This document shows, piece by piece, positions 1-64,000 of a stretch of DNA of 64,000 nt. The position numbers were made by a program, and so were the translations under genes. Position 1 is the stretch's first letter. Every line of letters begins with the position of its first letter. The notes under the pieces were generated by a model that was given only the letters and a program-made list of their open reading frames with translations, searched no databases and was not told the origin of the DNA. The stretch covers positions 2,356,001 to 2,420,000 of the forward strand of contig OZ374563.1 of NCBI GenBank assembly GCA_977862235.1, written 5' to 3'. This stretch comes from Dudresnaya verticillata (Eukaryota).

Positions 1-252
1 CGATAAAGGCCCCCTATCTCTTGTATCTCTTGACAGATAAAGGTCCCCACCTCTTTGGGAGACCCCTTCCGATGCAAGCAAGACTGCTTGCTACTTTCTC
101 TCCGAAGGTTTGTCTCCCGTCCGAAGGCCTTCTCAGTAATTTCAGGTCTGGATGTTTAGACCTTGTACCACCATCATGATGACACGTTTCCATCATCACG
201 CGGTTGGATGCAAGCCGGCTTGCTTGGTAATGGCAGAACCGGTAGTTGCAAC

Positions 253-641
253 TTTGATATGACAAATTGCAATACCTTCTTTCGCCGTCGCTTGGGAGTG
301 CGTTCAAGCATACGCAGAGCATCTCCTGTCGTACCACGGCGAATGTGAGCCGAACAGACTAGAGTTAGGCAAAAGTTCCATTGCGTGCTGATGAAGAAAA
401 CAGATCTTCCGTCCTGTTGTGTTTGGCTTTCTGAAATTGCGTATTGTACCATCGGAAACCATTCGCACTTCACATCATCAAGCTTCGGCAGGCAGACATG
501 AAACTTTGATCTTCTCGTCTTTTGGGAAACTGTTCACTGCGCACCGTTCGGTGTTTCGTTGTTTTCGTTTCCGTTGCCGATGCCACATCAAGTTACGCTT
601 GCATTCTGCAGTACTTTCAAGGTCTCCAACACACAAGTCCT
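253..641 (+). repeat. Segment duplicated at 63612-64000 (direct, offset 63359)
   Basis: TTTGATATGACAAATTGCAATACC...ACACAAGTCCT appears identical at both positions. ORFs 174..473 and 61952..63832 share the same N-terminal translation. Confidence 0.95.
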
Positions 642-3549
642 GGTCAATTTCGGTACGTTTGGCAGGCCTAGACTTCGTCTTGATGAGTTGCAATGTCGGC
701 TTTCGATGTGTTTCGAGCAAGGAAACTGTCTACCAAGTGGAGCCCCTGCTGCAATTGGATTGCCCTCAACCCGGCCCTAAGAAACAATGTACAGTAGCTC
801 AAACTTGCTGCGGTGTCGCGCTGGCTGAAATCCCAGTTCCACCTCTTTAGCGCTCGGCAAGATCTTGCGCTGACATGACCAGTGCTTCATAACAGGCCTT
901 TCGGGTTTCACCCCGAAAAAATGCTTTCGATGCTCTTTTCCTGTTCCAGACTTCCGTTTTGCAATTCGACGGTAACATGAAGCGAGCCCGTCTATTAGTA
1001 AGTACCTTTAGAATTGGCATTAGGGCGATCTCAATGTATTGATAAGAATCAAACATCTCCAGTTACGTCCTCATCATCCTTGCAGTCATTATACCATTTC
1101 GACTCCACAGTTTCCATATCTAGGCGAGGGTCGTGGCTTACATGACATTGAAGTGATGCTGAAGCCGAATGAACTGTATCGTGTGGTCCACCTGAGACCT
1201 GCTTTCTGGTGTACATGAACTGGCTTGTCGACTTATCCCCGCAGTTTCAATTGTCTGTATGGAACAGGACTTCTTGATCGAGGATTCATCTCGCTCCCAC
1301 GCGTTTCACCTGCGTTGATTGGTCTGTATTCCTGGTAGTCGAAGTATTCCCCTTTGTCTACTGCGAATTGCATACTCCGGAGGGCTTGTCCGCAGAGCAA
1401 TGACACTTTTCAAATGCTGAGCCTTTCAAGGGTCCTCCATGAGCAGATAAGTAGACATTCTAACAACCACCAGAACAGAATTCATTTGACAATGACGGCC
1501 GCTGCGGCTCTGTCGTCCATTTCATTTCTGAATGCCTCCCCAAGCTCCATAACCGTATTGCTTGCTTGCTTGACATCTCTTGGGCGTTTCCAACTAGTGG
1601 AGTCATGCATGGGACCCAGGCAAAAAAAGCGGTCCGAACCTTTGACAGCAAAACCTTTCGTAAATCTTGAGTAGTATTCTAGCAGTGTTCTTCCTCCAGG
1701 TTTTGGGTGAGCGTTTTGAATGCATCTCTTCCTGTAGTGAGCCAAGCTTTGTCCTCAATACATTTCTCTTATAATCATTGTCATGCAGACTCAGCTTAAA
1801 GCCGATCGAGGTCTTCTATCTGTCCATCAGAGGCCACTTGCATCAATCTATGTTGCCCGTCTTGCGATACCCTTGTAAGTTGAAGCTTGATGTTTTCTAC
1901 CCCCTGTCTCGCTGGGCGCAATCGGATGGTGCGGAGCTAGTGTTTGGTGTGTTGCAGATGTGCGGACAACAGGCATACACCTGCCCGGGTGTGATCATCG
2001 CTAGGAGCTCGGCATCAAGAGGTCGTCTGTTTGAAACAGGGGTCCGGTGCTGTCATTGCAGAACTCTGGTAGCGGACCTCCCCTGCTTGTTGAAGTCCTC
2101 ATTTTTCAGACACCTATTCTCTAGACCATTGGACCAAATGGCGCCCTGAAATTAATGCTCCACTTCCGCCGTATGCTGCCGTAGCGCCAGGCGCTTCGCG
2201 CACCCTGACTAATTACCGCACCATACGGAGCTGGTTCTGATAGGTTCTAGTCCACATTTTTCAGACACCCACTTGCAAGACGACTGGACCACTTGTCGCC
2301 AAACAATAGATTTGGTAACATTAGTTGTGCTCTTTTTTCACATGACAGGTTTCATTCGATATTCCAAGCCGGACGGAAACCAGAAAGGAAGATTCCTCGC
2401 CGCCGCGGTTGAGCTAACACCTGGCGCACGTCTGAGCGGAAGAGCTCGGCCACTATCGAATGAGGCTGCACAACCAAACTCCAACTAAGATCGCGTCGCT
2501 ACGACAGATGAGCAAGTCCAAATGCTTGTTGCAGAAGGCAATGCATCTGGAGCATCGATTCTGACAGAATCCGGAGCTGGATTCGTTTGGGGAAGGAGGA
2601 AATGCTGTCTACGTTGAGATTTCGAGCCCTGGAGCGCAGAGAAAGCTTAGGGGCCTCATAGTATTATGCTTGGTTGTTTAAAGCTGTGAAAGATGAGCAC
2701 AAGAACCGTCTTCTGTGGCTCTTGTTATCTCGGCCATCTATGGTTCTATCAAGAGCATTTCATTGTACTCTATCGATAGTGGGATTCTTACTATGTGGTT
2801 CAACAGGGTTCTGGCAAGTCGATCACCCGACCTCCAACTTCTTCTTCGATACCCTTTCTTCTGCTCCAAGGATCTCCCCGCGCCAATCCAGACGACCCGT
2901 TCTGCTAATTGTTACTCTGTTTTCCCAAAGGTGGTCCCGAGGGCCTAACGTATGACTTGGAAGAGACGCTTAAATAGGTGCTTCAGCGATCTGTACCCCG
3001 TTACCTTTGTGTTAACATTGGATGTGGCAAGACTTCCGAGAAACGAGATGAACAACAACTACATGTTCGTAGAATTGTCGCATATTGCGATTACATCTTG
3101 GATGGCCAATGACTCCTTCCCGTCTTGCCTTCTGTCCCAGTCCCGACAATCTTCCAACGGCTATTGCGGCGCCGTCTGTGAATCCAACACGCACGTGCCG
3201 AGTGCCTCACTGTTGACAAATCCATTGGCATACGCTCTGGAAAATTGAACGGTGCCGCACAGCCAATATGTGGCCGAACAAGTCCTTCGGCATTTGGTGA
3301 TATTCAAGCAGCGATGTTACGGGAAAATAAGCAGTTCTTACCGACAATTCAGCTTTTAAAAGACACAGCTCCACATTTGCACCTTCCACGGAAACAAGCC
3401 ATCTGCTTGTGATGGCAGGAGAATGAGGTCATTGGTTCAATTGCCTTTCTGGAGCCGAGGTAGAAGGCTAACGCAACGCTTCTTCCTCTGCGGCCACTAG
3501 TGACAGCTTTAAAACGCGTAAAAGGACTCTCTTTCTCCACCCCATTGCC

Positions 3550-4266
3550 ATGGAGTATCCTCGTCACGTCAAGATGGTCCCAATACCGCTACATCCCTTT
3601 TTGGTTCTTTCGGCTTTCAATACTCTTCTCACAGTGTGCAATGGCTTCTGTACACACCCACCACCAATAACGGAGTCCTTCTGCCGCTCCCCACCGCTGG
3701 CGACGCAGCTCTCGATCTCCGCGTACCAAGGTCGTTGGTTCCAGATATACACCTCAGGAACCTCTTCTGCATTCACTTCCAACCGTTGTGTAACCGCAAA
3801 CTACACACTGGCCTCGAACTCTTCCGTGGCCGTTCTCAACTGCCAGCAACTGGACCCGTCGCTACGACCCCAATGCATAGTGGGCAATGCTTCAAGAGTC
3901 CATGGAGGATCAGCTGCGGAACTCGAGGTAAGCTTCTTCCCAGATGCCCCGCCGACGCCGTACAATGTCGCTGCGCTGCTTGGTGATGACAGCTACGGAT
4001 ATTTCGCAGCTGCAGTGTATTCTTGCCGTGTTACCAAGGACGGACCTAATGAAGGCTTCTTCATACTTTCTCGCACGCCATTCATGCCGGCCATGACGCT
4101 GGGACTTATTTCAGCGCAGCTCCGGTGCATGGGATACCCGCTCACAGATCCCTTCCAACTTACGACGTATTCGTCTGCTTGTTCATTCTTCGACTCGGAG
4201 AAGGGATTCGATGTTGTGCCGCCAGTCGTACCAGGGACGTCTCATTTGGCAAGTACTTCGTATTAA
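3550..4266 (+). CDS. Secreted lipocalin (apolipoprotein D/Blc-like)
   Basis: Hydrophobic N-terminus, SCR1 'LSISAYQGRWFQI' (GxW), 'CVTANYTL', SCR3 'FFILSRTP'. Intact 238-aa single exon. Confidence 0.85.
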   Translation: MEYPRHVKMVPIPLHPFLVLSAFNTLLTVCNGFCTHPPPITESFCRSPPLATQLSISAYQGRWFQIYTSGTSSAFTSNRCVTANYTLASNSSVAVLNCQQLDPSLRPQCIVGNASRVHGGSAAELEVSFFPDAPPTPYNVAALLGDDSYGYFAAAVYSCRVTKDGPNEGFFILSRTPFMPAMTLGLISAQLRCMGYPLTDPFQLTTYSSACSFFDSEKGFDVVPPVVPGTSHLASTSY

Positions 4267-6366
4267 GACTGATTTTCTCGCAACAGAAGAGGCAGACCGT
4301 GATAGCCAATGTCCAGGAATTATGATACGTACAAGGACTCAGGGGAAACGTCAGCCCCACAAATTCTGAATGAGACTGGGTCAGGACTCGTGCTACGAAG
4401 TGGAGTTTCATGGCGATATCAGAGCTATTATCTGGGCTTCCCATGAAGAATATGGAAGCAGCAGCGGGTACTTATTAGTCGACGGGGCTTCTTGCTTCTT
4501 GCTTCTTCAAGGCTCTGCAGGTGCCCCAGGCCGTAGTTTAGCTTACGAAAGGCGTTTGAGATTAGCGGCTTGCTACGGAGTAAACTAAGACCTTGGGAAA
4601 AGAGGAAATCGGCGAGCACGAAACGGAAGTTGGTTGATGACCAGGCTTGAAACGCTACTGCATTATTCCTGGGGACGGCTGGCTCGGCCAACGAAAGAGA
4701 GCCGAGAAATCTGCTGACGTCCTGATTCCAGCAAAACCTTGTGGTTTGTGGCTGCTAACGCGAGCCTCTCTTGAGCGACTTCCCTCGAGGTTAGCTTGTA
4801 CCCAAAAGTCGCACGCCATATCACGTGAAAATTCACCTCTCTGGACGTTACTCCTCAGAGAAGTAGAACGAATCATGTGAAGGTTTCTGCAAGTCTGGAA
4901 GCTGCGCTAGAAAGCAATTGGTGCTGCAAAGACGGTGGAGCGTGGAATCACCGAAGTTCTCCACAATGTCATGTCGGGTGAGGAGGAGGTGGGTGCGAGC
5001 AAGGCCTACACGCTGCGAGGTTGCGCGGCTGGAAGGAGGTCGGCAGCGATGCAGCGGTACTTGACCATCACACATGTCGTGCACTCATTGGCTGTCACAG
5101 GCATCAAAGCGAACGGATTTTCGACACCCGCGCCACGGTCAACAGTGTGGACACGGTGCGTGTAACGCCCGTCGGGTGCCCGGCACCTTCCTATCCAGGC
5201 GATTTGCTACTGTGCTAAAAATAACAATAGAGCTCCCCATTCTCCTATGCCGACATCTTTTCCGTGCTCACAAGGTTGGTCATGGTCAGCATTTCCTCGC
5301 TTTTCTTTTGTGCCCGCGTTCTTTCGTACAGCACATCTATGAGCAGTACCCACGTGTGGATAGCTTCCCCCCGAGCGGCTTCCTTCTGGGCGCGAGCCTG
5401 CAAGAAGGGATGGTCAGCACGCTGGCAATTTTAATGCGCAGTGGGCGGCATTTCTACCCGTCATTGCTGAACGCGACAAGCACGCCAGCGCTATCTCGAG
5501 ATGGCCTAGTTCTTGAACATCACACGGACAGTTCACAACTTGCCATAAATTATAGCTTACTACCACAACAGCAACTATGGTGCACGTGGACCACACGCAT
5601 CCTGATTCGTCGAGTGTGTTAGGGCGAAGCTCGCATCCTCCGGCCAAAATTGAGGTCAGTATTGTAAAGAAGGAAAGATTCTAAAGCAGATTCCTCGCGG
5701 CTGCAGCTCGTCCAACAAACGTGTATGTTGTTTTATCTGGTACATATGATAGAGATGAGCAGAAGCTGGACATGGGTAAAAGGGGCCCTGCAATCAGGGG
5801 GATGGGGAACTTTATAGGGGGTTACAAGGAGCTCTACTAAGCTCCTTCCAGACGACAAAGAGGAAAGGAAACTCCATTGAAATACAGACCAAACATGAAT
5901 CTTGCGTGAGGAAGATTATTGTAGCTACGTGTTCGAAAGCGATTTGTTGGACAGCGGATGATAGTGTTGTACTCCGCAGTCCGCCGGAAACATCAAAGGG
6001 CATGCAGCTGTATGTGTTCAGGACCAATGCCGCTGCCATCTTGAAACAATTCCCCACCGCGCAAATCCGCGTTGTGCCATTTGTTGTTGTTGTTGTGTCT
6101 GTGGCCTTGTTGCATGGCGACATTACAGAGCAGTGCGCTGTATTCGGAAACTGCATGCGACATGCGCGACTGTCAACGAGACCTCTGCCTGCTGTGGAAC
6201 AACGCGAAGATGAAAGGACAGCCCCAACCTAGCTTTGCAAAGATAGGACAACGCGCTTGCGCCTATCGCAGCGCCAATAACGCATAGTTCTCATGAAAAG
6301 AACCGCATGGGTCACTCTGGTGACCTGATCTATTGATAGTACTACTGTACTGCTGCCCGTTGCGTG

Positions 6367-7785
6367 TTATCTCTGTAGCCCCTCCTTACCCCTCACAGGA
6401 GCTTTCCTATGTCTGCGTTCTGGTCCGCGACTAACGCTTCTCGCCCTGCGAACGAACCAAGCTTCCAGACGAGCCCCAACTGCGCGCCCACCACAATTTT
6501 CGCAGCCGTGACAGTGATCAAGTCCATGATGAACAACGTGTAGCACGCCAACACGATTGACAACGTCAGGCCCGAATTTTCTGGCCAGATCGCCTTCTAC
6601 TGATTCAATCCTGCGACTCCCGGCACGTTCCGTACGTCGAAGACCTTGATTTCGTTCTCCAGTGCTGGGCAGATGCCCTCTCCGAACCTGCTCTCGACTC
6701 CGATCCCTTCCCCTCTCTTCAAGTCGACGCCTCGCTGCCAGTTTCGGTGATGGTGGGATCGTAGATGGCACACTTGGTAAGCTAGGAATACTTGGGCTAG
6801 AATCATTTGCAGACCTCCACTGCACGCCTCCAACACCTTTGCTTCGCAGTGCAGCACGTTCGTACTGTACTGGGGTCATTGATGCGTCAGAACGTATTCG
6901 AGCAGCGTTCATAGGCGACAGCGGTGCGACTCTGACTCGTTCCTGTGAAAGCGGCGGGGCCGACGGGGCAAAACGTCCATCTTGGTCCGTGGTGGAAGAT
7001 GCATCGCCAGTATATGCAAAGGCTCTTGGAAGCTCAAGTGCAGGGACGGGGTGCGAGAAGCCATCAGTAGGAGCAGGCGGCCATGAGCCGGGTAGGTCAC
7101 CAACAGGGGCAAAAGCCGGGACTCGCGAGTGGGTCGGTATAGCGTGGGCGGCGGAGAGCGCGCGCTGCTGTTGCGGTCGGCGGATCGGAAGAGCTGCGCG
7201 CTCGGGGCGTCGCGTCGGGAAGCTTGGCGAGGCAGTGGCAGACACGAAGGCCCTGTCATGACGAGGGGCTGGCGAGCGGGGTGGCGCAGTGAAGGACGAG
7301 GAGCGCGGCTGCTTCGGGTATTGGACGGGGGTATCGGTACGCGCCGGCGGCGGGCCTGGCGGTGAGTACAGGTCTGGCGTCTTGCGCGACGGGGTTTTGC
7401 AGCTGAAGGGATGTATTTCTGCTAATTCAGATTGTTCGGGTGGGGGCGACAGAGAAGGGGTTTGGTCGGGGTTGTACAGCGAGTTAGTCGATTGTGAGCC
7501 AGGATGGGTGGTAGGTACGGCGGTGGCCGGTTCCGAGCAGCGCGGACAGCGAAGGGTCGGCGGGGTGGCGGCGGTGGCGGGAGCAAGATGGTGCAGGTGA
7601 GAGAGGCAAGCGGCGTGAAGCGGGCCACAACCACACGGTGAGAGATGGAAGACCGGCTGCGAGGGCGGGATTGCGTGGGCACAGCGGTGGCAGACCGGGG
7701 TGTGCGGCGGGTGCGAGAGCAGATGGTCGCCCGAGGCGGTTGACGAGAGCAGGCGCGGCGGCGGGAAGCGGGACGGGGATGACAT
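6367..7785 (-). CDS. Pro-rich protein with N-terminal RING-variant-like zinc finger (possible E3 ligase)
   Basis: CHRC...SPCGCGPLHAACL...CPRC matches C4HC3 spacing. Long open frame with the likely ATG at 7785 (MSSPSRF). C-terminal HCHGCENC cluster. Confidence 0.7.
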   Translation of the reverse strand: MSSPSRFPPPRLLSSTASGDHLLSHPPHTPVCHRCAHAIPPSQPVFHLSPCGCGPLHAACLSHLHHLAPATAATPPTLRCPRCSEPATAVPTTHPGSQSTNSLYNPDQTPSLSPPPEQSELAEIHPFSCKTPSRKTPDLYSPPGPPPARTDTPVQYPKQPRSSSFTAPPRSPAPRHDRAFVSATASPSFPTRRPERAALPIRRPQQQRALSAAHAIPTHSRVPAFAPVGDLPGSWPPAPTDGFSHPVPALELPRAFAYTGDASSTTDQDGRFAPSAPPLSQERVRVAPLSPMNAARIRSDASMTPVQYERAALRSKGVGGVQWRSANDSSPSIPSLPSVPSTIPPSPKLAARRRLEERGRDRSREQVRRGHLPSTGERNQGLRRTERAGSRRIESVEGDLARKFGPDVVNRVGVLHVVHHGLDHCHGCENCGGRAVGARLEAWFVRRARSVSRGPERRHRKAPVRGKEGLQR

Positions 7786-9768
7786 GTTGGGCGGGGTCGG
7801 GGCCGCGAGGGCGGAGCGAGGGCGGTGGCAGCGGGACACCCGAGCGGGTACGCGGATCAAGGTGCGGGCGGTATTTGAGGGGTGTTGCCGACAAGTGCGC
7901 AGCACGGCTTCCCGCGCGCGTGGGCGCTGGTGACGTCAACAAACATGCGCTGCCGGAGTCGACACGGCGCGGCGCGGGCGCAAGTGCTGTTCGGCAATCT
8001 GAGATTTTGCAGAGATTACGGTGCGCGCAGCGCACGTGTATCGCCTCACAGCCCTCTCACGCACCACCCAAAATGCTTCGCTGCCGCGCCCCCCCGCGCC
8101 GCGTCGTAGATGCTCTTTGCGCTGCAGCCCGCAGATGCGACGCCAGCTGTACGCCCAGCAACAACAACAAGTCACATTTCCGTGCGTTGTGCAACTCGCT
8201 AGGACAGCTCCCTCCCGAGTATCTCTCTCGCGCTCCGCGTCGCCTGCGCGCACCTGTTTTTTCGCACAACGTAGAAATGCCCCTCCGTCCCCTGGACCAT
8301 GCAGCTTCTGACTGTCCACCACAGCGTTGTGGACACAAAACACTGTCGACAGAGAAAATGTTTTTGCACATGCAGGCAAATACAAAGTCTGCTCTTCCGA
8401 AGGAAGAGAGCTGCTCTCAATGGACCTCGTCGAATGTTATAGCAAGCAAGGGGAGGACCGAAAATCTCATAGCTGTAAATCGTACATGCCAGTACAACAG
8501 CACCAAAGAACAGCATCATAGTGCCATCTGTCATCGACATTTTGTTCCTTCTCTCTCCTATTCGCCTGTCCCTATAACGCTTTTCAGAGGAAGATCCTCA
8601 ACTCAAACAGCAGCCTTCTTTCCCTAATCTACCTGCCCGCCTGATCGCCGTTTGAGATAATGCAGCTACAACTTACAACTTGTAGCCTACAAGCTGCGTA
8701 TGAGTGGAAGTAGCATCCCCAAATACTCAAACGCCTTGAACACATGTTGTTTCTATTCCCACCTGAACCGATCCTTCAGCATTCTCACCTCAACTGATCT
8801 TTTGGTCTATTCATTGCTTTGCCTGATTGCGAGATCGTCTGAAAACAGGCCTCCTGTAGGCATACACAGACCTCCTGTTTTAGGAAGAGCGTGCAAGGTA
8901 ATGAGGACATTCTACCTCTCGGCTTCTCTTTTCATGTCAATCACTTCCACTGATCATAGGCCTTTGCATCCGAAGCCGCCGCACTCTAAATCCCGTCCTG
9001 CAAAGTTTAACATCACCGACCACAATGAAAGAAGAGAGAGGTTAACTTAATGCAGAAATATCAGAAAGCTCCATAAGGAAGCTTAAGGGGGGCCACCCAG
9101 TAGCTAAAATCGCCCTGTGCTCACTGTATACCCAAACTCTGTCAGCAACTTTTACTGCAACTCTTTCCATCCAAAGCTCCAAGAGTTAACATTATGATAT
9201 TATCAAAGCATTTCTTGCTTATCCATTGGTGCTTGACGTACTCCATACTGAAATATCCTTTCAAACAGTGCCTACGCCATCTGGAAGAGTTAATGCGTTC
9301 ATGTTCCGATTAGTCTTCCCTCTTATCTTGTTCTCTGTAGAACGCCTCTAACGCAATTAGAAAATGGGTGTTACTACACCGATTACGGACTTTCTAGCTG
9401 ACTTTCTAGAATGTCTCATTGTATTGTTTCTTTGGCAACGAGGGGGTAGGAAAACTGAGGTTTCGAGGACAGCTGGAGGAGATCCAGTTTCGTCCAGGAA
9501 ATAGCATCTCTTTTCATTTCAAAAGGTCTTGAAACTTGACGAAAATGGCATGATCGAATAAGAAGCGATGATACTTGTAAATAGATAGGGGACCTTTATC
9601 AGAGCAGTAGGAAGCAGACATCCCAAACAGGCCTTTACAAATCACATCTCATCTTCGATGCATTGATGCTTACAAAGCACAAAGCTTACCTCGACCATCA
9701 CTCGACGACTTGTAGCTGCGAAAAAGGTCCTGCGCTCACTCTTCGCCCTTAGATTTGTCTCGCACATC

Positions 9769-10533
9769 ATGCCCGCCAAAGCAGCCAACTTCATCTATAA
9801 GGCATTTGCCCGCTCCGTCTATGAACATGGATTCCCTCTTGTCCCGTACACCCCGGGGCTCCTGCAGGCCATCGACAACCTCAACAGGGACTTCTTCCGT
9901 GCCATCGTCGCCCAGCGCTCCCGGCGCATGACAAGGGTACGTCTTTGCAAGCTGACAGCCCTTTTCCGCATTGAACCCCCTCAACTCCGTCAACAGGCCC
10001 TCCAACAGATTCTGGTGGCATCCCCCCGACTTCCAGCGATCTCCTCTTCCCCAGCATCATGGCACGCGCAACAATCCCTACTCGCTCTACCTCTTTCCCA
10101 CTGCCCGTCACTGCGCAGCATGTCCGCACCCACTGCTACCCTCCACTATCGCCGCCAACATCATCGCTGAATGGAGGTCTTGTCTGTCGGGCTGCCGCCC
10201 TGCACCGTCCATGCACGTCACCGCTACCTCGCTGCTCTCCTGCTCCCCGACAAACAGGGTCGTCCCCTTGCCATCCGGTGGCCCATACCTCCAAAATTCC
10301 AACGGAAACGCGCAGCCCTCCGAACGCACGCCCGTGCATCGGTAACCCTCTCCACTCCCGAACCCACCGCTGCCGACTTAGATCAAGTTTGCCACACCCT
10401 CGCAGCAATCCGAAACCTATGCGCTACAGATTTTCCCTCAACTGCTCCCCGCCCCACCCCCACACCCACCACCCCCTCCTCTAGCCCCGTACCACTGGCC
10501 CTCCTTTGGCTCGATGTTCCAGTGCGCTTGTAA
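9769..10533 (+). pseudogene. Probable 5'-truncated non-LTR retrotransposon (LINE) RT C-terminal fragment
   Basis: 'IYKAFARSVYEHG...LLQAIDNLNRDFFRAI' resembles the LINE RT thumb (LYK..RS.LEYG...L..L...Q..F.R). It continues in frame past a stop into ORF 10171..10533. No tail or TSD identified. Confidence 0.45.
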
Positions 10534-10730
10534 TTGGGCCTATGTTGCCCGCGTAAGCTCACCTTAAACTTTGAGTAAAGATTACCATCACAAAGGCCCC
10601 AGGTAACGTCAAGTACTTCAAGGTTCACAGCGATTGACATTACGCAGGGTCTGTACTATCGATACGAATGCATCCGGAATCGAGAACGGAACAAAAGTGA
10701 GCTCATTGAATTGTGGCAGTCATGCTAAGA

Positions 10731-12401
10731 TCAGAACCTAATCGATACTTCGAACGAAAGTCCGCACCCCACCCGATGAGATCCCAACCACTTCTGTATC
10801 TCGTCTGGTAACATAACTGGAAAGAAAAACTCTTCTTTGCCGTTCAGAAGGGTACGGTAACGTGTTATAAGATCGATCTTACGGAAACACTTTTCGTGCT
10901 TCGCATCACATGCAGTACCACGAAGTTCTCGTACATGTATGCACATGCGTATCTCCTTATCGGCAGCATACTCCTGTGCTATCCGACGTCGAAGGTCTTT
11001 GTCCATCTCTATCTTCACGGCTAATTCCAACGGGCTAGGAATTGGAACAAGGTTTGCATTATCGAGATTTGCAATTGCTGAGCGAAACCACAGAACCCCT
11101 AAGCGAATGGTGTGGCCTCCAATTTTCTCTCTTTCTGCCCTGTACTTCTCGACTCGAGATCCTATAATGGGGACCCCGTTAGCTTCTTGAAAACCAAATA
11201 TATGACCAAGCGATGGATCTAAGTCCGCATGAAGGTCGCCGTAGTCCCACTTGATCTGGAGCTGGTTGGATACATCTTTGACCAAAGACAGCGTCAGGAT
11301 TCGCCATGCGGACCTTGGCCACTTTGAAGCGAAGCTGGAGCCAATTGCCTGTGAAAAACCAATTGTATTGTGATCCAGCTTCCGAATCGCAGACAATGAT
11401 TCAGCCTCTGGCAGCTTATCCGCTAGATGATCTAGAACCACTTGCAGAAGAATAGCAGAGTGGTCGCCATCGGAGAGATTGTTAATCCTTGCAAATGCCA
11501 ATGGTAATATCTGTTGGAATTGAAGCACATTCCAGATGCAATTCGACCCAAGTCTCCAGTACGCAGGTGGAAGGTGCCTGCCTTCGCTTTTCCAGTTCTC
11601 AAGAAAGGTTTGACACTCTCTCTTCAAGCTTCCGTTACCTCCAATGTCGCGTTGAGTCGAATGCGCAGAATGAGCGGCGTCTTCACTAGTACTCTGGTTG
11701 GACCTAGTATCCTGGTTGGACAAAACGCAAGCTTGTTCCGCTGTCCTCCTCGTGCTGCGTGTCTGGGAGCCTGATGCGGTCGGATTATAGCATCTGCGGA
11801 TCATCTCTGCTTCAAGCGAGTAGAATTCCTTTGCAAGCTGAGTAGTGATGAAGTCTTGAAACGGGTTGGAGACCCGAATGAAATTCATAATGGGTAGATA
11901 CTTCTCAAGGAGCGGTATCAGAGTAATTCCCTGCGTGATCGATGCGAACTTCTCCACGAGAAACCACGCTTGAAATAACACTTCTATTCCCCATCGGTTC
12001 ATAGTGAAGGGCAAGCTTCTCGTGAACGAATCCGTGTGGATTGTCTCACAGTACAGAACCTTTCTGATAATCGAAAACTCTTCAAAGGATTCAGCAGCTA
12101 GGTGCAGGTGACTCTGGGTAGATTCCTTAAAAGGTCCACTCACTAGCGAAGCGAGGGGTCCTCCAGCAGCGAGAAGATGAGAGCGGTGGATCTTCAGGGT
12201 ACGGTCTTCATCTTCTACCCTCTTCGTTTTCCCAGAGGTACTCTTGTCGACGAACTCTCCAAAGGTGATCGTAATGATTGGCTCATTAACGGTCATACTA
12301 CCCAGCCCATCACAGTACTTCTGTAAGATCTCTATTTGGGGACGCAGCACCTTGCAGTCGTTCTCTAAAATCCAGTCCTCAACGTGAACGGGGCAGTTCA
12401 T
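10731..12401 (-). CDS. BTB/POZ-domain protein
   Basis: 'LKIHRSHLLAAGGPLASLVSGPFKESTQSHLHL..ESFEEFSIIRKVLYC' is a BTB signature. Intact 556-aa ORF. Confidence 0.8.
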   Translation of the reverse strand: MNCPVHVEDWILENDCKVLRPQIEILQKYCDGLGSMTVNEPIITITFGEFVDKSTSGKTKRVEDEDRTLKIHRSHLLAAGGPLASLVSGPFKESTQSHLHLAAESFEEFSIIRKVLYCETIHTDSFTRSLPFTMNRWGIEVLFQAWFLVEKFASITQGITLIPLLEKYLPIMNFIRVSNPFQDFITTQLAKEFYSLEAEMIRRCYNPTASGSQTRSTRRTAEQACVLSNQDTRSNQSTSEDAAHSAHSTQRDIGGNGSLKRECQTFLENWKSEGRHLPPAYWRLGSNCIWNVLQFQQILPLAFARINNLSDGDHSAILLQVVLDHLADKLPEAESLSAIRKLDHNTIGFSQAIGSSFASKWPRSAWRILTLSLVKDVSNQLQIKWDYGDLHADLDPSLGHIFGFQEANGVPIIGSRVEKYRAEREKIGGHTIRLGVLWFRSAIANLDNANLVPIPSPLELAVKIEMDKDLRRRIAQEYAADKEIRMCIHVRELRGTACDAKHEKCFRKIDLITRYRTLLNGKEEFFFPVMLPDEIQKWLGSHRVGCGLSFEVSIRF

Positions 12402-13892
12402 AATGAAAGCCTACAGCTTGGCTATTACAAAAGACACTTAGCGGGGTCCTGAAAACACACGCCTTGGAAGGCCGAGAGAAGTGCGATGAATAGTAATCAC
12501 AGGCGTAACTGGTTCTTGGAGGTTGTCGGAATACCTCGATCTTGGCAAAGAGTTCTGCAGATCTTTGTCGAAAAGCAATTGCCTTGTTCTCTACGAGATT
12601 TCGAAAAGTCGCGCCTCACCGTAGCGATGTCTGCTCTGGGTGCGAAGTAAGGTCTCCAGCCAAGTTTGGAGCCTTCCCGTGTAGAGAGGCTCTCGAAGAT
12701 GAAACTCTAGCCGCCCGATCAGGAAGGCGCTTGCAACAGGCTCTGGAGAACTTGCAAATATTTGTTTCTTCTCGTCGAGAAACCTGGACAAATCCAGCGA
12801 CATTACTTGATCTGTAATGTCTGCTCACGAATTACACCAAAAAAAGGGATTTTTTGGGTCAGCAGCACCCTCGGCAGCCGTTGCTCTGTGGGGTGCCCGG
12901 CCGCGCTGCCATGGGGCACGCGGCTACATCCTTGACGACATTTATGGAAACAACTGACCAGTTTGATTTTTGCTTGATTTTAGGCAGGAAGAACATCTTC
13001 TTGCCGGCAGCGACCGAGCTTTGCCACACATGGCCCGTCCAACTGGGACACTCCGGTCCCAAGCCGCTGGGAGAGCTGCTGCTGCGTCTTGCATCTGCAC
13101 ACGGGCAGCGAAGGCCCGGTCACGTTGACAAGTGGATCGGCGCGCATCACTCCCACGATGGTGTCGCAACGGCATACTGGTAGTAGCGCATTGCTGAAAG
13201 AGTATTTCAGACCGACCAACTTCAGTAACACAACAATCTGGCCAAGCAACATTTCGTTCTAAATCTTTCCCTTCCCTTCTCTGTTTTGATTCTTTGTCTT
13301 ATACACTCTTTCGTCCTTTTGTTGAAGTCGAACACAGCGGTAATGGCATTTAAATATTTGTTGAACAGTTTTCGTAGATTATGGAAATGCGTGAACGATT
13401 TGGAGCAATTACGTGTACTCTTGGTGTCCAAAAAAACACGAATGTACGTCGATAATATTTCTCTCTAGTCAGTTTAGACCAACAGGAGTGCCAAGGTGTC
13501 GAAGCAAATATTCCAGAAAAAGGATTCTGAATAGACGAAAAAGGAGTTAAAACTGCGGTTGTGAAGGTGCCCAATTATATTACTGTGAAACCCATAAACT
13601 TCTGTAACGGACAGATGGCCAAACTTCCCATCACGGAACGTGGATGTGGTGTAGTGTGGTACAATGAGCCGCCAGGAGCTGTAAGCACGTACACGTGTTT
13701 TGCGCCTGTAATGCGCGGGTAATATTGCACGTGGCGTGCGCCTGTAATGCGCCGCACATACTGACGCACTGTAAGGCCCAGTGCATTGCTGACCACTCCA
13801 TATGGCATTGCTGGGAACAGCACGGCGCCAATGAGATGGCTTCCCGAGATTGGCTGGTTTATCATGGCCTTACGCGCAGGAGTGCGCCCGAG

Positions 13893-14690
13893 TGTAGCAG
13901 TATGGCACCGGCCAGAAACAGCAAAGAACAAGAAAAGACAGCTGTCCGATGTCACACGCTAATGTGTGGTAGCTCGAAGAAGGTTTGGTAGAGGCTTGGA
14001 AAGAGGCGGGCCCTGATGACCCGAAAGGGGGGCTGCGGAAGCACAAAGACTCGGCGCGACCGACTGAAGGAAGGTATAGAGGTTGCAACCCGGTATTTCG
14101 TAGAGTACTTGCCGTACGATGTCCGGGCGTGTACTGGGCGACCCCTGCAGGCGCGGAGCGCCCCAGCGACCAAAAGGTGGAAACTTCCCGAACAACTCCG
14201 CTGAGTGTTTATTCTGAGGGCGCCGGCTATTCTGGCGCCCATAAGTAGGGATTGATAGCCGAAAACTCTATCAGACCAAAAGGGGGTATAATTAGTCTAT
14301 GATTATAGATACAAAGATTAGTACAATCAGTACAATGTAAATAGGGGAATGCGTTCCAGTTCGAGGACTTGGTGGCGGATGCGCCGGTGTTCAGACTAGT
14401 GTCTCGGCTGCATTGTCGATACCCTGAGCGCAGAGGTGCTCCTCGTTTGTGAGTAGGAGCGCAGCGGCGCGTCATAAATCAGCCAATACGAGGCGTCCAA
14501 GTGGCGCCATTACACTGCCACGTGTACGCCACGTGTACAGCTGTAGGGCCAGGTGTACACACGTGTATCCCACGTGTCATCCACGTGTACAGCGATGAAA
14601 AGACAGCTGTCCTGATTAATGGACAGTCTGTCCCGCGAAAAGAAGTGCGCTCCTGTAAGCCCTTCTGCTCACAGCGTCCATACTGCCACT
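13893..14690 (-). mobile_element. Solo LTR (798 bp) inserted antisense in element 1 LTR, TSD CCGAG
   Basis: CCGAG at 13888-13892 and 14691-14695. Termini TGTAGCAG.../...TGCCACT (terminal CA mutated). Homologous to 47758-48077. Confidence 0.8.
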
Positions 14691-15090
14691 CCGAGTCATG
14701 AATATCTGACGTGCGCAGGGCGGATTACGACCGCTCACTACCCCATTGTAATTATTAACGCTAACTACGATAGCTTAGAATAGGAATGGCGCCGAAGGCG
14801 CTTTCGGCCTTCGCCATATTTATTGCGCCCCTGGCTAGCAGCGGTCTGCTGAATAGAACCGTACGATGGGTTTAGGGTCTGTACCCTTTCTTTGGTCTAC
14901 ACGGGCTCACCGTACTCCCCCTTCCAGGTGCTTTACAAGCTTTAACCTCGTACGGCTTCGTTCTCTACGAGTGTTAGGGTGGCGCCGCCCCCTTTTCCCT
15001 TTCTTTCAGGAACGCTACCCTTTTCCCCTTTTCCCTCAAGTCTCTACCAACTCCCCATTGAGCTACCCTCGTTATAACTAGGGTGTGTGC

Positions 15091-15712
15091 TGTAGTAGAA
15101 TGGTCCTCGGCCAGGTAGTCCGAGATAAAACAGCGCCACAGCTGTCCTGGGGACAAACACTCACGGTGGGCGGTACTTGAAAGGAAAAGGGAAAAGGTGT
15201 GTGGTAGAGCCTTGTAGTGGGTGAATACTCAGGAACAAAGGAAATGGAAGACGAACGCTACAGCGTAGAGCAATCTTCGTACACGATAGGGCTTGTAGAC
15301 GCCCAAGGAAAGGGAACAACGGTGGCACCGTAGGAAGGCCCGAAATGGGTACAGTCCAACGCACACACCGCTGCCTGTTTAGTGCGGGGGCCCCTGCTAC
15401 TCAGGGGCCTAATAAATACGGCGGGAAGCCGGAAATACTACCCACTCTAAGTAAGAGTTATATTACTGACAGTTACCTACTACTGTACACTAAAGGTGGA
15501 TTACAATCAAATGATGGAAATGAGTGGTAGTACCGCTACGAGTTACAGGCGCGCTGCTGTCTGGCGCGCAATGCCAAAAATATGGGTGACCATGATTAAT
15601 AAACCAATGGGACTCGGCCATCTCAACCATCGCACCCTCGAGCGCCTCACGCCTTACAGGCGTCGTCTGTACATGTTTGTGCTTACAGCGCTCGGGCGCT
15701 CATTATTCCACA
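15091..15712 (-). mobile_element. Solo LTR (622 bp) inserted antisense in element 1 LTR, TSD TGTGC
   Basis: TGTGC at 15086-15090 and 15713-15717. TG...CA termini. Inverted homolog of 52592-53255. Confidence 0.9.
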
Positions 15713-15781
15713 TGTGCACGCACGGGACAGCTGTCCTTGTCGTTTAGCGGGCCACTGGCTCGTCGCGCCATACTACTACAG

Positions 15782-15802
15782 TGGTCTCCCGACCTAGAAT
15801 CG
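15782..15802 (+). promoter_or_regulatory. Primer-binding site, tRNA-Tyr-like
   Basis: TGGTCTCCCGACCTAGAATCG lies 1 nt after the LTR. Its reverse complement CGATTCTAGGTCGGGAGACCA fits tRNA positions 56-76 with G72-A73-CCA. Confidence 0.75.
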
Positions 15803-16398
15803 GTTCTGGGTCGGTTCCCCTTATTATTACCTCAGCGTCAGTCCATCGCTTTGGAATTTTCAACGATCGAGTTTTCTCCTTGCAAGATCTCAAGGTTCGA
15901 CTATCTGACGTTGAAACCCTAGTCGTCCGGGCGACGACGGTCCCTAAGCTTCATATCAAGCGCTGGAGTCACCCCTACCGCCGTGGCGGTTTATTAAGTT
16001 CAACGAGCACACCCTAGTCGTGGATTGATGCCCCTTCCGGGAGAACCGCAACAGGTTATCGTAATACCTGTACAAAAAATACGTCCTTGTACGGGCTGTG
16101 CGGGCGCGCATTGCGGAAAGACCGCGTGGTCAGAATCGCCCGTAACCCCGAGAACGACGGTTCTGAAGAAGATTGCCCACTTGGAAAACTTCCCGTCAGG
16201 CAACCACAGGACCGATATCCCTCGTTTAGGTCGACAAGACCGACCTGAACATGCCGACTTCCAACGGCGATACCACCCGACCGGGGTTAACCAGTCGATG
16301 GTGGAAGCCGTTCCGGCAGACTTTCCTCCTTAAGGACAATTGGGACGAGAACCCGTGCAGCCGTCGCCGCTCTTGCCCCAAATCCTTTAGTAGGAGAA

Positions 16399-18916
16399 GT
16401 GGAACGCCCGCCCCGAATGGCGGGCGCTCCAGGAGATGAGGAACCACCTGTTCCAGAGAAGGGACAGGTCCCGAATGAAGAAAACATGGTCAGGACCCCT
16501 TCCGCAAGCGCCGCCACCTACGGCGCGAATGAGGGTCCTGACCCTAGTATGCCGCCGCCGTCCATCAGTCGGGCTAGCCAGCACGGTACGGGCGGACAGG
16601 CCCTAGAAGATGTGACCACGTCATCATTGCCCCCGGACATAGGGGTGGCAATGAGAACGAAAGCCAATTCGACCGACCAACGGTGTTTCTCAGAACGCGA
16701 GATAGGCCAGATGGTCGAATTGGGCATCGAAAATGTTCTCGTCACGTGCATCCGAGCGTTGCTCGAGAGTCAAGCTGACGAAACCCTCTCGAGGGTGAAG
16801 CGTTATTTCGACGACTCAACAGCCCGCCGGGGCGATCAATTATTGGCAAAGGTCCAAGAAGAGATCGATTCTCGATGTCGACAAACCTCCTCTCGAGGAG
16901 TAGACGAAGAACGGGTCGAGACCCTACAAGCCCAGGTCGATTCCTTGGGGGACCAACTTGGTTCACCAGGAATTAGACCAGGTTACAACGGATGCCGACC
17001 GTTCAAGACAAGAAGCCGCTTTGGCTATTTCAGACGCCCAGTTGGGCGCGGACAACACTCGTTGTGTTGAACAAGACAGACGCATCGAGCTCCCTCAACA
17101 GGAGCTCGATGCGGAGAAGAGTCGAGTCGCTATGATAGGAGCCCAAATGCGGCGACTCAACCGCGAAAGGGAAGTCGTCCCTGAGATAATGCGCCGTTGT
17201 TCGCCAGTGCCTCGAGGCACGCGAGAGCGTCGCAGAAGGTTACCCCATCACGGGTCAGGCCACGAATCTCAAGACGATGAGGAAATGGCCCGGTGTCCAA
17301 ATCACCTGGGGTGTAATTGCAGCCGACCGAGTCAACCTCGGTCTCGCCCCGATAGGCATTCGAGCCATCGACATGGTGGGAACCCCCATCCGGAAGCATA
17401 CCCTACCTCAGGGTCGTCCGAGGACGAAGAGCCACAGTTAAGAACCTTCTCCAGACCCTCCTGGTCTTCTTGGAAGGGACCCCGGCGTTCCGGTTTACAA
17501 GAACTGATTCCGAGGAACCCTGTCTTCGTACAGGTACTTTTATATCGAAGGTATAGGTTGTTGAACCTAGATGACTACAGGGGACCTGAAGTCACGGAGA
17601 CTACGACGAAGAAGATAAAACGGGTGAAGACCGTGATGAGAAGTCGCCGGTTCGACGGAAGTGACCCAGTATCCACTATTGGATTTCTCGCAACACTGAA
17701 ACGACAGCTGGACCAAGCTCACATTACTGAAGGAGCAGCTATCCTTGTCATCGCAGACTTTCTGGGGAAAGATGCCAAAGACATGTTTGAAGCGAACCTC
17801 GACGCTGCAGGAGATGATAATCGTGGATTCAGCGAGTGGGCCGAGGCCGTCAATTACCTTCTTCGCACGTATGCGAAAGACGTCTACATCGAGAGGATAG
17901 CCTCTGATATGGACACCATGGCACAAGAGCCGAATGAGGACGAGGTCACTTTCTCTCGACGGTTACAAAACCAAGCGCGACGAGTCGCTGGGGTCTACAC
18001 AGAGCAAGACTTAATAACACGCTTTATTAGGGGTCTTCTCCCCGCGGTGAAGCCGCTGTTAAGCACTACCTCTCTGGATCCACGGACCGCCCGTTTGACA
18101 GATTATGTCGAGCTCGCCACCGCCCGGGGAGATTCCCGTCGTGCCCTAGTGGGAGGTGGCCGAGCGAAGAAGGCGACCTCGACGCTGCATAAGAAAACCC
18201 TCGCGAAGATACGGACACACAAACCTGGTCGGGCACTTCTCATTCGCCAGTCGAGACGGTCGGGGGCATCTGACTCCGAATCCTCAAAGAGTAGCGACTC
18301 TGAGGACGACAACGAAGATGCCGTCGTCGCGGCTATAGACGAAGAAGCGCCACCATCAACGGCAACCCAATCAGACAGCTGGTCCTCCGGGCAGTACTCC
18401 TATGGCCAGCCATAATATGGCGAAGTGGATGCGGTCATCCAAAACTACAACCATAGGCTCCCAGCCTGGGCTCAGCCAACAAGGACGCAGCATCCTGGAT
18501 GGCAGACGGTCGAGGACCAACCAAATGACATCTGCTTTGAGTGTTGTGGCGTCGGTCATAAAGAGCCAAATTGCCCTCACCTGGCGCGTACGGACGAACA
18601 CTCTTTTGAGACTCTAAAAAGGAGGCAGTTCCAAGAGCTCTCGCATGAGCAGAAAGCCTGGTTGGCAACTGTTGGGCGACTACCCTACTTCGCAAATGGA
18701 CCGTTGTCGACAGGCCAAGCGATTGGGCCACCCACAGGCGCGCGTCAAAATATGGGGACGGGCGCCGGCGGAAATAGGCAAGTTCAATTTCATCCGGGTC
18801 TGGATCACCCCATCGACGCGCCAAGGCAAGCGCCGCGGGCACCAAGACCAGGGCTACGACCCGTTCCGCCACCACCACCGTTACCACGGTCGCCCGCGCT
18901 CAAGGAGAAACACTAG
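16399..18916 (+). pseudogene. gag: Gag of element 1 (frameshift near 17000, in-frame stop at 18413)
   Basis: Retrotransposon gag core 'FDGSDP...EGAA...FL...W...L...Y...Q..NE....F..RL' and CCHC knuckle CFECCGVGHKEPNC. Confidence 0.85.
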
Positions 18917-19085
18917 AGAGGGGGGAACCGGTTTCGGTTGACCCGATCACTCAGGTTACATCGGAACCCCCGATCGATTCGCTGAACGCAGCTTCACTAG
19001 CACAAGCTTCGACAGCTTCTCCACGGATCGACCGGTTTCACATGAGAATGTTGCTTCTGTTCCGAAGAACATCTTAACGCGCCCC

Positions 19086-22000
19086 ATGGGCTTACCCCGT
19101 GGTTGTACGTATGACGAGTATTGTAAGGACCCAGTCTTTTCCCTGTCACGCTACAACTATAAATTTGCTGCGTCCGTCGGGACTTCTGTGGAAAAAATCA
19201 CTCGAATACTATCCGTATTGGATACAGGGGCTGGCCCTAATCTGCTCCGGGCGGAAGTTCTTTCTCCGGAAGAAAGGAAGCGCATCTCGACGAACAGGTC
19301 GATCGTCAACTTGACGTATGCGTCGAGTCATAGACTAACTACACTGGGAACCATCTCGCTCGTTGTACGCGTGGGCTCATACACGGTTCGACAACCTTTT
19401 TTGTCGTCAAGGCGCTTGCAGTGGATGCCATCCTGGGATGCACGTTTATCGATACCCACGTTGAGGTTTTACGTGTTCGGAAACAGAACATCGTTCTCCG
19501 AGACGGGTCGATACACCCTATCCTAAGGCGCCGTTGCGGCATACCCCGTGAAGATCTACCCTCAGAACCAATGAATGTCCCTCCTTTAACTACCTCGCGA
19601 CTAATCCGCGTCGCCGAACGCACTAACTTACCGCCGGGCAATGAGACATGGGTCGTCGTGACCTGCTCGGCCCAAGGAACGCACTTCCTGGAATCATTTC
19701 CATGGTTATACGACCGTCAACACGTGGTCGTGACCAACGGTATAGTCGATCTAGAATCGAATCGGATCTTCCACGTGAATGTTGCGAACTTCTCGCCGCG
19801 CATGCAGCAGCTTCAGAATAATCAAAGCCTCGAAAAGGCTGTCCCAGCGCCCACCCGGACGCCGGTATACGCCATTTCCATCGAGGAATCTGATCCTGAC
19901 CTCAATCCTGACACCTCCGTGTCCAGTCCTCAACCGGACACATTCCCCGATTTGGGGGGCGCGACTGGCTGCTGCTCTTGGTAGTGAAGGCGCAAAGCCT
20001 GGAATTATAACAGCGACCTCTACGCCGTCTCCCATGTCAGTCGATGACTTGGCACTGGAGCACCTGTCCGGGCCGGACCGTTGTCGAGTACGAAAAATGC
20101 TCCGACCATTCGCCGGTATGTGGGACGGCGAGCTGGGAACAATCAAGGTGACGAAGCACCTAATTGAACTACAAGAAGGTTCCAAACCTGTATTCTGGCA
20201 ACCCTATCGGTCGGGCCCGAAAGCTAGACAAGTCGAACAAGACGAAGCAGACAAGATGCTTAAAGAAGGCGTCATCGAGCCTGCTCGCACGGAGTTCGCA
20301 AGCCCCGTAGTGCTGGTCAAGAAACCCGATGGGTCCCTACGTTTCTGCTTCGATTACCGCAAGCTCAACGCTATCACAGGTAAGGACACATATCCTCTCC
20401 CGCGGATGGACGAGTGTCTGGACTCGCTGGGAAACGCACAATACTTTACAACCTTGGATTGTAGTTCCGGGTATTGGAAAATTCCAGTCGAGGAAGATGA
20501 CAAGCACAAAACGGCTTTCACTTGCCATGCCGGATATTTCCAGTTCTGCAGAATGCCCTTCGGGCTCTGAAACTTTCCCGCGACCTTTCAACGTACGGTT
20601 GATATCCTACTCTCCGGATTCAGATGGAAAACCTATTTAGTCTATTTGGACGACATCATTATATTCTCGACAGCAGTCGACGAACACCTCACACACGTGA
20701 AGGGCATTCTAGAAGTACTGCAAGAAGCAGGAGTTTCGCTGAAACTAAAGAAGTGCCACTTCTTCACGAAGAGCGTTGACTACTTAGGTCACGTGATCCG
20801 CCCAGGACTGCTAGAAGTGGCAACCAGGAATACCCAAGCCGTCGAAGGGTTTAAGGATCCGAAGACTCAGACCCAGTTACGATCATTTATTGGAATCTGC
20901 AATGTTTACAGGTGCTTCGTGCCTAACTTCGCGCGCGTGGCGGCCCCACTAAACGCACTCTTACAAAAGGATCAGGACTTCGAGTTACCAACGTTCGACG
21001 AACGTCAACGAGAAGCGTTTGAACTTCTCAAGAAAGCGTTAGTCGCTCCGCCGATACTGTGATTCCCTCAAGAAGATAAGGCTCTCTCCGTCGACACGGA
21101 CGCCTGTGATTACCAAATCGGGTGCGCATTGATGCAGATGAAAGAAGATGGCACCCGACACCCCATAGAGTTTTGGAGCCGCGGCCTAACGAAGGCGGAA
21201 AAGAACTACTAGGTAGTCGGGAAAGAATGCCTACCAGTGGTCTGGGCAACGCAGATGCTTCGTCCATATTTGGAACGGTCCCACTTCGACCTGTATACGG
21301 ATCACCAAGCTTTAAAAGGGATGATGAGCATGACCGATGCTTCAGGGAGACTGGCCCGCTTGAGGTTACGCCCGTTGGAATATGATTTCACGGTACAATA
21401 CCGAAAAGGAAAGAAGAATCAGATCGCGGATGCCGTCTCTCGGCTGCCAACTTACGGCTTCACCCAGTGGGAACCGGACCTCGAGATCCCTTGTTTTGTA
21501 ATCGAAAACGATCGAAAGGACGCCTGCGACGAACGGTCGCCAGCGCGGAAACCACGGACGGGTGCACAACTCCAACCCTTAGAGGTTTGGGGATTCGAAC
21601 CTCGGGATGACGACCCTTCGGGTGACGAACAGCTAATAGCTCAGGTGGCCGACAAGGAATCACCCCAGAAGGGTCTCTCCCTCATAACAGTGGAGGAGCT
21701 GCTCCGAGAGCAAAAATCAGACGACTTCTGCGTCTGGGTCCGGTGGAACTTCGAGACGGGTAAGCCCGGCTGCTATCTCGAGGATAGGAGAGTACTCCTT
21801 GTGCGCAAGTCGTACGTAGACCACGTTCTACAGGTACTCGTACCTAGATCACTGAAAGAAAAGGTTCTACACCTAGCGCACTACCCGGAGTTGGCCAGCC
21901 ACCCTGGGGGTACCGGGATGTATCACAACCTTCGACGACAGGTATATTGGCCTGAGATGTCTCTGGACGTGTACGCGACAGTAATAAATTGCGTCAAGTG

Positions 22001-23423
22001 CGCCCAAGAGCGCGTCCAACTTCGAAAACATACTTCCCATATGAAGTTATTCCCGGCAACGTTGCCTTTGGAATTCATAGGGATCGACATCCTTGGGCCC
22101 CTGCCCCGTTCAGGCAAAGAAAATGAGTTCCTCCTAGTCATGACTCACAGATTCTCCAAACTAACGAGAGAGATACCGTTGAAGACAGTCACAGCCTATA
22201 CAGTGGCCAAGGCTTTCTGTGAGCATTGGGTTTTCATATACGGTCCACCCCGTTACGTCCTTTCGGACAATGGCTCGCAATTCGAGTCAAAGTTCTTCCT
22301 CGCGATGTGCGACATCCTTCGAATTAGGAATATGTTTACGTCAACCTATCATCCGCAGACGAACGGTCAGACAGAACGATTCAATCGTACCCTCCTAGCG
22401 GGGTTGCGACATTTCATCGCCGAAGATCAGAAAGACTGGATAGAGTTTACCTCTGCGTTAACGTGCACGTATAAAACTATTGTACATCGTGCTACGGGCC
22501 TGGCGCCCTTCGATCTGGCGTTATCTAACCCCCCGATATCCATCTTAATGTAACAAGCAGAGATAGTGGACGTCGAACACGTGCCGGCGACTAACGTTAA
22601 GAAGCGGCTGACTCTACGCTTACAGAAGCTGATGGATACGGCCTTACCGCGGATGAAGTTAGCGCAACGGCGCTATGAAACGAATTTCAATAATCGGATT
22701 CGACCGGCTAACCAGAAAGTGAGACCTGGGTCTTGGGTTTTCCTAGAGAGGGAAACGAAGGTGAAGGACGCTTCAGGTGTGGCCCGCGAAGGGAAGTTGC
22801 TTCGTAAGGCTCTCGGGCCGTATAAGGTTCTGGAACGTGGAACGCACGTTGTCATTCTAGACATCAAAGGAGATAGAGAGACGACATCTCTGGACCGGGT
22901 TACCTTGGCCCCCTCTCCGCATTAAGAACCAAGCGCGCAGGGTCAAGACCCTTCAGTAGTGTGCCTCACGCCATAAAGCTCGACGGCGCCGAACGGGCGA
23001 GTTGGGGGCGCAAATGCGAACACCGATCCTCACAATCCCGAGAGACAGGGCGTTTCCGATATTACGGACAATCTGACTCTCGCGGTGCCGCCTACTTATG
23101 GAACAGCCATACCGAGTCCCCAAGATGCAGTGGCTGCGGCCCCTCCCAATCCGGATCGCGATCCTGTAACCGCCGCGCCCAGCACACCGGCGACAATGCG
23201 GAACGACCCCTCTTCCCCAGGGAAGTTTTCTCGTTTTAAGAAAGCGCCGCCACGCGAGCGAGTTTACGATCGCATCGTGTTGTATGATGCCGGTCGACAT
23301 CTCTACCGCATTCGGTGGTTTCAAATTCCAGCGTCAGAAGACACTTGGGAGCCCAAGGAACATCTTCCTCACAATCTGGTGGTAAGATACCATCGAGCCA
23401 AAGGGGTCGCTCTCCCGCAATAA
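19086..23423 (+). pseudogene. pol: Pol of element 1: protease, RT, RNase H, integrase, chromodomain (stops and frameshifts)
   Basis: LDTGAGPN, SPVVLVKKPDGSLRFCFDYRKLN, YLDDII, TDHQAL, HHCC zinc finger, IDILGP, SDNGSQF, HPQTNGQTERFN, GPY, chromodomain YRIRWF...EDTWEPKEHL. Confidence 0.95.
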
Positions 23424-23671
23424 GCGTCCTACGCTGGGACATTGCTCAAGGAGAGCAAATTCGCCGAGAAGAGGCTAGTCGAACCCTGCGGGCCGGGGCT
23501 CCTGTTGCGAATAATCGCCTATCTGAGCTTACGTACTGCGTAGGGCAACCGCTACGCTCGGCAGTAGCGATGGCAAGGACGTCTTGCTGTACGGCCATTG
23601 GGCCTGTGTATAACAATAGGGAGTTGGAATGCCCATTCCCCCTTAATCTGTTGAGCTGACTAACAACAACA

Positions 23672-23857
23672 TGTATAGATGGAAACAAAGGAGTCAAGAC
23701 TCTGAAAATGGATAGATGTAAGGAGTGGATCCTGGATAGATGTGTGGAAACGGATAGATGAATCAAGAACCTAGATTCTGTATAGATATGGAAATGGATA
23801 GATGAGTCAAGAATCTAGATTCTGGATAGATGAGCTGTATAGCTACATGGATAGATG
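23672..23857 (+). repeat. GGATAGATG motif array downstream of pol (element 1)
   Basis: Six exact GGATAGATG (23710, 23734, 23752, 23796, 23824, 23849) plus GTATAGAT variants. Confidence 0.9.
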
Positions 23858-24815
23858 TGAACCATGGACGTCGCTCGTATGAGGGACCCGAGGATTTAGA
23901 TCCTGAGTCAGGGCCTATGCCCTGGACAACGCAGTCAAACGCTTCCAGTTGAAACTGAGGGATATGCGGCGGGAGATATCAACAAAGCCAGTCGAGGCGA
24001 GCAAAGCCATGCTTAGCTCTAGGGGCGAACCCCACCATAAGTTGACCAACTCGTCGAAGTCCAACCTCGGTGACGCTGCTCGCGAGTATGACGCATGCGT
24101 GCACGCTTTCGCGACCCCGGCGGGGCATTACAGACTGAAATAGGGCCAAACCTTTGAGCGTCAATTACGGCTACGGCAGAAATGCCGAAGCAGGCGCGAA
24201 GAGCCTCTAAGATGTATTGTCCTCGTTATGGGAAGCCTTCTTGGCAATAAGCCCTGGAGCATCGGGCAGAACCAAGGACGCGTAACCACGCTCAACAGCG
24301 CGACTAGCCTGCGAGGCGTTGGCTTCGCGCCAAAAAAACGCTACAGTACAGCCACTCGCTACTGTAGAGCCGAACAACTGTCGCTGATAGGTCACCACGG
24401 CCAGGGAGGCGGAATAGGGCTCCAATGGGGAGTCTCTAAATCAGCGTCTAACCGCTTCGACTACAGTGTTCTCCAACATAACTGTAGCATATTAAAACGC
24501 ATTGCTGGAGTTGCCCCCTTCGCCGCACGGCCTCAAGGAGGCGGATTGGCCCCCACTGGGAGTCTGCAGACTGGCTCATGTACCACGGCGCGTGGTGGCA
24601 CACAGCACGCGAGCTCAATTCGCCCACTGCCTCTATTCTGGCGCTGACCCCAAGCGATGCGACTCCGCTAAGTCTCAGAGTGAGAATACTATCACACCTC
24701 AAACGCGCGCAACGCCTACCAAAGGAAGTGATTCTAAGCATACAAGACGGATTTATTTAGCGGGCCAGCCAATCAAAAGTCTAAGGCTATAAGCCTGGGG
24801 CTAGCGCACGACGCG

Positions 24816-27131
24816 CTAGTCAGAAAGTAGGTCGATGACCTCGTTCTCCTTGAGCGGAGGATGGGGCCCAGACGGCGCCCGAGTTGTCGTGACACGACGC
24901 ACTTCGCGCAACACTCTAGCTTGACGAGGGCCACGACCACGACGAGTGTCGAGGCCATCATGAGTCCCGCCAGCACGGCCTGACACTTGGCCCTCGATGT
25001 CCATGGGCGAGCCATCGCGCTCACCCTCGCCCTCCATGGGCTCTATTTTCTCCTCCTCTTTGAGGAGGAGCTCCGTCTTCACGATGACTTCCGAAGTCAT
25101 CCGGTCTGACGCCAAAGGCTCTCCGGCCGTAGCGGGGACCTTCGTAGTTCCCCCTTGAGCCCCGATGGGCTGGATTGCGACAGACTGGTCCGGCGGCGGG
25201 ACCTTCTGACCTTGGTCATTCGTGACTTGATCGACCTCGGCGGAAGCCGACGTAGGCGACTGCACAGACCGCACTGAAGCCAACTCGGGCTAACCAGCCG
25301 GCGCTTCGACATTTTCCTCGCGGGGGATCTTGCTTGTATCAGCCTCAGTGGCTTCACGGGCGTCGAGGCCTAACTTGGCAACAATCGCCCCTTTAGCTAC
25401 GGGCGCTGGGCGCTGGGGGTGACCAAATCCCTTACGGATCTTCTTTCCAACTCCACCTGTTGGGTCTTCAGCTTCTTCTGCTTTAACACCACCCAGAGGC
25501 GGTAACGCCTCAAGAATCGCCCGAAGGTGGGCTTGCTCCACGGGACCCGGAGCCTCGATCCAATGCGCCTCGTACTCGGCTAAGACTTCTTCGACCCAGT
25601 CGGCCAGACTCGCCAAGTTGAGGTTATGAACGTTCCAGTGCACCGTCAGTCGGATATCCAAACCTCGGCGGTTAAACACGTCGCGGATTTCCGCATCTGC
25701 ACGATAGTGGTGAGCCACTGAAGGCGCGTACGGACCTTGCGGTTGGCCGTCGAAAGTGTCGTCGAACGGCGGCACCTCTTCGAGGCTAGAAGGGCCTTCA
25801 TCGCGCCATTTCACACTTACCCAACCGCGGGTGTAGCCAGTCCGGCGTTCGCCTTCATCTAAGGCAATGGACCCTCCCTCGGTGGGAAGCTCGGCTAACA
25901 TGAAGTCTGGTAAGACTGGAAGCCATTTCTCCGGGTCGAACTCCACCCAATCACCCCGATCAAAGACGGCCGTGATGTGCCCCGTATTCTTGGGTAAGAA
26001 GAAGTTGCGCTTAGTCACTCGACTCCATCGAATACGTTCCACGAAGGAAAGGATGGCGTCGAGATCGGCGGCATCTTCCGCTGTGGCGGTAAAGGCAGAC
26101 GGGCCGAGGGACCGAATACACGCCTGAAGGGGCTTTCCAATGAAGTACAGAAAGCCCCGACGGGCTTCATACACGAAAACTTGTGTCAACATCACGATCC
26201 ACTCGTGCCGGAATATCGTCCAGAGTAGGGACTCGTCGTAAGCCACATTCATCATCTCCAGACCGAGATAAGCCACGATTGTAGGCGTGCCCATGGGCAT
26301 CGAGTACGAGACCTCCAAAACAGCCTGGACGTCAGGCACTTGAGGATACTTGATCCGATAAAACTCCGGACGGATGGAAGTCACTTCCTGGAAATGGGCC
26401 GGAATGAAGCAGCCAGTACGATGGCGGAGGCGGCGCTCGAAGCGCACTAAATCCGACGGCATGGCCGTTTGAGTGTTGTCCAGGGCATACTTAAAGTTTG
26501 AGTTATCGTCCCAGCGGACAACACTCGCCGTCGTATACGGGTAGCTGTCCCTTCCTGGACGAATGAACGGCCGTTGGTGGCACACGATCGACAGATCGAA
26601 AACTCCAGTTTTATGGATGGTTTGGACCTCCTTGATCCGGAAGTTGATGAGCCTCTCCAAGGCTGAAGTGTAAAGGACCTCATGGCGAAAACGTGGATGA
26701 GCGAGGTCCCACTTCCAAGGGCCTTCGATGGTAGGCAACTCCCGGTTGGGTCCCGTGAGTATACCAAGACCCTGACGAACGTGCGCATGCCACGTGCGGC
26801 GCTGTGCACGTCTTGCGCCGCGTCGGCGGATCTCGCTACGGTCGGCTCCCGCGTTGGCCTTGATGTGTGCAAGATCTGTGCGCACACGCCAATCGCGGCT
26901 ATTCTTTATTGTGATCGGTACCCTTGCCTCGTCCATTTCGAAGCCGAGGACTCTAACGCTGGAACCGGCGCTTCCAAAAACCATCTGCTGCTTCGTACTC
27001 ATGATTGAGTTCTCGCATGAATAAGCCACGTCGAGGGACCGTGAAAAAATCGTGAGCCGCGAAAGCGATACTGGATGCCCGTCGACACGGGACACCTGAC
27101 GTCGACTGGGCGTACGATGATTTGTCGCCAC
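24816..27131 (-). CDS. Antisense accessory ORF of element 1, unknown function (~728 aa from ATG 27002, one internal stop at 25290)
   Basis: 613-aa ORF continues in the same frame into 24816..25283. Clear homologs at 31156-33249 and 48224-49600. Confidence 0.85.
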
Positions 27132-27265
27132 GCGGCCGTCGCGAGACGGGGGTTTTGGTGGCGGTTACACCAGCCCTCAACGGGCCGTTTGCGACATCCC
27201 CTGCGCGTCCGCCCCAACCGGGCCAATGGAAACAGCCTTGCTTGCTTCGCCGGTCTCTCGGCTTT

Positions 27266-27377
27266 AGAGAGGGGGCCGTGTGGTACAATGAGCCGACAGG
27301 AGCTGTAAGCACGTACACGTGTTTTGCCCCGGTAATGCGCTGGTAATATTGCACGTGAAGTGCGCCTTAATGCGCTG
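27266..27377 (+). repeat. PPT (AGAGAGGGGG) and truncated 3' LTR (27279-27377) of element 1
   Basis: Purine tract followed by TGTGGTACAATGAGCCG..., matching 13655 onward for ~99 bp, then an abrupt switch to RNase H coding sequence. Confidence 0.88.
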
Positions 27378-29700
27378 CGAGAAGGAATGCCTCGCTGTAG
27401 TCTGGGCTACACAAATGCTGAGACCATGTTTGGAAAGGTCCCATTTTGACCTGTACGCCGACCATCAGGCTCTGAAATGGACGATGAGCGTGACGGACGC
27501 GTCCGGACGTCTAGCGCGATGGCGCCTATGTCCCTTAGAATACGACTTCAAGGTTGAATACCGTAAGGGGAAGAAGAATCAGATTGCTGACGCAGTCTCC
27601 CGGTTGCCCACCTATGGGTTTACTACGTGGGAACCGGATCTTGAGATCCCCTGCTTTATAGTCGCTGATAGCGAGAGGGAAGATCCTCCCGACCCTTCGG
27701 CGAAGGATGAATCGGGAACCAAGACCAGTTCGCGACCCTTGGAGGAATGGGAGATAGAAACAGAGGATAATTTATTCGAGTCGAGTCTCGAGGACGAGCG
27801 ATTGATAGCCAATGTGGCTGAAACGGAAGTGGACGAGAAGAGTCTTTCCCTTCTCACAGTAGAGGAAATCCTTCGCGCGCAACGAACAGACAAGTTCTGT
27901 AAGGGTATCAAGATAGCCATCGAAGCTGGAAAACCGGGATGCTATCTGGATGACGAACGCGGACTCCTGGTCCGAAGGTCTTACATTGATAGGGCTTTGC
28001 AGGTACTCATACCTAAAGTTCTCCAGGCGCGAGTCCTACATCTCACGCACTACCCAGATATGGCCTGCCATCCTGGTGGCACGAGGATTGTGGGATGTAC
28101 CACAACTTGAGAAGGCAAGTATATTGGCCAGACATGGCCCTCACCGTTTACTCGACAGTGCGGAACTGTGTCAAGTGCGCGATGGAACGAGTCCAGTTGA
28201 GAAGACATACTTCGCACATGAAGTTATTTCCGGCATCATGCAACTTGAATTCCTAGGAATTGATATCTTGGGCCCATACCGAGACCAAGCAAAGGGAACG
28301 AGTATCTTCTCGTCATCACCGCTCGTTTCTCGAAACTGACACGGGTAGTCCCGTTGAAGACGGTGACGGCTTATAATGTAGGAAGAGCATTCTCCGAAAA
28401 CTGGGTGTACATCTACCGGCCACCCCGTTACGTCTTATCCGATAATGCATCGCAGTTTGCTTCCAAGTTCTTTATTTCCCTGTGGCATCCTCCGTATGCA
28501 GAATATGTTCACATCTACATATCACTGGCAGACTAACGATCAAACCGAAAGATTCAATCGCACCCTTTTAGCAGGGTTGAGACACTTCATTGCAGATGAC
28601 CAAAAGGATTGGGACGAGTTCACGTCTGAACTGACGTATGTATATAATACGACCGTTCATCGTGCAACGGGATTCGCGCCTGTCTATTTGGTTCTATCCA
28701 ATCCAACTACTTCTATCCTAATAGATCGAGCTGAAACGGTCGACGTGGCCAACGTACCCGCGACGAATGTCAAGAAGCGGTTAACCGCTAGACTTGAGAA
28801 TCTGATGTATACAGCGTTGTCTCTGTTAAAATCAGCGCAACGTCGCTATGAGGCTAACTTCAATAACCGCATGCGTCTGAGTATTCAGAAGGTACACCCT
28901 GGGCAATGGGTCTTTCTCGAAAGAGAGACTAAGATGAAAGACGCTAGAGGCGTGTACAAGAAGTAAAACTCTTCCCGAAGGCTCTGAGGCCTTATAAGGT
29001 CCTCGAGAGAGGAATGCACGCAGTCTTGCTTGAATTCAAAGGCGAGCGAGAGTCGACCTCGTTGGACCGCGTGACCTTATCGCCTTCGACAGACAAAGGG
29101 CTCGGAGCCGAAGGACAAGACTCCACGATAGTTGGTGAAGCACCAGAAGTCGAAGAGCAGAGGCCACCACCATCTGGACCTGAACCCACCTCTGGACCTC
29201 CCACTGAAGGGGCACCAAGAACTAAGGATGAGGAATCCTCTAGATGGGCCACGGGTCCCGCAAATGCCACGACTGTCTCCCCTCCAGCAATTAGAAACAC
29301 TGAAAATATCGATAACACCGTGGGATCTGTTTCTCCTAGTATACTCCCCACAGGGGTTCCTGTTACACTATCGCCAGGCGGTACGGCCTTACGTAAAAAC
29401 TCCTAATTCTTACAGGATTCAGGTCCGGCCGCCGCTCAGGCGGCAACGCCACGATGGAGAGCAACGTGAATGCGCCTCTCCGTACGTTTTCTCGCTACAA
29501 GAAAGCACCCCCACGTGAGTACGTTATGACAAAATCGTCGACTATGATGCCGGTACCCATAAGTACCGTATTCGATTGTTCCAATGCCCAGCGGCGCAAG
29601 ACACCTGGGAGCCACGGGATCATCTCCCTGAAAATTTGGTCAAACGGTACTGCCGCTCAAAGAAGATCCCCCTTCCAGGAGCAGCTGCCGACTCACTGGC
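27378..29700 (+). pseudogene. pol: Pol 3' half (RNase H, integrase, degenerate chromodomain) of related element 2
   Basis: EKECLAVVWATQMLRP, DHQALKW, TERFNRTLLAGLRHF, SLDRVTL and KKAPPRE motifs, paralogous to 21237-23423. Confidence 0.9.
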
Positions 29701-30004
29701 TTAGTTGATAAGCAAAGACGTGAAGTCTCGAGAGAATACATCAATAGCACTCTACGGAAAGAGCCTAGGCTGTCGGTCTAGTATGGGACCTGAGGAATCA
29801 AACTCCTGCGATAAAGGTTGTGTTGATATCTCAAGCTATCATTCTATGAAGCATGAAGCACGTGGATGATGCTGAGAAGAAAATGAACAATCGTCCAAGG
29901 AGAACAGTGCCCACAGCAATGGTCGTCGCCTACTAGGCGAGGTTGGTTGAAACTTGGAAGACGTACGCTGATTTATAGAAGATGGAGACTTTGGTCAGGA
30001 GATA

Positions 30005-30127
30005 TGGATAGATGAATGGATATTCAAGATTTGGATAGATGAATGGATCTTCAAGATTATGGATAGATGAAGGGATATTCAAGATTCTGGATAGATGTAC
30101 AGAAGTTTCAAGCCCTGGAATAGATGA
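30005..30127 (+). repeat. 27-28 bp tandem array with GGATAGATG core (element 2)
   Basis: GGATAGATG at 30006, 30033, 30061 and 30089, plus a variant at ~30118. Confidence 0.9.
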
Positions 30128-31155
30128 GATCAAGGGAGATCTGGAACCGGGGAGACCCTGTAACAATCAGAATTGAGCCAACGCTCACCTGTATCGAAAA
30201 CAACACTACCCCCGGCAGGAGGGAAAGATGGGCAAGCCCTATATTTATATGGCAACCCCGTCATGGGGGGATGCTCCAGAGAATTACGGGATTGTGACCC
30301 AGAGGCATGGATATACCATCATGTTCGACTTGACCACCACTGTACTAATCGTGATGGGAGTCCACACTCGTCTGCCTTAGCAGAATTCTCACAACTTTGT
30401 CGCCATTGCGAGGCCGTTGCGGGTTAGTTTCACTGCCATGGAGAAATCGCTTCACCATGATGGTGACCTGCGGGCAGCAGATTTTGGTATGCACACCCTG
30501 GTTGACGAAAAATAGGGAATTTTAACAACCATCTCCGAAGAAGAGGACGACGTGCTGCTCCAAGCTGCACGGAGGCGGATTGGGCCGCGAATCAGCGCCA
30601 TGGATGCGGAATGATCCGCGAATCAGCTATGGCTGAGGAGCCCCGCATCGATTGGCTCCAAAAAGCGCGCAACTCTACAGTACATTTTCGCTCTACTGTA
30701 GAGTCACGTCTATCACTGCTGGCATTAATTGATTTGGCAAAGCGGCAAGGGAAGCGGATTGACTATCGAATCACAATCGTTTGGAACCACAAGCCACGGG
30801 GCGGTGTCCCGGCATCTCCGGCTCTAGCTACCAACTCCCTTGCGGGGCGTGGTATGCTGCGCAAGTTCATGGAACCCTCTCCCGGGCTATGAAGGACAGA
30901 GGCAAAAAAAGGGGCGACGGCCCTGAGTTACAGGCAGTCACTCGACGGAAGTCGATGGGGGCTCCCTCGGGGCTTAGTCGCGGATGCGTGTTAGTGATGC
31001 CCACCTATGTCGCTGTTTCTACCATTGGGAATCGGCTAGAGCGGAAGTGACACAATTAACAACAAGTCACTTTACTTCAGCGGGTAAGCCGCTCTTGCCA
31101 AGTGTGACGAATTAAATTGGGTAACGAGCCATTACTCGAAGACTGACAACTTCGG

Positions 31156-33249
31156 CTAATCCGATAACAGGTCAATAACCTCATCTTCACCCAACGGAGG
31201 ATTGGGCTGGGGTGGCGAGTGAGACGCGAAGACACGTCGCACCACGCACACGACGTGACGGCTCCCAACTCCGCGACGCGGACCACGGCCACGCCGACTA
31301 CCATTTAAATCGCTCAACCCCTAAACGCCCTCTGGGTTGGTGCCACTTGGATGAATAACCCGATAGTCGCCTTCGAGCAGCTAGCGTTGGGCTGACCCCG
31401 AGTGTCGTCTCGGGGCGAGATCGTGTTTAGGAACTCGCCAGTGGCCATGAAGCCAGACATTTGCGTCATATGAGCAGCCGTTGCTATCGTCGATGATGAG
31501 GCACCAGCTGTATTGATTGGCTTGGGAGCCGAGTGGGCTATGGCACCTCCATGACTAACAGAAGGGGCCACCACTGACTCTTCGCGAGGAATCACCGAGG
31601 TGTTACCACCTGGCAGGGCACGGGGGTCCAAACCGTCGACTCTACTCGACTCCTTCTTATTCCGCGGTGCCCCCGCCTGCCCCAAGACCAAACACGGTTT
31701 GATTTCAACATCACTGGGGTATCCCTTCAAAGGCGGAAACCTTGACAGGTAGGCACGGAGATTCTCCAAACGCTCCACAGGACCCGGAGTCCTCATCCAA
31801 TGGACTCATAGTCCACCATAACCTCCTCGACCCAGTCTCAAGGCTATTAACGGTGAGATTACATAGCTCTCAATGCACCGCGAGGCGGATAGCCATCCCT
31901 CGTTTCTTGAAAACGTCACGAAGGACGTGATTGGATTTACCATGGCCGGTCGCAGAGGGCGCGTATGGACCTTGATGTTGACCATCGACAGTATTGTCGA
32001 ACGAAAGGACGTCTCCTGGAGTCTCTGGGCCGTGGTCCTGCCAACTGGCACTGACCCATCCCTGGGTTACGCCGGTAATGCGGTTTCCTTCATCCAAGAC
32101 CAGGGATCTCTCCTCTGTCGGCTCGGGATGAATCAAGAATTCCGGCAACATCGGATGCCAGTCTTCTGGATCAAAGTCCACCCAATCCCCTCGATCATAC
32201 ACTGGGGTAAAATGACCGGTACAGTCGATCCGCGATAATTGAATACTCGATAATTGTATAATTGCGGTATTTGCATGATAGATCCGACTCCCACCACGGG
32301 AGCCTTCAAATGTTAACCAAAAAATCGGCCTCTATTCAAACTCGCTATTTGCATGGCTCAATCTCGATCGCAGGTAGTCCAGATTGAGCCAGGAGGGGGA
32401 TCAATGAGGGCAATGCCCTGCATGGCGCGCTGCAGTGTTGCAGATTTCTAACTGAGGACAAACCGCGCGCTTTTCAGGCTGGTTAATCGCCCGCCACATC
32501 GCAACCCATTTAAAACGGCGGGCGTCAGGCGGGACAGCTCACAACAGGCCCCTGCACCCCGGGCCGCACTTAAAGCCGTTGATATCGCGAAGCAAGTCCT
32601 AGGCGCGAACCCGGAGCATTGCGGGGCGGGGCGGGGATGCGCGCCATGAATCGTTTGCAGGCCGCTTTGCGACGCCAGAGGGCGGCGCGGCAACCCAAAC
32701 GACGCTGGATACGTTCTTCTCGCAAGTATGGGTATTCGGCACAGTCTATGAGTAAACGTCTTTTTGATTGATACGGCAATGTAACTTACAGTACCGATAG
32801 TTGAATATGACCGCCTATTGCATAGGTGTCCCGGCAACCGTTAATATGCAATTATCGCGGATCTACTGTATTCGCAGGGAGATGACGCTTCCGCTTGGAG
32901 ATTCGGCTCCACCTAATACGGTCTATAAAGAATAGAAGTGCCTTCAAGTCCTGGGAATCTTCGGCGTCCGCCGACAAATTTTTGATACCCATCTCCTTGA
33001 TGGCAGCGCGAAGGGATTGATTGATGAAGTACAGCATCCAGTGACGAGCCTCATAGACGATAGTCCGGGCGACCAAGACGATCCGCTCGTGACGGAAAAG
33101 GTCCAGAGTACACTCCCATCCATGGCTCGCGCCATCATGTTCAGACCAAAGTAAGCCACGATGGTGGGGGTACCCACTAGCATCGAACATAGGACCTCAT
33201 ACGACGCGTGGTCGTCGGGAAATTGAGGGTATTTAGCCCTGTAATACAT
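31156..33249 (-). pseudogene. Antisense accessory ORF, copy 2 (5'-truncated, frameshifted, split by a MITE)
   Basis: YRAKYPQFPDD..YEV..SM.VGTPTIVAY.GL.MM, FRHE, RIRWSRI, DRGDWVDFDPE, and C-terminal PPLGEDEVIDLLSD*. Confidence 0.85.
32222..32868. mobile_element. Non-autonomous Tc1/mariner-pogo-type MITE (647 bp)
   Basis: TIRs CAGTCGATCCGCGATAATTG / CAATTATCGCGGATCTACTG (1 mismatch in 20) with TA on both sides. Removing it restores 'LPANT-GHFTPVYDRG'. Confidence 0.9.
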
Positions 33250-33576
33250 TAGTGGTTGCGTTAGCGTCGCTTACCCGCATTTGTTCCACCCTTCCACCAA
33301 TTGCGAGTTCTGACCGACTATAGTCGATTTGAGCTGGTTCGATTAGTTCCGTTCAAAGGGACTATCGTCATTTTGAACTCAATATTCGCGGAAGCCATTG
33401 GAATCACACAACCCGCTGACATATATATATGTATGGCAACATGTCTGAAAACTAGCCTTGCCGCATTTATTTGCGGAAATATTCAAACTGATTGTCAGTA
33501 ACAACACACGGTCTGTATTATTCCCTACGCGTACAAAAGTGGCAATGGCTCTGTTGGAACTGGAAAGCAAGTTCGG

Positions 33577-34499
33577 TTGGGCCAAGGTGGGGGCACTGGA
33601 TTTTTCCGGTTTGAGCGCGTTAATATGACTCGTCTATCGACTCATACCGCCTGAGGCGTACTCAACCGCCGTTGGCGCGGGTACGTTGGCGACGTACGCT
33701 TGTAGGCGCTTTGTGCCGAAATGTCCCCCTGCGTATGTACAGAACATTTCTCGTGCCGGACCTGTACTGTAGAGCGATTTGTTGGACGCGGAAACACGTT
33801 TGACACGCGCTAGCTGCGATCAGAGTGGTTCAAGCATGGGCTTGCCGTTTTTCCGTTCTGAGCGCGTGTTATAAGATAACGTCTACCAACGGAAAAGTGC
33901 CCTCAGCGCTCCAGTCGCCCTCGGTACGCGAACACGTCACTGAAGAGTTACCCACAGGAGCAGGGCTCCGCAACCCCGCGCAGGAATGGCGCCCTGGGTG
34001 CTGTACGCCCGGCGTGCCACCGATTCGGATGGCACATCGAGATCAGCAGAGTGCAAGGCAAGAACCTGTGAGCATGGCCAGGACCCAAATCGGATCCAGA
34101 TTAGACATCAGGATCGGGTATCGGGATTCATGCCGATGTAAGGCGTGCACCTGTATTGCGGGCACACCCGTAGTGCTCGCATAAATCGGGATCAGGACGG
34201 GGATCGCACGGACCGCGATGCGCACGCGCCTGTAAGCAGTGCGTGGCCATGTGTTTTTGTAAGCGCGGTATAGTACGCGCGCGGCAAATCTTTCAGAGGA
34301 ATGGCTGCATCGCGAGGTATACCTGTGAGACACACTACAGCGCAACACGTGTCCTTAGTTTCCGCTTGCCCGCCGCGGTGCCGCTGCCTGCACAAAAATA
34401 ATATTACTTAGGTAGTCCGTCTGAGACGTTGGAGTGAATCCCGGTAAGCCGGCCTTAGTCCAGACTACCCCTCCCGCGTCACCGCGTATCTTACCGCTG
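33577..34499 (+). repeat. LTR 5' part (GATCC-rich family), interrupted by element 3; left end approximate
   Basis: Diverged inverted homolog of 35533-36414 (e.g. TTAGGTAGTCCGTCTGAGACGTT vs TTAGGTAATCCGTCTGAAACGTT, and CAACCGCCGTTGGCGCG). Confidence 0.65.
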
Positions 34500-35220
34500 T
34501 GTGGTGTAACGGCAAGGGGCCTCCAAAAAGGGGCCCATTGACCGGGCCACGCAATCCACATTGGCCAACACGCAGAAGACACTTGGCCCAAACCGCTACT
34601 GTACGGCCACGCGGACGGCGGTGGACGACGGAGAAAACCACGCGCACAAGACGTGGATTACACGTGGATGTGTGTCTGGATACGCGAATCTGGATCAATT
34701 TGAGATCGGATCAAGGAAAAGGATTTGGCTGCAATGCTCAATCACGGGGCCAAGCCTGGAAAAGTCAGGAACAAATCTAACTATTATGGCCACTGATTAA
34801 CTGACAAGTACTCTATTTAATTCGGCAAGGTTCTAACATTTGCCCGAAGTCAGGATTCGAGGAAGATATTTTGGCCATGGTGCATACCCTCGCTCACTAA
34901 CTAGAATAGACCTAGCTTAGCTCCAATTTTGGTCTATTGAGAGGCCCCTACACTACGGTTTAGCGAAGATGTGTACGAAGCCATCCCGCCAGAGGTTGGG
35001 AGTAAAGTTTTGCCACGTTTCCCCAACTTGGTCATTCCACTGGTCTCATCCAGTGTTTTGGCCACGACTTCGTCCGCGCGCTCCCACTCTACCACGCTTG
35101 CTACCGGCGCGCAGGTTCGTTCTACGTTCGACCAGTCTTCTGCGAAGTTCACTTGGTCTTCCTGGTCCTTTGGGGCTTCGTCTGGGCGCCGCACGCGGTG
35201 GTGCGTTTCCAGATACTACA
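34500..35220 (+). repeat. 5' LTR of Gypsy element 3 (721 bp)
   Basis: TGTGGTGTAACGGCAAGGGG...GATACTACA, followed by a PBS. Inverted homolog of 50535-51316. Confidence 0.85.
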
Positions 35221-35221
35221 C

Positions 35222-35239
35222 TTGTCTCCCGACCTGGAA
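35222..35239 (+). promoter_or_regulatory. PBS of element 3 (same tRNA-Tyr-like type)
   Basis: TTGTCTCCCGACCTGGAA is 16/18 identical to the element 1 PBS and lies 1 nt after the LTR. Confidence 0.75.
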
Positions 35240-35532
35240 GACCAGTTGTGATTTCGGCAGTATTTCTCCGTTAGAAGACTCGAGTAGCTGGCCGTAGTCG
35301 ACGACGGCCAGTCTCTTCCTCGCTACTGTGCTGGCCAAACCCCGCAAGTTGCAGATTGTGCGTTAGTAACTACCTGGTTTCGCAATCTGAATGTCAGTCT
35401 ACTTCAACCCAGTTCTGTGGCCACGTTCTAGGTCACAGGCCAGAAACCCGTCGCTTGGGTCGTTCCCAAGTCGGCCGCTTTGCACACTCGCTGTTTCGTG
35501 CCCAGCACAGGGAGCTTTGCACACGGCAGTAT

Positions 35533-36414
35533 TTTGGTGCAAACGTCCGGGACGAAACGCCGCCGAGCAGTTCACCGCCGAGCAGTTCCGGGCTCGGTGG
35601 GTAACGACGCCCGTGGCGGTGAGTAACCTGGCCTAGGGAGGCTTGTGGTAGAGCGGTTGACATGCCTTGGGCGGACTGTAAACGCCCGAGGCGGAAAGGA
35701 AGAACAAAAGAGAACAAAAAGGAAACACGTCAACGACGGTGGTTGATCGTGGAAGCACGGGAGGTAGACGCTTAGGCCGTAGGCAGCAGTAGCGGAGGGT
35801 ACGCGCGTGCGGAACGGAGAAGTGTGGACCAAGGCCGGCTTGTCCGGGGTTTACTCAACGTTTCAGACGGATTACCTAATATACTACGCGGGCGACGGCG
35901 GCGGGCGCGGTACGCGGGACTCAGGACGCGTGTCGCGCCGTTGAGTGTCTGACACGCCCTCGTCGTCATGCAGCCGCGCGCGCGGGAGCTCAGGAGTAGC
36001 TTACAGGCGTGCGCGCGAGCAATGGGTGACTTACAGGCGCATGCGTGTAGAAGTGCGAGTGATCCGGATTCGGATCCAGATCCCTGCCAGCATTGCTGGC
36101 GCGCGGCCATTACAGGCGCGTACCTTTCATTACTGTGGATCCCGATGCCGGATCCCGATGTCCGATCCGGATCCGATCCGGATCCGGGCCAAGCTTACAG
36201 GCGTGTGCCTTACACCTTGTCGATCAGGATGATACATCCGGATCTGCACGTACAGTGCGCGTGCGCTTCGCCGCGCGGGGTAACGGCGGCCGTACGCCCG
36301 TGGGCCAGCCGTCCATGACGTGTTCGCGCGCCAACGGCGGTTGAAGTGCCGTCGGTAGCCGTTGCCATATAATACGCACAAAGCGAAAAAGGGGCAGCCC
36401 CCCCTTGCACCACA
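35533..36414 (-). mobile_element. Solo LTR (882 bp) antisense in the element 3 leader, TSD AGTAT
   Basis: AGTAT at 35528-35532 and 36415-36419. Termini TTTGGTGCAA / TTGCACCACA. Confidence 0.8.
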
Positions 36415-36626
36415 AGTATCCGGCCCTTGGTATAGGGACTAGTAACTCGGGTTCGTCCGTTCCCACCCCTTTGTTTTGCACACGGCAGTGTGGTTCCCGG
36501 GCAGGCCACTTTGCACACGTCGGTCACGGGGTGTCCACGAATTGCTAGAAGTATTCGGCCAATCAGTCTCCGAAGTACTCCTTCACGTCTGCTCCCTCTT
36601 CACCGGACGGTGGACAGGCGCAGTCC

Positions 36627-38779
36627 TTGCAAGACTCAGCCCCGCCTTCCTCTACGGTGGGCGCTCCTATAGGCCCATCCCCAGCTCCCGGCCTATATCC
36701 ACCGTTGTTGGGACCACCCCCACCACCTCCGGTCCTGTTAACGACTGGCCAAGGTATAGCTCTAACAGTTGGCCGTACAGGGTTAGCTTTTACAGCAGAT
36801 GCGGTCCGTAATGAGGTACCTCCACGGGCAGCTCCACCGGCGGCCACTGTGCCACCGATAACTCCGCTGGTGACGCCTGCTAATCTCCGTCCACCTCCGG
36901 TTGACAATGATTCCCAGTCAGAATACGACCGTTAGTTGGGCAGAACAGGAGTTCTACCAGTACAAGCAACGAATGGCCGAGTGGCAACGAGAGATGAAGA
37001 ACCAGTTTGGTGAGATGGAAGTCAAGATGTCCACCACGGCTCTGATTAGAGACCAACACCTGCGCCAGGAGATACACTATGTCATTATTCACGGTGCACT
37101 TACGGACATATCCGAACGATATGATGGGCGTCTGGAAAGAGTTGAGACTGCCGTTTTTTCTTCCGACGGGAAGGGAAAACGCCCTGCTCCTCCTCGCCAG
37201 ACAAGGTCCGCGTCCGCTCGGATGACACCGGCCAATCAACCAGTCTTGGAACCACAGATTGTCGGCCCGGTAGCAGCATTACAGAAGCAACTGGACACGT
37301 TTCAAGATGAGAATACTGCCTTTTCCAATCCTGACAAGGCACGGCCAATCATTTTTGTGGAAGGGGTACCACCGCAAGCGGGCAACACTCAGAACATTGG
37401 TGCGGCCCCACGGCCAGTCTTAGTCGGACCTTCTAGGCCAAGTGACGCAGAAGGATCTTTCACGGGATATGCTGGCCATTTGGATGAAACAGGTCTTCCT
37501 TTCGCGGCGATGGGCGAAGTCAACCTAGCCTAAAGCCTCTCAAGACCCTCTAAGAACCCTTCCGACGGGTTGTGGATTACCGGACCCACCGTCGTCTGGA
37601 AACTCGGCCAACGATGACTATGGAGGATGCGCACTGCTTGTCCCGGGTGACTCGCCAAATCCGGAACTTGTCCCCGCAGATGAACCCAGTTGATGGCCGG
37701 CGCCCGATAGAACTCCTGTCTTGCTTGAAAGAGGTCAAGGATGCCTGTGACGGGACGAATGTCCACGAAGGGTCTGTTTTGCGTTTTCTAGCCTTCTTTA
37801 CGACCGGGGATGCGAAGAGGTTCTATTCTGACCGTATGTCCGGAGGAATAAGGTCAATACATCCCATCTTTCCGATGCGTGGGTTTTCAAAAACCAGTTG
37901 GCTACAGTTAGTCTATGCTTTCCTCAAGCGCTACTGCACTGAATATGTTCTGGCCGCTGTGTTGGACAAAGTGGCTAAAAGAAAACAGAAAGATATAGAG
38001 ACAGAAGCGGAATTCGCTGACCGGTTGGGGGACACGGCGCTGTCGTGCGCCGATGTCTTCCCCAACAACACCAAGATCAACCATTATGTGAGGGGTTTAC
38101 CGTCGACCACTCTTTCGGCTCCAGCTGAGAAACTCATACAGATTCTGCCGGAGGGGAAGGACTTCTCAACGGTGCGCCGTATAGCCATCGCCGAAGGGGA
38201 GACACACAAGGCCTACCTGGCCTCTGCACGTCCCAAAACAAGCTCGGCCAGTTCTCGAAGTGCTTTGGTCATCCCTACCCTTGCGACCGAGCCTGCTTGG
38301 CAGGCGGAGCTCGAAGATATAGCGGCCAACTATGATGAAGCATTGACATCATTCCGGTTATGACCATTACTCCTGGTCACAATGGTGCTCAGCAAACACC
38401 GACAATGACACCGACCACACAGTCACCAGCAGGGTCAGATACCGGGGGTAATACCCCAGACCCACTCTTAAAACCTCCGACGTTGATGTCGGATGAACTG
38501 GCCAAAGTCGTTATTTTGCTGCGCAGTGATAAGACCGGTGCCCGTTGTTGGGGTTGTCGCGAATGGGGCCAGGATTGGTACACTTGTGTGTACTTGCCAT
38601 TGGCCATTAGAAACGTGTTTGCCATACGTAACTTTCGCTTCAGAGATGAGTACGCTAGATGGCACTTCGAAGCGTTTGCTGACAGAGGTCGATATCACCG
38701 CCCCGATCAAAAGAATATTTCCTTTAAGCATGGAAGGGGGCGCCCTCCCCCTCAGCTAATACCCCGACGGCCACAATAA
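36627..38779 (+). pseudogene. gag: Gag of element 3 (fragmented)
   Basis: 'DGRRPIELLSCL...HEGSVLRFLAFFTTGDAK' aligns with element 1 gag 'DGSDPVSTIGFL...TEGAAILVIADFLGKDAK'. Degenerate knuckle CWGCREWGQDWYTC. Confidence 0.75.
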
Positions 38780-39810
38780 TCATCTTCAAACCTTGGGAAT
38801 CGGCAGGCCACGTTGATCAATACGTAAGAGCATCCAATGGATGCACTGGTGGCCGATATGGAGTCCTACAACACGTCTTCGGCATCGGGAATAGCCGGGC
38901 CGAGGTATTCCGTCGTGATCTCGTTGCCCGCGCACGTTCCAAAACCGGCTAGTCTCGTATCAATTGAGTTGTGCCCTTTTAGCCATTGTGATTTTTCTTC
39001 TTTGTTATGCATTACATCGCGTTTGGCAGCGCCTATCCAGGTTTGGTCAACCCATGATTTGACCTACCACTGCCCATTTTCCGCCTTGGCGTGATGGCCA
39101 TACTATATCATCATCATCCACCGCCACACCGAAGGATGGGGTTCTTTCCCAACGAGTGGCCGCAAATCATCGAACGAAGAAAAGAAAGAGGATTCCCAAC
39201 TGGCCAATTTTTCATCACAAGATATGGTCTGCATTATGGTCGGGGCCAACCGTACCCTCTCGGGTTCATTTGGCCCCACCATGTCTGCCTTGATGGCCGC
39301 ACCAGATGTCTCAGACAATTGATACGGATGAAAGATTACCCGGGTGGACAAGGGGAAAGATCGCGGCGCGCCGCGCCGCGACGTTCCCGGAGCCCTTTAC
39401 AGTTTCGCAAAGTAGTTTTCTGTGTGCAGATGGTACTGATGTGAACATTTCACGGGGGTCTGGAGGTGGCAGTTTGTCATTTTGACAGGGTGCCTGGCCA
39501 CAACTTGCCAGTTTGTCATTTTGACAGGCTGCCTAGACGTATTATTTTGTCATTTTGACATGTTGCCTTAGTGTGCTTGTAACGCATTTAGACAGTTTGT
39601 TTTACCTCGGTGTTCCACTATCCTATTTAGACAGGGTGTTTGTGTACCAGGCTGTCACGGCAGGGCATGTAAGGTGTCAAGACGATTTAATGCAAGAAAA
39701 GAAGAAAGAGAACACATCTCGTCGTTCTGTAAGAGGAAGTCCAAGATGCACTAAAATATGAAAGGAATTATCGACGCCTTTAAGAGGCTGTGATTTTCTA
39801 AGTAGTAGAA

Positions 39811-42800
39811 TCATCCATCACATCTGCCGTCAAAAAAGTCAACAGCCTCTGGGAGAAACGGGTTGCTGACGGCAACAGGCATATTACGGAATGGATGTTC
39901 GGGGTCGGATGTACGGCCTTTCTCCTTATGTAGTAGAAGAATATCGCCAGATTTCTTTGCTCGGGAGAGGGCAACGTATTGCTGCCCTGGAGAGAAAATT
40001 TTGGAACGCAGGTCGACGATCATTCTGCTTAAGGTCTGTCCTTGTGCCTTATGCACCGTAGCGCTGAACGCAAGACGGATAGGGAACTGCCTTCTCGTGA
40101 CGCGAACTCCGTGAAATTCAAACTGAAAATCTATGCGATGTAACGCGAAGTATTCCAGTTCGCTTCCAGATTGACCAATCTTCGCAACGTAAACCATTCT
40201 GCGTGTATAGCGCTTGACCACAAACATTGCTCCATTGACAATGTGAGGGTGAAGAAGGTTTCTGATAACCATTACTGGAACAACGAGCTTAAGTTGTAGA
40301 TCATGCGGCGGAACCCCTGTCGGCATATACCGGTACGTCATTTCTGCCACAATCTTGTTGCCGATATGGTTGGAACTGCTGCCGCTGCGTCGGACGGGAA
40401 CAATGCCGGTTGTTGACTTGAGTGAGAACATTGTTCCCGGGAATCGTTTCAAGCATTCCTCATTGTGCTCATCGACGAGCGTGTTGGTGGGACAAACAAT
40501 CATGCGGTTCGGTTCCACATCCCTCGGATTTCCGGTTCTAGCCCACTTCCAAAGACCTTCGTACGCTGCTGTCATATCGCCGGTGGATGAAAGAGGAAGC
40601 GGACGTGTGGCTGGGAACCTCCCAGTCGCGATATACATCAACATTCTACTGAATCTCTGGTCTTCTGCCTGACGGACCTGCTGAGTAATGGGGAGGACAT
40701 TCACACGGGGCCAAAGGGAGGAAGCCCACAGAAGTTCGTCCAAAAGTGATACGTTAACGTAGCGTGTAGTCCCCAGTTCATCTTCCTCCAGTCTCCTTGA
40801 CGGCACTACAGGAAGCAGCTGAAGATAGTCTCCCGCAAACACGATACTCAAGCCTCCAAATAGCGGCTTGTCTTGGGCAGAATCCGAGCTACTGCTGGTA
40901 CCCCCACCACTGGTCCTTGAATGTCCCGGTCTCACTCTAAGGTCCTTCAGAATTGCGTCAACGTGCTCAAAAAAAACGCGTTGCATCATTGAGGCCTAAT
41001 CAACAATGAGAAGTGCCATGTTTCGAAGCCTCTCTGCTCTTTGCGAACGTGGCCCATACTTTGAAAGCTTCGCATGTCGCTCAGAACTGTCTTTGTCATC
41101 TACTCCAAGACAAAGTAATCTGTGGAGTGTGCGCCTCCCCTGAGTACAATGATGCTGCAATACCTGTACTCGCAGTAATCTCCACGTGCATTCCCTTGAC
41201 CTGTGCCATTTCGCATAGTAGAGAAAGAAGATAAGTCTTCTCTGTTACAGCGTGTCCTTGTAAGAAGAATACTTTTCCCTCTGTCCCTAGTGTGTCTTGC
41301 TGACGTCGTTCGATTAAGTTCGTCATGAGCCTGTCAAACACACGCTTCTGTTGCGAGTTTAAAGTACGGTACTTGTCCTCCAGGAGTGTTCGTGTACTCC
41401 TATATGAAGGAGCTCGATTGATCTCGTTCTGTACCCTTTCAGTCTCTGTGGATCGTTCCTGAGAACTAAAGAAAGAACGGAATGAGCGGTGATGCCTTAG
41501 TAGATGCCCGCCATGACGGTCCGATATCTCAATGAATCTGCGGATAAGCTCGGCCTTGTTGCTAGCAGTAGAGCCCAGGTTAATATCGGATATCAAATAG
41601 TCCATTTGCCTCTCTAACATTCTGTTTGGATGCCCTACCTGCTGGTAAAGCGTCACTATCATGAAGCGCAGGCTTTCAGGAGTTGAATGCATTCGCACTG
41701 CTTCATCGAAGGACCGGTCCTACTCATTTCCATCGGCATAGAGACCCATAGCCACTGCTGCATCGCGGAACGATTCGTATCGAGTCCCTTCGAATTCTTT
41801 GCCATCTGCGAAGCAGGAGAGAGCCGTTTGCATGACGATCACTCGGAGTGCAAAAAGCTCGACATTGGCTGGTGAAACGAAGCGGATGCGTGCTACAGTG
41901 TCTTCATCGGACCCTCTTCTTACCATGTATTGACTGGGACGCCATTGTCGCGTGGAATGTCACCACTCCGAGACTTAAGGCTTCGTGGAAGTGTCGTATA
42001 GAACTTAACTCTTCCATGTACATCGAGAAAGGTTTTGGACCTGTACTGTGTCGGACGCTTGAAGTAGCATAGTAACGGTGAGTCTGACACCTGACGAGGA
42101 AGATTAGGGTTACGGATGACAATGTTTCGTTCTCCTTGTAAGTGTATCTGATATGCAGAAAAAGTAGGCTTCATCTTGTTGTGCCTGAACTCAAGTAGGG
42201 ACCACGCCGCCTCTACTGCACCCCTCACTCTCGCGCGCATGTGGAGTCCAATTCATTGTGGATATTGTCCCTCGCGGGGTTTCTCTGTGTCCCGTCCCTG
42301 CCCTCTTCTGCTCCGGTTCTTACGCTTACGTCGTGCAACTTGGGTGGCTTAAATGTATACTTCATGAGGTATGCGACCGCTCCGCCGCCTTGTGTGGGTT
42401 CTACATTGATGTGACAAAGGTACCTTCGTGTTAACTTAGCATTGTAAGGTACAACTCGGAGATCTTCCGCTTTCCACCGCCGATACACAACTCGATTGCA
42501 TGTCTCATCAATTTATGTGGAGGGAGTCGCGACCTTTTGATCGTACCCGAAGCGGCATCTTCTATCCCACGTACGGCCCTTACAGTACGGAGAGTGCCGA
42601 TGCATGTTCAACTTCTTGCCTAAAGCTCGGAGTTCCGGCTCATCTTCCTCAGTCGGCAATTCTGCACTGATCATGGCGTCAACTTCATCCAAAATCCTCC
42701 AGTAGTCCTCCCTCCATGAATACCAACATGTGAATGTGCGGCGTGTTCCTTTCTTGGAACTCCAGCTTTCAAGCAGTACCGATACAACGTCGAACGAAGT

Positions 42801-45110
42801 ACTCTTTTGAGTTCTCTTGTATCTCCCTCATGACATCGTTTTCCAATTGATTGTAAACTCTTGCAGTGAGATCTGGGCGGTCGAAGACGCGGGGCTTGCT
42901 TCCATGAGGCTGGAAAGTACTGCGATGTTGAATGTCAAGGCCTAGCCGGCCCATCTCTTCCCTCCATGGGTTAATCGTAACAGTCACGAGAAGAGAAGGG
43001 ATGTGCCTTTGTACAACGATTGCCTGCACGCCTAGTAACTTCCCCGCCAGTACGAAGGAGAGTTGATGTGGTTATCAGGAATCAAGAGCCGGCCAGCACT
43101 GTATGTCTCATCATCATCCATCACAACTTCTTGCAGTTCTCTCTCCTCGACGATTCTTGCCGTTTGCTCACGTTCAAGGAATCTAACACGCTGATCCTCT
43201 ATGTTCATAACGGTCCGAAATAGCCAGACTTGGAAAAGTGTCCCGCTGTCCTGAAGGATATCGTCTGAGTATAGTCGCCGCTTGACGTGGGTTGCCCACG
43301 TCAGCTTACGCACCTTCTTCTGGTTTTCCTCTGCTTCAGAGTCAGTATCAGAGTTATCCCCTCGTGGTTGTAAGAATAGTGCTAGATCGAACGGGAAATG
43401 CTCATCACCACACGGGAATAGAAGCGGAAACGCCCCCACCTCTGCTAACTTCGATGCCGCATTCAACGTACGGTACTTAACAACACGTCTTTCACTGTCC
43501 GGTGCTCGACTTGTGGTAGTGTCTCGATGCACATCTGTGCTTCCGACTATCTGCACCATTGGCTGCTCGCTCCGATATAGCCCAGAAGGATCTACAGTTT
43601 AGCTGTGTAGATGCCTTGGTACTCCAGTTTGATCTTGCGGAAGCAGTCCCAACCCCCCGACGCCTTCTACGTCCCCAACCTGTCTCCCACGGTAGTTTTG
43701 TACTACTACACCGTCATTTTCAACTTGTTCATTCACTTCTACTGCATGAACAGTGATTGCAGGGTCATTTGAAGAGCTGCCGGCAGCAGCACGCGAAGAC
43801 TGAGAAACCAAGGAGCGGTAAGTCTGCCTTAGTAGACGAGTTGGAGGTTTCAGACGATCATACAGAATCGGGACGAGTCGGCGAACATTTGCGTTACTAA
43901 CAGCATCCCGCATCAGTCTTGATCGCTGATCGCGTTCCCTCAAACTTGGTACCTCGTCCGACCAGAGAAAGGTGTATCTTGCATCACGCTTTGGTACAGC
44001 TATAGCTGCGTTACCGTACAACTTCATGAAAGAAGGCCCACCGGCAGGCATGAACTTGAGGCCCATGAAGGATAGACAGGTAGCGAAGAGAAAGTTAAGC
44101 TGTACGGGTAGAAGGAAAGCTCGGAGCTTGTCTACATCTTCCAGCTGATTGGACTGCTGTCTCCTTCGGAACGTAACGCCCCATCCAGAAGGACTCTTCT
44201 TTCCGCAACAAACACCATCAACTTCCTTTCCAAGGACCAAACGTTTTCCTTTCCAAGGACCAAACTTCCGCAGTACTTGCAGGTGCTCATAAAGAGCCTT
44301 CATCCGTCTAGAGAACAGCGTCGGGTAGTATTGCTTCGGTTTCTACAGTTGGAACATCTTCGCCTCGTGTCTTGAGAAGTATTGAACTCCTCAGGATTGC
44401 TTCCGGATGCCTTCGCATCCTCTAAACGTTGATCAAAGACATAGTAGACAGAATAAAGTCCGTCTCCAACCTTTTCTACTTCAGACATACGAGTAGCATC
44501 TACTGTCCCCGAAACGGGCTCTTCAATGTTGTTCTCATACACGTCGCTCACCGGACCATTTGTAACGTGATCGCCTTCTTCTAAGGGCGTTCCTTGATCC
44601 GGTTCAGGGACCTGAGTCCTTCGTGGCCTCCCCCTGCCCACACGAGATCCTCCAGCGTTTACCCGAGCACCTCCGGAAGTCGCACGTGCACCACCGGCAT
44701 TGCTGCGAGCCACTCCAGAGTTCGCTCGACTTCCTCCGGCATTACGTCGCGCGCTTCCTGCGTTTTCCTTTACTCCATCCGCCTTGTGGCGCAAGCCTCC
44801 CACGTTTTCTCTTACCCCACCCGCATTCGGACACACACCACCCGCATTTGGACGTGCACCACCCGCATTGGGACGCGCACCACCCGAATTACGACGCGCA
44901 CCGCCCGCATTCGAACGCGCACCGCCCGCATTTTCACGCGCACCACCTGAATTCGGACGAGCCCCCCCGATTTCGCACGCGCTCCTCCGGCGTTATCGCG
45001 TTGACCACCAGTATTGCGCCTTGAACCACCAGCATTCGACCTCGCACCACCTGAATTGCGCCTGGCACCACCTAAATTTGCCCGTGCCCCGCCAGCATTT
45101 TGCGGCGGCC
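39811..45110 (-). pseudogene. Helitron Rep/PIF1 helicase (frameshifted); 5' boundary approximate
   Basis: Rep motifs LLVTVTINP, LEFQERNTPHIHML (HUH) and AYLMKYTFK. PIF1 motifs FGGLSIVFAGDYLQLLPV, QFPIRLAFSATVHKAQGQTL and YVALSR. Confidence 0.92.
44640..45110 (-). repeat. 21-bp (7-aa, NAGGARR-like) coding minisatellite at the Helitron ORF N-terminus
   Basis: Repeated GCACCACCCGCATTCGGACGC-like units, roughly 20 copies. Confidence 0.85.
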
Positions 45111-46168
45111 CACCCGAGTTAGGTCACGGACCTCCGCGTACCATTTCCGTTCCCACTTGACGTTGACCTTCTGCCTTCTCGCTTCCCTCTCGCCCGCACG
45201 TGCGGGCAGAAAACTTCAGCGGCTAGGACGCAAGCCGAGGTTTCACAGTTAAATGTCTTTGTTGTTCGCACCGGTAGCAGCCAGAAACTCGTGAGCTGCA
45301 AGAAAGCTTGCAACTTCAGGAGTTCTGCTAGGGGAGCGGGGACAAATAGCTTGGTTAGGTGTAGTTCCACACCGCTCACCAAGCCTAACCCCCTGCGAGA
45401 CACGGACGCCGCTACCGACAAACGCCCAGCCCGTTGTGACTCCACTCTAGATGCGGGCTGGCCAGCAGGTGGACGCTCGCGGTAGCTCTGGCTGCACAAG
45501 GCCTCCAAATCACCGAATTGCTCAACTCCCACTGCCTGTTCACTCGCGTACTGTTGTGCCAGGCTGCCTCACGACGGGGACTTCACGTTTCACTCGAAAT
45601 TGGTCCTGAGAGCGGTCCCGCGCCGTCCTCAGCAGCCTGACGTACCCGCTTCGCTTCGCGGTGGGGGGGCGAGATACTGATCAACGCAGGGTGGCATTGT
45701 ATATATGCGCGCGCATGCAGCGCAGAAACAGCAGGATGCAACAGCACGACTCCGTGCATCTGTGCCTGCGACGCGCCCACTGGGCCACTGCGTCGTAGAT
45801 CGTGCGCCACAAAAAATTACGTACTGTATGCCACACATAACGTATAATATCACACGCGCCTGGGTATCACCACTGCCAAATCGCCAAGCGCACAGCCAGT
45901 AACAGCGCCCGTGCGCCGCTCTGCAAGCATCTGTCAGCACGCATGCGCGCAGCCAATTACAGTTGAGCTTTGCTGCTGCTGCAGCTGATTTTTCATTGGC
46001 GGCACGGTACTGTATTTTAGATATAACTGGGGGCGTAGAAACTGTTTGTAGCATGAAGTCGCAGCATTGGCGCAGCGATGTAGAATTTTGTTTAATTTTG
46101 CAACCCGACCCTGCCTAATACTACCCTTTGGGTGGTCATACCCTTACAAATTCTTACTATAAGGTAAA

Positions 46169-46803
46169 CAAGGGCAACGACGAGGCGCTGCGCGCCGCTA
46201 TGCGCCGTGCAGCCGCGCCTAAAGCGCGACTGACTCCTGTATCCTCTGTGGCACGATGGGATACTGTGGGATACCGGGGTAGGTTTGGGTCGCTTGATAA
46301 CGACAGGTGTCTTACAATTTCTTTGTAATGATATTTGTTTCCAATCCGTGAGACAGGAGCGGTTTTAATCACATAAATTAAGAATGGAGGCGCACGGCGG
46401 GACTGTAAGATCGTATCGCTGTAGCGCGGCGGCGCCTCTGTAAATTTACTGTCAGAAAATCCGAGCGCACCAATGAGAGGGCGTGTGCGCGCGTTGATTT
46501 GGTACCGCGCGAAAATACAGCCAATCGGGTGGCGCGGCTTGGCGGTCAGCGAATGGGGTTGCAGCTTTGCTGCTGATGCTGCTGCTGCTGATGCTGCTGA
46601 TGCCGCTGATGCTGCTGCTGCTGCTGCTGCTGAATTTTTCTATTGGGCGTAAAAGGGTGAACTAGTAATATTTTTAGGCGTGCGTAGAAATAGGTTTGGC
46701 GGCAAGGGATGGTAATGGCGGGCGGATGTTTATTTTTTGTAATTTTTTACGTGTAAGAAGCCCTCGAGGGGCTTCGTACACTGACTAATCATTACTATGG
46801 GGA
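46169..46803 (-). mobile_element. Small non-autonomous Helitron sibling directly upstream of the large Helitron
   Basis: 46540-46800 is a diverged copy of 45950-46165. 5' end TCCCCATAGTAATG. 3' end CCCTTG|T preceded by a GC-rich imperfect hairpin. Contains a (GCT)n tract at 46566-46633. Confidence 0.55.
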
Positions 46804-47750
46804 GAATGCGTTGCCTCCCAATTGGAAGGATAACGAACTTGCATTGAAGTCTCCACCATTATTAGGCGACACCAACAATGGCCGATTCATTTTCGAGAGG
46901 CCGTTTCCCTGGTCGTGCAGCTTGACCTTCATTCATACCGAGTGCCGTTCCTTATCGCCGACCTTCGTTTCGCCGTGCCCGTCTTGTTCGGTACGATCTT
47001 TTTGAACACACACGTGGATAGAATCCAGTGTCGTGGTCAAGCCGTGAACTTACTGCGCGAGGACGTCCTTCCATTACTTCCCGACAGCGCTTCGATGGCG
47101 CTGGGGGCAGACCCAACCGCTGCGAAGGGCGCCCCGCCTCGGGCTAATTCCAATTCTGCAAGGATGCCACGCAAGGCTCCACAACACTGCACAGCCACTG
47201 TACGGTTGACAAAAGGCCTGACCATACGTGCAGGTCAAGAGGCCACAGTAGATGTTCGCAGTGATGGCCGAAGGTTATGCGTGTTGGAGCCCAAACATTT
47301 GAATCTTTGAGCTATGTACGTATGGTGTCGGAAGCTCAAATCTTTGAGCTTCCGACACCATACGCGAATGGCCAATGGAGTTGCAGAGGTCGGCCGCAGA
47401 AGCCATTTCAGGTGATGCTGGCCAAATGAGGACGAAAAGATGTCTTACTGCCAAAGGGTACCGTGGTCGGCTATGCTGTCCGTCACCCTATTCCAATCCT
47501 GACGCCATACCGACAGAGTGTGGAGAATACGGCCAATGTACTCGGACCCACGCCTCTGGTGGACCAACATAGTAATCAAGTATAAGTAGAAGAAGGTTGC
47601 CAAGAAGAGGATAAGCCTCCGGAACCGAAGTTACCCAGAAAGGAGGAAGAAGAATGGCGGAATATGATCAAACTTGACCATATCCCGGACAAAAAGCAAC
47701 GTGATAAGATAATGAACATTGTGGAGAAACACAGTGGAATGTGGAACGTC
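46804..47750 (+). pseudogene. pol: Gypsy pol fragment (protease C-terminus to pre-RT region)
   Basis: 'LPPNW', 'VPVLFGTIFLNTHVDRI' (cf. element 1 DAILGCTFIDTHVEVL) and 'LDHI..KQRDKIMNIVEKHSGMW' (cf. LEHL..DRCRVRKMLRPFAGMW). Confidence 0.7.
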
Positions 47751-47757
47751 CCGGTAC

Positions 47758-48077
47758 GGGGACTTGGTGCCGGATACGCCGGTGCGCAAGCCGGGGTCTC
47801 GGCTGCACTGTCGATACCCTGAGCGCAGAGGCGCTCCTCGTTCGTGAGTAGGAGAGCAGTGGCGCTCGTAAATCAGCCATTACAAGGCGTCCAGTTGGCG
47901 CCACGTGTCGTCCACGTGTCCCCACGTGTACCATGTGTCATCCACGTGTCGTCCACGTGTACCCACGTGTCATCCACGTGTACAGCGATGAAAGGACAGC
48001 TGTTTTGGGACAGTCTGTCCCGCAAAAAGGAGAGCGCTCCTGTAAGCCCTTCTGCTGACAGCATCCATTCTGCTACA
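47758..48077 (-). repeat. Partial LTR (5' part), family of 13893-14690; left end approximate
   Basis: Direct homology to 14365-14690. Terminus TGTAGCAGAATGG on the minus strand. CACGTG array. Confidence 0.8.
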
Positions 48078-48223
48078 CTCAGTAAATCGCCAAGCCCGCA
48101 GCAGAGTCGAGGGAACCCCCGTACATGCACACGGTGACGCCACCGCTTGTGACTCGGGATACGTAACCCTACTCTTGCTTGCGCGGCCCAACCGCTTTGT
48201 TCATCCTGCAGCCGACGTCGGCG

Positions 48224-49600
48224 TTACTGTTTGTGCTCCACTTCGTCCTCTTCTTTGAGGACTAGCTCCGTCTTCACGACTACGTCGTCCCTATCAACTG
48301 GAGCCATCGCGACCTGAGTCCGCTCTTGAGGGTGAACCGTTGTGGACTTTGAGCCTTCGTTGCCACGTGCAGCCGATGTCGATCGCAAAGTCGGGTCTGG
48401 TGCGCTGTGCTTCACCTTGGCTTGAGAGTCAGTACGTGGGCAGTCTTCGTCCAACAGTTCCCCCGATGGGGCAAGGCCGGCTAACACCGAGGTAGGCGCT
48501 TGAGGCGTCACCAAAGAAGAGACAGCCTCCTGCTGAAGGTCTCTCTCGACCGGCTTCCCCACGGCCATAGACCGGTGTGAGATGCCCGGTGTTCTCAGGA
48601 AGGTGGCGATTACGCTTGAAGATATTACTCCACCGGATGCGCTCCACAAAACACACTAGGGCTTCCAAGTCCTTGGCATCGGAAGCATCCCCCGTCAAAC
48701 GCGCCGGGCCCAGGGCCCTAGATGCTATGCAGATGGGCTGCCCGATGAATAACAGCAGGGCTCGTCGAACCTCGTAGATAAAGACCTGGACCACGAGAAC
48801 CACCCACTCGTGTCTGAAGATGCTCCATTACACACTGTCGTTCATGGCCTTCGCCATCATTTCCAGTCCCAGGTTTGCCACGATAGTCGGCACACCAACT
48901 GGCATGGAATAGGACACTTCATAGTCCTTGTGGTCGTCGGGCACCTGGGGATACTTCCTATTATAGAATTCAGGCTTGATAGCCGAGACTTCCTGGCAGT
49001 GGCAGGGCACCAGACATCCCGTCTTATGACGCTCATGATGCTCGAAGCGTACGTACTCTAACGGCATCGCCGTCTGGGGATTGTCTAGGGCATATTTCAA
49101 ATTTGAAGATTCATCCCACCGCACGACGCGGGCGAGGGTATAGGGGAAGTTATCCCTCCCGACACGAATGAGCGGGCGTTGGTACATCACGATGCGCAGG
49201 TCCCAGTCACCCTTTTGATGGATCTCTTCCAACATGATAGCATCCGACGTGAGCCTCTTAGCTAACTTGTTGCTCCAGGGCACCTCGTGTCGAAACCGCA
49301 CGTACGCGAGATCCCACTGCAGAGTGCTGGCGTCTCCATCTATACGCGGAAGGAAACGGTTCGTCCCCGTGAGGGTGCTCACCCTAGCCCGCATGAGGGT
49401 ATTCCCAACCCGGCTCTGCGCCACTCGGCTGCCGCTGCGGCGAATCTCTTCGCGACTGGCCCCGGCGCGCACGTTAAAGTGGGCAAGGTCGGTACGCAGG
49501 AGCCAGTCGCGGCTGGCGAGACAGCCCTCCGCACACCAGCCGCATCCACTTTGCGGCCTAGCACATTGGCACTGGAGCCAGCGACCCCATAGGCCAAACG
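48224..49600 (-). pseudogene. Antisense accessory ORF, copy 3 (element 4; stop and internal deletion)
   Basis: RTDLAH, WDLA..RFRHEV, RP.IR.GRD..PYT.A.VVRWD..SN.KYALDN.QTAMP, KYPQVPD, EVSYSMP.G.PTIVA.LGLEMM and VKTEL.LKEE. Confidence 0.88.
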
Positions 49601-50003
49601 TGGTGGAGCCATTAGAAGTCGGTTCTTGGTCTCTGAATTCTTCTACGGCTTCAAAGCCTTTTGCGTCGGCTCCACAGTCGACGTGTGTCGACGAGCGCGA
49701 CCTGAGAAATCCTTCTAAGGCACGGAGGCGTTATGACTGTCGGCATGAAAGCCCCCTGCGGGTGGCGAGCGCTACCTGAATCTCCTACGGCTTCAAAGCC
49801 GTCTCGAATACTGACCGTCGGCTCCAAAGCCGATCCGCATAAACGACGAGCGCGACCTGAGACCTTCTGAAAACTTCGTGCAACACCCCGCCAACAGCGC
49901 TGGCTGACACGACTCGGCCCCGCCGAAAACAGAAACCACGCGACGTAGTCGGAACAGGCCGCGAAAGGTGTGCTGGAATAAAGCGCACGGCAGACGCCGT
50001 AGG

Positions 50004-51576
50004 TGTGGTGCAACGCCCGGGCTCCCCACAGAGCGGGTTGATAGCCCCTTTTTGGCGCGCGCAATCACGTGTCTCCGCGACGCACACCGCCTGGTTGGGC
50101 TCACCCATTGGCCAGTGGTCAACCACCGTAGCGGGCCCGCCTCCGCATCTGGGGCTTTCCCCCGCCGTCGCCTTTACAGGGCCGCACTCGCCGCCTTACA
50201 GCCACCGCCACGCAAGCGCGCGCAAGACACGCGCAACACGTGTGATACGTGCACACGCGCACACGCACGCGTCATTACAAGTCTTACAGCGTGCTGGTGT
50301 CGGTGAAGAGTAGGTACACTGTGCTACTGCAGTGTTAGTTTATTGTACTCTAGTGTTAGTTTACTTGATAGTGTACAGTAGCCCTAGTCGCCACCGCCGC
50401 GGCGCCGCCGCCGGCGGTGGGACTTAAGGGGCTAGGACCGACCTCCTACAGTAAACCCAACCAAGATTCGGCTCCACATTTAGGGTACCGCCTACCTCCG
50501 TGCGCTTGGCGAGTGAAGCCATCGCGGAGCTGGGTGGTATCTCTAAAGCACCACCGCGTACGGCGGCCAGACGAGACCCCAAGACATCCCAGAAGACCTG
50601 TCGGATTTCGTAGAAACTGGCCAGACCGTAGAACGGACCTGCGCGCCGGTAGCAGGCGTGGTAGAGCGGGAGCGCGCATACGAAGTCGTGACCAAAATCT
50701 GTGATGAGGACAGAAAATGGCCTAGTCGGGGGTTCAGATGCTAACTTTACTCCCAGCCTTTGGCGGGACGGCTTCGTACCTGTGGTGGCTGAGCCGAGGT
50801 GTGTGACCGTCTAAGTAGACCCAAAATCGGCCATCTGAGCTAATCTAAGGCTATTCTACAGTTAGTGGCCGAGGTTACTCACCATGGCCCAAAACATCTT
50901 CTCGAATCCTGGCTTCGGGCCAATATTAGAGCCCTACCCAATTAAATCGAGTACTTGTCAGTTGATCAGTGGTCGTATTAGTTAGATTTCCCATTGATCT
51001 TTCCGTGCTTGATTCCTTGATATGGTATTGCGGCCAAATCCTTTTCGGTAATCCGATCTCGTTTCGATCCCGATTGGCGTATCCAGATTGTTCCAATCGT
51101 CCAGATATGATAATTCTTCTTTGCGCTGGTCACGTGGTTGACACGTACACGCGTGTGCCCCACGTGTCTTGCGTGTGGCTCCTTGCCGGCGTCCACCGCC
51201 GTCCGCGCGGCCCTACAGTAGTGACTTGGGCCAAGTGTCTTCTGTGAGTTGGCCAATTCGGGTGCGTGGCCCAGTCTACAGGCCTGTTTTCGGAGGCCCC
51301 TTGCCGTTGCACCACACTGGGCTACGTACGCCTGTGGTGCTGGCACCTTTTCTACCTTCGTGTTCAGACGCTTCTGGTGTGCCGGTGCCCTCGTCTTCCG
51401 GCTCACTGCGTGCTCACACGGGCTTTGGTATGTGTTTACAGTCCGCACACTGGGGCCTTCCCCTTGCTCTACCCTACCACGCACCGACGCGTTCACACGC
51501 GTCACCGCGGCTACGCTCCCGCATCGGACTCGTGGGTTGTGTTGGTTGCGACCCTCATTCGGAGGGTTGCACTGCA
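50004..51576 (+). mobile_element. Solo LTR (~790 bp net) in the element 4 3' region, TSD GTAGG, carrying a nested LTR
   Basis: GTAGG at 49999-50003 and 51577-51581. Termini TGTGGTGCAA / TTGCACTGCA. Confidence 0.82.
50535..51316 (-). mobile_element. Solo LTR nested antisense, TSD CTGGG
   Basis: Inverted homolog of 34500-35220. CTGGG at 50530-50534 and 51317-51321. Confidence 0.78.
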
Positions 51577-52163
51577 GTAGGGAAGGTCAAGACGATGGTT
51601 AAGAACCGCCGGCCGGGGTCGCCAGGAAACGCACGGACAAAAGCCCATGGAGAATCGCGTTAGCGCGTCGGCACCGCCGAGAGGCGGACTGTGTAACTGC
51701 GAGAGCCTGCGGAGGATGCAACAAGTCGGCGCGTCACGGGGGAAGACGGAACGCGTTAGAGGCTGATGGCGATACCGAGTGAAGGCACGTCCCCGTCGAC
51801 TACAAATTGAAGGTGAAATAGGCGTTTGGTCGCAAGCGCTTCGCGAGAACCGATCCCAGTCGCGCAACAGCGCCCGCAGCCGACGGCTCTCCCCACGTCT
51901 CTCACGCCGTCGCACACTGCCCAGTATCGAGACAAGGCGCGGTGGCGTTTCGCAAACACCAGTCGGCCGGGCCAATAAACATACGGAGATTGAAATCTCA
52001 ACGGTCACCGAAATTGGAAACAGCGTTGCTGTCCCACTGTACTGAGCGCGGTCGCTCAGTTTTAAGAAGCGGGCCGTGTGGCACAGCGGGAGTTGACGAT
52101 TTGTAAGGATCCACGCGGACACGAGTCCTCTGTAAGGAATGGCAGGCGCACAACCGCCCGGGT

Positions 52164-53350
52164 TGTAAGGAAGTACCTTTTAGGTGTCTTGTGAACTCAA
52201 AGAGTGCACTCAATGAGAAACCCACAGAGCGGGTACCTGGTAGCGGGGGTAGAGCGGGAGGAACCCAGAGGGTAGGCGAGGGCAGGTAACCTGATTGGAA
52301 GCACGATACTGAAGGCAGTTCACTGGGCGGGCGGTTAACCGGGCACGGGTGACAAGTGTGCTGCGGTGCCGATAGCTTGGAGACGTAGTTGGGGCCGGAA
52401 GGTGCTTGCCTTTACTGTACAGTGACCGCTACGGGAGATACCCTTATATGGTACTCCGACATTAGGCAGCACCCCTCATACTGGGGTATATACACGCCTC
52501 CTATCCTAAGCTTTAATTTCTAAAATAAATAGACAGATACTAAGCTACTGACCTACAGGGTGACACTTGGACCAATCATAGGCTACCCGTCCGTGGAATA
52601 ATGAGCGCCCGAGCGCTGTAAGCACACACGTGTACAGACGACGCCTGTAAGGCGTGAGGCGCCCGAGGGTGCGATGGTTGAGATGGCCGACTCCCATTGG
52701 TTGATTAATCATGGTCACCCATATTTTTGGCATTGCGCGCCAGACAGCCAGCGCGCCTGTACGTATTTTTGGCATTGCGCGCCAGACAGCAGCGCGCCCC
52801 TACCTCGTAGTGGTACTACCACTCATTCCTATCATTGGATTGTACTCCACCATTAGTGTACGGTATTAGGTAACTGTCAGTATTATAACTCTAACTTAGA
52901 GTGGGTAGCATTTCCGGCTTCCCGCCGTATTTATTGGGCCCCTGAGTAGCAGGGGCCCCGCACTAAACCGGCAGCGGTGTGTACTTTGGGCTGTACCCTT
53001 TTTCTGGTCTTCCTGCGGTGCCACCGTTGTTCCCTTGCCTTGGGAGTCTACAAGCCCTATCGTGTACAACGATTGCTCTACGCTGTAGGGTTCGCCTTCC
53101 CTTTTCTTTGTTTCTGGGTATTACACCCACTACAAGTCTCTATCACACCCCTTTTCCCTTTTCCTTTGAGCTACTGCCCACCATGAGTGTTTTCCCCGGG
53201 ACAGCTGTCGCGCCGGTTTATCGCCGACTACCTGGCCGAGGGCCATTCTACTACACCGTGTTGTCCCTGCTGGCGCCCTATAGGTAACGCTATTTCAGCG
53301 CATACACGCGGGCAGAGGGCCCACTTCTGTAAGCCCTTCACTGTATTACA
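52164..53350 (-). mobile_element. Solo LTR (~518 bp net), TSD CGGGT
   Basis: CGGGT at 52159-52163 and 53351-53355. TGTAA...TTACA termini. Confidence 0.72.
52592..53255 (+). mobile_element. Solo LTR nested in the previous LTR, imperfect TSD CCGTC/CCGTG
   Basis: Inverted homolog of 15091-15712. Internal duplication of TATTTTTGGCATTGCGCGCCAGACAGC. Confidence 0.82.
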
Positions 53351-54559
53351 CGGGTGATATGGCTGGCTTACAGATTGATTTAATTGGTGAAGCGCTCCTG
53401 CGCTGTAAGGCAACACGTGTACAGCTTTAATATGTAAGGCGCACGGCTCCAGGTGGTATGGCACTATGCCATTCGGCGATTAACTATGACCGCAACATCG
53501 CACCAGGCGCATTGCTGGCGGATGTTTGCACCGCGGCGCCTGACAATGACGCCATGCTCGCCTCGTGGCCTGACCACTCATTCCTATCTAAGGGCATATA
53601 ATAACTGTACTGTACAATATTAGCTATTTATTAGCAGTAGAGTTTTAACTGAGCGAGTAGCACCTTTTCGGCTCTCGCCGTATTTATTGGCCCCCTGAGT
53701 AACAGGGGCCCGGCAATAAATCGGCAGCGGTCTGTGCCTTGGGTTATCCCCTTTTTGGATACTTGCGGTGCTACCGCTACAAACAACCTTGGGCGTCTAC
53801 AAGCCCCGTCGTCTACGACGAACTGCTCTACACAGCTGGGTTCGCCTTCGGTGTGAGTATCTTCTAAGACAGCTGTCTTGTTGTGTTGTTGTCCTCTTTG
53901 ACTTAGAAGTCATTCTACTACAGGTGGCGCCGCTCCTTTTTCTCGTCCTTTAGGCTCGCGTGCCTTTTTCCCATTTCCCCCTAAGTCTCTACCACCCGCA
54001 TTCTGAGCTACCCTTGTTAGGGAGTGTGCGCCGGCACGAAAGCTTTCCTTGCCGATTAGCGGGCTACTGGCACGTCGCGAGATGCTACTACACCATGGTG
54101 GAATCGGTCCTGTTGGTCCCAATCGACGAAAAGAATTTGCGCAGCATTCGCATTGGCTGGCATACTACTCTACAAAATGTACAGACCCACAAAAAGTATT
54201 AAAACACTACTAATACACCGTTACAGTTGATGCGTCCCACTGCTGTACAGAAATGCACGCCGGCACAAAGAAATACGAACAACAGAGATACGGGTACACG
54301 TTGCCAGATCACCATCGTGGCAACACGCCAGCTTGGGGTTCACCCCGCTTCCGTGGACCTTCAAGCTATGCTACAGATAGAATGAGCTTCACAGCAAGGC
54401 GTTTGTCACCAACAGTTGTAATTGAGGGCGGCAGGTTCCATAACCAATTTCTGAGACGAGAGCGCGTGTCGAGAATGTCTTGCAGGTTGTCAAAGTTGGA
54501 CAGCTAAAGAGATTGTGTCTTTATGAGGCCTTGGCACGTAAGAATACAAACTCTAGGTG

Positions 54560-54735
54560 GACGAGGGTGGCGTTGTCCGCTTCTCCTTTCCTGTAGGCTC
54601 GTATTCCTGCTTCCCCAGTTTTAAGTCTCTACCAAATTTCTTTTTGATCTACCCAAGCTTGGGTGTGTGACCCGTCGAGGCTGCTGTCCTTGGCGATTTG
54701 GGCATTGTTCCGGCTCGATGCGCCATACTACTGCA
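54560..54735 (+). repeat. LTR 3'-end fragment; left end approximate
   Basis: AAGTCTCTACC...GGGTGTGTG...GCGCCATACTACTGCA resembles the ends of LTRs 13655-15780 and 52077-54092. Confidence 0.6.
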
Positions 54736-56662
54736 TATTGCTGGCGAGTTCACATGGGTTTTGACTAGAAGCAAGTACGAATGTCTCTGGGTTTAGCTAG
54801 TAAATGATTGCAAACATTAGAGCGTTACTAGAGAGGAGATTGGGCTCTTCTGGAGATTTGTCTTGTTGTGCGCTGTAGATAGGCAAGTCTGTGTGCGACT
54901 TTTTACAAGGAAGCGATGTAATATCGGTGTAGCGTGTTGAGGGTTGGTTGAGGTTGGCTGGGACCGTCTCCGTCGTCGTTGGATGCATGCTATTCAAACT
55001 GATACTGTAGCATTCGCCAAGCTGACTAATAAAAGCGGCAGGATAGTACAACAAAGGGCTGGACTCCGACCGCCGAGTGCAATTCTTGTTTGCTTAACGA
55101 GAATGAGATTTAAACAGTGGACATGTCCTGGGAGGACGACTGTCTTTTTCTCTTAAAAGAATGACTATATGGATGGCCAATACGAGGAAGTACGCGGCAA
55201 GAGAATGTGAGACACATGTGTATGTATCGGCATAAGGGTCGCGCATGGGTCGCGCTTTGCTCGCACAGGTCGCGCACTTGAGCGTGTTTTCGATAAGACT
55301 AGAAGAAGCTCTTCTGTAATACAAGTGATGCAATTTACAACGAGTTGCAGACTGCAACCTGCAGTCCTTTGGTCGGGTTTGCGGTATTTATACGTCCTTG
55401 TTGAGCAGGCTACCGCATGCCCAATGTCTATATTAGAGGACAACTTTTATTTTAATGTAAAAAGCAACCCTGGGAAAGGGTCTAACTACCAAGACACATT
55501 GCAGAGTTGATATTATGTTGTTCTGAACAGCAGTACAAGCGTGTCTGTGTCTTGGCGTATTACACAACTACAATGCTTGTGTACTATGACAGTTTGTCTA
55601 CAAGTTGAGTTGTTGTAAAGTGTCACAACAATCCGCTATTCAAAAGCAGGCACGGGCTTTGAGACCAGTAATATCGCAACGGTATGGTTTTCAGCAATAA
55701 AGTCAAGGCTGGGGTGAGCTGATATACAGTATTGAACGCACACTGTTAGGCCGATTATTGACTGGAAATATTATAAGCCGTTCCTCCGATGGCCAAACAC
55801 TGTTGGGGGACCGGAAGCGGAAGCCACTGTTATTACGGTTCAGTATGCAGAGAGTAGCGTACTGTAGGAGCAATCAGATTCAAGAGGGTTATTATGTTTT
55901 TAATTTTACTCTGCTACTGTACTACAGTATCTACCGAAATAAAAGTGCTGGCACTACAGTACGGGGACGATTGCACGGCCCTGGGCCGTGGCACCCAGGG
56001 TGCGGCGGGTGTCAATCAACTATACTCAGCCAATAAACGGTGAGTATACTCACCAATTTACCGGGCCACGGGGATCCACGGCGCATATACTCACGCACTG
56101 ATTGGCTGTAGGATACTGTAGAGTTCTTCACCATCCCACCAATCGCATCATTCTATACTCACGGATTCTTACTTGGCAATAGCAGATAGGGTGCCGCTCC
56201 ATATTCAATCAACACCACACCCGGCGCCGGGTGTGGCGGGTGTACACAGCCGGGATGAGTATACTCGAACCGTGCGGCGCAGCGTAACGCGTGACGAGCT
56301 GACTCTGTAATGAAGACCGACCGACCGCCGCCGACATCGCGCCAAAATTTGGATCCAGGATCAACATCTTTGATCCGTCGACGGGCAGGCCCCGTCGTTC
56401 GTCGACAAGCTGGCCCCGTCGACCGTCGGCGGCCTTATTTGCAGTGGCTCACCCGCCGCGCACCCGCCCGCCCGTTGTGCCACACCCCTCCATCAGCCTG
56501 CCCACCACTCTCACCGAGCGCGCACACCCCGTCATCGCGCTCACGTGGGTTCCCATCGCGCGCCCTCCATCCACCCGCCCACCGCTCTCACCGAGCGCGC
56601 CCACAGCGCACACCCCGTCATCGCGCTGACCCATCGATCACCCTTTCCCTCCCTTCGTCACC

Positions 56663-59095
56663 ATGCAACCTAACTTTCCTTTCAGTCACAACCACAATGC
56701 CGGCTCCGGCATCCCGCTCAACCCTCAGGGCATACCACAGTATGTTCCAGCTTCTGTTGCTCAAGGGGCACAATAAGGTGCCCAGATTCCGCTTGGCAGT
56801 GCTTTTCCGCTGCACGCTACCGCTGCTGTCCACGTTCCGCAGATGCAAGGCATTCCGATGCAAACAAGCGCAAGCCCAGGTATACAAGTTCAAGGGCCCT
56901 CTACTGCACACTATAAAGTCAGCGGTAACATTCCGCAGTTCACGCAGCAGCCGCAGAACATTCCGCAGTTCTCGCAGCAGCAGAACGTTCCTTATCTCGG
57001 GCTTGGTTCTATGCACGCTCCAGGGTTTGCAGGTGCAGGCTTACAAGGTGTAATCCTCCCGCAAGTCAGCACGGGATCATCACTACCGATGCCATTGCAA
57101 GGAATCACGAGCGGAACCCATACGCTAGTGAACAATGCCGATCTGTCGGCGATTGTTGCACGCTTGGGCGCAGGCTCTGGCGCTGCTGGCGCTGCTGGCG
57201 CCGCTGCTGGCGCCGCGGGCGCCGCCATCGCCCCGGGCGCCCCGGGCGCCGCCCCGGGCGCTGCTGCCCCGCCTGCTGCAGCTGCGGTGTCCCCAATGCC
57301 AGCAGCAGCATCTTCACGGATTGGAGATACGAACGCGGCAGGTGCTCAGCTCTTTGCAAACAATGCTCACCAGTCGATGGATAACAAGAACGCGCGTTCC
57401 GGCGCCGCTGCTGTGGTTGACTACGAGTCGTTCCCCTTCCGTAATATGTTGGTTGTGGCAGCGGGCCGCATACAGAAACTGCAAGGTGATGATGGGCGTT
57501 TGCGCAATCTGTCCCATCACGAACGAGAGGTTGCCCGTCGCCGAGAGAGAGGTGCTCTAAAAGACGCGTCGCAGTTGCAGAAGGACTGCTTTCGTGATCA
57601 GATCATGGCCATCATTGCTTCTTACCCCCTTCTCGGGGATGGTAAGAGCGATCACGAGCCGGCCAAAGACATCATCGATGCTATGAATAACCTTTCTACG
57701 AATGGATTTCCGCGGTGGTGGATGGACTATCAGGAGCACTTCCTCAATACGGAGTCGTTCAGATGGAAGTTCAGCTGGGTTTACCAGCAGTATCGACTGG
57801 AGGCGCTGGACTGCCTCCGTCATGTTCGCTTTCTGCATTGGGCACGGAAGTGCATGGAGGAAAGTGAGACACAAGAAGAGCTTCACAAGCAGATCCGAGC
57901 TTCCCGATTGCAGCGTGAGAAGTTAATCGCGTTTGGTAATGCAGAGCAGACGCACAAGGCCATTGCACCGCTGACGCATGATCAGGCCATGGAGTATTTG
58001 GGGCTTCCAGGCCCAAACAAGATGCACAGAGACAACGCGGACTTGGGTGTTGGAAGTGGTGGTCGTGGCGGCGGGCGCGGATTTGGACGCGGCTTTGGAC
58101 GCGGAGGTGGGCACGGAGGTGGGCGCGGAGGTGGACGCGGAGGTGGACGCGGGGGTGGTTATGGTGGGCGAGGTGGCCACAGCGATGATCGAGGAGGAAA
58201 CTGGAATGATCATGGGAATGGCGGCTGGCTTGGGGGAGGGCGCGGACGTGGTTTCGGGCGAGAAGGAAATGCGCCCCCGCCTCGTGCTGATGGTCTCGTA
58301 CCATATCAAGGTCGTGGTGACCCTTTCCCGCTTTGGAATCGTCGCTTACCGTCTCCTCAGCCCGGAGAACGTCGCAGAAACAACCTTCCGCCGCACGTTA
58401 CACCTCCTGCAGCCCGGGCCGGCCAAGCGGCCGCAGCCCGCGCTTACCAAGCAGCTGCAGTCCGTGCTCTGGATGGAGGGGCAAGGGTCCTCGCCGGAGA
58501 AGGAGCAACCGCCCCTGCTGGGAAAGGTGCCGCCCCAGCTGCGCCCGCCCCAGCTGCGCCCGCCCCAGCTGCGTCCGCCCCAGCTGCGCCCACCCCAGCT
58601 GCTCCCGCCCCAGCTGCGCCCGCCCCAGCTGCTCCCGCCCCACCTGCGCCCGCCCCAAGTACTCCAGTCCCACAAGCTACCGCAGTCGGCGTTGTTCACA
58701 CCGCTCAAGCAAGTGTGCTTCAAGTTACTACTGGTATAGCTGCTCCCCTCGCTGCGGATACCGCTATCCCGCAATTGAGAATTGGTGATTGGACACCTCC
58801 ACCAGAGCTCGTCGCTGCTCTTCTTGCTGCAGCTGCTAAGGCCTCCCCTAAGGTTGGGGGCCCTGCCGCAGCGGCTGTGCCCGCGGTGCCAAGCTCTCAG
58901 TCTGCTCCAGAGGCTTCAAGAGATAATGCGCCGGCCACTGCCGCGCCTGCGCCTGACTCTGCGGTGGCCTCCTCTACACCGGCGCATCAAGGTGCTGCGG
59001 AACAGAGCGTAATTAAGGGCGCCGGGAGCGAGGCTGCTCAATCTGTGCCGGCACCTGTCGCACCGCACGAACATGCGCCGGCGGTTGCCGCGTAA
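56663..59095 (+). CDS. Large hypothetical protein (Q/P-rich N-terminus, helical core, RGG box, PAAPA repeats); probable MULE accessory gene, with a nonsense codon at 56774
   Basis: The 750-aa ORF from 56843 extends in frame to ATG 56663 across one TAA. 12-bp RGG repeats at ~58065-58160 and 15-bp GCCCCAGCTGCGCCC repeats at ~58531-58657. Confidence 0.6.
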
Positions 59096-59524
59096 TCGCG
59101 AGTTATCGCGCCGGCTGATGTCGCGCCAGTAAGCGATGAGATGGGGCGCGCGGATCCTATGGATGTCAACGAGCCATCGGCCCCGTAATCAATAGTCCCC
59201 TCAACCACGCCATCCAGTGGTACTGCTGGGCAGATGTAAGACTCTACCCGGAAGACGTCAGCGGCAGGGCCCGACGTGGGGCCTACAAGCGGTACAGGGA
59301 TTGAGAAAGAGGGTCACAACAACGGGGGCACTGAGGCCCCGGACCTGAGCCCCCTGGGGTTAAGACGCGTTCTCGCCGCACTAACTCGAAGCAGTAATCG
59401 CGAATGTAGTAGTACAAAACTCTGGAGTTATCAAATCTTTGCAAAGCTTATCATGATAAGTGAGAGGGCCATCGATGGATCGAGATGTAGATACCCATGG
59501 GTGCAGCCCATGCGCTACAGCGTA

Positions 59525-62500
59525 TTATTGTTTGTTACTAAATTGGGGTGCGTTGCCATTACCGTCATTACCACGCCTCCTTCGACGAGGAGGCTCCATG
59601 GAGGACCTGATGCGCTTCACGCCGCGCCCTCTAAGTCCAGAGACCAGGTTTGGATTTCGGACTTGGAAGTCTCCGTGGCCCCTAATTTCAATCTCCCTAA
59701 CCATCAAAGGTTGTAACCCAGCTCTCTGTGGTGCGCTGTAATGCATGGCAGCGGGCCGGCTTCCCCGAGGAGGGCGATTTCGCACTGTTTGTGACGAATG
59801 CAAGCCCACACGATTAGTATAGCTTGGGGACCTGCCCTCTCTCAACAGGTCTAGGCCATGTTGCAAGTATAGCATGAAGTCCCTAACCCTTTCCTCTCCT
59901 CCATTTGATGCCAATCGATGCATCTCTTTACAGAGGCTTGAAGCACCAGCCCAAGTTGCCTGAAGCGTAACCTCGGACTGTACAACTCGCTGCTGTCGTT
60001 GTACTTCATCCTCCGCCTCATCGGCACCTACGACTTGACGCCCAACTACCTGTACTCTCCTAGTACCACGGATGTTGTCACTGACTGCGTCGAGAGTTGC
60101 CCCAACTTCTGTGCTCAATCCGTTGTCCCTTCTCCAGTTGTCCAGCAGCACATTCCTTTCAGCTTGAATGTCATTCTGTGTGCGTTTTGAGTCGTCAAGG
60201 AACCAATACGAGTGAAATAGAAGTTCGATCGGCACTACGGATCCTATCAGTCTCGTAATAGACGGAACAAGAGCTCTGGTCTCGTCATAGACGGCGGCGA
60301 CCCTGACCATGTGCGGGCATGGGAATACCGCACTGTTTGAAAACCTGCAAGTACAGCTATATCTGTACCCAAGATCGTCACTGTCGAAGAAAACAACTTC
60401 GTAGCTGACGCTGTACGAAACAAGAGGATGGTCTTCTTCCATCGTGGAAAGGGCAGATGCAAGCTCCCCTACGTCATCAAAATCATTCACGGTATGGTCT
60501 TGCTGCGTGCTTGCTGGAGGACCTGTAACATTTCCGGGCGCTGCGGCTGCAACCGCAACGATCGGAGCGGTGCTACCCTCCACCTCCCCCCACTCTCGCC
60601 TTCCATGAAATCCTCCGCCTCCCCTACATCACCGACAGCTCTTGATCCGCGACCGAGTCTCCGGCTAATATCCATGAAAGCTGAATAGAAATGTGTTGAA
60701 GGCTGACTGCGTGTTTGTGAAGGCGGGGCAGGCGCGCTCGAAGGATTCGATACGTGACGTGTACGCCTGGAAAATGGCATGGTTGGGTTGGAAACATTGC
60801 GACGCCAACCAACACGGAAGACAGCCACGTCACATTCCCCAGTTGGCGATGTGCGACTGCCCGGTTGCATACCTATTTCAGTGAGATTCCTTCTCTCTGT
60901 GCAAGACTCTAACACAGTGAATTCCGTGGATTTGATCACGCTTAGTTTGTGGAACATGTCGCGGGCATACTTCGTGTATGTCTTACAAACGTTTGCTGCC
61001 GTCTCGCTCGACATTCCGCAAGTAGTTGAGAACTTCGCAGCATATGCAGGGGATCGCTTCTTAACCCTTTCATAAGCCCTCACATCCCTCCTCTTCGCCG
61101 TTACTCGGCGCGTAAGCAGTGGTACTATCTCCATTGCAACCTTCTTACCACGACTTCTCGGTACTCAGAGTTGGATGCCTCGGTATATCCGCTGCCCTGG
61201 AACAGAAACCGCGGATTGCAAGCACTCTTATTGTAACAATCGATAAGAGTGGATGCCTCGGTGTAGTAGAGGTAGTTGAACCACTTCGGATTTGGAATTC
61301 GATATGCCGTGAAATACTTCGCTTCGAACATCGATCTTCTCTCCAGGAACTTTTCCGTGGTAGAAGACCTTATGAGAACGAACAATTCCGCCGTCATCTC
61401 ATGGAATCTATTTGGCTTTCGCACGCATTGCAGATAGCACATCACGTTTCGTCTTTGGTTCTGGTTCAAGTGCCATTCGTCTAGGGTCACATAAGAAGAT
61501 CTGAGGACACTCCGGCAAGCAAGCATACACGAAGCACTCTGGTCCATTGCCACCATGGCCGGCATTACGACGTAGCAGTCCTTAAATTTTTGGAATAGCC
61601 AAGAAAAACTTTCTGTCGTCTCATCCGATAGAAAGCTCATCATGGCTGTAAACACTCTACCGCAGTTAGTACGACCATTTACTGTGACGAGGTTCATCAT
61701 AAATTCATTTCCTTTCGCTTTGCAATCGATGCATACTCCTGGCAGCACTCCAAAACAGTAGTAGTCAGCTTTCCACTCCGAGAAGCACCAAACGACGGCA
61801 TGAAGTGCCCCGTCTTCGTGCCATTGCAAAACTTGACAGTACCCCCGACATCCTCGTTACGGATATTCATGAGGTTCTGAACTAGCCGTTGAGCAGCCTC
61901 CTCTTTTGGAAGACCGTGAGTATTGTGACGCGCCAACTGTTTTAGAAGGACTCAACTGTCGCAAGAGAATCCGTACTTGCGTTCAAGAAAGCGAACTACG
62001 TCTGCAAACGCAACGAAGCTTTTGTTGTGCAACTCATCAGCTTCTCTGAATACATGCGATGGAAGTCGTTTGCGCAGATTGATAACTTCCGGGTCGTGGT
62101 TGTGAGGGTCAGGGGAAAAGGATATATAGTACTTGCGGCTTTTAGAGGTGATAACATCCCCTTCACCCTCTACAGCGCTTGTCACGAGGGCACTTGAAAT
62201 ACGAATGTGAAAGTTACAGTCTTCCGTAGGATATTCAAAGCTGGCCCTCAGTAGTGGTCCGTTCCCTGCACTAGTTCCCTTTCCGTACTCAGACCTGTTG
62301 ACGACCATGTCCAATCCGAAGCTCTCACATACATGGAGGATTCCAGTTCTGACATCTCCCCCAGTGGTATGCGAATGTATTTGATCCACAAACGATTGAA
62401 GGGTCATCTGCATGTCTGCAGTAGGGTTGTTAAGTGCCTCAAATCCCAGCACGTCTTTAAACTCGTCTTCACGCGGCGCACGAGAATCCCGTCCTGAACC

Positions 62501-63432
62501 CATAGCACTGGCATTCACGATATCAGAGCCGCTATCAGCCGGACTGCGAATCGTGGAGCTGCCTATCTCTTCATTGCTTGACCCTTCAATCCAATCCATT
62601 ACAGCTGCTCCTGCTGCCCTCATTGCTTGTCGAGTTCCACAATCATTTTTCCGATTTTTTGGTGGCGCAAGCGGTCGAGAGGGCAAACTACAGCTACCTG
62701 ACGGACCACTCGACGGCGCAAATGAAGATTCTGGTGGGCTAGACGTAGTAGTCCAACAGGAGGGGGACATTAGAATTTTTGCGGGACTGGGCTTCGCAGC
62801 TGCCGAGGGCACGATCTGCAAGGTTCTCACGCAGCAATTTGGATAACAGTTTGTCCCCGCGATACTCGGAAATATTGCGATCGTAATAATACCGAGAGGT
62901 GTTGGTCTCGCCAGAATGATTATGCCCGGCATGAACATCGGGCAGCGGCGAAAAACATCCCAACCAGTACCATCCACCCTCCTATCACAGACGAAAGAAA
63001 CGGGACACTTGCCATGGCCAGCGTGCGGCGTTCCTTGTCTCAAGCATCTAAACCGGACCTTCCAATCGTGGTATTCGTCGCCACTTTTGACAGGCCTCAC
63101 GTAGTTCTTTGTGAACACGAATCCATGGCGGGCGAAGCTTGCTGCATACTCAGTACAATCACTGACTCGTCGAATGAAGTGCGTTTTCCTTCGTGTGGGT
63201 AACACCGCATCACGGGGTCGGCAATCGCGAGACCGGGGTAGGTGAACCATGGGGCGTGTGAGCACCACTGCACCAGCGTTCGGTGCTGTGACAGAGTAGT
63301 GGGGAGCAACATATCGTTGCGGGTGTGCTGGCGGGTTTTCCGCTGCCTGAGCAGGCACCGAGTCTGTAAATACGCTGCTCGTTTTGGAAGCACTGTGAGA
63401 TGGGGATTCGGCTGCCTCCTGCGCCTCTGTGT
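59525..63432 (-). pseudogene. Mutator-like (MULE) transposase with FAR1/WRKY-like N-terminal zinc motifs, DDE domain and SWIM finger (frameshifted, 5' end lost)
   Basis: FRC...KCPVSF and DCNFHI...HNH; IDCK...FLSDETTESFSWLFQKF...MDQ...LDEWH...TEASN; SWIM CTCRF....FPCPH. Confidence 0.88.
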
Positions 63433-63575
63433 TGTGGTGCAAGGGGAGGTGAGCCCCTTTTTCGCTGAAAGCGGGCAGCAACAAATACGTCGACCGACGG
63501 AGAAACCGACACCGGCGCTCACCACCGCCGTTGGCGCGCGAACACGTCATCGACGGCTCACTGGGGCGCGCGCGC
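63433..63575 (+). repeat. 5' fragment of an LTR (family of 35533-36414) capping the MULE
   Basis: TGTGGTGCAAGGGG...CCCCTTTTTCGCT...ACCGCCGTTGGCGCGCGAACACGTCAT matches the minus strand of 36300-36414. Confidence 0.75.
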
Positions 63576-63611
63576 CCCCAGTGAGCCGAAAGAAGGTATT
63601 GCAATTTGTCA

Positions 63612-64000
63612 TTTGATATGACAAATTGCAATACCTTCTTTCGCCGTCGCTTGGGAGTGCGTTCAAGCATACGCAGAGCATCTCCTGTCGTACCACGGCG
63701 AATGTGAGCCGAACAGACTAGAGTTAGGCAAAAGTTCCATTGCGTGCTGATGAAGAAAACAGATCTTCCGTCCTGTTGTGTTTGGCTTTCTGAAATTGCG
63801 TATTGTACCATCGGAAACCATTCGCACTTCACATCATCAAGCTTCGGCAGGCAGACATGAAACTTTGATCTTCTCGTCTTTTGGGAAACTGTTCACTGCG
63901 CACCGTTCGGTGTTTCGTTGTTTTCGTTTCCGTTGCCGATGCCACATCAAGTTACGCTTGCATTCTGCAGTACTTTCAAGGTCTCCAACACACAAGTCCT
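63612..64000 (+). repeat. Copy of 253-641, continues off window
   Basis: Apparently identical over the 389 bp visible. Confidence 0.95.

Follow-up and report, generated by a model that had tools for sequence, protein, structure and literature searches.

The question raised by this locus is whether a large open reading frame (ORF), lying on the opposite strand to pol in a chromovirus-like Ty3/Gypsy retrotransposon, is a gene of the element in its own right and, if so, what kind of protein it would encode. Antisense ORFs located between pol and the 3' LTR are described in Grande, RIRE2, Retand, PvRetro13 and the fungal element Boty (PMC7264820), and the function of such accessory ORFs in LTR retrotransposons is presented as a standing open question (PMC7264820, PMC11963269). 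The window analysed here is a stretch of 64,000 nucleotides from Dudresnaya verticillata, within which the following features of element 1 and its immediate surroundings were delineated:

13655..15780, + strand: 5' LTR of element 1, with TG...CA ends
15091-15712, opposite orientation: solo LTR nested in the element 1 5' LTR, with a 5-bp duplication, TGTGC
15782..15794, + strand: PBS-like stretch of element 1, starting TGG one base past the LTR
16291..18916, + strand: decayed gag of element 1 (Retrotrans_gag, E 6e-6)
18942..23423, + strand: pol of element 1, with protease, RT, RNase H, integrase with GPY module, and chromodomain
24816..27002, - strand: antisense ORF copy 1, 728 codons from ATG to stop, with an in-frame stop at 25290-25292
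27266..27378, + strand: 3' end of element 1, with the PPT at 27266-27275 followed by the first 100 bp of the 3' LTR

Element 1 displays the features of a Ty3/Gypsy LTR retrotransposon, with TG...CA LTRs, a PBS (which we take to resemble the 3' end of tRNA-Tyr), a PPT, and a gag followed by protease, RT, RNase H and integrase in that order, the order being given by consecutive Pfam matches and the protease being read from the sequence. The surviving 100 bp of the 3' LTR are 92% identical to the 5' LTR, and the main frame of pol bears six internal stops, from 19779 on. The chromodomain at 23256-23393 (PF00385, E 1.8e-6, with additional Clr4/MPP8/HP1 matches) follows the integrase and is in frame with its GPY module, a GPY/F-plus-chromodomain arrangement typical of the chromovirus lineage. 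Since chromodomains may also be borne by non-chromovirus Gypsy lineages (PMC12477816), this domain-based assignment is worded no more strongly than chromovirus-like. Named organisms appear in 10 of the 120 rows among the listed pol matches, all of them Chondrus crispus at 40-57% identity. The 3' LTR ends at 27378, where it abuts the RNase H region of element 2 in what is a deletion or recombination junction. The nested solo LTR is 85% identical to an LTR in inverse orientation at 52593-53255, and a TGTGG(T/A)(A/G) start is common to several LTR families in the window.

Copy 1 lies antisense to pol between the element 1 chromodomain and the PPT, and is read in two consecutive stop-to-stop segments of the same frame (27164..25290, 624 aa; 25289..24816, 157 aa). 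The original prediction of an opposite-strand ORF of about 730 residues between the chromodomain-integrase and the PPT was right in position, strand and size, and wrong in taking the frame to be intact; the span it gave, 24816..27131, ends correctly at the stop and begins about 130 nt upstream of the ATG at 27002. Further copies, predicted after the element 2 pol and before the element 4 PPT and LTR, were found at both places, each antisense to its element:

27382..29677, + strand: element 2 remnant, with RNase H, integrase and chromodomain
31156-33246, - strand: antisense ORF copy 2, its 5' part gone, frameshifted, with the same C-terminus as copy 1
32222-32868, no strand assigned: MITE-like insertion in copy 2, 647 bp, inverted ends matching at 23/29 nt, TA flanks
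46903..47175, + strand: element 4 protease remnant (local E 3e-5), the sole part of pol retained
48224-49612, - strand: antisense ORF copy 3, ATG at 49612, with an N-terminal frameshift, one stop, a large internal deletion and a VKTE tail remnant

Copy 2 matches residues 214-728 of copy 1 in five pieces at 35-67% identity. The insertion that interrupts it has inverted ends beginning CAGT, and these ends, together with the TA duplication, rule out its being an intron. The core of copy 3 is 56% identical to copy 1 over 320 aa, and the stretch at its ATG aligns with the copy 1 N-terminus at a score reached by 0/2000 shuffles, which supports the assigned start. Copy 3 is taken to be antisense because the protease remnant of element 4 lies on the + strand; that element has a weak PPT, an LTR start at 50004 set by the shared TGTGGT(A/G)CAA terminus, and no partner LTR in the window. 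The position between pol and the 3' LTR is thus complete in element 1 and partial in elements 2 and 4, and the family profile, run against six frames of the window, finds no fourth copy beyond these three loci. All three copies are broken. The internal stop of copy 1 looks like decay, since the pol of the same element has six stops and copy 2 is open at the corresponding position; programmed read-through at 25290 was rejected on the same two grounds.

Several other features of the window deserve mention in their own right. Element 4 contains, in the gap separating its pol remnant from the end of its antisense ORF, a 330-bp piece (47747-48076) that is 82% identical to the interior of the element 1 5' LTR. 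A third element at 34484-39000 retains a gag remnant (37554-38363) and an LTR-like repeat that has an inverted counterpart at 50534-51331 (72% identity), with no antisense ORF homolog in view. Minus-strand pieces of a PIF1 helicase, with 21-bp and CAG/TGC repeats, at 39811-46000 are likely a Helitron remnant, and minus-strand MULE transposase and SWIM pieces occupy 56777-63892. Within the latter region, neither a 646-aa ORF (61952-63892) nor a repeat-rich 772-aa plus-strand ORF (56777-59095) has a Pfam match, and both may be accessory genes belonging to a DNA transposon. A stretch of 389 bp is 100% identical between the two ends of the window (253-641 and 63612-64000), owing either to a repeat of very recent origin or to overlap in the assembly. 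Beside the nest, likely host genes occur at 3472-4266, 6367-7935 and 10731-12410: one ORF is lipocalin-like (E 7e-10), one of 522 aa has no match, and one of 559 aa matches BTB weakly.

That the ORF is more than an accident of sequence is indicated by comparison of its copies at the codon level (Nei-Gojobori counts, 300 bootstraps). Copies 1 and 3 share 57% amino acid identity over 316 codons, with a pS of 0.749, a pN/pS of 0.40 (0.33-0.46) and identities of 0.68, 0.74 and 0.35 at the three codon positions, while copies 1 and 2 are 51% identical over 400 codons with a pN/pS of 0.50 (0.43-0.57), and copies 2 and 3 give 0.43 over 126 codons. Synonymous differences between the ORF copies are saturated (pS 0.67-0.75), so that corrected dN/dS values of 0.08-0.29 point in the same direction and are unreliable as magnitudes. 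The controls, with equally saturated pS, gave a pN/pS of 0.24 for the RNase H-integrase region and 0.39 for the chromodomain, such that the ORF is conserved across copies like other proteins of the element and under constraint resembling that of the chromodomain. Of the other five frames, four exceed a pN/pS of 1.2 and the mirror frame gives 0.50-0.54. That mirror frame, on the pol strand, contains 9-17 stops per copy versus 0-1 in the ORF frame, and the possibility that the ORF is a shadow of a sense gene was rejected for this reason. The pol sequences of elements 1 and 2 share 70% amino acid identity over 557 codons, the spacers of these two elements barely align, and the LTRs of elements 1 and 4 align no better than shuffled sequence, as had been noticed for the LTRs from the outset; the conserved peptide blocks quoted at that time are likewise all present. 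Saturated synonymous sites, kept proteins and spacers that hardly align together imply three long-diverged families, each retaining the ORF. The saturation, the chromodomain-like constraint, a minus-strand frame that is alone in being nearly free of stops, and a large, divergent protein family therefore uphold the proposal of a selected third gene, and the antisense ORF is almost certainly a real gene of these elements.

The protein family appears, from sequence searches, to be a deep one. A profile of the window copies recovered 161 relatives at E<=1e-3, 60 of them at <=1e-10, from 1.84 billion representatives searched, and the median core identity within the family is 26% (100 of 108 rows, eight being dropped for gaps). 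Clusters were looked up for 30 of the 150 listed among these 161 relatives; 12 have several members, 29 consist of unnamed environmental or run-assembly proteins, and the only named one holds four hypothetical proteins of Gracilariopsis chorda (PXF40140.1, PXF49255.1, PXF40362.1 and PXF47852.1). These four are 90.5-99.5% identical to one another and 23-26% identical to copy 1 (E 1e-14 to 1e-17), and their dispersal over four contigs, each differing in length, as near-identical paralogs is as expected of a mobile gene. Judged by the named relatives of pol and of the ORF, the host of the element is likely a florideophyte red alga. Family members were found in 0/303 and then 1/192 candidate metagenome contigs, in 0/84 and 0/31 viral contigs and in 0/41 prokaryote genomes. 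The single metagenomic case (L001:24-1264) is a frameshifted member on a 1.5-kb contig with no pol in view. No Pfam cut-off was reached in the window copies, 74 homologs, 14 further proteins or 19 alignment members, the only matches being below cut-off (1/74, 4/14 and 2/19 proteins, respectively), and the initial impression that no domain is recognisable thus held for the copies and homologs examined. In these same sets PF04195 (Transposase_28, of Retand antisense ORF proteins) and PF10536 (plant mobile domain, of Ogre) have no match by hmmscan, with the 19 alignment members scanned at E<=10 and remote likeness being beyond its reach. A word-index homolog search was blank with both the single protein and the 110-row alignment, which reflects the reach of the method, as the family proteins are part of the collection searched. 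NCBIfam gave a single weak match and none at cut-off among 46 proteins, PDB sequence searches returned nothing below E 0.4, and one ESM Atlas query with a G. chorda protein yielded no usable match.

A gene that is under selection need not serve the element that carries it, and the ORF might be a captured host gene, or a gene of another transposon, that merely rides along. The 161 relatives may lie in other contexts, and red-algal DNA transposons are described as bearing many accessory genes (10.1101/2025.02.11.637652; PMC6431247), both of which would leave room for such a passenger. Against it stand the constant placement and strand of the ORF in three elements with saturated synonymous sites, the chromodomain-like constraint, the absence of the ORF from the Helitron and MULE remnants of the window, and the near-identity of the dispersed G. 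chorda copies, and the passenger explanation is accordingly judged very improbable.

The alignment of 110 sequences, together with a structural model, divides the protein into two parts:

25860..26930, - strand: conserved folded core, residues 25-381
24819..25490, - strand: low-complexity tail of copy 1, with a basic stretch at 25445 and an Arg-rich block at 24944

The core of about 355 residues is marked by the blocks DWxxR, DxxxxRxxxExxY, FERxxRH, YxxxPxxWxxxEVP, PPxxxY, WxxxxxEW, GRLxW, W..P and GDxxxFD, in which W, P, G, Y and charged residues (D99, R104, E108, E189, R190, R193, E206, E230 and D351) are near-invariant. It is modelled with confidence (pLDDT 89.5, pTM 0.89) as a mostly helical structure with long ordered loops; three further helices, modelled less certainly, are present in a 492-residue model. 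The protein as a whole is predicted to combine a compact core, about 355 residues long and with N-terminal helices that are basic, with a tail that is disordered. Net basic charge is found at residues 35-85 in 58 of 68 rows and at 180-230 in 74 of 98, while the core taken overall is not basic, its net charge having a median of 0 and being positive in 44/93. Foldseek returned no match at E<=0.001 against the PDB for either the 492-aa model or the 357-aa core, and none against BFVD for the 492-aa model. Wide VIA-align searches reached at best Z 4.6 with the 492-aa model, on its C-terminal helices, and Z 2.8 with the 357-aa core (56 residues, rmsd 3.1). Such outcomes, none of them clear, establish neither a new fold nor a different one.

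The near-invariant charged residues of the core could form an active site, and the protein might then be an enzyme, a drive factor of the toxin-antidote kind or an aid to cell-to-cell movement that spreads the element without regulating it. This is improbable given that no catalytic or metal-binding motif is recognisable in the core, that neither Cys nor His is conserved, and that a protein without a hydrophobic segment, encoded antisense, is unlike env. Indeed, no membrane segment was found in copy 1 (Kyte-Doolittle maximum 1.19), and only 2 of 86 long homologs exceed 1.8. An env-like ORF3 was rejected on these grounds of orientation and missing transmembrane segment, in agreement with the earlier observation that the layout is not env-like.

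The family tails are rich in A, S, P, G and R. The tail of copy 1 holds a VKTE at 25082 that is common to copy 3, and a terminal VIDLL at 24839, copies 1 and 2 both ending in VIDLLSD. We take VIDLL to be SUMO-interaction-like, VKTE to be of the psi-KxE type and the basic stretches to be NLS-like. The pattern [VI][VI]D[LIV] occurs in 8 of 58 tails (1.2 when shuffled) and in 0/28 pol linkers, the narrow SUMO-interaction patterns having been chosen after the sequences were seen and being present in fewer than half of the tails. No enrichment is seen with a broader pattern (24/58 versus 20.9; 5/10 versus 3.8 in an earlier, poorly cut test). Basic NLS-like motifs are found in 12/58 tails versus 4.2 shuffled, and psi-KxE in 7/58 versus 3.3, a count reached by 14 of 500 shuffles.

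A clue to what the protein may act on is provided by the spacer between the chromodomain and the ORF:

23710..23857, + strand: six exact GGATAGATG 9-mers, chromodomain-to-ORF spacer of element 1
30006..30097, + strand: four exact GGATAGATG 9-mers, same place in element 2

These ten are the only exact copies in the window, where 0.38 would be expected and 0/100 shuffles reach the count; all lie on the + strand and within the two spacers. The array is kept in both elements that retain the spacer, the corresponding region of element 4 being lost, so that it is a short motif arrayed in the non-coding DNA of its own element. The repeat periods of the two arrays are 44 and 28 nt and the bases between motifs differ as well; a fixed 9-mer within a changing array, at a divergence where synonymous sites are saturated, points to a selected binding site, for which GGATAGATG is the candidate. 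Known from two elements, the array might just as well serve as an RNA signal or be recognised by a host factor. Neither the ORF nor pol is encoded in 72 viral stretches with two GGATAGATG 9-mers.

On this evidence from sequence patterns, it is tentatively proposed that the protein is a nuclear, sequence-specific self-regulator or anti-silencing factor that binds the GGATAGATG array of its own element. The array favours anti-silencing or self-regulation, the anti-silencing or targeting role being itself conjectural, as it was in the original prediction. The same array would also suit an accessory factor working on RNA, for example in Rev-like export, packaging or protection from small-RNA silencing, that recognises the purine-rich repeats in the 3' part of the genomic RNA. 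All ten exact 9-mers are sense-facing, downstream of pol and within the genomic RNA; both spacers have a hairpin at matching positions; the Arg-rich helices and conserved aromatic residues are of a kind suited to binding RNA; and retroviral accessory proteins are the analogy drawn in a review (PMC7264820). Tandem duplication alone, however, gives repeats of the same orientation, the hairpin is not significant in element 1, and the SUMO-type tail motifs would be better suited to work on chromatin, so that an RNA-level function is considered rather unlikely. The hairpin in question has a CTACAGT...ACTGTAG stem (24337-24369 and 30671-30703), lies about 450 nt past the ORF stop, and scores z -4.4 in element 2 and -1.7 in element 1.

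A further alternative concerns the chromodomain, whose aromatic cage of three residues (in the scheme for Group I chromodomains taken from PMC3350952) looks incomplete in both window elements, both of them decayed copies. Element 1 has Arg at the first and Ile at the third aromatic position, and Tyr occupies the third in 17 of the 17 pol relatives matched by pattern. The antisense product might then be an integration cofactor that aids nuclear entry of the pre-integration complex or tethers it to chromatin, alongside the chromodomain or in its place, a role to which the enrichment of basic motifs in the tails and the nested arrangement of elements in the window would also lend themselves. Yet the altered cage may reflect the decay of dead copies, perhaps only some of the 17 relatives carry the ORF, and the motif array is left unexplained, all of which makes a cofactor of this kind quite unlikely.

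If the protein is indeed a nuclear self-regulator, a separate antisense transcript would start at a promoter located in the 3' LTR or close to the PPT, its product would be imported into the nucleus and bind the GGATAGATG array as double-stranded DNA, the SUMO-type motifs of the tail would engage or displace SUMO-marked repressors, and cognate copies would remain transcribable in trans, kept out of silent chromatin. The silencing mark to be countered would more probably be one on histones than DNA methylation, because CpG is not depleted (observed/expected 0.95-1.11) and methylation thus leaves no trace. In Cyanidioschyzon merolae, H3K27me3 is described as silencing transposons, the chromatin of seaweeds being unexplored by the same account (10.1101/2025.02.11.637652).

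A close parallel to the proposed function is provided by the VANC proteins of VANDAL elements (MuDR), which derive from MAIN-like proteins (PMC13547354) and of which VANC21 and VANC6 bind 9-base motifs arrayed in the non-coding regions of their own elements (PMC5735166). As with VANC, an element-encoded accessory protein with a conserved core and a variable region is found here together with a 9-base motif array in the element's own non-coding DNA. Unlike VANC, which is encoded by eudicot MuDR DNA transposons and removes DNA methylation, the ORF described here resides in an LTR retrotransposon in which CpG is not depleted, no sequence likeness to VANC was detected for its protein, and its motif binding is putative. 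A point against the preferred reading is that VANC motifs vary between families, whereas GGATAGATG is unchanged between elements whose proteins are 51% identical. In its fullest form, the proposal is of VANC-like self-recognition in red-algal Gypsy elements by a new fold that binds the 9-base array and lifts repressive chromatin through SUMO-type tails; so specific a combination is doubtful.

Among retrotransposons, the Retand/Tat elements (Grande gene23, RIRE2 and Silene Retand) belong to flowering plants, are not chromoviruses and carry additional antisense ORFs of the aORF-3R type that are mostly Transposase_28. The element described here is chromodomain-bearing and likely red-algal, and no examined member of its protein family reaches a Pfam cut-off. 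Boty carries a chromodomain as well, and because it also has the antisense gene brtn, the combination of chromodomain and antisense ORF is not by itself the novelty. In the sources that describe it, brtn is the antisense gene of Boty/BcGypsy1 in Botrytis and Sclerotinia (PMC7264820, PMC8365987, 10.1101/2021.04.13.439636), and its presence shows that antisense ORFs, given at the outset as a feature of plant Tat/Retand elements, are not confined to them (PMC7264820). Like brtn, the present ORF is an antisense gene of a non-plant Gypsy element; the host of Boty is a fungus and the only named relatives found here are red-algal. A likeness to Retand lies in the combination of antisense ORFs with arrays between pol and the 3' LTR (PMC11963269), such arrays being reported there for about half of recently active Retand elements (PMC11963269), and the antisense product of maize Grande (gene23) is described as nuclear (PMC7264820, PMC11963269). 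In green plants, large extra ORFs are described as typical of the non-chromovirus OTA group and as falling into hundreds of unrelated protein groups, in a survey in which red algae are unsampled (PMC6317226). Conserved extra genes proposed to act on the chromatin of their own element are also described for red-algal Plavaka and EnSpm transposons (10.1101/2025.02.11.637652); those genes belong to DNA transposons and have recognisable domains, unlike the retrotransposon gene reported here.

This kind of gene is therefore already known, while the protein family is apparently undescribed and is accompanied by a candidate target motif. A literature search, with thin coverage of subscription journals and Repbase Reports, retrieved no publication dealing with antisense ORFs of red-algal LTR elements or with the G. 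chorda accessions; Repbase Reports, in which Chondrus elements have been curated, may hold an existing annotation. The family is entering red-algal gene sets as hypothetical proteins, and its recognition as transposon-borne would clean these annotations. With a deep alignment, a confident model, apparently whole members in G. chorda and a candidate motif beside the gene, it is also unusually tractable for the study of antisense accessory genes. Genome growth in most red-algal orders is attributed to LTR elements, whose silencing in seaweeds is described as unexplored (10.1101/2025.02.11.637652). Should the VANC-like reading prove true, the antisense gene would be the first case of sequence-specific anti-silencing by an LTR retrotransposon, and would drive the expansion of red-seaweed genomes through LTR elements.

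Follow-up and report, generated by a model that had tools for sequence, protein, structure and literature searches.

Genes that lie antisense between pol and the 3′ LTR have been described in several LTR retrotransposons. These aORF-3R or eORF-3′R genes, among them GENE23 of maize Grande and the corresponding genes of rice RIRE2, Silene Retand and Botrytis Boty, are the closest known counterparts of the gene reported here, which has the same orientation and position. In the available parts of three accounts their function is treated as an open question (PMC7264820, PMC11963269, PMC6317226), and "SUMO" is not mentioned in the part of PMC11963269 concerned. Our gene lies in the window, by which we mean the whole stretch of 64,000 nucleotides of Dudresnaya verticillata that was analysed, and is present there in three copies.

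Some hosts use SUMO to silence transposons. The consensus for SUMOylation is psi-K-x-E, and a narrow consensus for the SUMO-interacting motif (SIM) is [PILVM][ILVM]DLT. DAXX is said to be a repressor, and geminivirus Rep is reportedly a SIM-bearing viral regulator. According to the available part of each source, the SIM core of PIAS1 is VIDLT (PMC3901395), whereas SIMs in general are loose motifs with a four-residue hydrophobic core and acidic or Ser flanks, aid SUMOylation in cis in DAXX, TDG and others, and occur in the viral regulators HSV-1 ICP0, KSHV LANA and K-bZIP, and EBV BGLF4 (PMC12751080). Similarly partial texts describe a role of SUMO in piRNA transposon silencing in Drosophila (10.1101/533091), and an action of VANC, an accessory protein of the Mutator-like VANDAL transposons, on host silencing (PMC13547354).

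Copy 1 of the antisense ORF belongs to a Ty3/Gypsy element on the plus strand, in which gag is followed by reverse transcriptase, RNase H and integrase in that order, with a chromodomain after the integrase (PF00385 at 28.2 bits, cut-off 25.1; Table 1). Among the 120 matches listed for the integrase, all 10 relatives with an organism name come from Chondrus crispus. Unlike Retand, which is a non-chromovirus of flowering plants, the window element has a chromodomain integrase and red-algal relatives. The antisense ORF lies downstream of pol and before the polypurine tract in copies 1 and 2, and in copy 1 the tract sits just beyond its 5′ end. The sequence that begins at 27279 is 92% identical over 102 bp to positions 13654-13755; the two are likely the starts of the 3′ and the 5′ LTR, respectively, and the likely 3′ LTR ends after about 100 bp, where the pol of copy 2 interrupts it. 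No pol was found adjoining the antisense ORF of copy 3. The retrotransposon of copy 1 is decayed, with in-frame stops in gag, pol and the antisense ORF, and all three window copies of the antisense ORF are broken. A second, divergent gag-like ORF of another element was observed at window positions 37554-38363 (+), with a PF03732 match below the cut-off.

Table 1. Features of the retrotransposon and of the three antisense ORF copies in the window
Feature	Position	Strand	Remarks
gag (PF03732)	16904..18916	+	One in-frame stop
pol: protease-like region (by eye), reverse transcriptase, RNase H, integrase	18942..23423	+	Broken by stops and frameshifts
C-terminal chromodomain PF00385 within pol	~23256-23393	+	
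ATGGATAGATG-type tandem repeats between chromodomain and stop of the antisense ORF	23749..23860	+	Copy 2 counterpart at 30003-30097
Copy 1 antisense ORF, ~727 codons	24816..27002	-	One in-frame stop; 107 relatives
EVIDLLSD (24842-24819) and stop (24818-24816)	24816..24842	-	Terminal SIM-like motif
RRGRGP basic/RG patch	24927..24944	-	Also in copy 2
EVIVKTELLLKEE, two psi-K-x-E matches	25053..25091	-	Common to copies 1 and 3
In-frame stop between core and motif-bearing tail	25290..25292	-	Read as decay
Third conserved tail block, GLD..R...S.IPREE.V.AP	25296..25370	-	Common to copies 1 and 2; matches no known motif
VKAE, psi-K-x-E match 5′ of the in-frame stop	25476..25487	-	Not kept in copy 2
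Small helical domain, aa 425-498	25506..25727	-	Moderate model confidence; best VIA Z 4.3, uninformative
Conserved family core, P0002 aa ~165-400	25800..26507	-	Inside the confidently predicted aa ~20-400
Polypurine tract (27266-27275) and TG start of likely 3′ LTR (27279)	27266..27378	+	
Copy 2 RNase H-integrase-chromodomain fragment	27382..29677	+	
Copy 2 antisense ORF, decayed	31156..33246	-	RRGRGPRR from 31296; EVIDLLSD-stop 31182-31156 (stop 31158-31156)
Copy 3 antisense ORF, decayed and truncated	48236..49627	-	VVVKTELVLKEE at ~48286-48248

A full HMMER scan returned 107 relatives of the antisense protein at E 0.001 or better, 23-46% identical and centred on residues ~165-400, a core in which many Trp, Pro, Glu and Arg positions are near-invariant. 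The origin of 20 relatives was traced, in each case to an assembly from ENA, Logan or JGI. In word-based searches neither the read-through protein nor alignment A1 had a match. Pfam recognised no family in 108 proteins at E 0.01, nor in five further family members including the read-through protein, and NCBIfam matched none of 24 proteins. The family thereby differs from Retand TRP28 (PF04195), as neither this domain nor any other Pfam domain was found among the 108. Against PDB sequences the single protein gave one chance-level match (E 0.41) and the profile none.

AlphaFold2 models the core as a mostly helical structure of 381 aa (pLDDT 87, pTM 0.87). Foldseek against BFVD and the PDB gave no match at E 0.001 or better and the ESM Atlas no usable one, and with VIA-align the best Z of the 569-aa model was 4.3, at the helical aa 431-484; the core, compared with 48,161 chains, reached no more than 2.9. 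The core may represent a new fold, although these searches do not prove it. Downstream of it, pLDDT falls below 50 at aa 500-566, and the modelled part stops before the last 157 residues, which appear low-complexity by eye. A membrane or env-like protein was rejected as an identity for the product because the gene is antisense and hydropathy over 19 residues peaks at 1.19. In the open-access literature searched we found no description of a red-algal antisense ORF family or of a SIM encoded by a retrotransposon, so an earlier annotation elsewhere, for instance in Repbase, is possible. The original prediction of an antisense, transposon-encoded protein is well founded, given the position behind pol and before the polypurine tract and the existence of a conserved family. 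The product is almost certainly a genuine retrotransposon accessory protein, from an apparently undescribed family that, to judge by its motifs, has a probable SUMO-binding tail in some lineages. One relative, P0053, has an integrase-like C-terminus, which suggests a rearranged element or a misassembly beside pol.

A degenerate DNA pattern retrieved at least 182 loci, of which at least 73 encode the core; by source, the core-encoding loci comprise 0/3 viral, at least 72/120 metagenome and 1/59 genome loci. RNase H-integrase is also present in 20 of the 73, and in all 20, among the matches listed, the antisense gene lies downstream of it. These 20 testable loci are all from one family, other than the window's, and among the matches listed 76 of 79 core pieces form a single family of high GC content, which shares about 28% identity with the core in the window, so the context behind pol holds for two families rather than for all relatives. 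The loci with genomic context include no SIM-bearing relatives. At one locus, L035, the gene begins ~90 bp into the 3′ LTR of a 559-bp pair (97.7% identical) and stands behind a purine tract resembling that of the window. A related-locus search of viral and metagenome contigs gave no match. Based on the sequence comparisons, the antisense ORF is conserved as a protein across copies and families.

Some members of the family have unusual architectures. Three loci of the high-GC family, L051 (8789-11323, -), L024 and L042, encode a protein whose N-terminus is extended by ~370 residues of low complexity and whose tail, conserved and rich in Tyr, Gly and Pro, ends in DRG where the SIM would be. A 517-aa member (L128, 305-1858, -) stands at the end of a contig filed under a bacterial MAG, directly next to an NRPS-like frame of bacterial type, and the contig is likely a chimeric or contaminating join; in the tail of this protein VWELSS occurs together with acidic residues and a long basic stretch.

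The strings quoted in the original prediction are all present at the minus-strand ends of copies 1, 2 and 3. Copy 1 has the KTE/KEE string VIVKTELLLKEE, with VKTE at 25082, and copy 3 has VKTE at 48277; the tail of copy 2 ends, after RRGRGPRR, in PPLGEDEVIDLLSD. The window motif, E-N-E-VIDL-LSD, agrees with the SIM definition, by which three or more of the four core residues are V/I/L and the flanks are acidic or Ser. Its proposed likeness to PIAS-type motifs is good to that extent, and goes no further, since the window has VIDLL, without the Thr of the VIDLT core. Like the SIMs of PIAS1/RNF4 type (VIDLT, SIMb), the motif combines a hydrophobic core with such flanks in a low-complexity tail, and three relatives have the xxDLT form; unlike PIAS1 and RNF4, the protein has no E3 or RING domain by Pfam, and its binding to SUMO is predicted only.

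VKAE lies upstream of the in-frame stop at 25290-25292, and VKTE, LKEE, RRGRGP and EVIDLLSD all lie downstream. We do not favour read-through of this stop, because there are several stops in gag-pol and the frame of copy 2 continues through the same place. The psi-K-x-E pair was correctly described as common to copies 1 and 3, and VKAE is indeed in copy 1, but cut off by the stop and not in copy 2. As psi-K-x-E is absent from the tail of copy 2 in every minus frame and VIDL is absent from copy 3, copy 1 alone has both types of motif.

Comparison of the copies suggests that parts of the tail were maintained as protein. Between copies 1 and 2, whose cores are 55% identical over 127 residues, 6 of the 8 codons of EVIDLLSD differ (7 bases) and 4 of the 6 codons of RRGRGP, with every change synonymous in both, and the bases beyond the stop look unrelated. 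Over the 317 core codons compared between copies 1 and 3, third positions hold 207 differences, against 100 and 82 elsewhere. On these codon patterns, EVIDLLSD is under protein-level constraint and the antisense gene was formerly under purifying selection. The last ~50 residues of copies 1 and 2 align with a score of 118 (shuffle mean 32), and their third tail block with a score of 66, neither value being reached by any of 300 shuffles. The claim that the last eight residues are identical in an otherwise divergent tail is therefore right about the identity and overstates the divergence, the third block being common to both copies. For copies 1 and 3, the alignment with the KTE block scores 72 against 34 for shuffles (0/300 reach it). 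This block is 80-83% identical in DNA, and its 17 codons comprise 8 identical, 3 synonymous and 6 with mostly conservative changes; VKTE itself gives no synonymous signal, because its codons are identical in the two copies.

To place the terminal motif in the family, we compared the tails of 56 relatives in which the core is followed by 100 residues or more; the remainder of the 107 were fragments or short, and the duplicates P0111-P0115 were dropped. The pattern [VIT][IV]D[LVI] occurs in 9 of these 56 tails against 1.7-1.9 expected, a count reached in 0 of 500 shuffles of whole tails or 10-residue windows, and the p-values for the SIM are optimistic because the main pattern was written after the tails were viewed. 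Including the VVVISD type raises the count to 10/56 (about 2 expected), with 9 of the motifs within the last 75 residues; the relatives' variants are VIDLT, TIDLT, VVDLT, VIDVD, VVDID and VVVISDD. The xxDLT type is found in three tails (P0015, P0017 and P0058) against 0.07 expected. Control patterns are at chance, both reversed (2/56) and with E for D (1/56), as is the SIM pattern in N-terminal extensions (2/46). With four sister rows removed, 5/52 tails still have a motif of the SIM union among their last 75 residues, against 0.75 expected (1/1000). A same-host control with integrase tails gave 0/19 against 0.39 expected, a sample too small to show family-specific enrichment. These counts support an enrichment of C-terminal SIM-like motifs in relatives of several lineages.

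Mapped on a quick core tree of 53 rows, the SIM label is clustered and needs 6 changes, at least 4 of them forced by starred branches, so the motif appears to be inherited within lineages and to have been gained or lost several times. P0015 and P0020, which are 35% identical, both have IDLTGD followed by a K-x-E block in tails that otherwise align poorly. A SIM-like motif is absent from 46 of the 56 tails, some of which are perhaps truncated gene calls, and engagement of SUMO would thus be an optional module rather than the core function of the family. Of the 15 closed long-tailed ORFs at the fetched loci, 13 belong to one family and some are truncated; none has a SIM or psi-K-x-E.

The other proposed tail signals behave differently. 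Before correction for relatedness psi-K-x-E occurs in 7/56 tails against 3.0 expected (12/500 shuffles), and after thinning of sister lineages it is at chance level, at 2/52 against 0.98 (260/1000). It is found in 5 of 10 SIM tails and 2 of 46 others (Fisher p=0.0012); by phylogenetic independent pairs, of which there are only 4, the pairing of the two motifs gives a sign-test p of 0.5. Runs of three basic residues, present in 18/56 tails against 16.6 under local shuffles, are also at chance. From these tail counts, the psi-K-x-E and basic-patch signals appear weaker than that of the SIM.

Taken together, we read the locus as the broken tail of an antisense accessory gene in a chromodomain Ty3/Gypsy element, likely red-algal, whose terminal VIDLL has been held as protein and likely binds host SUMO, a reading that we favour by a narrow balance. 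Considered separately, binding of SUMO by the terminal motif seems fairly probable, SUMOylation of the tail lysines has a chance somewhat short of even, and a net effect that relieves silencing is doubtful. In this scheme, an antisense promoter at the 3′ LTR would drive transcription, and the folded core would carry the disordered tail. The acid-flanked hydrophobic core of the SIM would add a beta-strand to the groove of SUMO, and the SIM would favour SUMOylation in cis of nearby psi-K-x-E lysines. Contact with SUMO would then tether the protein to SUMO-rich nuclear chromatin, where its core might act on silencing or integration of its own element, and the SIM would be an optional extra with several gains or losses behind it; a role for SUMO in red-algal silencing is an assumption of the scheme. 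In a more ambitious version, the chromodomain retrotransposons of red algae would supply a chromatin regulator of their own that reads SUMO. This protein, of new fold and made from an antisense transcript of the 3′ LTR, would have gained its tail of SIM and SUMO sites repeatedly, and would use it to dock on SUMO-marked silent chromatin and there counter silencing or steer integration. We regard this version as rather doubtful.

The acidic dileucine consensus for sorting motifs is [DE]xxxL[LI]. EVIDLL fits it, and the window motif lacks the Thr of VIDLT and stands at the extreme C-terminus, so a selected motif with a partner other than SUMO has to be considered, be it another ubiquitin-like protein, an acidic-dileucine adaptor or a C-terminal degron reader. 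Against such a partner, which we hold to be unlikely, the variants of the relatives listed above share the SIM pattern and not the dileucine, several of them sit 55-72 residues before the end, and no membrane segment was found in the protein (highest 19-residue hydropathy 1.19). A different question is what the protein would do once bound. It could restrain its own element as a form of copy-number control, or use SUMO for its own turnover, instead of opposing silencing; the SUMO-binding step is common to this account and to our preferred one, and repressors such as DAXX likewise combine a SIM with acceptor sites. Antisense accessory genes have moreover been proposed as regulators, also via antisense RNA, in the available part of PMC7264820. 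The direction of the effect is not given by any result here, and we consider self-restraint or turnover quite unlikely.

An explanation without a host partner appears improbable; in it the hydrophobic-acidic ends would serve a structural purpose, by folding back onto the core or linking oligomers, or be generic to disordered tails. Most relatives do without them, the third conserved block shows that conservation occurs without a known motif, and the same-host control is underpowered (0/19 integrase tails), all of which this explanation would accommodate; the residue order is nonetheless specific, reversed and E-for-D patterns being at chance, and the motif has a C-terminal position and K-x-E nearby in 5/10. 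The idea that the match reflects a signal conserved in DNA or RNA, or a chance similarity in dead sequence, is the least credible, to the point of being extremely unlikely. It would agree with the broken state of all three copies and with the DNA identity of the KTE block in copies 1 and 3 (80-83%), but is disfavoured because none of the 7 base changes in EVIDLLSD alters a residue, the sequence beyond the stop looks unrelated, and 0/300 shuffles reach the alignment score.

If the preferred reading, a terminal motif that binds host SUMO, is true, a SUMO-binding transposon protein would be the element's side of a conflict with SUMO-based host defence, in a lineage, the red algae, with little-studied silencing machinery. 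The gene would then resemble the viral SIM regulators, as a parasitic-element protein with a candidate SIM for the host SUMO machinery; it differs from them in being an accessory gene of an LTR retrotransposon, and no likeness to them in sequence or fold was found. VANC, a transposon accessory protein with an action on host silencing, offers a purely functional analogy, whereas VANDALs are DNA transposons of eudicots with a MAIN-related fold, to which neither the Pfam nor the fold searches gave a match here. The family provides a handle on antisense-gene function, with a selected short motif and one obvious candidate partner, and its natural variants with and without the SIM allow comparison.

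The window holds further features beside the retrotransposon copies. Broken pieces of a PIF1-type helicase (PF05970, PF21530) at 39811-41719 (-) probably derive from a Helitron-like element, and a MULE transposase domain lies at 61125-61856 (-). A lipocalin-like gene at 3472-4266 (+) and an open frame of 559 aa at 10731-12410 (-), in which Pfam recognises no family, are probable host genes. A 389-bp repeat, 100% identical, is present at both ends of the window (253-641 and 63612-64000).
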